DNA from: Laetmonice hystrix
Taxonomy: Eukaryota
Direction: 5' to 3'
Assembly (NCBI GenBank): GCA_965235115.1
Contig: OZ249436.1
Location: 14,818,001-14,882,000, forward strand
DNA length: 64,000 nucleotides
Below the pieces are notes generated by a model. It saw only the letters and a program-made list of their open reading frames with translations. It did not search any database and was not told where the DNA came from. The position numbers and the translations under genes were made by a program. Below, in pieces: positions 1 to 64,000 of this stretch (its first letter is position 1; the number at the start of each line of letters is the position of its first letter).

Positions 1-3000
1 CCCCCCATCTTGTTGTAATCGCTCACAGGACAATACACGGTTGTAAACAGTTTGCTGGTCCAGGCATATTGAATACGCAATATTTATTACAAACATATTG
101 TTAATTTGTTTGGGTTATGTGAAAATTCGTTGGATTAGACAGACTTGATGGGTCTGATTATAAGTCAGCTTCCGAGATTGTCCTGGAAGCGAATATTGAT
201 GGCTTTTGGCACCCTTTTAACTATAAAGCTTTGCTGACCATTGGGTAGTCACCATGACATGTTAACCGCTGGTAGACGTTTGATTCGAAAGGTAAAGTAA
301 ATTTAACTGACATTTTCATATTTATGATTCAGATGCTTGTTGATGAAGCTCTGGGTGGATGTTAATATTGGCATGGTTATTACATCAAGGTCGCATTCTA
401 ACATACTTACTAACAAGTTGCTAACTTACTGAGATTGCTTTAATTATTATATGAGTGGCATGAACTTTGAAGCTTTGAATATAATGTTGCAAATACACAT
501 TGCGTTAACTCAATACAGCTTTAGTGCTTCAAGTGCAGTAATCTATTATAAAATGCTCCCTTGAGTTCTTAAAAGTTATTTGCAGAAAATTAGAACACCA
601 TTCTTTAAATAAATATCAAAATATCAAGGTCAAAATATGTGTACAGAACATTGTTAATCAGTTATGGATCATGATGCATAAAATGCATAATTATTGGGGA
701 AAAAGAAAAAAGGATTCAAGCATAATGAAAATTAATACTGCTTAAACTCTTAAAATGTAATTTTTTGAGAATATTGTTTATAATGCGGTGACCTTTGGTA
801 ATGATGGTGTTTGTGTGTTGTTTCTTTACATTTCACGTCTTCGCGATTTCTAGGAATAGGTGAAGAGTTCCACTATATACAATGCTTTAGAACGGTTGTA
901 GCAGGGCATGAACTCTATCAGATGCAAATTTACAGCTTCCGAAAGCGTTTTCTTTTGAAAATGTGATCCTTTCTATGATGATGCTTAAAAACAAAATAGG
1001 TGTCCTATTTCAGTATTCGTTTTCGATCAAAGAAAAAAAACCCACAAAGTACATTAAGTTTAGATTGTGTCGGCTAAATTTGGATGAAGGTTTTCTGTTA
1101 TGGTGACATTAAAATGAAACCTCAAATGCTTCCTTGAAGTACAAGAAATGATTAATTGAAACATGCAGGCACGAGTTAGCCGAGTAAAACTATAACAGGA
1201 TGACAGATCAACATTTCTGGAATATCAATTACATAACATTGCTCATGCCATTATCTGTCAGTAATGACTGTCTATATTTGACTTTTCATGGCACATTCAC
1301 TGCACCAACGCATTAGGTCGGTCGGCTGTTCAATTTGCATCTGTTAGTGAGAGCTTTTAAAACCAATGCAGACAAAAGAAAACCATCCCTGTGGCCTTCT
1401 TTAAACCTCATCTGAACCAGACAACATCTGTAAAAACCTCTGACATCAAGTATCCCGTCTCTGTCGGTTAGAAACAATGAGTAGCCGGAACTGGCTCTAG
1501 TTGTTGTCCACCAAATGTGTGTAGAATACGTGTCCATACTCCGCACGTATCTGGCGACTCCTGGTGACAACTACGCCCCCTGGTGAGAGAATGATCGGCT
1601 GGGAGAACGGCCATGTCTGCGTACGTGTGTGACCGATTGTCTGTTGTCGTTTGGTACGCGTCTAACCATCTCCCCGTCACAACCAACATTCATGCTCCTA
1701 AACAATATGCATGTCCTGAATGACCATTTTGATGTCTTATGTTTTTTTGGTGGAAGGTGATATAATTTTGAGATGTTTACATGCCATACTGAAAGTGTGA
1801 TATGCCTATATGTGTGTTCATGCTTGATGCTGAAATGTTGTGAAAATTGTGTGGTCACTCATGATTTCGCTTTGAAGTCCCTGTGTTTAAGAAGGGCTCT
1901 CCATTAACCAAAATAATACGGCCAGTGTGAGTTGTCGTCAGTGTGCGAGACATTTCTCAGAACTAGGACCTAATTGTTATATCGTAAAACTTTAAATCGA
2001 TATATTTTGACATTAAAGCCTGGTCCTCCATTTCATGGTGAAGTGTGACGTCATAGAGTCGTCTTTGTCGTGTTTAAGTTCAACACGTGCATGGGGCGGG
2101 AAAGAGTTGAAATGCGGTGCTGTCAACCTTAACTTGGCCTGTGACATGCAGGAAAAGGGTAGTCGGAATCTGAGGTCATCTACTGCTATTTGCTTAAAAC
2201 CGCATATATCGACATGTCAGTGGGTTAGGCATGAAGGTTGGTAATACAAAGTTTGGTAAAACTTCTAGTGTGAGTAAGTATATCCTTGCATATTTCCACA
2301 CAGTTGTAGACCCCCAGCAATGGTTGAATGATATACATTTTTGGCAGAGGTGTAGTACTAGTTATATGTAAAATGTAATATCATTCAACTGAAATTTCTT
2401 TTAAAATCTGCCTTTTCACTATCGCATCGTCGAGTGCAAATGCTTTTTTGAAGCAAGTATTGCTATGTCATGCTGAGCTGTAGATGATTGTAAACGCAAA
2501 CAAAGCGATTCAGCATTGCATTTTCACTAAAGAAGTAATCGGCAATTAATCATTGATGGTAAGAGTAATCTAATCAGGGGACAAATTGCTGACTATATTA
2601 AAAACTAGAACAGAAGATTGCAGTGCAATGCATTTTTCTTATTTCCCATCGAAAAACATCTATTTTTAACCTAAAACAGGAGCAATTATAAATATTCATT
2701 AGACATATATATAGCGCATAATGTTATTTTTGTACATTATGCGTGGTCATTTCGCAAATGATTGCATAAATGTTTAAGATAAAAATTATATTAGTCTTTG
2801 TGAACCTATATATGAGCTTTTCATAAAGCTCGATGTTACGTCAGTGGAACCAAGTCGGTTCTGTCAGAACCTATGCCTGATTGAATCAACGCCAGATGTG
2901 TAAATGATGTGCCGTTAAACTAATTGGTTACACCATAGACCTAGAGTACCCTCGCTTCAGCATTGAGTACACCTAAACTATGTTCAAGGTGAGACCTCGG

Positions 3001-3402
3001 ACGGCAACCATTGCGACAACATCGATATCAATATAAAATCGTGAATGTTGCCCACACAGGATTCAAGGCGGTGCACATGTATACACATATTACAATAATA
3101 TTAAACTAAGTGTCTTTTTTTAAATTACCAAATTCACACCGTTCTAATTCAGGTCACGATTGAAATAAATAGATTGTCAGCTTGATAAGCTACTCAGGCG
3201 GAACCGGGGCTGTTCTTTACAACCCAGAGAAACTGGCGCTAAATATATTTAATATCCAGTTCATGATTGCATCCAGTTATTAGTTGGTCCAATTAGTAGT
3301 GCCAAGGTGTTAATGTTCATTAGAATGTATATAGGCAAGGTAATTATTTTATAATGTTATACGTGTACCTCCGGTGTTAAATGGGCTGTTTCTGTGATCG
3401 TT

Positions 3403-4086
3403 AAGCCCCAGTCACACCGGGCCTGCGACCAGGTTACGACCTAGTGCGACCGTAAAATGTTGGAATCGCAGGCAAATCGTAGAAAGAGCGTGCGACTGGT
3501 CGGAGAGAACGTGAGTGATCGCCAGAGCAAAATCAGTCGCAGCAAGGTCGGTGGTCGTGTTCAAAACTTCTGACCTGTGATTCCAAATCGTAAGAGGTGG
3601 CAGACAGGTCTTATAATGGTCGTACTACCTGTCGTGCATGGTTGCACCACCAGTCTTGCATGATCGCAGGTCAAGCAGTCGCACGATTGGTTGTGCAACT
3701 GGTCGTGCCACCTGACGATTGGTGGTGCCACCTGTCGTATGACCTCACGATCATCTGTACTGCCCAGTAACGACCTGTCCCGAATGGTTGCACGACCCTA
3801 CATTTGGTGGTCGCCACGATTGATCGCACGACCGATCACTGATCGCCACCACAAGTTGCACGATTACCTACGATTGATTTTGCAATTGATATTCCCCAAT
3901 CGCAGGTGATTGCACAACCACGCGTACCACCAATCGTACGATAACCAACCACCAATCATTAAGGGCAATTGCAGTTTGCGACCGCAAATGAAGATCGTAG
4001 CAAACATTGCCGATTGGTCGTACCTAGGCCAATTCGCCACCAATCGCACGATCCAGATATCGTACGATCCGGTGTGACTGAGACTT
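3403..4086. mobile_element. non-autonomous DNA transposon (MITE), PIF/Harbinger-like
   Basis: 18-bp terminal inverted repeats (TIRs) AAGCCCCAGTCACACCGG / CCGGTGTGACTGAGACTT (16/18 match); interior rich in CGACC/GGTCG motifs. Superfamily assignment is inference. Confidence 0.7.
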
Positions 4087-5707
4087 TCTGTCCTTTCAAT
4101 CATAAACACAAACGGCAACCTCGTGTGGCCTGATAATAATAGTGCACTGTGACCCGATTACACGTTTCAGAGCGGGTTGGCCCAGTGCTTCTTGTTAATA
4201 TTGACAGACCAATCGTGACAGTGTATCCATTGCCCATGTTGTGAAAGATTTGGCGTGTGTCGACTGTCCTAAGGTGATCTGTTGAGTCGGTAAATTCTCT
4301 GACAGATAGAGGGGTTGGGTTGGAATGGGTTAGAGTGTGATATCAGCGTTTCCTGGATATTTTCGACTTTTTCTTTTTTTTTGGGGGGGGGGGCGAGTTG
4401 GGGGGGTGAGTAATGCAAAATATTTCCCTTTGGAATTTTTTTTTATTTAGCTGAATAATGGGTGGAGGCCCCCCCCCCCAAAAAAAAGGGATAACTCTGG
4501 ATATAAGATGCTAAAATTAACCAGGCCTATTTGATATCTTTTATGGCGCATTTTGCACCAGCCGTTGGCCAGGTTGCAGAGTTCTCAGAGACAAGTGCCC
4601 CAGAGTGGATACTTTCCCATTAACCTGCCATTATCTCTGACCCGGACTCTGCAAGCTCAATGACGTGGCATCTGTCCCAGATACCGCCCCGAGATCAAAG
4701 CATTGGAAACTTTGGACGTATTGCCTAGGGCGACTCATATGAACCGTCCCTGGAACAATGTCACCTTCAGCTGAGGCGTTGTCCTTACAGTTTGCAACGT
4801 GATCTCAGTTGTTGCCAGTATTTTGGCTCTTATGTAGCAGTGGCATAACTTGGGTAATATATAGAGCCCCGATACTATACGTTTGGGCAATATTTAGTAT
4901 ATACATATTTATATAGCTTAATTGTATAGTAGCTGCGTTCTTCGTGAAAAGGTGGGCTATAGAAATCGCTAAAATGTCAAATGATAACATAATATTGTGC
5001 AGAAAAACATGCGATGTACCAGAGGGGGCGCGGACCTGAATCTAAATCACTATCTAAATCACATGAGGTTCATGGCACCCTTTTTGTCCCAGTGGGCTGT
5101 TATGGAGGAAACGTTTCTATGCCTTAAGTAGATCTCTTTCTGGGAGACCACCCGGTATCCCTACCCTTTTATCGAGATGAGGTTCATGGCACATCTCTTG
5201 TTGTCAAGAGTACTCTTAAAGTCTGTGCTGTTGATCGGTAAATTATGGCACGCACCGAGTGCTTCAGGAAACGAAGCACAAACTGCATACACATCTTCAT
5301 CAATGAGGTGCACGAAGCCAGGGCCATGCTCGCATTGTGCTCCATGTTAGTGGTATGAGGGAGAAATCTGCACCCAGGTGTGTGCTTTCAGAGATATTGG
5401 ATGTCGTGCCGTGTGATGTCGTACAGGTGAGATAGGAGCGGGAATCTCTGATGCTGGGAAGCCAGACACCTGGGCATTGATCCTTTCCATCGTAGCCCCA
5501 GGCTACAAGTGTTGGTACGGCACCTGTAAACCATCAATCCTTCCTAACCTGTTGTCATCGTCGACAAGTAGAACGTACAGGACAAGGCATCATCTAAAAA
5601 TAAACGGAAACAGCTTTAAAAACAGTAATTCATGTATTCCTCACCAGGAGTCGCGGTAACAAAAGTTCTGAGGAGCAATATCAAGCGTGGAAAGGTTTAT
5701 GTTAGAC

Positions 5708-5945
5708 CAGGCCCGTACCAAGGGCGCCCCCCGGTCGAGCTGACCCATGCCTATGCTGTGTGAACCCATTTCCGTCAGAATTTTGATCTCCAGATGCCGG
5801 GAAATCGCGTTTTCGGTCTTCAAAACGAGAAATTTTCCGGGGGAGGACCCCTGAACCTCCCGCAACATGAACGCCTCGTGCCTTCGGCGCGCGCGGCCTT
5901 ATATGGACCCCCCCCCTCTTCAGGTCGATCCTGGATACGGGCCTG
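5708..5945. mobile_element. MITE with CAGGCCCGTA termini
   Basis: CAGGCCCGTA ... TACGGGCCTG inverted ends, GC-rich interior; no TSD seen. Confidence 0.55.
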
Positions 5946-8900
5946 GATGCAGTACAGCCTACTTCAGAAAGAGATAATACATTTGGAAATTTGGATATTA
6001 CATGTTAGAATCCTTCATGTCTATCAGAATTATTTGGAAGTCTAAAGCTATGTAATGTATTGATGTTTGCTGATTCAGAGTTAGACTATACACTTTCTTT
6101 TAGCATCCATCGAGACAGACCTCGACCTTTGATATATATTCTGAGGAAGACATTTGACGTGTACCGTAAGAAACACGATGATGTTTCACTCAAAATGTCT
6201 TTGATAACATAAAAAAAACACCATTTTTATGTGTGGGTGCACTTTTATCATGTGAAGACATGCTTCCTCTGTCATTTGGTGCAGGTACTTTATGCTATGT
6301 ACCTACTCGGCATGCCAGTAACTTCATGTTCTATTGGAATCCGACATGGGGAACATGTTTAGGTTCGGGCCAGTTAGAGTAGTTAGAAAGGGGCAGGGAG
6401 TGTGAAGAGTTTTGGCAGCAGTACTCAGCAAGGGCCAGGTGTCAAAGTTAACTGCGGCCGACAGAATGCCAAAGGCTACCGTAACCAGAGAGTTGGAAAA
6501 TGTTGGGTGTACGCGTAGAGGTTTGGTCCGGGAAAGATGGGTTTTGTCTGTGGGAATGGTGCATCATTCCGCAGGGTGCGAACAGCAAGGGTCCTCAGGC
6601 AGCCAAGTGATCTTTTATAGTATTAAAACCGGAGTAGCGCGTCAGTGTAAACAAGAACTGAAAAAGGCTGTTTTATATTTGACCTGTATATAACAATTAA
6701 AATACCTTAACAGTTTTATGTATACATTGTATAAGTATCTGGATGACTGCTTTGAATAAATGTCTAATTTGACATAATAAGCCATTTGGATTATTCATCA
6801 GCTTCAATTATGTGCAGTGGTTTGTATGGCACTGGTAATTTTGCATCAGGTAAGGGAGGAAGCATTTGAAGACATGGTGAATAAAAACTCCAGTAGTAGG
6901 TCCGTGATGTGATATGGTGCCAATATATATGTTATAAGGTAAGATTCATGGGAGAAGAGAACAAACAGACTTCTGTCTGTTAGTTGTCATTGTTTGCTGT
7001 GGTGATTGATGGTGCCTGCAAACTGAGCAAGCAAAGCGTCGTCATGATGAACCAATCTGAGCACACTACAGTACTGTGTACTCCAAGTCCTGAATTATTC
7101 AACGGTCCCCAGAATAAAGGCCTGAATGCCACTTGCTGGACATTTGCCGTCGGCCTCATATGAGATGGACAGGAAATGGCATTGGTGTTTATCTATGTGT
7201 CTCTAGTAGCATAAGAATATTACTATGGTAGCGCCACAGCAGGCAGACTACGGTAACATTTAGATACCCTTTGTAATGAGTGGACATAGGTAGTCTTACG
7301 GAACCTGACGAGTCACAGACTCCACATGGTGGAAACGCTCATCAAGTGTAGTAGCGCAATGGTCATCGAGCACTTTTGATGAGGCCTGATGAGCAGCAAG
7401 ACTGAAGGCCAGGTCTGCATACTAATGGCTGCAACCAGCAGGAGTAATAAAGTCAGATCTGGCCTGGGAATAATTGAGGTGAGCACGGGGCGTGGCGGCC
7501 AGTGAGGCTGCATGCAGACTCTTTCATGACCAGCGCAGACTAGATTGGCACCATATCCTCCTTGTTGATCTCATGAGCAATGGAACCTTTCACTTAGGTC
7601 TGGGCACAAGCAAGTCGATCTTATTAGGAGGAGAAGGAGTCTGACTTGTTCAAAACTATTTGGTAGTGCGTGTCTCATGAATTAATCAAGTATTATTGAT
7701 TACCTGCGGAGTATTTGACCTCCATGGTGCCAATATGAACGCGGAAGACCAAGAAAAGTCTTTTATCTGTATTATCAATTACTTATTTGATCAGACCTAG
7801 ACAACTCGAGAGCCATGTAGATCATTTTGACTTTCATTTTACTCATTTTACACTTAGTAAGAGCTAAGGCGTACCCTTTGTTTGAGGTAACTACTGGCTT
7901 ATCCCGAGGCCTCCAAGGGAAGAATCCCCACGTTAGAGACACGCACAATCCATGCACCAGTGGTGTTTTTGACTGAGTGATTGAACTGGTCAGACGTGCA
8001 TTAGTCACAAGTATCTCCCAAATCATAGAGGGTAGGCCTATAAGTGGAATCGTGCTCTTCAAAACACCAGCACAGCACTCTCTCATATAGCCTGGTATTG
8101 ATGTGATCTGACAGGGAGTGAGCCAAAGTACCGTATGGCCAGATTACCGTATTTGTCAGTTGGTGATTTATCTTGCATTAAACTGCCAGTTAATTATTAT
8201 TTAATTATTAATATTTGTGTTCGGGGAATGTAACATATTTTACTGTCTATTCCTTTGAATGGGGTTGTCAAATGCATACTTATAAATTTGTAGAACATTT
8301 GATTTAACAAATCGTACAGTCTGCCAGATTCTTGATTCATCATTGTAACAAAATAACAACGGGGATCGAATAACTGCTGCTGCCCCCTAGTGGCAGTAGT
8401 GACGTCTAGTGAGAGGCGGTTGACTTTCTGTGGCAGAATACGTACATCTGATACATGTCTCGACATGTTAAAATGGTTTACAAGGTGGAATTACTTTCTT
8501 TCTGAATGTATCCGGTGACATTGGGGACTGGTAGAAGTGAGTAATGAATAGATTAGCGTCATCACCATAAGGACGACATCTATTTAATTAGACTAATAGG
8601 TCTTTTAGTATACCACTAAGGGTGGAGTTAACAAACCATCATTATCGGGATGTTCATATGTATAATAAGGCATTGGTAAAATACTAAATCTGCGTGCTAG
8701 GAATCTCTGTATAACCCGGATTTGAACACGTTTTTGTAGGACTTTCCTTCTTAAAATAAATTAAGCAAGGGTTACCGTACTATATGATGACGACTGATTC
8801 AATAGGCCTACTTGATGTGTGTTTCTCCCCAACATTGCATTGCTATTAATACAGATGATTGTTGGCAGATTTAGTTAATAATGGCATGCTTCCCTGATCT

Positions 8901-9107
8901 ATCTCCTTGAAATGAACTGATCATAGATATTTTTTAAAAAGGCTAATCTTAGTCCATGTCTGCTGTTGAATGTGCCAAATATAATCGTGTATGCTACGAG
9001 AACTTTTTAAACTCAGAGTCTTAGATATGTAAAGGTAAATTGAGGCAAAGCAGATGTGCATAAAACGGTACACAACATATGAATCTGCCTTTTTGTTATA
9101 TTTGCAG

Positions 9108-9113
9108 AAAGAA
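9108..9113 (+). CDS. candidate 6-nt microexon AAAGAA in the intron upstream of the S2 exon
   Basis: ctgcctttttgttatatttgcag|AAAGAA|gtaagt; frame-preserving; no RNA support. Confidence 0.3.
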
Positions 9114-10770
9114 GTAAGTGAGAGTGTCATACTACTTGATCCAAGGACAGTCCCGATATGCACCTCTAAGATCCCAAGGACATTCACATGTACACTTTTT
9201 ATTATACCATTGAAAACGCATATTTCAAATGGCCATTTCTGCTGTCATATCTTCTGCATGGACTACATTATAACAATTTAATTCCACATTAAGGTATATT
9301 ACGGCATCTCAAAAAACAGGCGTAAGTCTTGTGATGATTTTTACCCACGTTTTCGACCTTGTATAAAGTACTGATTGGAAAAATGTTGCAGTTAAATTCT
9401 CGAGTTAAGGGTAGAAGTGGCCAGAGGGTATCATGTGGTTTTCAGCCCAAGTTGCATGGTTAGGTCGCAGGTATAAGCATGGGTTGACTGATGCATTGTT
9501 TGTTGATGATCAGTTGAATAAAACATGATCTAAAACATACGAAGTACACTATCATTATCATAATTATTATAATGAATGAACGTACATAATAACTCTGATG
9601 AACCGCTACACGGCTATATGGTAATAAAGTATTATCAATGGCAGTTACCGGGAGTCAGACAAAGAAAGCAGATATATAGTGATACTCTAATTTAATACGC
9701 TTGTTTCTGGTTCTGATGTGGTGGATGTAAAGATTATTGGAAATGAAGGACCCTAAAATAGTCATAAGTCACGTGTCAATGCATGATGTGACTACTAACA
9801 TTAACAGTAGCGCTAATAAGGCAGTCATGACATTGAACGTATACTCAGATAGGCCAGGTGACATAGACACTGTAGCCAGAATAGTATAACGGTTTCAGGG
9901 CTATTTAATTTGTCATTTCTGACAGTAGCAAGTTCTAGATATAATAGGCAATGGGCATGTTATGATGAACGGGCAGCAACGTGAAATCTATCACTAGACT
10001 TTCTGTTCAGTGCATTTATCATAATTCCGGTTTGCAGGATTGCAGAAGTTAGGTATTGCAGATAATTGAAACAGAACTTTATATATGCTGTCTATTAACA
10101 TAGGTCTTCGTGGAGATATTTCCTAACAAAGAGTAGAATATTGCCAATAATTCTTAACAGCTAATCAAATTTTATTTCAGCCGGCAATATTGTAACGAGT
10201 TTAGAGTGAGCTATACATGAAAACTATGCATTGGAACAAAGGTTTGACTCCGTAAACTACCCCCCGTAAATTATGTGGTTTTGTTAGATAGCAGATGCCA
10301 TAGAATGACACAGATGCTCTGCTCTTATTGCCGGATGTTGCCAACAACTTTCGTTATGTTATGATATGTTGACTATAGGTCAAAAGGTGATTTGCGCAGG
10401 TGATGTACCTACATTGACAGCATAGTCCTGTTGTCAACGCTTGACAGCAGAAATGCATGGTCGTGAGTACTGGGCCCCCCCCTGGAAAAATTATCTTCCG
10501 ACGCTAGTGGTGAGGTTGTGGTAGGGGTAGCAATTATTAGGGCTAGGGACAGAACTGGGGATAGGTAATTGGGGGGGGGGGGGGGCGTGCGGCTAGGGGG
10601 AGGGGGTAAGAGTTAGGTTTGAGTCCACTGATAGATTGTCAGATATTTTTTTACTTCTTCCGACCAAATCTCATTTCGATATAACCATAGGGGATGCACT
10701 GATTGTGCAGGTTGTCGTTTGGTCAGGTTCGGGTGGTTATTCTGCCAGCCGACGGGTGGCAGACCTTACT

Positions 10771-11253
10771 GGTCGAGGCTGACTGAGGCACTAAATGATC
10801 AGTGACCTCACGGGTCGAGGCTGACTGAGGCACTAAATGATCAGTGACCTCCCGGGTCGAGGCTGACTGAGGCACTAAATGATCAGTGACCTCACGGGTC
10901 GAGGCTGACTGAGGCACTAAATGATCAGTGACCTCACGGGTCGAGGCTGACTGAGGCGCTAAATGATCAGTGACCTCACGGGTCGAGCTGACTGAGGCAC
11001 TAAATGATCAGTGACCTCACGGGTGGAGGCTGCCTGAGGCACTAAATGATCAGTGACCTCACGGGTCGAGGCTGACTGAGGCACTAAATGATCAGTGACC
11101 TCACGGGTCGAGGCTGACTGAGGCACTAAATGATCAGTGACCTCACGGGTCGAGGCTGATTGAGGCACTAAATGATCAGTGACCTCCCGGGTGGAGGCTG
11201 ACTGAGGCGCTAAATGATCAGTGACCTCACGCTAGAGGCACTAAATGATCAGT
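10771..11253. repeat. minisatellite, 42-bp unit, ~11.5 copies
   Basis: Unit GGTCGAGGCTGACTGAGGCACTAAATGATCAGTGACCTCACG; produces the PQSASTREVTDHLV repeat ORFs. Confidence 0.97.
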
Positions 11254-11370
11254 GGGTAATGATTGAGACACGTCTGGTAGAAGTTCCACTGATCCCAGCG
11301 GCACCCGCCACTGTATCAAGGTGAATGATGGCCATACCTGTGGATTCTCACTTCTCCTGCAGGTTTGCTG

Positions 11371-11588
11371 AAACTGTCAGCCTGACGTAGGCGAACTTTG
11401 GTAGTGAGCCTGACGCAGGCGAAGATTGGTAGAAAACTGTGAACCTGACGCAGGCGAACATTGGTAGAAAACTGTGAGCCTGACGCAGCCGAACATTGGT
11501 AGTGAGCCTGACGCAGGCGAACATTGGTAGTGAGCCTGACGCAGGCGAACATTGGTAGTGAGCCTGACGCAGGCGAACATTGGTAGAA
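11371..11588. repeat. minisatellite, 28-bp unit with a 35-bp variant, ~7 copies
   Basis: GGTAGTGAGCCTGACGCAGGCGAACATT interspersed with GGTAGAAAACTGTGAGCCTGACGCAG(G/C)CGAACATT. Confidence 0.95.
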
Positions 11589-14199
11589 GGTTAGTCGGAC
11601 CCTCGGCCGCATCTACCACGGCCCCGACCTGCACCCCATCGACCACCCGTCAGCACTTTTTGTTATCGTAACCCCTACTTTTTACAACAACCTTTGATTT
11701 TTGATACATTAGTCTTGTTTCTCTTTGCCTCAAGGCAAGTTTCCCCACTTTAGAATCGATATGAAGAAAATACATCTTCATTTTTCAACTGACAGAACTC
11801 GGTGTGGGCTGAAGCCTTTACCTCGCGTCGTTTACCATTTCAATGTACCATTTTGCCATCATGGCCTTTTGGAGGAAGTCGCTGTCACTGGAACTCTATT
11901 CTCTATGGGAATACAGTTAAAACCTATCCACCACGTCTGCAGCACAACCCTCAGTGAAAACCATATCCATTACAGGATTGGCTGCAGGCTTCTGCAGGTC
12001 CATTGATCTTTACGAAGCCCGATCTTTCAAGGACAAAAAAAATAACTGTCGTATGATGCTAGATGAATATATTTGCCAAGATAGTTTCAGACGACCGTAC
12101 AAGAAATGCCATTTTCTTCTATTTGTCCTAGACATGAATGAGATTTGCGAATTGCGCTCCGTAATGCCACCGTAATGTCGAGGCTGACTTCTGATCGACC
12201 CCGTGTTCCGAGGGTTCAGAAGTAGGGTAAGCAGGGTGACTTTGATTAGTGACCAGTGTCCAGGGGGAACAGCCGTGGACCAGCACACTTCCTCCACGCT
12301 TGCTGACTATCACCATTGGCTGATTACTGTTAAGTGCAGGACCATTAGTTGACCGCGACCTTTAATGGTGATGAATCTGGTTCTCTGGACATATCCGTCG
12401 ATGACACAATACCATTTTCTATCTTCTAAGCCACTTACGCTAGAGATCAGGTTTTATTGGATAATTGGGATTGAGCACGTACAAAACTACACTTAGACCT
12501 CTGCTGTATTCCAAGCAGTATACTCATTTACAATCGGTCAATGCTAATACTTCCTTTGTTTACTTTGTTGATTAAAACAAAAAAAGGAAAACGTTTGGAA
12601 AATATTATTACCGAAATAACCTATTGTGGCGCCGAAACAATTTGGAAGGGTCGAGTTTGGAGTAAAACATGTAAATTAACTAGAAAGGTGCGATGGAAGC
12701 CAGGTCCTTCAGGTCCCTCCGCCCATTCCGGCACTTCAGGCTGTTGTACTGTTATTTTGTGAACAAAGATCTATGAAACAAAGCTGGCGGTTCTAATTAC
12801 AGATTGTCAGAGATTATAAATGATTGGTAAGTATGATTTTCTAATGAATCAGCCCGTAACAAGGCTGTGAATAACGATTTTTTTGTAATTCAGCGCGTGT
12901 GTAACGTTCAGTTTCAGCAAGAACATAATTGATAACCCGTTTCCAGCACGTTCACCATTTCCGGTTTGTATTGACAGATGAAATGGAACCCCGGGCCCGA
13001 CCTGAGGTGGTGGTGGGTGGTTAGGCCTGGGAGCACTCATAGTGTGTGCCCCGTTTAACCCACAGGTGTCGGTAACACAGAGCCTGTGTGGAGAGAAAGC
13101 AGAGAAATTCATCCGTTTCTACACACCGGAAACAAGGAATCCCCATGGACAGACTTGATCGTCATAAGATATTAATTTGTTGATCAGGAACTGGTATAGA
13201 AGGCTTCAATCGATTAATGAAACATGCCACAAGAAATAGAAAAATTGTTACCAGTTTAGAATGATTATTTACTATACAACGCACCACATTAGAAAGTTTG
13301 GCGTAATCCTGTAAGTAATATGTTCTAACTGATAAGAATTATCAGGGCAGATTAAGTTATAAACATGTAAAAGAAAACAAAGAAATCAATACTACAGGGA
13401 TATGTTGATTCCCAGGAGTCATTTGATCGACTCGTCTTCCTGAATGTGGCGGCGACTGGACGTATATTTACTTGGCATGATTGGAAATGTTGCTTTGACG
13501 TTACCATAGAAATATCGATTTACTACCATGAAGAAGATACAGGGCTTGGCATAAACCTTCAAACTTTGTGTGTAGCCCATTGGCGGCAACTTGTTTGTCA
13601 TGCCTTATGGAGCGAACATTAAATTTGATTTTAATATCATATTCTGTGTGATCTGGAGGTAATTGCCATTAGATTGTTGACCTACCAGTGAGATAAGAGC
13701 TTCTGGTGTTTTATGGATTTTAAGATCACGTTTGGGCATCACAGTCGGTCCACATGGAAGGCCCATGTTTTTTGGGTGAGCAGTCTGGCTCACATTGTCA
13801 ATATTTGAAGTGTCTGGAAGAAGTTGGCAGAAAACTCGCATCCAGGGCGGCAGTAGCTCGCGCTGAAAGCGTCTCCACTTAACCAGGTCGTAATGTTGGG
13901 GACCTCTTTAACTGTACAATGCTGCAGATCAGCGTTGTTGTCTCCCCACTCCCCCCCCCCTTTTTTTTCTCTGGCAACAAAATGATCGAGCTGAAATTGA
14001 TGGATGACTCATGAATGACACATTGTTCTCAGAAACATGCATCCCTAAAAGTGTCATGCATCAGGGTAGCTAGGACCTCTATTGCATAATCACCTGTTTT
14101 ACGTTGCTGAGAACTGTAAAATGTTTCAAATAAAATTTACTGTATCGCGAAATTTATACTCTGTAGCGCTAAAATACTTCATTCATAAACATATCCACA

Positions 14200-14376
14200 G
14201 GGCCCGGTTTTTAGTTTGCAGACTGAGTCTTAAGATTCAAGTCTTAAGACTGAACTCTTGTTTCAGAGCTTCTAATTGGTCCTTCAGATGAAGTCATCCA
14301 ATAAGAGACCATAACACAAGTCAGTCTTTATTTGCAGTCTTAAGATTGGTAAAATGACGAACTAAACACCGGGCCC
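14200..14376. mobile_element. short MITE with GGGCCCGG termini
   Basis: GGGCCCGGTTTTTAG ... CTAAACACCGGGCCC imperfect inverted ends; internal AGTCTTAAGA repeats. Confidence 0.65.
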
Positions 14377-16222
14377 ATGATGTGGGTTGTCTCTGGTATG
14401 ATTATCATGTTTTAGTGGGTATGGAGCAGGGGGATGACGCCTTGGTTTGTGGAGTATTGTAGGCGAGCGTCATCACAGGTGCACGTGGTGTAGTAAAGGA
14501 ACCAGCATGAGATGGCATCGCCTATCGCGGATGCTGTCAGCCAGCTACCTCTAACCTACGTGTGAGCAACGGAGTACAGCTGCCCGAGAAAAGGGCACCC
14601 TTTCATGGAGTAGCACGGTGACCGCCGCAACTGCTTACATGGGGGCCTTCAACCCAATGTTAAGTGCCCACATGATCCTTTTAGATACCGCTTTTTGTAA
14701 ATACTGCAGCTGTATGCCTCTGAGGCGGTTCAAAGATCTGAAGTACTATGTGAGTAATCTATAAAAATAATGTGAACCACTTACTTTAACTGCTAGCTGT
14801 TCCGATTTCAAAAATTCAGCATCTACAGAGAAGCGTTGTAAATTACGTTTATGTCGCAGAAAAAAAAACACAGTTGCTGTCTCCTCAGTACAATCATTGA
14901 CTTTAAACCCATGAATGCAAAACAGATGTTCAGAAGAAGTAGGTGACCTTATGGTCATTGTGATCAGGGTCTGGATGATCTGATTCCTCCTGTAGGCAGC
15001 CCCCACAGGAGTAAAGGGGAAAGGGGTCAGCGGGGTCAGGCTTGGCGTGTTGGTCTCCACCATGGCGCCCGTGGGCCAGCCGCCGGTAACATTTGGACAA
15101 AGGTCACCACCAGGTGCAAGTTGTACGTCTCCTAAACAACGGGTTGTTTAACTTTAGCAAGTCGTGTATGAGGTTCTGTTGGGAACCTTAAGGTGAGGTC
15201 AAGATCACATGTCGCGAGACGTGTTGGTGGCGAGGTTTCTTGTTCTAAGGTGCCCCGGAACATTACAACATAACCCCCCCCCCCTCCCCAATCTGTCCCA
15301 ACGGGACATCATCGTCGCACCGGTTCTCGATCAGATATGAGAGAATCAATCTGTTGTACGAGTGTTCGTATGATGGCATCCGATTGATTTTGGTCTCATT
15401 CCAGGTATCCAGATTCCTTTCACAGATTTAGAAAGAATTTTAACGGCAAACCGAGACATTTTCTGGACAATCAAAAGATGTGGTTATGATTATTGACTTG
15501 AATCCCGGATTTTATCATAATCTCCATGAAGTACCACAGTAGCTATCATTCTAATAGCTATTGAAGCCGCTCTACTCAAATGGATGGTAACATGAGCGTT
15601 GTATTATTTCTTGCTCATAATTCGTACTGAGAAATCGAATGAGGAAGATGAGGAATATTGAAGAGGAAATCCTGCTTATCACAACCTTGTTGATACAAAT
15701 AATTATTAGGCGTGTCCTGGTTTTATTAGATAGAATAGAAAAAAGATGTATAGGCTCTGTTTCTCTGAAAAGTTACTGCATTATTACAACAACCGTCATA
15801 ACAAACAAGCCAATAATTAGCACGGAATATGTGCCCAAAAAAGTTGTTCTATATACGATTGTTGTCACATGAATGTAATCCTTTAGGTCTGACTGGTTTG
15901 AATCGATGTATGTTTGAGTAGAAATACCTTTCAGCAGGATCTGGTACGGTTCGTATAATGATCGAATCGCACGCATCCCTTGTAACTTATTTACATCTAA
16001 AGTATAATTAACGAGGTCAATAACGATTGGTCAGGCTAATTATTCATCAGTACACTTTATACTGAGCAACCTTTTTAAACAGTGCTCTCTTCTTTGTGCA
16101 AATCTAATTCTTATAGATCCAGACATTTTAATCACTTTTGGGAACGGTCATACTTTATAAGATCGTATAGCAGTGGAAACATCTTGTCTTGCATACTAAC
16201 AGAGATTATTTCTCTTTTTCAG

Positions 16223-16319
16223 AGAAAAAGTAGAATCCTGCGAAAATTGGTCACAGAGTACAACACAACAAGTAGATTTAGCATTCAATATATTTTTTAT
16301 GATATATTTCTTCATACGG
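16223..16319 (+). CDS. slo1: Slo1 exon: S1-S2 loop and S2 (EKVESCENWSQSTTQQVDLAFNIFFMIYFFIR)
   Basis: tctttttcag acceptor, CGG|gtaagt donor, 97 nt (1+96); DLAFNIFFMIYFFIR is the Slo1 S2 helix. Confidence 0.96.
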
Positions 16320-18095
16320 GTAAGTTTCAGCACAGTTTGTGCTTTCAAACATAAGTTTACTCTCTGGTCAACCAACGGAATTTAAAATGTACGAAAGGTA
16401 CTTTCAACGGATGTCATCTGTGCATATTTTTCAAGTCCTACTGACCAGTGCCACCAGTCACGAGACAGTAAACTTAATGTTTGGTGGTTCTTTCAATTAC
16501 AATAACATTGACATGGCACCTCTTTGTTCAGTGCTCACAACCTTTTTCACACCGTTTACTTTTATAATGCCATTTCTTTGTTCTTGCCACTTTAAAATAC
16601 CTGGTCATCTGCTTAGGCATGTTTCACCATGTTAGTGCTGCACTTTTAAAAATCCACACAGTATTATTTTATGTAGACAAGCTAGGCGTGGAAGCCAGAT
16701 ATCTCTGTTTAATGTCTACAACGATAATTTTCACCCATATATTAATCATCCTTTACAGTGAGGCATGAGAACTTGGACCATGGGATTTCCCACTCTTTCC
16801 CTTTTTGTGTTGATATCTTAGAAACTTTATTGCATTACACTACTCTACATCATTAGTGCTTTGACAGTTACAGTGATCAGACTTCAGCAGATCTAGTACC
16901 GCTATAATTAGAGCCAGTTTAATGAGCTACCATGATGTCGTTGATGTGATGAAACTGATAGATGACTTGCAAGAAATGAGAAGAAAACAATGCTGCTTTT
17001 CATGGTTTTGACAGTGCGTGTTATGTAAATAGCAACCTGTAACTGCGGTGTTGCTATGAAATTCACACGTAAACAAAACATAGGAGTCAGGTGACAGCAA
17101 TTAAAGCAATCCGGTCCATAGCCACAGTTGCTGTCTAATCTCAGCTGTCAGAGATTGGCTCTTGGTGCAATAACTCTTTAAGATTTTGACAATATAATCA
17201 ACTGTATTGTTCTAATAATTAGGAGTGCATTTCACGCAGAACGTGGTTCTCAAAGTAGCAGATAAAAAGTTATATGAAGTGAAAAGTAATATTCTTGATG
17301 AAAAGAATGTTTGATTCCCGAATTTAGACTATATGTGAAGTCTGCTTAATGATTAATCTTGTCTCAGACTGTCCGAGAGGACCAGTTTACAGCAAGCTAT
17401 AAATCACTTGGTTATACATTCCCTGTTGATTTATTCGGATGCTACGAAATGGTCCTTTTTCAAATCTTTACGGATTATGAAAGAAAACCACAAAACCGTC
17501 CCAAATAAAGAAACAAAGTCTATAAATTCATAACCTCTCTGAATCACGTATATCACAGCGGTGTTAAGGTGCATTACTCTGCAAATATTTCTTGACTTAT
17601 GACGTATTCTCTAGACTTTTTAGACCTTAAAGGTGCGTTCTTATATCTTGTATCCTGGTCCATTTTACTAGCAAGTCTAGAATTCTTTACCATATATCAG
17701 TAGAAATAATCAGTTTTTTGGGGGATCAATTTTCTAGACGAGTTCAACCTAAGTAGCATGAGTTGATGGATGGAAATCGGCAGATAGATAGAAAAAAAAG
17801 AAAGGCGTTTTATATCTTGAAATTGAATTATTGATAGCCATCAACGGCTTTAGGTAATTGGTCGAACCTACGTTACTCAAACAATCTTTCAGAGATTACG
17901 ATATTTCTCATACCGTGTAACACTGCAGCACGTCTTTGTGTGCCAGATATCTGCTAATATTCCTCTGTCCCAATAAATTACTTCTAAATAAAACCGTTCT
18001 ACCACATTGCGATGCTAAGTGGTTTGGCAGTAAATTATGTCTGAACTATGTTTTTCCCTTTACCTGTACTAAGGTCTGTATGTCTGAAATTTCAG

Positions 18096-18207
18096 TTTGT
18101 TGCTGCACCAGACAAACTATGGTTTCTTGTGGAAATCTACTCCTTTGTGGACTACTTTACCATACCACCTTCATTTGTTGCCATATATCTAAACAGAAAC
18201 TGGCTAG
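18096..18207 (+). CDS. slo1: Slo1 exon: S2-S3 loop and S3 ([37 protein letters not shown])
   Basis: atttcag acceptor, CTAG|gtaagt donor, 112 nt; VDYFTIPP S3 motif. Confidence 0.97.
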
Positions 18208-19540
18208 GTAAGTGATTCTTTATGTTAATATACATAGCCGCTAATGGTGCCTCAAAGGTTTTCCCAGATCTAACAGATTGAATTATATCAGAATATCATG
18301 TGCAAGACGTCAGTAGATAACAGGTTCAACACAACTGGGACTTTATTCATAGCCCTCGCATAACGGCAACGTTTTTGTGTTCTTTATAATATCGTGAATG
18401 TGTCTTTCTAAATTACGGGTAACATATAAAATGCATAGAAAAAAGTGAAAGAGATACAGAGGATGATGAGACACTTCGACACGGTGGAAACAGATAAGTG
18501 AAAGGGAAAAAAAGAAGAGGTGTATGACGACCGACTAGATGTGTAATTTGTTTAACAAATCGTATGTTACAAGTGAGCAGCCATGTTTCATGTACTGGTA
18601 GTGAACTTCCACTGCACGACCCCTCAAGTCATGTCTTGTACTATGTACGGGGCACTTCACAAAGGGCAGCGGTTTCACAAGATAAGGTCATCCATTGAGT
18701 TAGAAGCTGCCTGATAGCAGATGTTGGGGTTAACCTGTTACTACTACACACTACATCCCATCTGGCCCAGGGACACACCCCTACAACCTCCAATCGCCCA
18801 CTCTCAGACCCCGAGTTGCAGTCCAATTCAGACCGGCGAAATCTGAAGGGTAGGCTCGCGGGTCGAGATGTAGGGTCGAGCGACGGTTACACTGTGGGTA
18901 ATATAACAGGGCTCCAATATTTCGTGGAAAGGATTCATTTTTAAGTAAGCTCACTAGCGTGATTTGTGGAAATATTGGGTAATTTGGAGGAAGGTCCCAT
19001 GAAATCGGATCATTGGCAGTTCAACCAAAATAAATTTCCAAACCCTAGAAAACATGATTTTACATGGGGATAAATGCGATGTTGAAGCACTTTCCGTCGC
19101 CATCACTACCTTCAGCCACATATGGTCACTCTGGTCGTTCGTCATATTCATATCCTTGGCTTGGAGAACTGCACAAATACGGAGGGTTCACCATCGGTGA
19201 ATCAGTTTTCTAAGAAATGATCGATGATGTTTGATTCATTATTGATAAAGCGGGGTATGATACTGTTTTCATTGCACCAGGATGACATGTGCTAAGATTG
19301 ATATGCAGAATCCTTTGTTTAGTTTTGAAGTTTGTATAGAAAATCGATGCCAAGAAACTGCACAGTGTAGGTCCCAAGATCCACAAAATGTGTCGACGAA
19401 TAAATTAATGTCAAATGATAGTTTACCCGTTGTCATTAAAAATGTAACGAATGTGTCTTCACCTGCTGTGATGGCATCATGTTTTCTTCCTATTTCTCAT
19501 TCTGTCAGGCGTTCAATAAGACTGTTTGTCTTTGTGCCAG

Positions 19541-19692
19541 GTCTGCGGTTTACCCGAGTGTTGCGACTGATGACCGTGCCAGACGTGTTACAATACTTAA
19601 ATGTGCTGAAGACGAGTAACAGCATCCGTTTGTGTCAGCTCGTATCGACTCTCATCAGTATATGGTTCACGGCGGCTGGCTTTATTCACCTG
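19541..19692 (+). CDS. slo1: Slo1 exon: S4 voltage sensor and S5 ([51 protein letters not shown])
   Basis: tttgtgccag acceptor, CTG|gtgagt donor, 152 nt; lies within ORF 19282-19755. Confidence 0.97.
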
Positions 19693-19955
19693 GTGAGTTG
19701 GCAGCACGGCAGGCGGCGGACACTCCGCCTCCTCCCCGCCGGACAGACGGGGTGAGGAGGCGGGCGGACGGCAGGAGAATATGCAATCAATCTGACCGTC
19801 TCACCAGTCACGACGGGTGTATGGAGGACAGGTAGAGAGAGAGAGAGGTGAAGAGGCCATGGATGGGGCGGTAAAGTGGGGCCGGTCACGCCGAGGTTAG
19901 GGGCCCTTATGTAATTGAAGGAAGGGGGTTTTATTGGTCGACCCTGTTATGTAAC

Positions 19956-20108
19956 CAGTGATGGATCCAGGGGGGGTGGGGGGGGGGGGGTGGTTAACCC
20001 CCTTGGCAACCGATTTTGTTTTCCCCATAGAACTTTATGAATTGACCATGCTTAACCCACCCCCATTCTCCCACCCCTTACCTTACCAAAATCCTGGATC
20101 CGCCCCTG
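19956..20108. mobile_element. CAG-ended MITE with 5-bp TSD (GTAAC)
   Basis: CAGTGATGGATCCAGG ... CCTGGATCCGCCCCTG, with GTAAC on both flanks (19951-19955, 20109-20113). Confidence 0.7.
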
Positions 20109-20328
20109 GTAACTGACAGAAACGTTTTTCAGATAAACCCCGTTATAAATGAGGAGATGGTGTACATATCGGTTGGATGTCAGAGGCCCGTCTCACTGGT
20201 TAATAACCAGATCGTTACATTAACATAACAGTGAATGGAAGGTTGCTGGTTACAGCCACCATTCACTGCTATGTTAAATTATGTTAAAAATGCTGGTTAT
20301 TTACCAGCCTTACAGTGAGGCGGGCCCA

Positions 20329-20434
20329 TGGCCTCCCCTGGGACACTATAGGATAACGGTTAGTAAGTCTGGTGTCCCCTGGGACACTAGGATAACGGTT
20401 ACTAACCATTATCCTAGTGTCCCAGGGGAGGCCA
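20329..20434. repeat. palindromic fold-back element with a partially duplicated left arm
   Basis: TGGCCTCCCCTGGGACACTA(TA)GGATAACGGT present twice, then the inverted ACCATTATCCTAGTGTCCCAGGGGAGGCCA. Confidence 0.85.
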
Positions 20435-22024
20435 GAGGATAAAAGGCCATATGAATACACTTCAGCAGTGTTCAAACATATGGTACAAGAATAGGAGTGC
20501 TTCATTACACGTGAAAACGGAAAGTAAGGCGTGCTATACCTATGGCAGAAGGTGGGGATCGAATAAATCCATAGGAGGGGCCCATCTCACCCGTATCGTT
20601 GTTAACAGGTACCCAAAGTGACTACTGACTCTAACTTGTAACTCTTGTAACTCTAACGATACGATCGTGTAGTTAGGAACAAAATAATCTTGTTTTGACC
20701 AGATAGTGGCAGATGATGTTTATTTATTGTATTTGAGATGTAGCTCTCATCTATTCTCTATCTGCTTTACCTTTGCATCCTAAAGTGATACCTTACCAGT
20801 AGTTTCTTATATTTCGTAAATGTGTTGATTCCCTTGGTTATTAGATGACCTTCCTTTTAATGCTTTCTTCTAGTCAATCTGACTTTTAAATCCTGTACTA
20901 ACTGCTATTAATAGTTAGACATTCTCCGTACTTCAAGAGAATACAAATGTTTTGAAATGATTTGAGATTCATGCCGTTTCTGCAAACAATCGGTTTTCAG
21001 TTTTTAAAAAACCAACAACATTTAATGTACTTAAAGTGCAAAAACAGAACACGTAGGATGTCAGGAAACACTCCCTCGGAAATTTAGTACATTTCGTGTA
21101 GAATTATTTTGAATATTTCCCTGCCTTTTTCATATCCCCATTTCTTGTTTGGTTGAACTTGAGAATGTTAGAATTCTGTCAGTGCATATTTAGTCCAGTG
21201 ATGCCCCGTTCAGTTTTCGGTCAGTATGTTTGGCACAGTGCGCTTATAGATCGATGTCCCTCCACTCCTGTCCAATCTCCATGTGGACCTTTGGTTCTAC
21301 GATTGACCTTTGACCGTCGTGGCCAGTCTGAACCGTGACCTCTGCTCTCAGATTGGTATCATATTCTGTCTGACTCGTGCCGTGTTCTCCGTCTGCTTGC
21401 CCAAGTCTCCAGGTGCACAAAGCCAGCTGTTGCACGAGATATCATTTGAGCCAACCGGTAAAAAAGGTCGCTAGGTAGTGTCCGGCTCGGGGAGGCTCAA
21501 CACTTGTGACCAGGTGTTACAGCATACTGACACTGTATGACGCATTATGGACACAAGATGAGGCTCCACCGCTGGGCAAAACAATCGGGGACCGGCAACT
21601 GAAGCCGTTTCTTGATTAAAAAAACAATGATTTCAAGGATTGTGTAGAGATGTAGTAACATACAATAATGACCAATTATTTTTTACACATTTTTCCAATA
21701 AGTGATAACTTGATATACTGAAAGTAATAGGATAAACAGATACCTGTGCTCTGATGCATCAGCAACAGGAGCAGTTGCATACACTCCTAAGTGGTAGATT
21801 CAGTTTGATAGTGTAGTTGTGTCAAGAAACAGCTTGTAATCTCTATTGTGACCCATGGTGACGTGAACTTGGCGATTGCAGTATCATAAGATATAATGCG
21901 TGCAGTGTTATAACAGAATGACCTTCACTTTGCGAATAAGAAAAAAAAATAGGCACCCATAATGAATGTATGGGTGACGGGTTCTATGCAGATATATGAA
22001 ATATATGTGAATTTTACTACACAG

Positions 22025-22195
22025 GTTGAAAACTCGGGAGATCCATTCTTCAGCTTTACAAATGCACAGCCGCTTACGTACTGGGAATGTGTGTATTTCA
22101 TGCTTGTTACCATGTCCACCGTTGGGTTTGGTGACATATACTGTAAGACAGTCCTTGGCCGTCTCTTCATGGTCTTCTTCATCCTTGGTGCCTTG
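22025..22195 (+). CDS. slo1: Slo1 exon: turret, pore helix, selectivity filter TVGFGD, start of S6
   Basis: acacag acceptor, TTG|gtgagt donor, 171 nt; VENSGDP...[39 protein letters not shown]. Confidence 0.98.
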
Positions 22196-23316
22196 GTGAG
22201 TACAAAAGGCCAGGCCTGTCTTCGATGACGGGTCGAGTCATTTCATTGTCCCTTTAATACTTCGTCAGGCCTACTCAACTGTTCCGTTTCACCCCAAATA
22301 CCTGTTGTTCAGTATGACAAGGTACATTGTCCGTTTTCGCCTACTATAGCCGGTAACTTTAGACGTCACATATGCTGTCTGTGTCTGTGAAATGCGAATC
22401 GTCAGTTGGTAATATTATTTACACTCTGGTAGAGCCGGAGTGAGAACATACATGTAAATACATGAAAGACCAAACTTAGACTTAAGACTTCGTTTTGGCA
22501 ATGATTTGTGTGAGCTACTAAGCCGTCATATTAACTGCAAGAATCCTGATAGACATCTAATCCACTGTCCTTCACAACCACTCCAATACATTCATGTTAT
22601 CGCGTAGGATATTGATCCAGCTATCCACCTGTCCATTTAGATTTTTACATAAAGTAGATTCATGCAGGAATAAATAATTGAAATTTGTCCAAACAAGACT
22701 TCCTTTCTGTGGTTTATTCATTTGGCAGGGTTAATGAATAATAAATATTGTTTTCGCGAGGCATGTCTCTGCCGTTTGTTATAGTCAACATAACAAGGCT
22801 CAGTACATGGTAACCTTACAAAATATTTCACAGTCATTGTTATTCTTGTCTCAATACAAGATCTGTTGTTCAGGTTAAATATTTCAGTCGGGAAACATTT
22901 GAATGTTTATTTGCACGGATAGTAGTGAAGGTTTTTGATGATTGCAGTCGCTTGTTTGAAGCATATTGATCATTCAAGGCGGTAGTCCCAATGGAAACCT
23001 TTACGTATCGCGACTTTAAACTGACTGAGGCTTCTGTCAGCCTGCACCTTTTATACATCTGATATACCTGATCGATATTTAATAAAGTCAAGCACTTTAT
23101 AAAGTTGAAGCAGTTTTCGACATTTTGACAGGTACAAGTTTTATTGATTGAATGTCGCTTCCTTTGCTTACTGTAACTGCTATGTAATGTTCATACAGGT
23201 ATGAAGCGGGCATCAGTTAGGCGAGTCCTCGCTGTAGACATACACATCGGTAAACATGTGCAATACACGCGTAACATCCTTTTTTATGACTGATGAAAAC
23301 GTGTGTCATGTTGCAG

Positions 23317-23408
23317 GCCATGTTTGCTAGCTTTGTCCCTGAGATTGTAGACATTCTTGGAACACGGAGTAAATATGGAGGCTCTTATAAAAAAGAACAT
23401 GGGAAAAG
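23317..23408 (+). CDS. slo1: Slo1 exon: distal S6 and C-linker ([31 protein letters not shown])
   Basis: ttgcag acceptor, AG|gtaagt donor, 92 nt. Missed by the ORF track. Confidence 0.97.
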
Positions 23409-25244
23409 GTAAGTTTTTAGCACTCATTGTCGTTTTATGGGGGGGAATTTACCACAAAAGAAAATATAAGCACATAAATACTGTATATTGTATTTCCCGG
23501 TATTTCATTCGTTATTCCTGACCATCGAATATCCCAGGTATTATTAAGACACCTAAATACAATAAACTAATGATCAAACATATTATCAGCATTTTTCATC
23601 ACGCATTGCGTATATTATCAAGTGAAGATTATACTTGTCTGGTCGGACAAAACGGAGGCAGAGGCAGTTCGTAAACAGTTTATAATGAAGGAGCAAGTGG
23701 TGGCAACCTGTGAGATGTAGACTTGTACATGGTTCGCGCAGGTCCCTTCACTGCTTGCAATTTTGTGAAGCAGTTTTCTATGACTTATATATCTTGACAG
23801 TGTGGTCTTTGTAAGAAAAGACTTTGAAAAATGATTGTGTCACATTCCTTGGTCCAAGGACAACCAGATTCCGTACTATTTCGGGAACCAAATTAAAGTT
23901 GAATCTGTCGTAATGATAGGCCATCGCCTATCATTACGACCTTCTGGCCACAGAGACGAGTTTATGCATAATCCAACCTGTCCGGCCAGCCGGTCCCCTA
24001 CGTACCCTAATCCTCAATTTGTCCGGATTAAGGCCTTTAATGTCGATCTGACGCTGATGCGGTGATTTAGGTTCAAATATGGTTCCTGTGGATGGAATCT
24101 GCCCAAAGGTCGCTTCACGTTTACTATTCTCAAAGAATTGTGGAAATACGCGAAGAACCGAAAGGTGGCAGTGTGAGTGAGACCTCACAAGTCAGATGAC
24201 ATAATATTGGTATGCTTGTCCCTCAATTGTCATAGTTGCTGTCTATTTTTTGCCGACCTTTACCATTTGGCTCTGTCTTTACTTACCTTTTCGCAAGTAT
24301 TAGTGGAAAACTTGTTGGTCCTTGCAGGTCATACTTGCAGGTCATCCATGAGCTCAGCCCATGGATGACCTAATGCAGTATCGAGTGGTCAATGCGAGGT
24401 TTGGTTTCACTTGACACACATGTCTCTGTAATGGAGTGACGATATCACTTGAACTGCTGTTCTCAGTTTAAATTGTCTTTTATCCTTTCGGTACCTGTAG
24501 TACAATCTGTTATAGTAACCTTAAACAAAACTCGCACACAACTCAGATTGGAGCACACAATCTATATGTTATAACTACTCGGGTTGAAGGAAAGCTGATC
24601 CAGGCTAACTCGAACTGATCTGACTCTACCAATTAAGATCTATGTGTACAATTTCCGTCAGTTAAAATCACTAATTAGGGACCAGGGAAACCATAGCAAT
24701 ATCCATAATGTAAATAAATTATACTGCTTAGTGCTAAGTAACGTATGAGAATTGGAAAAGCAAACACAGAGATAGAATACGGAAACAAGGTGGAAGACGA
24801 TGTATTGCTACGTTTAGGAATATATTTATATAGGCAACCGTAAAAATTTGGAATTGAAGCTTCAGAGGATTGGCGACTTGGTGGTTGGACCAGGGTAAGA
24901 AACCGATGGCCGTAAATAAAGAAGTACCTGATGAGTACATCACCTCTGAGCAGATCATGTGTTGGTGTCCAGAAATAAATGTCGCCATGGCTTATAGATA
25001 TAACCAGGTAGCTGGTCTATATGAGTCTGGCGTGGTCATACTAGCGGTGGTACTTGTGGATCCAACAACAAGCCATCGTACTCCAACAAAGCTTTATAAC
25101 GTTGTCCTGTACCGTTCCGAACCAGAACGCGAAAACTAGTACGGTAATTGATGGTTTATGAGGCATTACCCAAGGTTTCTCAAAATTAGCTGCGGGTTTA
25201 GTATATTTGTAAGTGTCCTGTAAGTTGCACCTCTTGATTGAGTG

Positions 25245-25495
25245 TTTATTAACCCCAACCCAAAGGGGCAGGGACTTCTAATTCGACCTCCGTACGTCCG
25301 TCCGTCCATCTCTACGTACGTCCGCACGTGTAGCGACCTGTTGCATCATCCGTATTCCGTATGGGTGTACCATATCAACATTAAAAGGACATGGTTATTT
25401 ATGGCCATTCTCGGGGACCGAACAATTCTGCATGCACCACTTTTGGAGTCGCAAGTCAAATTATAAATTGACTATAGAAATGGCCTACTAAAGAA
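25245..25495 (+). mobile_element. HINE/DINE-1-like (Helentron-associated) element fragment
   Basis: TTTATTAACCCC start followed by a (GTCC)n-type microsatellite, the layout of DINE-1/HINE elements; 3' end not defined. Confidence 0.4.
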
Positions 25496-26022
25496 TACCC
25501 CAAGTGCACAGGACTTTGGTCGAGAATTGCGTGTGTGCTGTAGATGAGCCTACATCGCCAGAACTTAGATCTGATACTTCATAGACATTTATTGATCATG
25601 TCCGCCATACTACCGCATTAGGCGTGATTGGAAGGCTCTAGTAGCACTTAAATGATGCCAGCTGATCGAAGCAACTACAACAGTGTTTTTATTGGTGGGC
25701 ACAAATCTGTCAGAACCATGAGATCGACTTGGATGAATTGCTGTCAAAAGATGAAGTATACTTGTTACGGTGAGACTCATTGCGAGTACAGCTAGAGCTT
25801 GCCCTTTATCTAGTCATATATCGGCGGGTAAACTGTCACCAGGAGCACGGACAGCGTCCACTCATTGCTTCTCTAGATTACATTAGATACGAAGTCGATA
25901 GGAGGAGGGGGCAAGCTCGGAGTGTTTTATTGGGCCATTCCTTTATACTTGTATATTAATCTTGACGGTAGCGGACATGCAGACCTTCAAAGTAGGTTCT
26001 ACACATGGCTGCATTACGAATT

Positions 26023-26353
26023 CAGGGTGACCACAGCACAGGGAAAACAGGAAAAATGATTAAAAATAAAAACACAGGGAATTTGGAAAAATCCCCAAAA
26101 CACAGGGAAAACACAGGGGAACAAATTTTGACAGCCAAGGATAATAAGTAGGCGAAAGAAAGAAAGTCAGTAAAAAGGCAGCATTGTTGAATATGGATAT
26201 TTATTTGAAGGGGGAAGAAGAAGGCTTTGGTTGAGGGCGTAAACAAAACCACCATAAGTGGCTTCCCATATGTGGAGCACACAAGCTAGGGAAAATATAA
26301 TGTGGGACGAAAAACGCAGGGAATTTGAAACGGAAATTTGTGTTGTCACCCTG
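26023..26353. mobile_element. CAG-ended MITE with 5-bp TSD (GAATT)
   Basis: CAGGGTGACCAC ... GTTGTCACCCTG TIRs; GAATT at 26018-26022 and 26354-26358; internal ACAGGGAA repeats. Confidence 0.8.
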
Positions 26354-27205
26354 GAATTGTATAACGTGCAAAATGTTAACACGGGTGCTAGCAGTAACAC
26401 GGGTGGTGCTGGTCTATCAGCGATTTAAGATTACAAGTTCATAAATTCAAGTTTCTGAAGAGCAGATATGCTGGAGAGATAGTATAGAATAGTTTGAGTG
26501 ACAAGTCGTCAATTAATACTGTAAATAAGTCGCAGATGTAGTAACACGGATGTAGTAACCCATGCAGTACAACTAACACTTCACCAGGTGGTATTACATG
26601 GTGTCATAGAGGCCGCAGGAAAACGTCTCATACACATCTTTGTAATCCGTAATCCGCACGTTTTGGGGGCAATCAGGCGCCATGCACCTGTCGTATTTAT
26701 CTGAACTCCTCATACAATGAAAGAATCATTATTACAGGATTATGACATTGGCCCAGGGGATATTTGGTAGAGGACGATTTTGTTGTTCTTTGGGATGCAA
26801 TTTGGGCGTGCCACAGTACATTACAGGGTAGATCTTCAAATTCCCCGGTATGAAGGCTGTGGGTACACCCACAGCACCTGTAATAGGCCGGGGGGGGGGG
26901 GGGGTGTCCTCCCCTAGATGGTTGTGATCTAGTTTTGCCCAAGGTGCCTAACTGGTTTTGCAACATGCAGTTGGTGTAGCCCAAGGTTGTTTCTGTTCCC
27001 TAGTCAAGGCTACAAGAGTTATTAGACTGGGAGAGATATGGAGACGGGTGTTCAGTGGCGCACTAATGACATGTATTTGATCATCGTATCTACCGGTATT
27101 CATTGTGGAATTTTCTATGTTCTACCGGTATGCCAGTGTATGACAGGTATTCATTGTGGAATTGTCTATGTTGCTTAACGTTGCCACTATTTTATAATTT
27201 TTCAG

Positions 27206-27316
27206 ACATATTGTTCTCTGTGGGCACATAACATATGAGTCAGTTTCCAACTTTATGTCCGACTTTCTACACAAAGACAGAGAGGATGTTGATGTGGAGT
27301 TAGTTATTATGAACAG
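27206..27316 (+). CDS. slo1: Slo1 exon: start of RCK1 ([36 protein letters not shown])
   Basis: tttttcag acceptor, AG|gtacgt donor, 111 nt; HKDRED RCK1 Ca2+-site motif. Confidence 0.97.
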
Positions 27317-27504
27317 GTACGTATCGAAACACTTTTCCGTGATTGTGATTGGTCGGTTCCCCATCACGTGATTACGAATAACAATCGTATTTGGGTGAAT
27401 CCCATCAGATATTAGTCAGAGTGGTCACAGTTTATTCCACTTTCCACTCAAAGCACTCGTTTTTTTATCACGCTAATTATGGCTTTATCTTTTTGATGTT
27501 ACAG

Positions 27505-27610
27505 GAAGGAGCCTGATCTAGAACTTGAAGGGTTATTCAAGCGCCATTTTACGCAGGTAGAGTTCTTCCAAGGCACAGTCATGGATGCCAACGACCTGGA
27601 CAGAGTCAAT
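27505..27610 (+). CDS. slo1: Slo1 exon: RCK1 ([35 protein letters not shown])
   Basis: gttacag acceptor, AAT|gtaagt donor, 106 nt. Confidence 0.97.
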
Positions 27611-30600
27611 GTAAGTTGTCTCGACTAGCTGCATGCACCAGACGCCACACCATCAGGTTTCCTCATGAATATCTCGAAACGATGCTGTTTGAACCGTCCC
27701 AGGAGGCTGGGCAAGACAAAAAACAGCCATGCTTTGTAGGGAGTGGGTGGGCGAGTCGGGAAATTTTCCTTGTGAGTTGCAAGCAAAAAACGTGTTTCAG
27801 TTTGAACAAAAGGGGATCTCATCTGAAGAGGGGCAGTCCTAGCCAATGCCATTCCTTTCACGGAGACCTATAGACTCAACGATCATTTTGGTCCAGATGA
27901 TGGCAATGATTTTAGTGGAGAAGATGGGAGTTTTGTGATAATGGCGCAGTCTTTGATTATCTCTGACCTAGACTGACCGACTACTGGCCTTCTCAAGGCC
28001 GGAAACAAATCCCTAATTATTCATGACTTCGTGACTGCAGCTACAGTACATGTCTAACACATCCATAGTTAATGTGAACAACGGTCTAATTTACATTATT
28101 GAATTTTCGAACCGTTACTCCTGCCCGTGGTCACCATAGTGAGAGGGTAATGGACACAATATGTTCGTTTGTGTGGGCCACTTTCTGTACAAGTTTCTCG
28201 GTAAATGCGGCCTCTGCTTCCTCAGCATTTCTGGACTATTTATTTGTGACCACACAACATCCTTCCGTACTTAAGGTAGCAAGTTGAAGACAGCAGCTTG
28301 CCACTGACGTACAAGTACCATCGCCTGAGGAGATATGTACCGAAGCAGATACAACTCTCAGACGCGTAGAAGAAGCTTTTAGAGTCCATCTACCCAAACA
28401 AAAACCCTATTCTGCAGATTGCTCAGTTTTAACTGCCCTACTCATAGGTCAAGTAGAAGGCTGAAGGCCCTTGTAATATTGTACATGTGTTTGGCTTATT
28501 GCGGCCTGTGATGGAGGGAGATAGCCTCAAGAGGTTGAAGCATCTAGTGTGAGGTATATAGGGTGGTGTTAAAACCAAAGCGTTACAGACAATCTCTGTT
28601 ACAGCCAGGGATCAGGTAGACATGTAGAGACTGGCATGCGGACAGGTATATTGGCATAATGTCATCCCAGTCATCTTTATGGCTTGACGTAATGACGTTT
28701 GGTATTCTAGGATTGGTAACCCATAACAGCATCAAACAGGATGCAAGATCTATCAGGTAAACCCAGATATATGGAATTGGAAAGCCGGTTGAGTATAGGA
28801 TGAGGATGTACATGTATAATAAGACAAAGCTGTCCACATCGTGATATATGACTGCTGCCAGTACATAACATCTCCCAACATGACTGTGTTAGCCATACTG
28901 ATATAACTTAACACAGCAGTTTAATCCGAGGTGCTCTGCCCGGTTCTGCCCGCTGGGGATGTGGCTCACGTAAAGAAATAGGCCGCGGGGGTTATTCCTC
29001 AAGGTTTCCTATTCTTTGACAATCGCGGCCACCGAGGACACATGAAGCAGAACAATTGTTTTAGACCACACCTTCCAATGAGCATGTACAGACCCCGGTG
29101 ACGTCACGTAGAGGCTATCACTTCGTTTCTTTTAATTTATTTAGAAGCTAATGAAAGAGGAACCCCGATAAAAGTAGAACTCTTGCATGTCGCTATGCTC
29201 CACCTGGTGATGTGCGGCAGTACTAACATTCTGGACGAAACAGTGTCCGAAGAGCTGCACAAAACCGCCTCAGCCTGCCAAAGGAAAAAAACCGGGACGT
29301 CAAGGGAATTTGATTGAGCGGAAGAGGCTATGTAAATGTTTGAACGAAATGGCCCAATGTTCACAGAACCTCCCGGAAGGTTTCTGCCCAGGCACTGCCG
29401 CCTAGAAAAGTCTATTTTTACATGGCAGTTCTTTACTTTACTTAAAGTGGCGATTTTCGTTTCGCAATAGGTATGGCAATGACAGATTTTATCTGACTAT
29501 AATTAAGATTGTTAAATTATAGGGAAGTCTAGACACCCGTTTTCAGTGATAAAAAAGAAATATATTTCCGGAATTTCGAGGATATACCCGAACCTAGAAC
29601 TACTCTTTGAGCCCTCGACTTCAGAGAGAAACTCTGCGTCTGTGAACTCGGAGGGCAACCATGTGTCTGGACGTCATTATGGAGACTTATTGTAACAGGG
29701 GCACCTAAATACCCAACTATGGAGGTAGAAAAAGGCTTAGAACCGTCTTCAGAGTGAGTTAGAAGAATAAATTGTTTCAGAAACCAAAGAAAGCTGTTTA
29801 AGGTGAGGGGGCTTACAATCGGCCTGTGTGGGATTGCAGGAATCAAACAGCAGTATGGAGAATGACTCTGTGTCCCAGGGTACATCAAAAATAGCATTTC
29901 TCCAACATGCTCTGAACAGGTGCAAATCGGTGAGGCCAGGTAGACAATGTGTGGCTAAGAGCCTAAAGGTATGTCAGAGCTGTTGCCAGTGCCTGGGCCG
30001 TCTGTTACCCTAGTCATGACATTCACTATACATTGTAACGTTGGTGTAAGCGGGTGGGGGCTTGTTACTAATAATCCACGGAGGGTGCTGGGATGGGTTT
30101 CACAGGTCCGCCCCACCGTTCCCGGAAAATACAGCAACAGAGGCTATTTCTTGTACCTGTTGAAATAAAGGTCGTATTTATTGCAGCTCACTTGGCTCCT
30201 TCTAGAATGTTCTTTCTTGCCGCGTGAGTGAGGCAGTATGTGTGACCAGACCGCTGGAATTGTATACAACTCGTTCTCCGCTCAGATTTCTGACATAGTC
30301 TGGCAGAAATCAGAAAATGAATAGGTGCATTTCTTAGACCACGCATATAGCAGAACCGAGAAAACGTTTCCATCACACAATGAATGCCACAGCGTTGAGG
30401 CAATCCATATTCCAGCGATGTAGGCCAGCACTGCGTTGAGTGAAGACAGTCACTGTGCAATGGTAGAACCCCCTCATTATTCATTCCGTAAAGGGCCAAG
30501 TTTATAGACACGAACCAGCCTCTTGCACGACTCACTTACAAAGGTGGTGCACATCTACAGACGGAGGTTGCAGCTTAAAATCATTGCTGATTTATAAATG

Positions 30601-31880
30601 ATACACGTTTTATGTCCTACACCTGTCGGGTTAGAAGCGCGCCGTACCAGGTATCTCAATATTTTCTGCATGACAATCTATTTACGAGACTCGAGTCCCT
30701 GTGCAATTCTGTCTTAGCTTTGTCAGGCCTAGAGGGTTGTGTGATTAACTGCAGGAAGTACGGGTCACACTGTACAGCAATCTATTGACTAACCATTGTG
30801 CAACTGTTGAACATCAGAAAAACACCAGGTGCTAATCTGCCTTATGTAACGGTCAAAAATTGCTTAGCGTAAATACTGAGGAGAGACCAAAACATCATCA
30901 TAGCTGGTTCAGTCAGTGACCATGATATCACTAACTGGAAAAACTGGGTTGGGTGGTGTTACAACTGCAATGTTTTATGCTTTCTGTTGCACCACATCTG
31001 GCCAAATTTTGTCTGAGTTTTCATGTAATGCATGAACCTACGTCAGGCTCGTAATATAGCATCTCTGAACCCAGATTGAAGAAGTCTTTGACATTGTGTC
31101 TGATACAACCCCAACCTGAGAGTGCTACCCTTTCTAAGATATTGTTATCCACGACGTTGTTCATATGGAAGGAGTCGATGTTTGGCCGGGGGCGATGAAG
31201 TCCTTGTCGGTGTACTGGGAGTAACAATTGCATGCTAATGTCTGATCTAAGTGGAGCTAATCCAGACGCCCGGCTAGGTCAGAGTTAGTTATATAAGTTA
31301 CCGAGACTTGTATAATCATGCCGAGATTGTCTCGGTTAGAGCCTGGGGCTGCAGGTTGGGCCACGTGGTTCTCCAGGCGGGAGGGTTCTCCAGGTGGGAG
31401 AGTCCTCAGGGTGGGAACAGCCTTGAGGTGGTGAGGGCCCGGCGCGAGCCTCTCCCCACCATCAATCACCACTGACAGAGCGGGGAGGTTGGTCTCTAAG
31501 TCTGGGCTGTATTGGGGAGGTGGTGTAAAGGCCAAGGATAATTCCATGAGAAGGAGAACTACTCGTCTGCCGCCAACAGACATGAACTACTTTTGACCGG
31601 TTGTTCTTGATTACATTGACCGTGGAACCCCCACGGGGTAGTGACTGGTGCCTGGTGGCCAGTGATGAATGCCTCCCGACCCAGGCGCACACCTGTACGC
31701 CCGTATTTCCCACTCCTATGCATGAGACGCCCGGTGAAATATACCTTATCACTCACCTAACTACTCAGCTAGATTTTCATAGCAGCATCGCCCATAATGT
31801 ACTTTTTCTTAAGAGGCTTTGAAGTTCAATGAGGCTATGTCTTTATCTCCATTGTGTTTTCACATACATCTTATTGGCGC

Positions 31881-32013
31881 AACCTTTGGTTGTCTTCTCT
31901 CGGTAACAGATTAAAGAGGCAGACGCTTGTCTGGTATTGGCAAACAAACCTTTGGTTCTCTTCTCTCGGTACAGATTAAGGAGGCAGACGCTTGTCTGGT
32001 ATTGGCAAACAAA
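31881..32013 (+). repeat. tandem duplication (~66 bp) of the 3' splice site plus the first 39 nt of the RCK1 exon
   Basis: aacctttggtt(g/c)tcttctctcggta(a)cagATTAA(A/G)GAGGCAGACGCTTGTCTGGTATTGGCAAACAAA appears twice. Confidence 0.95.
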
Positions 32014-32127
32014 TACTGTGAGGATCCAGATGCGGAGGATGCAGCTGATATAATGCGGGTCATTTCCATAAAAAACTATCACGCAGACATCAAAGTCATC
32101 ATCCAGTTACTGCAGTACCACAATAAG
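31975..32127 (+). CDS. slo1: Slo1 exon: RCK1 ([51 protein letters not shown])
   Basis: ctctcggtacag acceptor, AAG|gtaaga donor, 153 nt. An upstream duplicate acceptor at 31909 is out of frame. Confidence 0.97.
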
Positions 32128-32445
32128 GTAAGATTGGCTGAGGGAAATACAAGATTCAGGGAACATCCGTTGGCAGTAGTGTTGACTAGCTTCAATGTAC
32201 TCATAATGTGCTATTAAAACTAGTGAAATTTAAAAAGGTTAAAGTTTGATTACTTAAACTGAAACTATAGTTCTTAACAGTGCGAATCAAATTTGTATGT
32301 GAGAAAATGCTTTCAGTTAAAAGTCTCAGATTTATCCTGAGAAAGAATGCCGTTAGCAGCAGAGAAATCTTGTGGCGGAGAATGGTGATTGGTTTGCTAC
32401 GATAGTGATGCTGAATGGTTTTCTCTCTGTAATTACAATGTGAAG

Positions 32446-32601
32446 GCCTACCTGCTCAACATCCCCAGCTGGGACTGGAAGCGGGGAGATGACGCTGTGT
32501 GTCTTGCGGAGTTAAAACTCGGTTTTGTTGCTCAGAGCTGCCTTGCCCCTGGATTCTCCACTCTGATGGCGAACCTCTTCACTATGAGATCCTATAAAAC
32601 G
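32446..32601 (+). CDS. slo1: Slo1 exon: RCK1 ([52 protein letters not shown])
   Basis: AAG-type acceptor (tgtgaag), ACG|gtatgt donor, 156 nt. Confidence 0.96.
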
Positions 32602-32784
32602 GTATGTTGGAATAAAATATAATGGAATGCTCAGTTCTTACCTCGAATAAACCACATTATAATATTAAAGACAGCTTAATTTGCACTGTTAATGCTCACA
32701 GTGGCCCTGATAATATACATTATGAACATTTAGTTGAGCCACTTGTTAACGTAGTTGATGAGTTGATGTGTGTTTGTTTTTCAG

Positions 32785-32897
32785 TCCCCAGATATGCCAC
32801 AGTGGCAGAATGACTATATGAGAGGGACAGGTATGGAGATGTATACAGAGTACCTATCTCCAGCATTTGTTGGTATGACATTCCCTGAGGCTGCAGA
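32785..32897 (+). CDS. slo1: Slo1 exon: RCK1 ([37 protein letters not shown])
   Basis: gtttttcag acceptor, GA|gtaagt donor, 113 nt; EMYTE motif. Confidence 0.97.
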
Positions 32898-33157
32898 GTA
32901 AGTGCCTTACAATGAATTGGGATGGTGATTTTAACCAAGACCAAAAAAAATATTACGGTAGTTTTCTTATCTTTTCAGTCATATGTATTAATTTGGTACG
33001 AGCGTATAGGTTATTCTGAAATTGACATCCGGCTTTCTTGAGACAAACTAACTTGGCTCAATCGTTTTGAGACGATATCCATAACGTGTGAAGTTCTTAA
33101 GTCAGTCTACCGATAACGTGACCTCCTAATGATGGTGGTATATTTGTATTTGAGCAG

Positions 33158-33316
33158 AATGTGTTTCCTGAAGCTGAAGCTGCTGCTGATTGCCATTGAG
33201 GCTCGCAGTGAAGATGGCACTGAGAGTTGTATAGCCATCAACCCGGGCCCAAACATTAAGATAGAGCCCAACACACAAGGTTTCTTCATTGCACAGTCTG
33301 CTGATGAGGTCAAACG
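33158..33316 (+). CDS. slo1: Slo1 exon: end of RCK1 ([52 protein letters not shown])
   Basis: tgagcag acceptor, CG|gtaggt donor, 159 nt. Confidence 0.97.
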
Positions 33317-33526
33317 GTAGGTCGAAACCGTCCACGAATGACGCATTTTTAAATCAGTTATTTTAATGATAAATTTCGCCTCCCGTGGTTAAAAACATAA
33401 ATAGAGTAAAACTGATTGCTTCATTTCAAACACATCAAGTGAAATACTCTATACATGGATAGTCTTTTAAAGTTACATTTATTTGATGTAAGTGTTTTGA
33501 TGTATCCGTCACCAATCCTGTTAAAG

Positions 33527-33603
33527 GGCGTGCTACTACTGCAAACAGTGCCACGGCGATATACTTGACGTCCGTGCCATTAAAAAGTGCCGCTGTAAAA
33601 CCT
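33527..33603 (+). CDS. slo1: Slo1 exon: ACYYCKQCHGDILDVRAIKKCRCKT (CxxCH heme-binding-type motif; ends at the STREX-equivalent phase-1 site)
   Basis: ttaaag acceptor, T|gtaagt donor, 77 nt (1+75+1); aligns to vertebrate AFFYCKACHDD...IKKCGCK. Missed by the ORF track. Confidence 0.94.
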
Positions 33604-34634
33604 GTAAGTATGATGTCCTACCATGTTCTCCTGTCCCCAGTCTGTTTGAAGATTTCATGATTTCATGTAGTGTACTGGCTGGTTGTCCCCATCGATGTAT
33701 ACCTGTGGATCATATAGTATTATGTTCGGTCATAGTGCGTGTTTAGTTTTATGGTATGATTACGGCAGGCCTACCCGTCACGGGTCAGTAGTTTTGGTTC
33801 ATGGTTTGTGACCTGATCCTGTTATCTTGGATCAAGGTCATTAAACTTTACATCTTCAAGGAAAACAATCCAAATGAGAGAGGTGTTGGTAGTATGATAA
33901 AAGGCAACCGGATAAAAGGATTGAAAGGAGGTATTTCTGTTTGGCAGATACATAAAGTAGATGGAATTCTTCTGAAAGATAAGAAATGAACGACTGGCCA
34001 TCAGTCAGGCGTGTAAGTCGTGCCGTATTACATGGATGATTTGAATGATTGGTTAGATCTATGTATCCCCAGCATGCAGTGTTGGCCTGTGGCCGGCCGG
34101 TGTAGACTCTAGTCGATGGTGTATGGGGTTCGTCATTAGCACATACAGAATGCCACATCTAGTGGAGCAATGGAGCATCTCGACCGCATGCGCCATGAAT
34201 AACCTCGGTTATTCAATGGGGGCAAGGACATGTACCAGTAGCGAGGAAATTGGAAATTTAAGGAATATGTGTATATATGAGAAACGTCTACTGGGTTGAT
34301 CCTATTTGAGTAAATACCCTTTGCCATCATAGTTCTATTTCTAAACTTCAAAGGTCAACATACAGGAAATGTTTCAACACAGAACCGTTTGCGTGTGAAC
34401 CTCAAATGATGCTGGTGGCAAAAATATAATCTATATAATCCATATCAAGTATTTTGATGGGTTCAAGATTACAAAAAACATAGAATGTTTCTTTCGTAAG
34501 TCGTTTGTTCACTGTATTCCCTATTTTGTCCGATTAACGCTGGGCAAGTCTACCTTTGAGTTAGTTCTGTATACTATGATCCCTGTGTGCAGAATCAGTG
34601 TTTTAGCTGGTCATGGACTGTGCATGGCATAAGA

Positions 34635-34894
34635 CTGGGTTTCCATAGAGGTTCACTTTTCACGTGTCACGACTCACGTTTTCAAAGTTAAAACGTTAAA
34701 ACGTACATTGTTTACCTCCATGACAAGCGTGAAACGTGAATTAAGTAACGAACCTGTCCCTTCTGTCTTAGGTTAAACTAACGAAGTGACAGTAGGAGAA
34801 GTAGAAATCAATGAACACATGAAGTCAGTCTACATGAACTGGGTTAAACCCGTCAGGAAAGTGAACGTGACCAGTGAACTTATGTGGAACTCAG
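34635..34894. mobile_element. degenerate MITE-like inverted repeat
   Basis: CTGGGTTTCCATAGAGGTTCAC versus GTGAACTTATGTGGAACTCAG, imperfect inverted match. Confidence 0.4.
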
Positions 34895-37800
34895 CTATGG
34901 GACGCTTTAGGATTGTCGTCACTTGTCATTGACTTGTTGTGAGGTGGTCAAACATAGCACAACATTATGTGTAGTGTCCAGGAGCTTTGCATACTCATTC
35001 GTCTCTATATTGTATGTGTTTTCAAGTGTATCTCAGTGTCAGCACACTTTATGGTGTGTCCGATGGATTAAAGCATTTGCACTGCACATAACGGTCACTG
35101 AACTATTACAATTGTCAGTACTACTAACAGTGTATCCTCTATCAATAAGCACATACTTGCACTCACACTGAGCCCAGATTCAGGATCATACAGTAAGCAC
35201 CATATAAAGACGATGTGATTACCAGCAGTTCCCATGGCCAAGATATTTGCTGGGACTTCGTAATGAAGTCATCAAAGATGCGGACTCATGTTGAACCTTC
35301 CCAGACTGTTCGTTCTGCACATTGTTGGTGCTTCAGTGCAAGCAGAACGAAATCCTCTCCCTACGACAGTACCAGTCGTAGATCGGATTCATGGAGTAAT
35401 TCCTTCAGATCGGGGCTGGCCACTCCTGCTGGGAAATCGAAAAAACGGTGTCAGATATGGCACTTTGGACGCAGTTTAGCCAAAGTTTTCAATTTTGGGA
35501 GGTGCTGACAATATTGTAAAACGGTGAGGAGGTATCGTCAGATATCAGTTCAGTGTGGGTGCAAAACTACGTCGGTCAGCCAGATAGATCTCATAGTGTT
35601 CTAGTGTTTCTTCGTGTACAACTGTAAGACCCGAAGGGAACATGTGTTCAGACATATTGCATTTGAATTTGTGAAATTTGTATCGTTTAAATTGTGAAAC
35701 CTTGTGGATTGAGTCTTTATTTGGAACTTGTCTCTTGTTGTCTCTAAGTTAACAACCTTGATAAAGGTACCTTCATCTTTCACCTACTAAACTGTAACAC
35801 ACTAGAGTAGTATCAAAGATGGGCCTGGTCTCTTGTTGTGTTATCCTGCATTAGTTGACTTGTTTTGGAAAGGTGCCGCCCATAATGTGGAATTGTTATT
35901 ACATGCGTTCTTTTTTGTTGTATATTATACGTTTTTGTTGTATTTTATACGTTTCCGAAGCTTTCGTTCATTATCTGTTGATACATGTACTTATGATAGC
36001 GATTATAGTAATCTCCCAGTGTCGTGTATAGCTGTATACCTAACCGCATGTTCTTGATAAAAACGCTACACATTCAGTAGGTGCCCTTGTGAAAGAATAC
36101 TTCAACATAGCGCACATTTCAGCAAATCTATAGTGTTTCATACGCCAAAGGATTTCTAAAGAATGACTAATGGGTGAGCCACCATTTTTTGCAAGTTTGA
36201 GAAGAATGCTGGCATCTTTATGTCTGATATTTATAACAAGCAAACATAAGTCAATATTTGTCAGGTCAGATTATAGATAATTGGTAGTAATATTAGCAGC
36301 AGTAAAGCAGGAATAGTACAACACATGTCGTAGAATGGAAAAGAAGGAAGTGGGCGGGTAGTTGTTGGTAACAGTTCCCGGTGATAATGCTCCTCGTTTA
36401 CGAAAAAACAAAGAAAAAAATAACAAAAATACAGTAGACATGGCATGTGGGTTCTTTTACGTGTGAAATTGGATTTTGGGCATTTCCAGCTGTAATGATA
36501 TTAATGAATTAACAATTAGCAATGAATTAACAATATACAGTACATGTATATATGGGTATAACATTATAAGATGGGGAAGGAGGAAATATAGGTAGGGAAA
36601 ATACTCCCGTGGTGGAAGTCGAAGAGGAAAGTGTGTTGGTAGTGAGCCGTCCATGTAATGTAGGAGTTCCCATTCAGTGAAGTCAATACTCTAGGAAATC
36701 TGATACATGTAGTGTGCTAAACCCTACTGTGTTTTATCGTCTTTATATGTGTTGTACTTTTTGTGCTATATCCCTATTGTTCCTGCATCGGTTAAAGAAT
36801 TCTTTAGACATACTCGGTACATAGACGTAGCTATGCACATATAAATACTGATCTCACCAATATGAAGAGAGGAAGGACACATAAAAATGCTCAGATTGTC
36901 TGCATCAACCGGACTGGTATAGCCCCGTTCGGACAGTGCAGGAAATGAACGAAATGGTTTATCGCACATAACTGAACCATACAAAAGATCCAATAATGAA
37001 TACCGATTCTTTCAATAACGCAGAAATTCATACTTTTCAAAAGAGTAAGTTTCATGGAAACCTTGAACTTTCTGGTCTAAGCTTCAGTTTGTAAAAACAT
37101 GTAGAATTACCCGTTCTAATAACTAAATTAGTACTACCACACCCTTTTGAATAATCTGGGGCAAATATGAATGAAAACTTGACGGATTAGGTTCCGTCCT
37201 CGGACTGGTTGAATACCACTGCAGTGTCTAGTACCTGTATTTCTTTCAAATAGAAAAACACTGCTGAATCATTTAGTTTCATTCATTGCATATTAAGAAA
37301 CTACTACTGTACATTATATTTCATACAGGTAGAGTGCAAATGTGATTGGGTATTCTGTCATAAATGTAGTATTCAACCAGCCACCATATTTCTCTACTAC
37401 ATACTAATCAGATTATTAACGTGTTCTTGTGTTTTTTGAATGTACTAATATGGCCATCTTTCATTGGAACAGTGAAAATGTTCAAAAAGGGAGCAAACGC
37501 ATTGATAGGTATTGTGCTTTCTAATATATTTAGATATAGTTCATTCTAACTTCACTTTATCTTTCTATAGAACGTATTATGCCACTGATATCTCGATAAG
37601 ACTAATTCATGTGTATAGTGATCTCTTGTATCGTTTCTTTTTCTAAAAGTTTTGAGCCGTGCTCGGCTAGCTTTACTTAAAAGTAGCGTAACACGTTCCG
37701 TATCATATTATGTACATAGTCATTTGTAGTGACGCGTCTTATATGTGGATGCCTCAGTCTCGTGCTTATAATTCCGATGGATGTTCTTCTTTCTAAAGGT

Positions 37801-38120
37801 TTGCCAAGCTTATAATAACATTAGATAGAGCAATGGAAATGAACCAATTGATTCATGATTGAAGAATAGATCAAAAGAAAGACTGCCATCTTGGCGTAAA
37901 GAACAGCTGAAATCTAGCGGCGAGCACGAGGTCACTTTGATAGCGATGACCCTTCACGTCGTGTTGTGTGGCACTTCCCTTATCTGTCGTGTATAATGAA
38001 ACCGAAATATTATAAATCTTGTCTCACCTCTTTATACGGTTGTGAAACCTTTGGTGTTGTCGTGGACTGAAACCTGAATTTTATATGACATTATAATGTC
38101 GTTTGTGTTTGCCGCGTCAG

Positions 38121-38216
38121 TGACCTGCACTTCACTGAGTGCCTCATCGTGTCCGACACCCGAGATTGCCCTTCTGCGAAGCAATGATGCAAACGGCCAG
38201 TTTCTCAACATAGATG
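38121..38216 (+). CDS. candidate 96-nt cassette exon, phase 1/1 (TCTSLSASSCPTPEIALLRSNDANGQFLNID)
   Basis: gtttgtgtttgccgcgtcag acceptor; open in the required frame; weak G|gttaaa donor, with an in-frame stop immediately after it. Confidence 0.35.
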
Positions 38217-39928
38217 GTTAAACAAATACAAACTACTCTCTCTGAATTGCCGCTATGCCTTATTCAACTCCCTGATCAATTACAAGACATGATAAAAATA
38301 TCACTGATGTTAATTCTGCTCTTCTTGCTCCAAGGAATGCAGAACAGTAGTAAAGCTTTACCTTTCTACCTTCTTCATTTCACATAACACTATAGTGCAA
38401 ATATTAGAACCGACATTAACTTACGATTACTGCACCAAGATGTCAGTGGCAGTTACTGCATTTTTGAAATAATCTGATTACGTGTCACTGCATAATAAAA
38501 GAGCAAATTTTCTCACTATGGTATGAGTCACTGGAATATTTACAATCGATTACAACACATGAATGAATGAATGCAGATTGTAAATGCTATCTGTAGCAAA
38601 TTAGCTGCTCTAAATTAGCGAATAAAGAAGTTGATTAGAAAGTTTGAAAAGTTTGGATAGAACTGCTTCGTCTAGTTGCAGAGCCCTTTTGCTTCCCTGT
38701 TATTGAAAATGATAAAAATAAGCATAGGTAGAGTACGGTTTGAAATGTTTATCTGTTATAAGTGGTATATTCCTGTACATGTAGTGTGCAAGTGTATGTT
38801 TTTGTACATGACCAATCGTATACCTTCCTTGCTGAACAAGATCACCACATGCTTTTTGCAGTAATGATAAGGCACGTTTAAATTTTCAGAAAGGACTACA
38901 GTATATCAAATATGAGTTACTATTAACTGAGTCATCGATTAACCTGACCATTTACAGCGTTGCAAGCTTTTTCTGCCACAGACCAGTATGTAATTGTAGG
39001 AAATAATTTAAACCTGCAATTTGCAATTGGAAAGAAAATAATTAAATAAGAAAACTCCCCCGTTAAATATTCACACACAAAAAAAGACACGAATAAGCAA
39101 AAACAGCTATATAAAAAAAAGAATATTATGGACTATTAGATTAAAATCCCAGGAGAAACAAAAATATTGTAGTTCGCTTGTCTTTTCAAACCTGAGATTA
39201 AAGCTTGGAACGCTCCACTTGTCTCCATACAATGTTAAACAAACACCAGCATTCTGCAGATCGTGGCATCTAAATGAAATCGAATTGTAAGCTTACTTTG
39301 ACAATAAAAAATAACATGAAAGTAATTATAGAAATCTTATTTACAGTATGCATAAATTACTACACGTACAAAATGAAAAGTTGAAATGGACAAAACCTAA
39401 GCGGGAGTTTGGGTAGTGATGGAAGAGAAACTGGTCACGTGTTTGATTGTTTCTATTGCAGACAGGCACTCTTTCTCTGATCTCTTTGCACTTGCGGGTG
39501 AGTGATTGAGTTCTGTGCCACGCACAGGCATGCCAATAGCGAGGCCTTTCTGCAGTAAATCACTAGAGCAACTTAGTTTAGTAAGGGGTGTCAAGAAACG
39601 CTTAACCTTGGCTTGGAAACAAGTAATGAATGGTTCTTGTGGTAGTGTCCCGGAAATATTCGAATCCAAACCTCACAAACCTTCAGAAAGAAGGGGACTG
39701 TACACGTTAACCGTAACTCGAACTTTTGCCTGATGGAAGATTGGCAATATATTTATGGGCCGAAGTCTTGGGCCTGCAGATAGAAAATTATGTTTTGCAT
39801 CCAGAAATATTCCTCACCACCCCCCCCCCCCCCCGCAAATTGTAAAGATATTCGGTAAAATCCAGAAAACATGCAAGAAATGAATGTAAAAATCTTCGAG
39901 GCAAGTTTTTCTTGATACCCAGAAAGGT

Positions 39929-40188
39929 GGGCGCATACCGGGCCGACCCGACTGCGACACGACGAGAGTGCATCGGGTCGTCGTCGGGATGCTTTGGTGT
40001 ACGAGGGCTTAACGACGCCGACCCAACGGCCACCGACTGGTTTTGCCCCCGTCGGGACCGGAGGTGTCGGAATGGTCTGCGCGGGAACACTGACCCGACT
40101 GTGACGCGACGAAACTTCTTCCGGCTCCTTCGAAATGCTCGTCCGGAGTAGTCGTCGCGTCACAGTCGGGTCGGGTCGGTGTGCGCCC
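39929..40188. mobile_element. GC-rich palindromic MITE (Harbinger-like)
   Basis: ~37-bp TIRs GGGCGCATACCGGGCCGACCCGACTGCGACACGACGA / TCGTCGCGTCACAGTCGGGTCGGGTCGGTGTGCGCCC; internal GACCC(G/A)AC repeats. Confidence 0.75.
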
Positions 40189-40691
40189 TCCTTATCGCTG
40201 TGAGAAAGCTTCACTAGATCGGTCCCATCACAATCCGCGTTCGGCACTCTCAGCTCGGAGTTGGTTGTTGGAGGAAGCGTGGTATTTCATCTAGAGAATC
40301 TAAGTCAAATGGTGCATGACGTCCTTCTATCTACTGCCTCTAGCCACAAAACTCCCATGTTACAGTGACGTAAACACCCCTTAAATTCTGCCTGGGTAGG
40401 GCCTTAAACCTTTTTTCATGGGAAGGGTGGGAGCGGGGTGGAGAAAATAATTCATAAGAAGTTGTTCATATAATATTCACTGAGCTGACTCCTCCTACAA
40501 CTAGCTCTGCTGAACCTGAGCCAACCAATGCACTTGATGAGTGGTTGAATGAAATAAATCCGGGGTTGAGCAACATGAGACAATCATAATCTTATATCTA
40601 TTAACATAAACCGTGAGATTCCTTTCCTTCCTTTTGGAATATTTACGGTATTTTCTTGTTGACAATTCCTGCTGTAAGTTAAGGATGTGTA

Positions 40692-40898
40692 ATGCCTGGT
40701 ACAAGGCGATTTCCCTTGCGACGGCCATGCGATTTTAGATTTAATGATAGAATTTCACCTTGAAATCTTTCCTGACTGGCTTCTCTGTTCAAGGAAATGG
40801 GTTCCATCTTTTAATCTCAAAATCACAGTAACATAAAAGGGTGATGTCAAAATGGCATGGACGTCGCAAGGAAAATCGCCTTAGTGTGTACCAGGCAT
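40692..40898. mobile_element. MITE / long hairpin
   Basis: ATGCCTGGTAC-AAGGCGATTTCCCTTGCGACGGCCATGC pairs with GCATGGACGTCGCAAGGAAAATCGCCTTAGTGTGTACCAGGCAT. Confidence 0.7.
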
Positions 40899-41904
40899 AT
40901 GACACGAAACATATCTGAAAAAAATGCCAGACAACTTTTGTTCCGGAAAATATAAAAGTTTATGATATTATAGTGCATACATATATTAACTTATAAACTG
41001 TTCATGACCACTCCACGGGGAGACTTGCGAATGAGAGAACTCGACGTATGACCGCAATCATATTTTGAAGCACCAGTTGGGGATTACTGAAGTGTTTGGT
41101 GGGATTCAGTGTGTGTGAAATGTACCGGGAGTAGTCACTCTAGCCTTCCCTATAGAGCACGCATGATCACGTATAGAGGTGCTTTATGGAGTACAAGGCT
41201 GATTCCATTGCTGTTATACACATTCAAATTAGGGGGTTTAGATTGATAATTTGTAAGGAGGAGGTAACATTGATAATTGTCATTTACTAAAAAAGCTTGG
41301 CTTTCTGTTTGTGCCGCGTCTGTCCCTGCCGCTATGTGTTGTGTCTGTGTAGTCCATGTGGTTTGGCGACATGTCTAACCGTCATAGTAATTGTACACGT
41401 AGTATCACCACGGTACAGGGACACATGAGTGCAGCAGCTTCTCTTGTCTTAAGTGGAACTGGAAATGTTTTAGTGTCGTTTCTCAGGTTCCGTACAGTGG
41501 AGTACCATTTCAGAGAGGTTAGACAACTCCTGACATGAAGAGTATAATTGTGTTACAGAATGGACTCGCTGACAATTCGTTGCAATACTTGTAGGAGTTT
41601 TTTTACTGGTCCTTCCTATACGAATTGTTCGTTGACAATGTTGTAAGTGATAAATGACGTATTGAATTTTGTGGAGCAAGCCAAAGTATTTAACGCAGGA
41701 TACTATATTTAAAATGAATACAACTTTTTAATCGTTTGATAGCGTTCTGTAATAACCTGTAAATGCACCACGCAAGTTTCATGATATGTGATCAAATGTT
41801 GTGAATGTATATTGTCAGTAGGTGAAGGTTATATACCCTTGGGGGTTTATTGTGTCAGAGGGAACAGCTGTTTGAATTGAGTCATTCAAACAAACTGTTC
41901 ATGA

Positions 41905-42430
41905 TGCATGAATGGAATGTTATGATGGTATGAACACGGTCTGAGTGAACGATTTCGTTGGGGGGTTTCCTACTGCTCTGATCATTATGAACTTTGTTGA
42001 AATGTTAAGTTAAGCTATATTGCTGTAGATGTTTAATGCTCTTGCAATATAATCATTTGAACCTTAGAAATTGCTTGCATTTCAAATCTGACAAGGAATG
42101 CAGCGTGTATCTATGCCTTGCATGTTGACGTACCCGGGAATAGAATTTATATAAAAAAAACTTAGCTTAAGCTTCATGTTCCATGATGTACATGTTCGAA
42201 AAAAGAGGAAGCTGAGGTATTTTTGTTTAAGCAAATCACAGGGTTTCCCCCTGTGACCCTTTACAGTTGGGTCATTCTTGGTTATTTGTTAGCTATTAGC
42301 TATGCGCAGAAAAATGCATGTGCTTATTATGTTTTCATTAAATATAGAAATTCCAACCAAGCGTGCATGCTTTATTTTTTGTTTTGTTTTTATAGGAAAA
42401 CAAGACAGAAATAAACCATTTTTATGCATG
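41905..42430 (+). promoter_or_regulatory. cluster of five TGCATG (Rbfox-type) motifs
   Basis: TGCATG at 41905, 42119, 42315, 42364 and 42425. Confidence 0.5.
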
Positions 42431-42537
42431 AAGCTTTAGACTTAGCAACATATCACTGGATTTATGATATCTTTGCCAATCATGTCTCAACTGCGTCTGT
42501 CATTTTGTGTGATTTGCCTTGTTTTTGCTTTACTTAG

Positions 42538-42597
42538 CCTACTCACAATACAACTGTGACAACCCCAATGCATACTCCTCTTCACCTAAAGCCCTAG
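42538..42597 (+). CDS. candidate 60-nt cassette exon, phase 1/1 (YSQYNCDNPNAYSSSPKAL)
   Basis: Long polypyrimidine tract plus ttag acceptor, TAG|gtatat donor; only the phase-1 frame is open; TGCATG cluster upstream. Confidence 0.5.
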   Translation, partial: PTHNTTVTTPMHTPLHLKP

Positions 42598-42875
42598 GTA
42601 TATATGCCACTTTCTTTCCTACTAACATGACTGCTGAAAGCACCAAAAGAGGATTATCGGTTTTTGACGAGAACATTGCTGAGTTAACAGGTCATAGTTT
42701 TGATAATGGCTGGGGTATTTAGATGTTGAACTAGATGAAAATTAGTAGATAAAACCCCTTTACTTTAGGAACTGTGACATCACACAGGTATATTTACATT
42801 AGCAGAGTTGTATCCGTTCAGATACTCTCCATATTAGACATGTTAAACCTGTTTCCACGGTTTTCAATTGTTCAG

Positions 42876-42911
42876 AACCAAATTATATGGTGCGAATTTA
42901 CCTAATACATG
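42876..42911 (+). CDS. candidate 36-nt cassette exon, phase 1/1 (EPNYMVRIYLIH)
   Basis: ttttcaattgttcag acceptor, G|gtactc donor; open in frame only after a non-T-ending exon. Confidence 0.25.
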
Positions 42912-44410
42912 GTACTCACATTTCCCGGTAATGGATGCGTTCAAGTGAAGCCTATTTTAAAGGATTCGTTAAGCGACGAATTGAATCGTAGGGAATCTGA
43001 CGGAAACGTTAAGAAGGCAGAACGACGCGAAGTGAATGTGCCTGTGTGTTAAACTGTTAGAAATATTTTCTATCCGAGATACAGGAGGAAGGATATCGTT
43101 ATTACCAGCCCAGCCTGGTGTGCAATATTTGTATGTCTATCAGTTTCCAGCCCTGTAGCTGTATACTAACTAAAGTTAACACCATAGAATTGTTTTTAAT
43201 ATGTGGTGCGATGTATTTTTACTCCTAAAGATGAGGGTATAACGGGTATGCTGTCAAGTAAGCAGGACTTTTTTTTGGCATTCCGTTTGATGGTCTGCAT
43301 CCCCTCATCCTCATGTTGGTAGTCGGCAGTAACTTGATAATTCTTGTTAAATATTAACCTTCATATCAAAGTCCGCCATCTAGATCATGGGCGCATCCGA
43401 TAACTCTCCCCGCTTTAATATTTTCAAGTCTGAAGTTGAAGTGTGTGTGAAAGCCCCTGGAATATGTTGCCTATATATAGAGCTGGATTCCTTTTTCGTC
43501 AAAGGGCCATGTGAGTGAGCAGACATTGCACTAGTATGTCAGTATAGCAGCGCGATAGAAAGTGACTTGGTACCAAACGCTAATAATCTTATACATATCA
43601 GTAAACTCAAATAGAGATGAAATATTTTCAAAATGACAACCTAAGTTCCAAAATGCTGTGCTATCAGCTTTTGTATACATAAGTGCACATACACCAGCAA
43701 CAGCGCACTAGAAACCCCCGAAAAGGATCACACAGCCTACACATGGTCCTCTGAGGCTCTTCTGATTTTATTTTCAAACTACTTGCTTAAGTATAATATT
43801 AATGGATAATGATGACATCAACTCTTTCTCAACTGATCTGCAAGCATGCCTCGTTTCGTCTGTTTGCATTAGTTTGCTAGTCCTCCAATTCACGGTTCTG
43901 AAGGATTTTTTAAAAATATATTACGTACCGGTACTTTTATTATTTCTTCTCGAATAATATATTAGGTGCTTTTTTGGTTGATGTAACATTAAATTGAGTG
44001 TTCAGTTAACACAACTATTATCCATTTCTTTCTGTTTGAGCTTTTTTATGATAATTATTATTTTCGATTTGATTAATTATTGATTACTATTAACGCATTG
44101 ACCTTCAGAGCTAACCGATACCTTTTTTCATTTTTTTTTCTCTGATCATTCGGTCGGATGTCTACCTCTTTCTCTGAAGCACACCGTCTATGTTAGAGAA
44201 ATTTCGGTCACAGTTACAGCTGAGAGAGCTGGTTTTGACCCGTGCACCCATTTTGTCATCACTGTGATGACAGACCCTTTTGATGATGATTATCATGATG
44301 AGTATGATGTTGTGCGATGATGTTGATGATAATGATGATGAACATGTTTGATCTCCTGTGATATATTCCCTAACTGACATCTTCTGGTGTGGTGTTTGTC
44401 TGTTATCCAG

Positions 44411-44473
44411 CCCTTAACAAAAAGACTCCAGCCGCGACAAACGCCACCACAGAGGCGAACCCGTCTGAGACCG
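44411..44473 (+). CDS. candidate 63-nt cassette exon, phase 1/1 (LNKKTPAATNATTEANPSET)
   Basis: ccctaac branch-point-like motif, tgtttgtctgttatccag acceptor, CG|gtactt donor; GC-richer than flanks; open. Confidence 0.6.
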
Positions 44474-45535
44474 GTACTTGACTTGACTCATTTGATGCCA
44501 CTTTGTTTGATCGTCGTGTTGTCATGACCAGACACCTCGTGCCTTCCCCACAAACCCCTGTCATATATTTCTCTATGCGAAGAAAGAGTTCGAATGTATT
44601 CCTATGACACGTTCATTTTTCAATGCTGTAAACCAGCGCAGTGCCTGAAATCCGTCCCGGCGAGGTTATGAATGTCCACCTTCTTTCCCCATCCTCGACA
44701 GGGGCCGACTTTCACGCAGGACGTGATAGCCTAGTCTTGAGTTCCCCTCCGGTACTTTCGGGTATTTACTAGTCTGGGACTTGAGAAGGGGATCCATGGC
44801 GGACTTCACTTGATGTTTGGTCACGATAGCCTGACAGTGAGAGCTCCTGCACCTTTGTATTCAGATGGTAGCACGTAATGATGTTGTTTGCTGTCAGTAC
44901 GGGGGTTAGGTCGTCTTCTTGTATACGTAGCACCTGAGAGTAGATGGTAGCGTTGAAATGAACTTGACAACAGAAAACTAGGCCTATTTTTGCGCCTACT
45001 ATAAGAGTGGACTTGATTTAGAATTTCATAGAAAGTAAACAAGATTCTTTTAGGTAGCTAGTTGGTTTATCACTTCCCTCCTTCTAGCCCTATTACGAAG
45101 TATGAGATATGACTATTTTTTCTGTAGCCTTTCTAGAAGAAGTTGGTAAGAATTTTTAATAATTCTTCTGCTTGCATCGGTTACTTCATGTCATCGTCCC
45201 TCATTCTGTATGGGCCTAGTGCCAATTTAAGTCGGCCCAGTGGTCGCACAGCCGTAATAAACATCACTTACATAAAGTTTCAAAAGGGAAGAACACACCT
45301 ACACCTACGCCTATAAGCCTACGTATGCAAAAAAAAAAAAATCTAGAATTGACCAAAGACTCTCAGAAATGGTTTCTGGGCCTGGGTCTGGACTGGGAAT
45401 TTACGGCGCGTCCTGGTAATCTTATGGCGCCATCTGGTGTGAATATTGAAGCAGCGAGCATGGTCGTCCGAATTTGACACCAAACGGCATTTTGGTTCCC
45501 TCTCATTATTGTTTTGAGGCCTTTTGATATTTCAG

Positions 45536-45568
45536 AAATAGAGGAATCACACGATGCAGTCCCACCTT
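45536..45568 (+). CDS. candidate 33-nt cassette exon, phase 1/1 (EIEESHDAVPP)
   Basis: cttttgatatttcag acceptor, TT|gtatgt donor; open after a G-ending exon. Confidence 0.55.
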
Positions 45569-47076
45569 GTATGTATATGATGTTATCCGGAATGCTTGCT
45601 GAACAGATTTGCTTGAATACACGAAGGCACTGTCGTTTTCCGCCAGTGGTTAGGCTACCACTGTTCAGGACGGGCTGTGAAGCATGTCAGCCAACGTGCA
45701 CTCACAATTTTAAATGAGATCTCCCACAGATTGTCAGGATCAGAATAACTCGTGGATAATCCATCGAAAGAGAAATCTTAACGTGTGTTATCGTAGCCGT
45801 ATAGGTTCCCCGGTATGCCTACCTATTCTACTCATTTTTTTCATTTTGGATTTTCTTTAGATGTCACTAAGGCTACTCAATAAGTGGCGCTTAAACATAT
45901 ATTTTCAATTTGGTACAGGTTAACCATATATGATAATGATCAACAATTGCATATAATATTGGATATAACTGAACAAGGCGAAGTGAGGGAACTATTCAAA
46001 CTACAGCTCAAAGTGGAAACCTGGGAGCGCCACCTTGCGACATCCCGCGGAATCAGATAAATCAGATTCCGTCTAAAAGGCCTACTGCTACTAGACCATT
46101 GGCTACCAATTCAAACAGGTTCAATTTTTTCAACCCGCGCTGTAAAAAAAAACAACGTTTTCCAATGAAGGAAATTAAGGGTAAATTTAAATTGGAGGAA
46201 TGGTGTTTAATTTTAAATCTTAAAAGATACTGAGAAGATAATAGTTGTTCACACAGGCCTCACACGTTTAAAAACAAAATGTGACATCAGAACAGGGAGC
46301 TGTTTGCCTTACGAGGTTATAAATACTCTCCAAGGTGTCTTCAGGAATATTCACCCTCCAGGGCGAGATTGACGAGAGGACTTAGAACACGTGCGTACAT
46401 GCGTAATTACGCCTAAAAAAGGGATATATCATTGGGTTTCTGCGGCATCGATTCATTCTGTCAGAGTGAATCTGGTCGGTTGTGACTTGATCGCACATAC
46501 TTCACTCGGGACACTGTCACATACCACTTTATAAGTCGATCACTAGACACTGTTGATTGAAACGGTACCTCTTCCAGACCGTCCCAGCGACAGGGCTTAA
46601 CATGTCGTCTCCTGCTGTGTCATGATTAATGTCATGTACATGTGTCATAAACCTGGAGTCGCAAGGCCCTCACACACTCGTGTACTACTGCATAATGCGC
46701 ATCATGTTTCGCCTTCACCACCTCTATACCGTATATAATATGGATTTTATAATTAAAATATGAGAAATACATAAATTCCACATGTATGATATTGCGATAT
46801 GTCCGGTAAGTGTTTTAAGTGATTCGTACTTTGCACGGTGCAGTTCAAAATTTGGCAGTTATGGTTATTGTGAGAGAAAAATCTTTTCTTCCTCAATCCA
46901 GGAAAAAAACATTGACAGATTTCGTAATATTAACAACACATGCCCATTTAGGACACCATTTGAAGATAGAGCGTCTGAAATTTACCACGCCATCATTACG
47001 TACGGAGTTGTGGTACTATCCCAAACAGAACTATTTATTACAGTGATGAGAAGAGTTTAACTTTTTTATTTTCTAG

Positions 47077-47167
47077 TGAACATGCCTTTCTCAAAAATGC
47101 TGAAGGAGAAAAGTACCCCTACAAGTCCGCGACGAAGTGGGGGACGTATCGGCTCCTCGGTGTCAAG
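47077..47167 (+). CDS. slo1: Slo1 linker exon (LNMPFSKMLKEKSTPTSPRRSGGRIGSSVSR), phase 1 to phase 2
   Basis: Strong ttttttattttctag acceptor and AAG|gtgagt donor, 91 nt, open. It is the best-signalled exon I found that supplies the phase 1-to-2 change needed to join 33603 to 53901. Confidence 0.85.
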
Positions 47168-47224
47168 GTGAGTGTCACTGGCAGTGGTACTGGAAACTAG
47201 GAGTAAGCCCTACCTCATGTTTGT

Positions 47225-47670
47225 TGTGGCTTGTTTGTTCTTCTTCTTCTTATTCTTCTTGTCCGTCTTTCTTCTTTTTTATTTCTACTTCTTTTTTCTT
47301 CTACTCGGTCGTCGTCGTCATCTCCTCCTTCGTTTTAACCTTGTTCTTGTTCTCCTTTCTCCTGTTCTTCTTTTTCTTCTTAATTTCCTTCTCTATTTTC
47401 TTCGTCTGTTTCATCGTCCTTTTCCTCCTTCATCTTCTACTGTTTCTACTTCTACTTTTTCTTCTACGTCGTCGTCGTTACCTCTTGTTCTTGTTCTTCT
47501 TTCTCTTTTCAGTTTAATTTCTTTCTCTATATTCTTCGTCTCTGTTTCATCATCCTTTTCCTCCTTCATCTTCTACTGTTTCTACCTCTACTTTTGCTTC
47601 TAATTCGTCGTCGTCGTCGTCGTCATCTCCTTCCTTTTGTCCGTGTTCTTGTTCCTCCTGTTCTTTTTCT
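47225..47670. repeat. pyrimidine-rich low-complexity tract with ~3 degenerate ~135-160-bp units containing (TCG)n
   Basis: TTTCTACTTC...GTCGTCGTC blocks at about 47282, 47443 and 47579; source of the spurious F/L/S-rich ORFs. Confidence 0.85.
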
Positions 47671-47676
47671 TCATAA

Positions 47677-48022
47677 AGTGCTACAGACATCACATAGGCA
47701 CCTTTACTGATCTAAATAGATCACTGTGAGTTGTAGACGTATCCGGGATAGGTTTTTCTGATAAATTAACATTTGTAAAAATATTGACAATTTGAATCAC
47801 GCTGCCCGTGATGACGTAAGCACCAACTGGCGGGTGGACCCTGGACGGGAGGCGACTGGCAGACAGATGGCCAGCAGAAACCGGCTGAATTGGTCATTTT
47901 GATCACGGATTACAGTTCACGTTGTTGTACAACAACCGTTCCTTTACAGAACAACGAGAACATTACAAGTATTATCGGGATCTGGTGCAAAATTTCATAG
48001 TAATTGTGATGTCTGTACCACT
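47677..48022 (+). mobile_element. ~345-bp MITE, Kolobok-like (copy 1)
   Basis: TIRs AGTGCTACAGACATCAC / GTGATGTCTGTACCACT; ATAA and TTAA flanks. Confidence 0.75.
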
Positions 48023-48526
48023 TTAATTTCCTTCTCCACATTCTTCGTCTTTGTTTCGTCTTCTTCCTCTTCTTTCCGTCTCATTACTCTCTACAAGATT
48101 ATTATATGTGTTAATGTATTTTGGTTGTCTCAGTTTTATATAGTAGCAACTTAAGCAAAGGTAGGTATTTTGTCTCTATGGGAACAATGTCTCTTTTTTG
48201 TGTACTGTTATAATTTTGACACGTTCCCCCCTGCTAACCATACGTATTTGAGTATCTGATCATGTATGAAGTATAATAATAGAAAATCTCGTACGACAGA
48301 TGTAGTCGGGGAAAAATTTGTTTCAGGTGTGAACAGGTTTTATGTTAACTGAACACAGAATTAGAGTGTTAAATGCATCAGTGACTGATCAGAAAAGGGT
48401 TTTGTTATCGCAAGAGTAGATCCTACATCGTAAACTGTGCTAGTACATGTATTGTTAAATACTGTGGAATGGTGTTGTTTGGAATTGCTTTGGAATGACC
48501 CTAAATTAATTGCATTATTGCTTTAT

Positions 48527-48869
48527 AGTGGTACAGACATCACAGTTACTATGAAATGTTGTTCCAGATCCCGATAATACTTGTAATGTTCTCGTTGTTC
48601 TGTAAAGGAACGGTTGTTGTACAACAACGTGAACTGTCTGTAATCCGTGATCAAAATGACCAATTCAGCCGGTTTCTGCTGGCCATCTGTCTGCCAGTCG
48701 CCTTCCCTCCAGGGCCCACCCACAGTTGGTGCTTACGTCATCACGGGCAGTGTGATTCAAATTGTCAATATTAATGTTAATTTATCAGAAAAACCTATCC
48801 CAGATACGTCTACAACTCACAGTGATCTATATAGATCAGTAAAGGTGCCTATGTGATGTCTGTAGCACT
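48527..48869 (-). mobile_element. ~345-bp MITE, Kolobok-like (copy 2, inverted relative to copy 1)
   Basis: Reverse complement of 47677-48022 along its whole length with few mismatches and indels; TTAT and TTAA flanks. Confidence 0.75.
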
Positions 48870-49132
48870 TTAAATGACTGGGAAAGATACGAGCGCTTGC
48901 TGAACAGATAACGGTTTTCCGATTAACCATCCTTGATTTATGCCTGATGATTACTGTGAAAGTAGGCTAACAAGTAGAAGAATAATTGAAGCTTTTAGCT
49001 GTCACTCAATTGTACGTGTACCTTCTTGCACAGACATTTGTAAGAGAACTCTCTGTAGGAGGTGAAGGGGTGTGCCTTTTAGATTTCTGCGCTATTAGCT
49101 GCTTTTCATTGCTTGTTCAGTTGAAATTTTAG

Positions 49133-49168
49133 GATCTCTGGCTCCTTTTTACTCCTGAGTCGAAGAAG
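49133..49168 (+). CDS. candidate 36-nt cassette exon, phase 2/2 (ISGSFLLLSRRR)
   Basis: TGC-containing pyrimidine tract, aaattttag acceptor, AAG|gtataa donor; open in the required phase. Confidence 0.4.
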
Positions 49169-52100
49169 GTATAATTACTGATGTGTAGAATAACATTTCT
49201 TTGCCCAATTAAAGTATTCTGAAGTGCTTGTAAGCACAGCCACATCAGTTCTATGAGTGTTGTAAAAAACCTATACATGTACCTCTTAACCCTACATAAT
49301 AAAACTATGTATATTTCCGAAAACGTCCCCTTTTCGCACACAATTCCTGATTATGTGCAATTTTACTCGGGATAAATGGTGTAATACTCGGTATAACCGT
49401 GTAACGCAGTTTTTTCCTGAGAAAGGCGAGGGACCGTGTCCTCTGTTTCAAACTGGTGTTCCGTGTTCTCGACGAGTAAAGTTCCAGCACGTGGCTCTAA
49501 CCTGGAATTATGTGCCATTGGATAGACAGATAACGTTGGCAGTTTCACATTCTGTCGGCAGATCGTACCTGATCAAGAACAGGGAGGGGTAAAACGATCA
49601 TCTGGAAGATTGAAAATGAGAGTCTGCTAGTAGATGTCACCAAAATATATGCAATACATGGGGTCCTTTGTTGACGCATTGTCAAGGCTGTGAATGACAT
49701 ATTTCAGGAAGTAGTTCGAGGAACTTTGGCGGTTATATTACAACATTTGAAATCTGCCGGATCTCGGTGTGGGAACTGACAAAAGACAATGTTATCACCC
49801 ATAAACTTCCTTAGGTGGCGATTATATCGCCGACCTGAGCACCTTCTCAAATAATAAATCCCATTACCGCATAATGTCCCAGTAATGTCATCACTGTAAT
49901 TGCGCATGCATGTGGCTGTGATGTGATGTAAGACCTGCAATGAAGGAGAAGAAAATGAGCAACGTATTTGATTTTCACTTGCACCTATAAATATGCAGAT
50001 TGGGTGAAAACTTTATTTTCTTCTTTTTCATTATTCATATACATGTATGTGACATAGTGGCGCTCTCTAATGACCCTCTCTTAGGGAATGCATCAGTGAT
50101 GTGCATCAGCAGAGATAACCACACTGATCACTCGTTGAGTAATACATTTCCCTGTTCTTTCATCGTTTCAGTGTCAGTAAATTGTCAATGGCTTTTGCCC
50201 TAGGCATAGGGTAAATGTTCCGATTTTCATGTTTACCTTTGGTCCCTTACCGTTAAGGTTCCTTGCCTGTCCTTGAGTGGATGATTCGGGTATTCCATAG
50301 GATGACTTTGAATGACCTGTGAATGACCTTGGGTGACCTTCATATGACCTTAACAACTCCGGTGTTTAGAAGGCTGTAGTAGAATTTAAGCTCGAGGGTT
50401 ATGAAAAGTGCCATGTCAACGTTTTGCCTTTACCGTCATCACAATTCATAGTTACACTAATATGTTATTTTGCATTTTATATTGCATCTATCAGTATAGA
50501 TATACATTTTTCTTACTTTTAAACTGCTTTAAGGATGCAGCAGAATGCACCTTTGAAACATTTTATGACTTTTTAGATTTTTTTGTGATCAAGCTTTTAG
50601 TCGTGATTTTCAGACTTGCCTGAAACTTTGACATGGTGGAGCATCTTGTTTGTCTTTTTTCTTTCTTTTTAAAAATCTTAACTTATTTCTTGAAGAACAG
50701 GCGTGCGGGGGTCTTTTGGGCACGGAAATGAATCGTAAAAATCCTACCGGTATTATATCCTTGAACAAATGGTACAGTGAGAGAGTGTTTCTTGTGTTTC
50801 TGGACCGTACGTGGAAGGCGGTAGATTGACAAATTGAACCAAAGTCCTTCGATGGGGTATTATGCACTGTATGGAAGATAGATCCATTGGGGTAGGGAGT
50901 TTATGAGTGCACCCCTCAATGCTATCACCTGTGTCCATCGCAAACCTCTTTATGCTCCAAGATCCCTGACCATTCGAGACTCGTGTTAGAGGCACCAGTG
51001 CTAAAACATACTTACCAGTGCATATAAGAAGGCCTGTTTCAGGTGATTCGTTCATAGACTTTCATTTTCCCAGAGGAATTTTATATTTTGTGGTTTAGTA
51101 TATCTTCTGGTGAAGTAAGGACAGCTGAACAGGTGGTACATCTCGGGTATCGTGATACACATCTGCATACACCATTGATGAGAACGGGAGAACCGCACTA
51201 TAGAGCATGGCCCGTGTTTCTTCTAATATTGATACCACAAGCATGACGATAACTTGCTTAGTGTATTTCACTTTATAATTATGGCATACGATATGGGGCC
51301 TAGTACATGCCGACCTTGGTGGGAGAATACAGAAGAGTGATTAGATAAGGTAACAGTATCCGCACGCCACACTTTTGGCCCCATTTTTTCTAACCTGGAG
51401 CTTTTAGTTCCGGAACAATAGAACCCGGCTTCCTCAGATGGCGGGAAATTAAATCTGAAGCTAGCATGAAATAATTCCTGGGAAAGGATTCCAAGAACCG
51501 CAGTATTTTCAGTCGTCAAAAACGTTGAGAGTCTCATTCTGTAATTCATGGATCCACCCCGCTATACCGTTTGTATAAACAAAGCGTTTACCTTAGAATA
51601 GAGACTTGTTTAATAAACGGTATATAGAGTTTTAGAGTCGAGTGTCGGCCCGTATTAACGCTAGGCCTTGGTATCGTATCATGGTACCAATAATATTACA
51701 ACATGTACACTACCAGTTCACATACTGTTCTCCGCCTTTGAGCCATTATTTAAGGTTATAAAAGTCAATTGTTAATTCAACCAAGCACACATTTTCAAAA
51801 GATTTCATGTATTTAGCATGCACCAAATATAATTTATACTAAACAGTTGTACGTAATACACAATTTATTAGTTCGACCACTGTTAGAGTTACATATCAGG
51901 TGTTTTACTTTTACCTGCTGTAGTAGAATTGGAAGTTGTTTAAGCTGTTCAATCAAAAACGTAAACTATTTCATTGCAAGTGAGTAAACGTTCACATTTG
52001 GAACCAATACGAAACTGGTTAGTTTCTGTGCAGAGACCTTGGCCTCAAGCTGAACAACTTCCATAGGTCTACAAATACAGTGCACCTGTACTCAACCTCT

Positions 52101-52195
52101 CTACCTCTCGTACACGTCGCGTTTTGTCATTAGTTTGTCGCCAATTGCTTCAAACGACACCAGCTCACCGTCCATGTTGGCGTTTTGCGTTTCAG

Positions 52196-52261
52196 CTCAA
52201 TTGGTAGTGCAGAGACTGAGGAAGCCAAAGCAGAGCCAAAACCTCTACCAATGTACGAAAA
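52196..52261 (+). CDS. candidate 66-nt (or 57-nt) cassette exon, phase 2/2 (SSIGSAETEEAKAEPKPLPMYEK)
   Basis: gttttgcgtttcag acceptor; two in-frame donors (AT|gtacga after 52252, AA|gtatgc after 52261); purine-rich; open. Confidence 0.55.
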
Positions 52262-53900
52262 GTATGCTTTCTTGGTCGGTTCATTCTTTAATTTTTTCCT
52301 TTTTTTGTAACTTGGTTTTGTTAGTGTCACAAAGTGGACCGTTTAGATCTAACACATGGGTCGAATGAAAGAAAACAGAAACGCCAAAAAAAGGGGAAAA
52401 TACAACGCCGCAGCTTATGTAATACTTATGTAATACACAATTATAGATATTTTCTTTTAATGCTAAAATGCCACACTAGGGTGACTTATTTTTGCTTTGC
52501 TCCCGCGAACTTTCTGCTTGGTTTCTTCGTCGCCAACAAGAGGGCTTGTGCTTCTGTCAGTTGTCACTAGATGGCAGTATTAATGTTACCCTGAACCGGT
52601 GGCCGAGATCCTAGTAGCAAGTTCTGACACTAGAGCTTCGGAAAATTCGTCCAGAACGTGTGTGCATGAGATCTGCTATAACAAGTTATCGGTACATGAT
52701 GTTGCTAATTGATTTTAATAGTGTTCAGAATGATCTTGACCTTTTAGATAGCATACATGGTCTCCAAAACGCGAGGCTATGTAACTTGGTACAGACAAGT
52801 CTAGGTGGTCCACTTGCATTCCCTTATTTAGGACTAATCAGACTGATTAGTCCATACTGAACTAACACCGTTTGGATTTTGGATAGTGTTTAACGTTTTA
52901 TTTCTTTCCCCTGTGCCCCCATCTTCCTGCATCATGTTTAATGGTTTTTTTACATACTTGAACTGAACAAAGTTCCGAGTGTAGAAATTAATTTTGTCAG
53001 TATACATTCTACAGTTATACAGTTAGATCAACTGATCACGAAAAGAGTGATGTCGTGATTCTGCTCAACTGGTTCCCAGTAGGGAAGATCACATTGGCAG
53101 GTCATTGGTTGAAATAGGATGATATTATCTCAACCAGTTGTTCTTACATGACGTGGCCGCAGGAGTCGGTATCACCAACGATTCTATGGAAACCGTCACA
53201 CAGTACGAGTTGAGGGTTGTAAAGATGAGGGATACAAGAAGTTCTAGAGCAGTAGCGTAATCAACAGACACATTCTTACCTCATTTATTCACAGATATTG
53301 CTAACTCGCAGTTTTGTTATGAGTCAGCGAGTAATTAGTGAGTCAGTTATGTGACTATTTTGTATGCATGTATTTTTTAAAACAATTTATATACATTTAT
53401 TATTGTGTGCCATGTATCAGTCGTGATATTGATGCAATTTTGGATGTCACACACAACATTGTGTACATATACAAATACAAATATTCGATTGGTTCTCTGT
53501 TTTTGCTGTATTTAACAGTGGATTCTGGTACCGTATATAAAAAGAAGGAGATTTATTTGCCTCCCTGCCACTCCCTCGTTATGGGATTACGTGTGCGAGT
53601 CACTTTCTGAATGTTCTATTTGAAACTCCTCAGGATAACTACATTCTCCTATTTCCCTACTGTTGGAAGTGAACACAGTCCCGCTTGAACATTAGTACGT
53701 TTTGTAGCCACCAGGTGGTGCCACCACGGTCCCCGTCCCCAACATCCGATGACCCCGCCCCCTGACTAAAATCTCAACACCGTGTCGGAGGTCATGAGAT
53801 GTTCTAACCCAATTCACTGTGTGGTTCCCTAATCCAGTCTAACCCCGCTATACACCGTCACAGTGTGTTCGCTGTACTCATAGAATGATACCTGTTACAG

Positions 53901-54039
53901 ACCCTCCAGTCCTACGGGCGAAGGAGGGGGTGAAGGCACAGAGGGAGGGGGTGTCGACCCCACCAATGATCCTCGGAAGTTTGACTCGACAGGCATGTTC
54001 CACTGGTGTCCCGAGCAGCCTCTTTCCACGTGCCTCGTG
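53901..54039 (+). CDS. slo1: Slo1 exon: end of linker into RCK2 ([46 protein letters not shown])
   Basis: cctgttacag acceptor, GTG|gtaagt donor, 139 nt; conserved K(Y/F)DSTGMFHWC. Confidence 0.95.
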
Positions 54040-57000
54040 GTAAGTTCATGCCTCATGACAATTTGAAAGAGTCACATAACATTCATTGTTTATCCACCGC
54101 AGTTTACAATTTCGATTATATTTACAGACATTATTAGATGCTCTAAACAATAATGCAATTGATTTTTATATATATGCAAATAATTAAGCCATTTGAGTAT
54201 TATGATACTCCAGTTTGACATTGTATGAATATTAACCGTTAATACTTTGGAATGGATTAAAAAAATTCTTGAGAGATTATACTAGAATGTAATAAATAAT
54301 GACACTGAGAAGAAACTCTCAGGTTTGGTTTTTAATGTTAACCGTGTTTGAGATACTCATTTTCTGAAAATGTGTCAAATTCAGTATGATTTGACGAGGT
54401 CTCGAAGGTATTCCACATGCTTCTTTTAGATTTCAGCATTAATGAGGTCAATTAGTCCGAAGACATATACTAGTAATTAAGAGGAACATTTCCCGACGCA
54501 ACCAGATTTAAAACTGAATTTATTTATAAGCTTAAGTAAATTTCCTTTTCATCTTGCTTCTTCCCCACTTTCTCTTGAAAGCTTGACTCTACTCTACAAA
54601 CACTCTCCTTGACTTATCTCGATCATTTGTTTCATGATGTAATCATTGACATACGTCAGTAATCTTTACAAGTGACACGCCAATAGAGGACAAACAAATT
54701 TCGAAGGTCAAGAATTCCTTGTAGTTTGACCAATCTGATAGTATACATCCTTTCTCGAATGGATATGGGAGTCGTTGAAAATGTCGCATATCATTTCAGT
54801 TACGTTACATTTGGATCTTGAAATAATTTGGTCAGGGGCATAAATGGGCTGGGCTACTGAAGTTAATGTTTTCTGAACATTGAAAGTTAGAAATTATGAT
54901 TGAATAATTATTGTTTACATGTACATACAACAATAATGAGGAGGATCGTGCCTGATGTGTCAGTATGATGATGATCACAGTTTTATCAATGACCGATTTG
55001 ACAAAGAACAACTCTGTTATTATTCAAAGCCGGGTAGGGGAGAGAGCAGTTGCTTTTATAAGGTCAGTACTGTGTCCCTCACTGGCATGATGTGCGGCAG
55101 GTTGTCTCGCTGGACAACACATGCAGTGTTGTGATAGTTCTATCAAACTAATTTTGTATGACTACCATCATCATTATGCATTGTGTTTTGCCAGTTTGGG
55201 TGTGCCCTCAAAGAGGCTTTGAGTATAGAAAGATTATCTATAACGTTTTATATTAGGCTTCGGCAACTAACTGAGCTCCTTCCTCTATGGGATTCAGGCA
55301 TGCATACCTAGCTGGTGTAGATGGATTGAGACATATTTTGCTGCATGGTAGCTTGTAGACATCCTACTCATAATTCCTGTATCCCGGATTTTTCCATAGC
55401 TTCCCTAGGGTTCAGAAAAGCGAACATTTTAAAAGCCTCTTCTTGGACAGCAGGTCATAAAATTCCAAAAGTTGTTTACCAGCATTTCAAGTTTATTCGT
55501 AAGACCCTTTCAACAGTTGCTGACTGGTGTACAGTTTGATGTATTGTGCGCAAGAATGTCTCTTTTCGGATAGTCCTGACTTTAGTCTGATCTTTATACC
55601 CGTCAGATTAAAAATGAAGTTTCATTCGAACAATCTGCTATTTTTCGCAACATGTCTGAAATAACAGACGTTCAAGGAAACGGCAACCTTTTAACGCACA
55701 TCTAGTTTGATGAAGACAAACCAGTCAAGATTCAAGGGTGAAATTGCAAAGATCTTTGCCTCATATAGATTCCTCTTCCCAAACAGAATGCGTTACTTTA
55801 CTAATATAACGTGTAGGTTCAGTAGGTAGGGGAATGCGTACCAATTGAACGAGTCTACTCCCGTGAAATCGATGACCGGTCGAATCATAATGATCCAGAA
55901 GTCTGCAGAGGGAGACCCATTTACAGATTGTATGTACGTTGCTAGTAGCGATTTTAGTGACCACAAACCATTGGGTCGCGCATCTAACTCAGTTTTGACT
56001 TTTATTGATAACTAATAGTTAGATGAAGAGGGACATCTAGGACCTTCTGTACATAAAAGTGCACAGTACGATTTGCATTTTTGTTCATTTGGTGAGGTAG
56101 TCATTAAAAGTAGGCTGCAATTGCTAGCATTCAAGATCAAGTCAACACGTACACTTCCGACACTTCCTATCGAGTAAAACTAGTTGGCAGCAACATTAGT
56201 GTAATCCTGAAGTCATTTGGGAGTATTTCCCAGTGTTTTAATACGTTATTTATAACTGTCGTCTCTTGCTTTTTGTGTGTCACGTAAGCAGCAGCAACAC
56301 AGCTCATAATATGTGCACCGATGTGACAGGGTCGTGCTTACTTGTTAACATTTAATGCAGGTCGTAGGTTTTCATAAAACACATCCACGCTAAGGTCTAG
56401 ACAAGCATTTTCTTCCTTTCTTCGTCTTTCACTCTGTTTTCAAATTTATATGTTGGTCTGTCATTCGATATTGCCTGCAATGTACCTAGAATTTTCAACC
56501 TTTCTTCTACATTCTTGTTACGGTACCAATATTTTCACAGCTTGCCATTTGTAAACATTGCCATAAAACGTCTGTGCATGACACACGTCACACTCGTCTG
56601 GTCGACGAGCCTTGTGCTAACTATATGTATTATACAATGAGAGGACTGTATAGTAGAACATCGACGATGTAAATTTCAAGAATCTTGCACTCAAACGCAT
56701 GGACATATCCCTTTTGCATCAAGACAAGTTGTCTTGGCCTAATCTGTTAGACAAGTTCTTGAACTGAACTCTCCATCCTGTAGCCTCTCATGTTTGCATT
56801 TGAATTTGTAGTTTGAATTTTACTCCTTCAAAATTGTCGCCGTTAGCAATCCTTGTACGTTTGACATACTTTGAGTATGACATACTGAAACATTGGACGT
56901 TAAAACCAAAGTGGATCGCAGGTGTTGGACACAAAAACGTTAAGGTATCTTGTCCTTGGACAGATCTACCCGCTAGTCATGCACAAGACTTGAAACCTTT

Positions 57001-57557
57001 GAACTTTACACAAGGCAGTGTATTTTGTTAAGTTCATGCACAGTTTCCTTCAATCTCATGTAAGTAGCATTTCAACATGACTTTTCAACTTTAGTTTCTT
57101 TTGACATCTCTCAACTTCATTTTAAGTTCTCCGATGTGTCTCCATCTACTTTCTATACCGCATCAGATGATTAGGTTAACAGATATAAACCCCGCATAAT
57201 ATTTGGTGTTGTGTTGGGAAAATGATTGAAATAACAACATGAAACAGCTCAAAATCGTTTTTCTGCAACTTTACAAGGTGAAACTTTATGTCAACCCAAG
57301 CAGTATTTGACCGTTGGTCCTCCTACGCACAGCCAGGTGGCAGTTATATTTTTTCCTTCGTTTCTATTCTTTTAGGTCATAACCTGTTCTTTTTCGTTTG
57401 TTTATTTTTCTTAAAAGTTTTCAGTACATTGTTGGATACCGGTGTTAGTAGATACTGCTATTTAAATGAAACCATTTGCGTTCAGTCCCTGCCAAGCTCT
57501 TGTTTCCTGACCTGTGTACTCGGCACCGACTGACATGTGGCTCCATCTGTTGTGCAG

Positions 57558-57782
57558 GACCGGGAGCAGGCCGCCATGACGGTATTCAGCAATCACGTGG
57601 TCGTCTGTCTGTTCGCTGACGCTGCATCTCCACTGATTGGTCTCCGTAACCTCGTCATGCCGCTCCGGGCCAGCAACTTCCATTACAATGAGCTCAAACA
57701 TGTCGTTATCGTCTGTGACAAAGAGTACATCAAAAAGGAGTGGAAAAACCTCTGCAACTTCCCCAAAATCACCATTTTAGAT
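57558..57782 (+). CDS. slo1: Slo1 exon: RCK2 ([17 protein letters not shown]...NFPKITILD)
   Basis: tgtgcag acceptor, GAT|gtaagt donor, 225 nt. Confidence 0.97.
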
Positions 57783-58732
57783 GTAAGTCTACAGCACAGC
57801 AGCTATGGCGTGACGACATTGGCCTCCTTTCCCCCTCAGTTTTGAATCGAAAGGTGCCACCAAGTTTCAAGCCCAAGTTACTATATAGAGGGTCTAGGCC
57901 TACGAACCTTCAAATTAGAGAAGTGAAAATGAACGTTCTTTCTTTTTTTTCGGTATTACTGGTAATTTAGCCCAATATATTTTTAGGCAGTTCTAACAAG
58001 AAGGCTCCCATTTCAATATAAGCGTTTAAAACATTTTCCCAAACAAGTCTTTTCAACCCTCGTCTCTTAGCATAAAGTGCAAAAATAAATAGACTCCTTT
58101 CTTCACCATAGATGCCTGAGCAGGTAGGTGTCCAAATAAGTCGTGGGGCGAAGCCATTCTTTATATAACATTCTGTTGTAATACTCTCCGTCTCTGATAT
58201 TAAACCCTTTACCCTAATAACATGCCACAATAGTAGGTTAAAAGACGTCGTCTTTTCATGGGAACGTTTTACTTTGTTTAAAAAAATGTTTAGTTTGCAT
58301 TACGTTCACATTACTATCATTTATATGGAACTTCTTTGGCCTTCTCGAAGTCTGTAGTAAGGTACCGATTAAATGTTGCACCACAGAACTGTGGTGCCAG
58401 GTAGATGTCTTACGACTGCCCTAACAGCTGTGGTGTGAGATGGAATATCTTAATGGTCATTCTTGGTGTTGGGGCAAGCTGACCAATTGCCAGTAATTTT
58501 TACGTTTGTTGTTGAACTCTGCAAGGAAAAATATGTGGTACATTGTCTTTCATGTAAGAATTTTATTTTAAAAATATATTTTAATGGTATGTTGCGTCAA
58601 GGCTAAAAAAAGGGTTAGAATGATCTCGCCTCAAGTGTTTTCATGTTAATGTATTGTCCCAACATTGTGGAGAGGGGAACATTGCTGTGCTTGATTTATG
58701 ATTATGTGTAAAGTTGTGCCGTTTGTACCTAG

Positions 58733-58934
58733 GGTTCGCCACTAAACCGAGCCAACCTGCGGGCCGTCAACATAAACCTATGTGATATGTGTGTGATTCT
58801 CTCGGCACGGAAAACCAACGTAGATGATGGAAATCTTGTAGATAAGGAGGCAATTCTGTGTTCTTTGAACATCAAGGCCATGAACTTTGATGACAGTATG
58901 GGACTGCTCGAGGCCTCCGCCCAGGGAAATGCAG
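58733..58934 (+). CDS. slo1: Slo1 exon: RCK2 ([25 protein letters not shown]...ASAQGNA)
   Basis: tacctag acceptor, CAG|gtacgt donor, 202 nt. Confidence 0.97.
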
Positions 58935-59118
58935 GTACGTACCGTATAGAGGGAAGGCCTTACCAAGTCATAACTAGCTCACGACTGAGTTGTTGGTTCA
59001 TAGTTGACTGATACAATGACCTCCGTTCATATTACACACTCTAATATCTCAGTCTAGTCTTGCGAATGGATACCAGTGTTCACTTTGTTACAGGAAAATG
59101 TGACTCATTTTTTAACAG

Positions 59119-59217
59119 GTTTTCTTCCCCCTGGATTTCCCCCGATGGCTAATCCACCGAAACCAATGCCACTTGGTCATACAAATGGGTCCAATATTCC
59201 AATGATTACTGAATTAG
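59119..59217 (+). CDS. slo1: Slo1 exon: RCK2 variable loop (GFLPPGFPPMANPPKPMPLGHTNGSNIPMITEL)
   Basis: ttttttaacag acceptor, TTAG|gtaagt donor, 99 nt; conserved NIPMITEL. Missed by the ORF track. Confidence 0.94.
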
Positions 59218-59429
59218 GTAAGTTACAATATGCATTTCCAAATTGCTGATGTTTGATCTGAAAATTTGTAATGTTTTTCATTATCTTTCCATTCATGAAT
59301 CCTTTCGAAGAAGTAGAAGTAGTATTTTGCACAAAATATTAATGTTTTTGCGTTGTTTCATTTATTGTGATACGTTTTCTAAGATTAGATAGAATAAAGT
59401 TATCTCAGAGTTTGAATCGTTGACCTTGA

Positions 59430-59669
<240 letters not shown>

Positions 59670-59867
59670 TAACGCTTGTGATTGACTGGTCAAATCAGAC
59701 AGAGGCTGAGCCTCATCATCTGGCTCTCGCATCTGGCTCAGTCCGTCTATGGGTTTGAGAAAAATAGTGATTTATGAAAGGACTTATATAAGGCCTTGAG
59801 AAGAATATCTTTCGACACTATAAGCGTACATGTTGGTAACCTTTGGCGCAATGTTCTGTGTCTGCAG

Positions 59868-60062
59868 ACATACTTTAATGACAACGCCTTGACGTTAATC
59901 CGGACGTTAATTACTGGTGGCGCCACCCCGGAACTGGAACAGATCCTGGCCGAGGGTGTGGGCATGCGCGGTGGTTACAGCACGCCGGAAACACTTGCAA
60001 ACCGCGACCGGTGTCGGGTGGCACAGATCTCGCTCTACGAGGGCCCGTTTGCACAATTTGGG
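59868..60062 (+). CDS. slo1: Slo1 exon: RCK2 C-terminal part ([30 protein letters not shown]...YEGPFAQFG)
   Basis: tctgcag acceptor, GGG|gtaaga donor, 195 nt. The next exon was not found before 64000. Confidence 0.97.
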
Positions 60063-63010
60063 GTAAGAATCAATAGTGTTCATGTATTGAAACAAGCTGA
60101 AAATGGCTGAGCGTAAAATACCTTTTCAGAGGAGACATGTGCCCTCAGGGGTTTCCCTTTATTGTGTTTCCCTCTCTGTCTCTCGTTTCTTACTTGTCAT
60201 TTGTACTCGGTAGTCTTACTCAGTGCTCACCCTCTTTTGCAATTGTTAAAAATAATCTTAACCGAGGTAGAAGTGATTAGACTCCTGAACTGCAGCCTCC
60301 AGCCTCAAGCCTCCTGCCAAGAACATGTACTTGGGGTTAGGTTCGCCAAATTCTTTAATGTGGGTGATGGCCTTTCATACAACAAAATTAGGAAATGAAT
60401 GTCATACAAATCAATACAGTTTGACTTATGAATAATATTGCCTTGTTTTTGCCGCCAGACCTACCAATTTGATGCCCTTAATCAGTCATGGGTATGACTA
60501 CACTTCTGCTTGTTTTTCTTATCAAGTTTATCCATCCTTTTATAACAAATTCCATTTTGTTATAGTTACATTTCAACGTTTTCTTTAATTCATTTGTTAC
60601 TCTCCTCTGCCAGACATTATCATCTTTAGGTAGTGGCATTGTAGGTTTTTCAACTTGCAGCACCACCTTTAATATCTAGCTTCTATGGCAAATCGGAAGA
60701 CGCCTAATAAAATGTAGGCCTTTAGACGAAGTATAGTGTTATAGATAAAGTAAAAGGTTCATATTTTACTCGTTGAACACTCGCCACAGCACTGGCAGAC
60801 CCCTAATTAACAACACCCGTTAATTTTCCCAGAAAAGCAAGTACACGTCAGATGTGCTTGTCTACCCAGGCATGTAGCATTATATTGCTTTCTATTACAG
60901 CTATTTTCTGCAAATTCAAAAACCAAAAAGGTATTGTAGCTTTTATCGTCATAACAACAAAAGTGACCGTTTCCACATAACTAACACACCATTGATCATG
61001 CAGGGTAATGGCCACCTCATGATCAGTTGATGAACAGATCCACACCTAACTCACCATGCCACGTAGGTCCTTGGAATGCGTCTGGATCCATCCACTGAGT
61101 CGTCCAATTGAACTTGTGTTATCAGCCCTCCCCGAGCATGTGTGCTAGCCATACAGACAGTAATAATATTTACCCCCCCCCCCCCTCATGAAATCAAACT
61201 ATGGGAAGGTTATGAGCACGGCATTCGAGTCAGTCATTATTGTTACCCAAATAGTACGCCTAATGGTCCTTCTGACATGATATCGTTATGCGTTTGGTCA
61301 GGATCGAGATAAGATGTCTAAATCAAGGTGCCACTAAAGGCACGGAACTCTAAAAAAGTCCATGTTCGAAATGACAGCAAGCAGCAACAGGTTGCCGTGA
61401 GGAGGCATCTGAAGTTACATTTACAAGGCACTCCTGCTGACGGAAATACCGTGTCTGTGACAGATACGTGATAATCTCCATCTGAATCATTGACTTTGAT
61501 GTACACTCCATTACAAATCACGTTTTATAGCATGCACCCACCACTTCTAAATAATCCATCCTGGTCATTTTTGTTTCCGCACGGTATCACTTCTAATGGC
61601 ATGGTGGAACACTCGTTAAGGAAGCTGCATCCGTTACGTAAACCCATGCGGAAAGATGTTTTTCCATATGGTACCGGTTCTAATAGCACTGAATTGTTGG
61701 TGATCTCAAACGTTACAGTCGCATTAATAGAACATTAACAATGCTCCGGGGAGACGAGTGATATAACAGCGTGATCGTGAACAATTAGAAAAGTTACATA
61801 GTGTCGCCGTTACAATGAAAGATATCCTGCATGTGAAAGTTTAACTCGCATTATACTAAAACAACCTTTCTGGGTTTATTTGTCGGTTTGCACGTGTGGT
61901 TGTTTCGATACCTTTCTTAGGGGCGATCCAGCTTTGCGCTAAGGGGGGTTGGGCGGTTGGTGCCCGGGGGAGGGGGTGGATGTTTGGTTTGAACCTTTCA
62001 AGTAGAAAAAAATACCTCGTAAGGGGGTTGCAGCCACCCAACCCCCCGATCCGCCACTATTTTTTTAAACGTATCCGAGCTATGACTGGAAATTACTTTT
62101 GATATATTTGAATAAAAATATACGTCGATGCTAATTGAAATGAAGGTGCTGAAGTTGGCCATCTCGAACTTTCTGCCGGGTTGTATTGAAGGGCCGGACA
62201 AAGACCTTTACTTTCTAATGGCACTCATGGTCTTCATGATGAATGTTTTCTTCTGTCTGCAGAGACCATCGGTCATATTGGTAAGATTCACTAACAATTT
62301 CATTAACAGTTATGTTTGACTTGTCATAATCATTCCATGCATGAGATTTATTTCCTTGGCTGTGTCCTGAATTTGGGCAGCTCTTTTTCTGTAATTGGTC
62401 CACCACATCCCAGGATGACATTGAGATGCTTCCCACTGTCGTCACATCTCAATATGACCATCAGGCTGATTCATGGAAGGACCCAAAAATAGCTTTCGTT
62501 TTCGGAAAGTCAGAATCTGGCGAGGGGATAGATTTAGCAGGACGTGCGAGGCAGGTGAGCATGGAGTTCAACTAGCCAAACGGTTGCACCAGCCGCCACG
62601 AAGCTGGTAGAGCACGGTGTCGTGCCTAACTACCTCCATTATTTTTTTAACGAGTTTGACTGAAGCCATGGGCACTGTCAATTAGAACAATATTGGGCTC
62701 GTCATTTCACTTCATCACGTGTTTGTCTGCTAAAGGCAGGATGTGTCGAAGACGAAAGTAGCGTAGTCGTGAACCGGATCACGGTTACACGCAGTCATGG
62801 AAGCCAACTCGAATGCTCCTGACTGCTATATTACAGCGACTTCTGGACAGTTTGGGAAATATGTAGTAAGCATTACAACGAAGGGTAGAGTATAGAGCTG
62901 GCTCATTACACCAAGATGTCCTTCTGTGGTCACAAACTCAGGACAATGAGGTTTACGGTAACGTCCAAGCCTGTCACATTTGGGAACCATTTTGTTGCCT
63001 CTATAGTGGA

Positions 63011-63271
63011 GGGGGCCTCAGGTGGCCCAGTGATCTAAGGTGTTGGCTCATGACACCTAGGACCATCGCCTCACACCACTGTGGTCCGGGTTCGATCCCC
63101 GGCCAGGGCTGCATGTGTGAAAGGTTTGTCAGTCAGTTCCTTGCCGAAGGCCGGTGGTTTCCTCCGGGTACTCCGGTTTCCTCCACCAAGAAAAACTGAC
63201 TTTCGTCATCATCTTCACCGCCGTGATATGACCCTGGCTGTTGCAAGGCGTAAAACCCTAAACACCCACCC
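63011..63271 (+). mobile_element. tRNA-derived SINE with V-domain-like core, full length, 14-bp TSD
   Basis: A box TGGCCCAGTGATCTAAG, B box GGGTTCGATCCCC, core GGTTTCCTCCGGGTACTCCGGTTTCCTCCACC, AAAC-like tail; perfect TSD GCCTCTATAGTGGA at 62997-63010 and 63272-63285. Confidence 0.9.
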
Positions 63272-64000
63272 GCCTCTATAGTGGAACGATCCAAGCTGCT
63301 GTAAGCTGTACAACAAGAAGAACTGACAGTAGGGGTGGGTGCAAAAGGGGGCCATATTGTCCCCCAGACCCCCTCCTAAGAGTCCCCCCTTGTCAGTAGC
63401 CAAAAATACCCATGTCAGGAAAAATGTGAAATGTGCGCAATAGCACCAAAACGGAGAGCATGACATTGGATAAAAATAATGTCTCCTCCAAGTCTGCCAA
63501 TAATACAAAATAACAAGGATAATAAACTTTTATTCATAAACTTTTATCGTACATCGGTGAGTTAATGAAGCTCCTTCTCATAAATCTAAGCCCAATTCGT
63601 TAAAATGTGCACTGGCACAAGTAGTCCTAAAATAGATAGAAACTTAGGAACAGAGCTGTACAACGCATGTACAAATTTAGTTTAATTTTGAATGACGTAT
63701 GGAGCGTTTTACACAATTTTTTTATGAGCTTTTGAGATATAAAATTATAGTAGGCCAGTAGGTGTGACCTATAATAAAGCAGAAACCGACGTGATGTTTC
63801 GTGTTTTGGTAGCATTCTTTTCAGGGATACCATACTACATGTTTCAGACGGCTGTCATCATGTTGGAAAAATATACAACGTATGGATTTTACCATTTTGT
63901 CTTATCTTGATATATCTCTTGCAGCCGAAGATGCAGGTGAAGTGTAAATTCTTCTTCCGTCCCGTATAAAAATGTGGGTTACATAGTTGGCGTATTATAT

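What the first reader, a model, noticed from the sequence alone, without database searches (positions are those of the whole stretch)
33604..53900. Combinatorial cassette-exon array in the 20-kb RCK1-RCK2 linker region of Slo1
Seen in sequence: between the CKT exon (ends phase 1 at 33603) and the DSTGMFHWC exon (starts phase 2 at 53901) there is one phase-converting exon (47077-47167). Five frame-preserving AG/GT-bounded segments upstream of it (38121, 42538, 42876, 44411, 45536) are open in phase 1. Two downstream (49133, 52196) are open in phase 2. All eight can be chained without a stop. Established: this is the position of vertebrate STREX and of alternative linker sites in Drosophila slowpoke, where inserts change Ca2+ sensitivity and kinase regulation. 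Inference: a lineage-specific combinatorial set of BK isoforms. I do not recognise these peptides from known Slo1 inserts. Caveat: I searched for segments fitting these phases, so some will be chance matches.
Basis: partly seen in the sequence, partly recalled or inferred. Interest (0 to 1): 0.75.

Follow-up and report, generated by a model that had tools for sequence, protein, structure and literature searches.

The report
Conserved microexon array in Slo1 linker

Summary
The window holds most of a Slo1/BK gene whose closest solved relative is the Aplysia BK channel.

Being AG/GT-bounded, 3n long and open is not evidence. About 700 such segments occur in intron A-B and about 340 in intron B-C, the same as on the reverse strand and in shuffled sequence.

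I fetched the syntenic DNA of two related species. The introns do not align, but eight sharp, collinear islands do: B, C and six small exons.
- X1 37473-37508
- X2 39462-39497
- E3 42538-42597
- X3 43231-43257
- E4 44411-44473
- X4 50172-50210

All six keep AG/GT and a 3n length in all three species. The indels are 3 and 6 nt. Every X1 and X2 difference is synonymous. X1 matches a segment of the expressed Aplysia BK protein and a present-or-absent segment of annotated wasp slowpoke isoforms.

42876, 45536, 49133 and 52196 show no conservation, and 38121 shows one weak block in one species.

All 64 combinations of the six exons stay open. Alternative use is inferred, not shown, because no RNA runs were available. 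This is a new member of a known kind. The scan also holds a similar, untested note on another piece of this genome.

The parts
33527..33603 (+). Exon A, the last RCK1-side exon (...AIKKCRCKT). It is 77 nt and ends in phase 1, carrying T.
   Evidence: It matches Aplysia BK residues 599-622 and the wasp slowpoke protein. R2 has a 77-nt orthologue with 93% amino-acid identity.
37473..37508 (+). X1, a 36-nt phase 1-1 microexon encoding LKMFKKGANALI.
   Evidence: AG/GT and the 36-nt length are kept in the window, R1 and R2. All 4 and 3 differing codons are synonymous. z = 22-24. It is homologous to LAMFKKGAAAVL in the Aplysia BK chain and resembles ATFRKGVRAVQMVG in wasp isoforms.
39462..39497 (+). 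X2, a 36-nt phase 1-1 microexon encoding (D/Y)RHSFSDLFALA.
   Evidence: AG/GT and the 36-nt length are kept in all three species. 5 and 5 codons differ, all synonymously. z = 23-27. About 45 nt of upstream intron is also conserved.
42538..42597 (+). E3, a 60-nt phase 1-1 exon encoding (A/S)YSQYNCDNPNAYSSSPKAL.
   Evidence: The R2 orthologue is 60 nt and the R1 orthologue is 63 nt, a 3-nt indel. AG/GT is kept, and conservation stops at the donor. z = 10-13.
43231..43257 (+). X3, a 27-nt phase 1-1 microexon encoding DEGITGMLS.
   Evidence: It is 27 nt with AG/GT in all three species. The R1 and R2 peptides are DEGLTGLLT and DEGLTGLLS. z = 10-15.
44411..44473 (+). E4, a 63-nt phase 1-1 exon with an LNKK start and a Thr/Pro/Ala-rich tail.
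   Evidence: It is 63 nt in R2 and 69 nt in R1, a 6-nt indel. AG/GT is kept and the frame is open in all three. The LNKK start and about 35 nt of UG-rich upstream intron are conserved. z = 9-16.
47077..47167 (+). Exon B, the obligatory phase-converting exon (phase 1 to 2). It is 91 nt and encodes NMPFSK...PTSPRRSGGRIGSSVS.
   Evidence: It is 91 nt in R1 and 94 nt in R2, so 3n+1 in all three. z = 22-36.
50172..50210 (+). X4, a 39-nt phase 2-2 microexon encoding SVSKLSMAFALGI.
   Evidence: It is 39 nt with AG/GT in all three species. The R1 and R2 peptides are SLGKLSLAFALGP and SLGKITLAFALGP. z = 8-13.
53901..54039 (+). Exon C, the first RCK2-side exon (...[23 protein letters not shown]). It starts in phase 2.
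   Evidence: It matches Aplysia BK residues 700-726. Orthologous open reading frames from several related genomes all start at RPSSP. It is conserved in R1 and R2.
38121..38216 (+).
   Evidence: One 38-nt block (38170-38207) resembles R1 (score 19 against a null of 10.6 +/- 1.2). Nothing matches in R2. From the matching acceptor R1 offers no 3n-length donor (possible lengths 17, 44, 52, 79 and 92 nt).
42876..42911 (+).
   Evidence: No similarity in the syntenic interval of R1 or R2. It starts with AA, which gives TAA after exon A.
45536..45568 (+).
   Evidence: No similarity in R1 or R2. It starts with AA, which gives TAA after exon A.
49133..49168 (+).
   Evidence: No similarity in R1 or R2. 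It lies 260 nt beyond a high-copy inverted-repeat element.
52196..52306 (+).
   Evidence: No similarity above the null in R1. In R2 the result is marginal (p about 0.04 among 10 tests) and falls outside the short versions of the exon.

Best explanation
The 20-kb interval between exons A and C of this Slo1/BK gene holds one obligatory exon (B, 3n+1) and six small protein-coding exons kept by purifying selection. These are X1, X2, E3, X3 and E4 in phase 1-1, and X4 in phase 2-2.

Shown:
- The six exons exist as conserved, collinear, AG/GT-bounded units of 3n length in three species, with coding-type substitution patterns.
- Any subset of them can be included without a stop or a frameshift.

Inferred:
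- They are modular inserts of 9 to 21 residues in the RCK1-RCK2 linker, which was disordered in the Drosophila Slo cryo-EM model.
- At least some are alternatively included cassette exons. Inclusion would change linker length, charge and candidate phosphorylation sites (RHSFS in X2; SPRRSGG in B) and would add a hydrophobic patch (X4). That would tune Ca2+/voltage gating and kinase regulation, as linker inserts do in vertebrate and insect Slo1.

For: - Gene identity: BK_channel_a match at window positions 32488-32904. The best solved relatives are Aplysia, human and Drosophila BK. Exon-by-exon match to a slowpoke protein.
- Conservation: two related-species contigs (R1, R2) align to the 33.6-53.9 kb interval only at X1, X2, E3, X3, E4, B, X4 and C, in the same order. 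Local-alignment z-scores are 8-27, against 22-36 for exon B.
- Exon structure: AG/GT is kept and lengths are 36/36/36, 36/36/36, 60/63/60, 27/27/27, 63/69/63 and 39/39/39 nt.
- Substitutions: X1 and X2 show only synonymous differences, 17 codons in all. Ungapped identity in the flanks falls to 27-45% (65% upstream of X2 in R1).
- Protein homology: X1 aligns to LAMFKKGAAAVL in the Aplysia BK protein used for structures. X2, X3 and X4 have no counterpart in that isoform.
- Modularity: 0 of 64 combinations create a stop.
- Precedent: 118 annotated wasp and other arthropod slowpoke proteins show 42 different linkers built from present-or-absent modules at the same position, including the X1-like module.
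- Disorder: the Drosophila RCK1-RCK2 linker (C631-E777) is disordered in cryo-EM (PMC8660915).
- Splicing in the family: Slo-1 splicing with present-or-absent exons is documented in nematodes, flies and mammals (PMC4270693).
Against: - There is no RNA evidence. The run search found only three DNA-like holders from one study.
- Two protein-database searches with spliced linker peptides found only genomic read-through reading frames, or nothing.
- The exons could all be constitutive. X1 is in the one known mollusc cDNA-derived protein.
- Only two relatives were available, and their distance from the window's species is unknown.
- E4's body and much of E3 and X4 change at the amino-acid level.
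- Two more distant contigs were uninformative.
Confidence: 0.72

Rival explanations
1. All six conserved small exons are constitutive. The linker is simply encoded in many short exons and there is a single main isoform.
For: X1 is present in the Aplysia BK protein. With all six exons the linker is about 143 residues, within the 85-193 range of annotated arthropod linkers. No skipping has been observed, because no RNA data exist.
Against: All six are 3n long and symmetric in phase. The chance of that is about 0.004 if lengths were free and only the sum were constrained (my calculation). Intron sequence next to X2, E4 and X1 is conserved, which is typical of regulated exons. The Aplysia linker is 82 residues and lacks X2-, X3- and X4-like sequence. 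The X1-like module is present or absent in wasp isoforms.
Confidence: 0.22
2. One reading: the seven listed segments (38121, 42538, 42876, 44411, 45536, 49133, 52196) are all real cassette exons forming the array.
For: All seven are AG/GT-bounded, 3n long and open when chained. Two of them are confirmed as conserved exons.
Against: Hundreds of such segments are expected by chance. Four have no counterpart in either relative, although the syntenic intervals are covered, and 38121 lacks a frame-preserving counterpart. Two create TAA after exon A. Species-specific new exons cannot be excluded without RNA.
Confidence: 0.03
3. The conserved islands are non-coding intronic elements, such as splicing or transcriptional regulators, and not exons.
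For: There is no RNA evidence of inclusion. Some conservation extends into flanking intron at X2 and E4.
Against: The islands start and stop at conserved AG and GT. Indels are 3 and 6 nt. X1 and X2 change only at synonymous positions of the predicted frame. X1 is found as protein sequence in Aplysia BK.
Confidence: 0.03

Closest known systems
Insect slowpoke linker cassette exons (NCBI isoforms of Polistes, Vespa and Vespula; Drosophila slowpoke splice sites)
   Same: The position is the same, directly after KKCxCK. The array is built from short present-or-absent modules; 118 proteins show 42 linkers. One module (ATFRKGVRAVQMVG) resembles X1.
   Different: The other modules have no clear sequence relation to X2, E3, X3, E4 or X4, and the module order differs. 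The insect isoforms are annotated in NCBI; I did not check the evidence behind those models. The mollusc ones are not supported by any RNA data here.
Vertebrate KCNMA1 site C2 / STREX insert
   Same: The insertion point is the same, after the CGCKR/CRCKT motif at the end of RCK1. Both are optional inserts in the RCK1-RCK2 linker that alter Ca2+ sensitivity and kinase regulation (my own knowledge of the literature; splicing in general in PMC4270693).
   Different: STREX is a single Cys-rich insert of about 58-61 residues. Here there are six inserts of 9-21 residues with 0-1 Cys. No sequence similarity was seen.
Aplysia californica BK channel (PDB 5TJ6/5TJI)
   Same: It is the closest solved relative. 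Its 82-residue linker contains the X1 homologue, which shows that X1-type sequence is expressed in a mollusc.
   Different: That isoform has no X2-, X3- or X4-like sequence. Its middle linker does not align convincingly with B, E3 or E4.
Nematode slo-1 present-or-absent exons
   Same: Four splice sites give 12 or more variants in C. elegans, some of them in the cytosolic linker (PMC4270693). The hookworm protein has an RDYSGFDALF stretch that loosely resembles X2.
   Different: The resemblance to X2 is by eye only and was not tested statistically.

Membership tests
Slo1 / BK (KCNMA1, slowpoke) channel alpha subunit | BK_channel_a (PF03493) domain in RCK1 | tested here: met
   53.9 and 41.2 bits against a cut-off of 26.8, at G000:C1:14850488-14850904, which is window 32488-32904.
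Slo1 / BK (KCNMA1, slowpoke) channel alpha subunit | Calcium bowl (run of Asp, [12 protein letters not shown]) in RCK2 | tested here: met
   The exon at 59454-59582 reads [21 protein letters not shown] and is 95% identical to wasp slowpoke.
Slo1 / BK (KCNMA1, slowpoke) channel alpha subunit | Closest relatives are BK channels across the pore, RCK1 and RCK2 | tested here: met
   Aplysia, human and Drosophila BK chains are the top solved matches for four separate exons. The collinear tblastn match to slowpoke covers residues 124-1112.
Slo1 / BK (KCNMA1, slowpoke) channel alpha subunit | Selectivity filter TVGYGD | tested here: not met
   The only pore exon in the window reads TVGFGD at 22124; human BK aligns GYGD at the same place. 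This is a Tyr-to-Phe change within an otherwise typical Slo1. No second pore exon was found in the window.
Alternatively spliced cassette exon | Canonical AG/GT borders, 3n length and the same phase on both sides, so that skipping keeps the frame | tested here: met
   This holds for all six exons in three species. 0 of 64 combinations give a stop.
Alternatively spliced cassette exon | Conservation of the exon, and often of flanking intron, across species | tested here: met
   z = 8-27 in two relatives. Flanking intron blocks are conserved at X2, E4 and X1.
Alternatively spliced cassette exon | Transcripts both with and without the exon | not testable with these tools
   No RNA runs are on record for this organism. 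Spliced protein fragments are absent from the protein collection in the size range I could search.
STREX exon | Single Cys-rich insert of about 58-61 residues at site C2 | tested here: not met
   By inspection of the chained translation, the inserts are 9-21 residues with 0-1 Cys each. The STREX features are from my own knowledge; no formal alignment was run.

The most novel reading that the evidence does not exclude
The six microexons form a bivalve-wide splicing code of up to 64 linker isoforms. The invariant X2 (RHSFSDLFALA) would act as a kinase-controlled switch. The hydrophobic X4 would act as a membrane- or partner-binding patch. Together they would be a functional analogue of STREX built from microexons, sharing one ancient module (X1) with insects and gastropods.
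Probability: 0.3. Interest if true: 0.5.

Novelty: new member of a known kind. Interest (0 to 1): 0.4.

Why it matters
Alternative splicing of the RCK1-RCK2 linker is the main way animals diversify BK channel gating and kinase control, but it has been described mainly in vertebrates, flies and nematodes.

A conserved set of symmetric microexons in a mollusc, one of them shared with insects and Aplysia, suggests that a modular linker is ancestral to protostome Slo1. It also gives exact coordinates for RT-PCR and for expressing defined isoforms.

For the scan there is a method lesson. Phase-compatible AG/GT open segments are at chance level. Cross-species islands recovered the real exons, including four that reading alone missed.

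Tried and rejected
- RNA route. The look-up of sequencing runs (kind rna) returned three DNA-like holders from one study and no RNA run. I did not use read laying, because DNA contigs cannot show splicing.
- Spliced protein fragments. A search with A+B+C found only read-through reading frames from genomic contigs. These were nevertheless the handle to the related genomes. A search with A+X1+X2+E3+X3+E4+B found nothing.
- Full-length mollusc isoforms. The representative search gave mostly single-exon fragments and no mollusc full-length protein. MAFFT scattered the window's exons along the wasp protein, so those alignments were not used. The profile search (A3) was swamped by wasp isoforms; 7646 hits were found and the best 120 listed, with no mollusc among them. 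I could not hand in a spliced full-length model of the window's protein, because it has no reference and is too long to type.
- More distant contigs. L011 and L012 carry exon C but no recognisable B or X4 within reach. The metagenome contig L005 covers only RCK2.
- Paralogues. Three other BK_channel_a loci in this genome have short linkers without X1 or X2 homologues. Exon C is single-copy.
- Repeats. The whole-genome repeat check of the two introns lists only the top-scoring families, so it does not clear each candidate.
- Splice-site strength does not discriminate between the conserved exons and the unsupported candidates.
Full report
**What the window is.** The window is G000:C1:14818001-14882000 of a 627-Mb genome. 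On the + strand it carries most of a Slo1/BK gene.
- tblastn with a wasp slowpoke protein finds collinear exons for residues 124-1112, from 16224 to 60062.
- PF03493 (BK_channel_a) matches at window 32488-32904.
- The calcium bowl is at 59454-59582.
- The closest solved chains for four exons are the Aplysia, human and Drosophila BK channels.

**The observation.** Exons A (33527-33603), B (47077-47167) and C (53901-54039) are real.
- A ends in phase 1, carrying T. B is 91 nt. C starts in phase 2.
- A aligns to Aplysia residues 599-622 and C to residues 700-726.
- The seven listed segments exist: 38121-38216, 42538-42597, 42876-42911, 44411-44473, 45536-45568, 49133-49168 and 52196-52252/52261/52306.
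- The full chain is open.
- 42876 and 45536 start with AA, so they make TAA directly after exon A. 5 of the 32 subsets of the five upstream segments contain a stop.

**Chance level.**
- Intron A-B holds 695 AG..GT, 3n, in-phase open segments. The reverse strand holds 645, and Markov shuffles give 596 +/- 60.
- Intron B-C holds 337, against 344 +/- 49 in shuffles.

**RNA.** The single run search found three holders from one study, each with 86-90% of the words of a mostly intronic 10-kb stretch. That means DNA, and none is on record as RNA. Splicing could not be observed directly.

**Related genomes.** A protein search with the spliced A+B+C peptide returned read-through reading frames from genomic contigs of related animals. 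From these I fetched and walked two contigs.
- R1 is ENA ERZ25767047 ctg38225. I read 28.9 kb of it.
- R2 is Logan ERR14368249_35174, the whole 20.1-kb contig.

The introns do not align. blastn and tblastx of window 33.4-54.2 kb against R1 and R2 give sharp islands only at exon A (R2), B, C and six further places, in the same order in all three species. Three-way alignments fix the borders:

| Exon | Window coordinates | Length in window / R1 / R2 (nt) |
|---|---|---|
| X1 | 37473-37508 | 36 / 36 / 36 |
| X2 | 39462-39497 | 36 / 36 / 36 |
| E3 | 42538-42597 | 60 / 63 / 60 |
| X3 | 43231-43257 | 27 / 27 / 27 |
| E4 | 44411-44473 | 63 / 69 / 63 |
| X4 | 50172-50210 | 39 / 39 / 39 |

- Every copy has AG before it and GT after it.
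- Every length is a multiple of three, and the two indels are 3 and 6 nt.
- Exon B is 91, 91 and 94 nt, so 3n+1 throughout.
- Local-alignment z-scores against shuffles are 8-27 for the six exons and 22-36 for B.
- X1 and X2 encode identical peptides in all three species. All 17 differing codons are synonymous.
- Ungapped identity in the 60 nt on either side falls to 27-45%, except upstream of X2.

This is the signature of coding exons in the predicted frames.

42876, 45536, 49133 and 52196 have no counterpart in the covered syntenic intervals of either relative. 38121 has one 38-nt block similar to R1 (score 19 against a null of 10.6 +/- 1.2) and nothing in R2. R1 offers no 3n-length donor from the matching acceptor. 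I leave that block unexplained. Two of seven candidates are therefore supported, and four real exons were missed.

**Protein-level links.** A spliced peptide A-X1-X2-B-C aligns over the whole Aplysia linker.
- LKMFKKGANALI (X1) pairs with LAMFKKGAAAVL in Aplysia, so X1-type sequence is expressed in a mollusc BK protein.
- That isoform has nothing like X2, X3 or X4.
- The Aplysia linker is 82 residues. A+X1+X2+B+C would give about 80, and the full chain about 143.

The profile search, although swamped by wasps, was useful as context.
- 118 annotated arthropod slowpoke proteins carry 42 different linkers.
- These linkers are built from short present-or-absent modules directly after KKCKCK.
- One module is ATFRKGVRAVQMVG, which resembles X1.

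Two papers add background. The Drosophila linker (C631-E777) is disordered in cryo-EM (PMC8660915). Slo-1 splice sites with present-or-absent exons are documented in nematodes, flies and mammals (PMC4270693).

**How it most likely works.**

Shown: one obligatory phase-converting exon is flanked by five phase 1-1 exons upstream and one phase 2-2 exon downstream. All 64 combinations are open, because none of the real exons starts with AA, AG or GA.

Inferred: at least some of these exons are cassettes that change the length and chemistry of the disordered linker.
- X2 carries RHSFS, a basophilic-kinase-type motif.
- B carries SPRRSGG.
- X4 is hydrophobic.
- E3 and E4 are Ser/Thr/Pro-rich.

Three things support modular use:
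- the all-symmetric design, with a probability of about 0.004 if only the summed length were constrained;
- conserved intron blocks next to X2, E4 and X1;
- the Aplysia isoform that lacks X2-, X3- and X4-like sequence, and the insect precedent.

Against it, there is no transcript evidence, and all six could be constitutive.

**Comparison and novelty.** This is the same kind of thing as the insect slowpoke linker cassettes and sits at the vertebrate STREX position. It is not STREX, because there is no long Cys-rich insert. It is a new member of a known kind. What is new is the exact, conserved exon set in this lineage and the shared X1 module.

**Verdict.** I am about 0.9 confident that the six exons are real coding exons and about 0.6 that several are alternative. 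Interest is 0.4.

Noticed in passing
window 22028-22195 (filter at 22124): The only pore exon in the window reads TVGFGD where human BK aligns TVGYGD. This is a Tyr-to-Phe change in the selectivity filter of an otherwise typical Slo1. It was not checked in R1 or R2, whose contigs do not reach it.
   Followed up: partly
window 31880-32016: A tandem duplication of about 68 bp copies the acceptor and the first 42 nt of the exon that encodes [13 protein letters not shown]. There are therefore two near-identical acceptors in a row. The effect on splicing is unknown.
   Followed up: no
window 47674-48026 and 48523-48873: Two 350-bp arms in inverted orientation, 94% alike, belong to a high-copy family spread over many contigs of the genome. 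This looks like a foldback or MITE-like element inside intron B-C.
   Followed up: no
window 40692-40903: A 200-bp repeat with its own inverted ends has dozens of copies at 86-93% identity across the genome. It lies inside intron A-B.
   Followed up: no
window 47170-47700: A long CT-rich, low-complexity tract lies directly downstream of exon B. It is open in all three frames as Ser/Phe/Leu runs.
   Followed up: no
It may be an intronic element or chance.
   Followed up: partly
G000:C6:14205901-14212800, C6:8009921-8018400, C8:8312999-8325100: Three further BK_channel_a loci exist in the genome. Two are divergent Slo-like genes with A-to-C linkers of only 3-5 kb, and none has an X1 or X2 homologue. 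An earlier scan note (s1-342784) reports a phase-1 microexon array in an RCK1-RCK2 linker on another piece of this genome; I could not place it.
   Followed up: partly
window 39417-39461 and 44375-44410: Intron sequence just upstream of X2 (GAAACYGGTCA...TTGTTTCTNTTGCAG) and of E4 (GTGTGGTGTTTGTCT, UG-rich) is conserved in all three species. These are candidate splicing-regulator sites.
   Followed up: no
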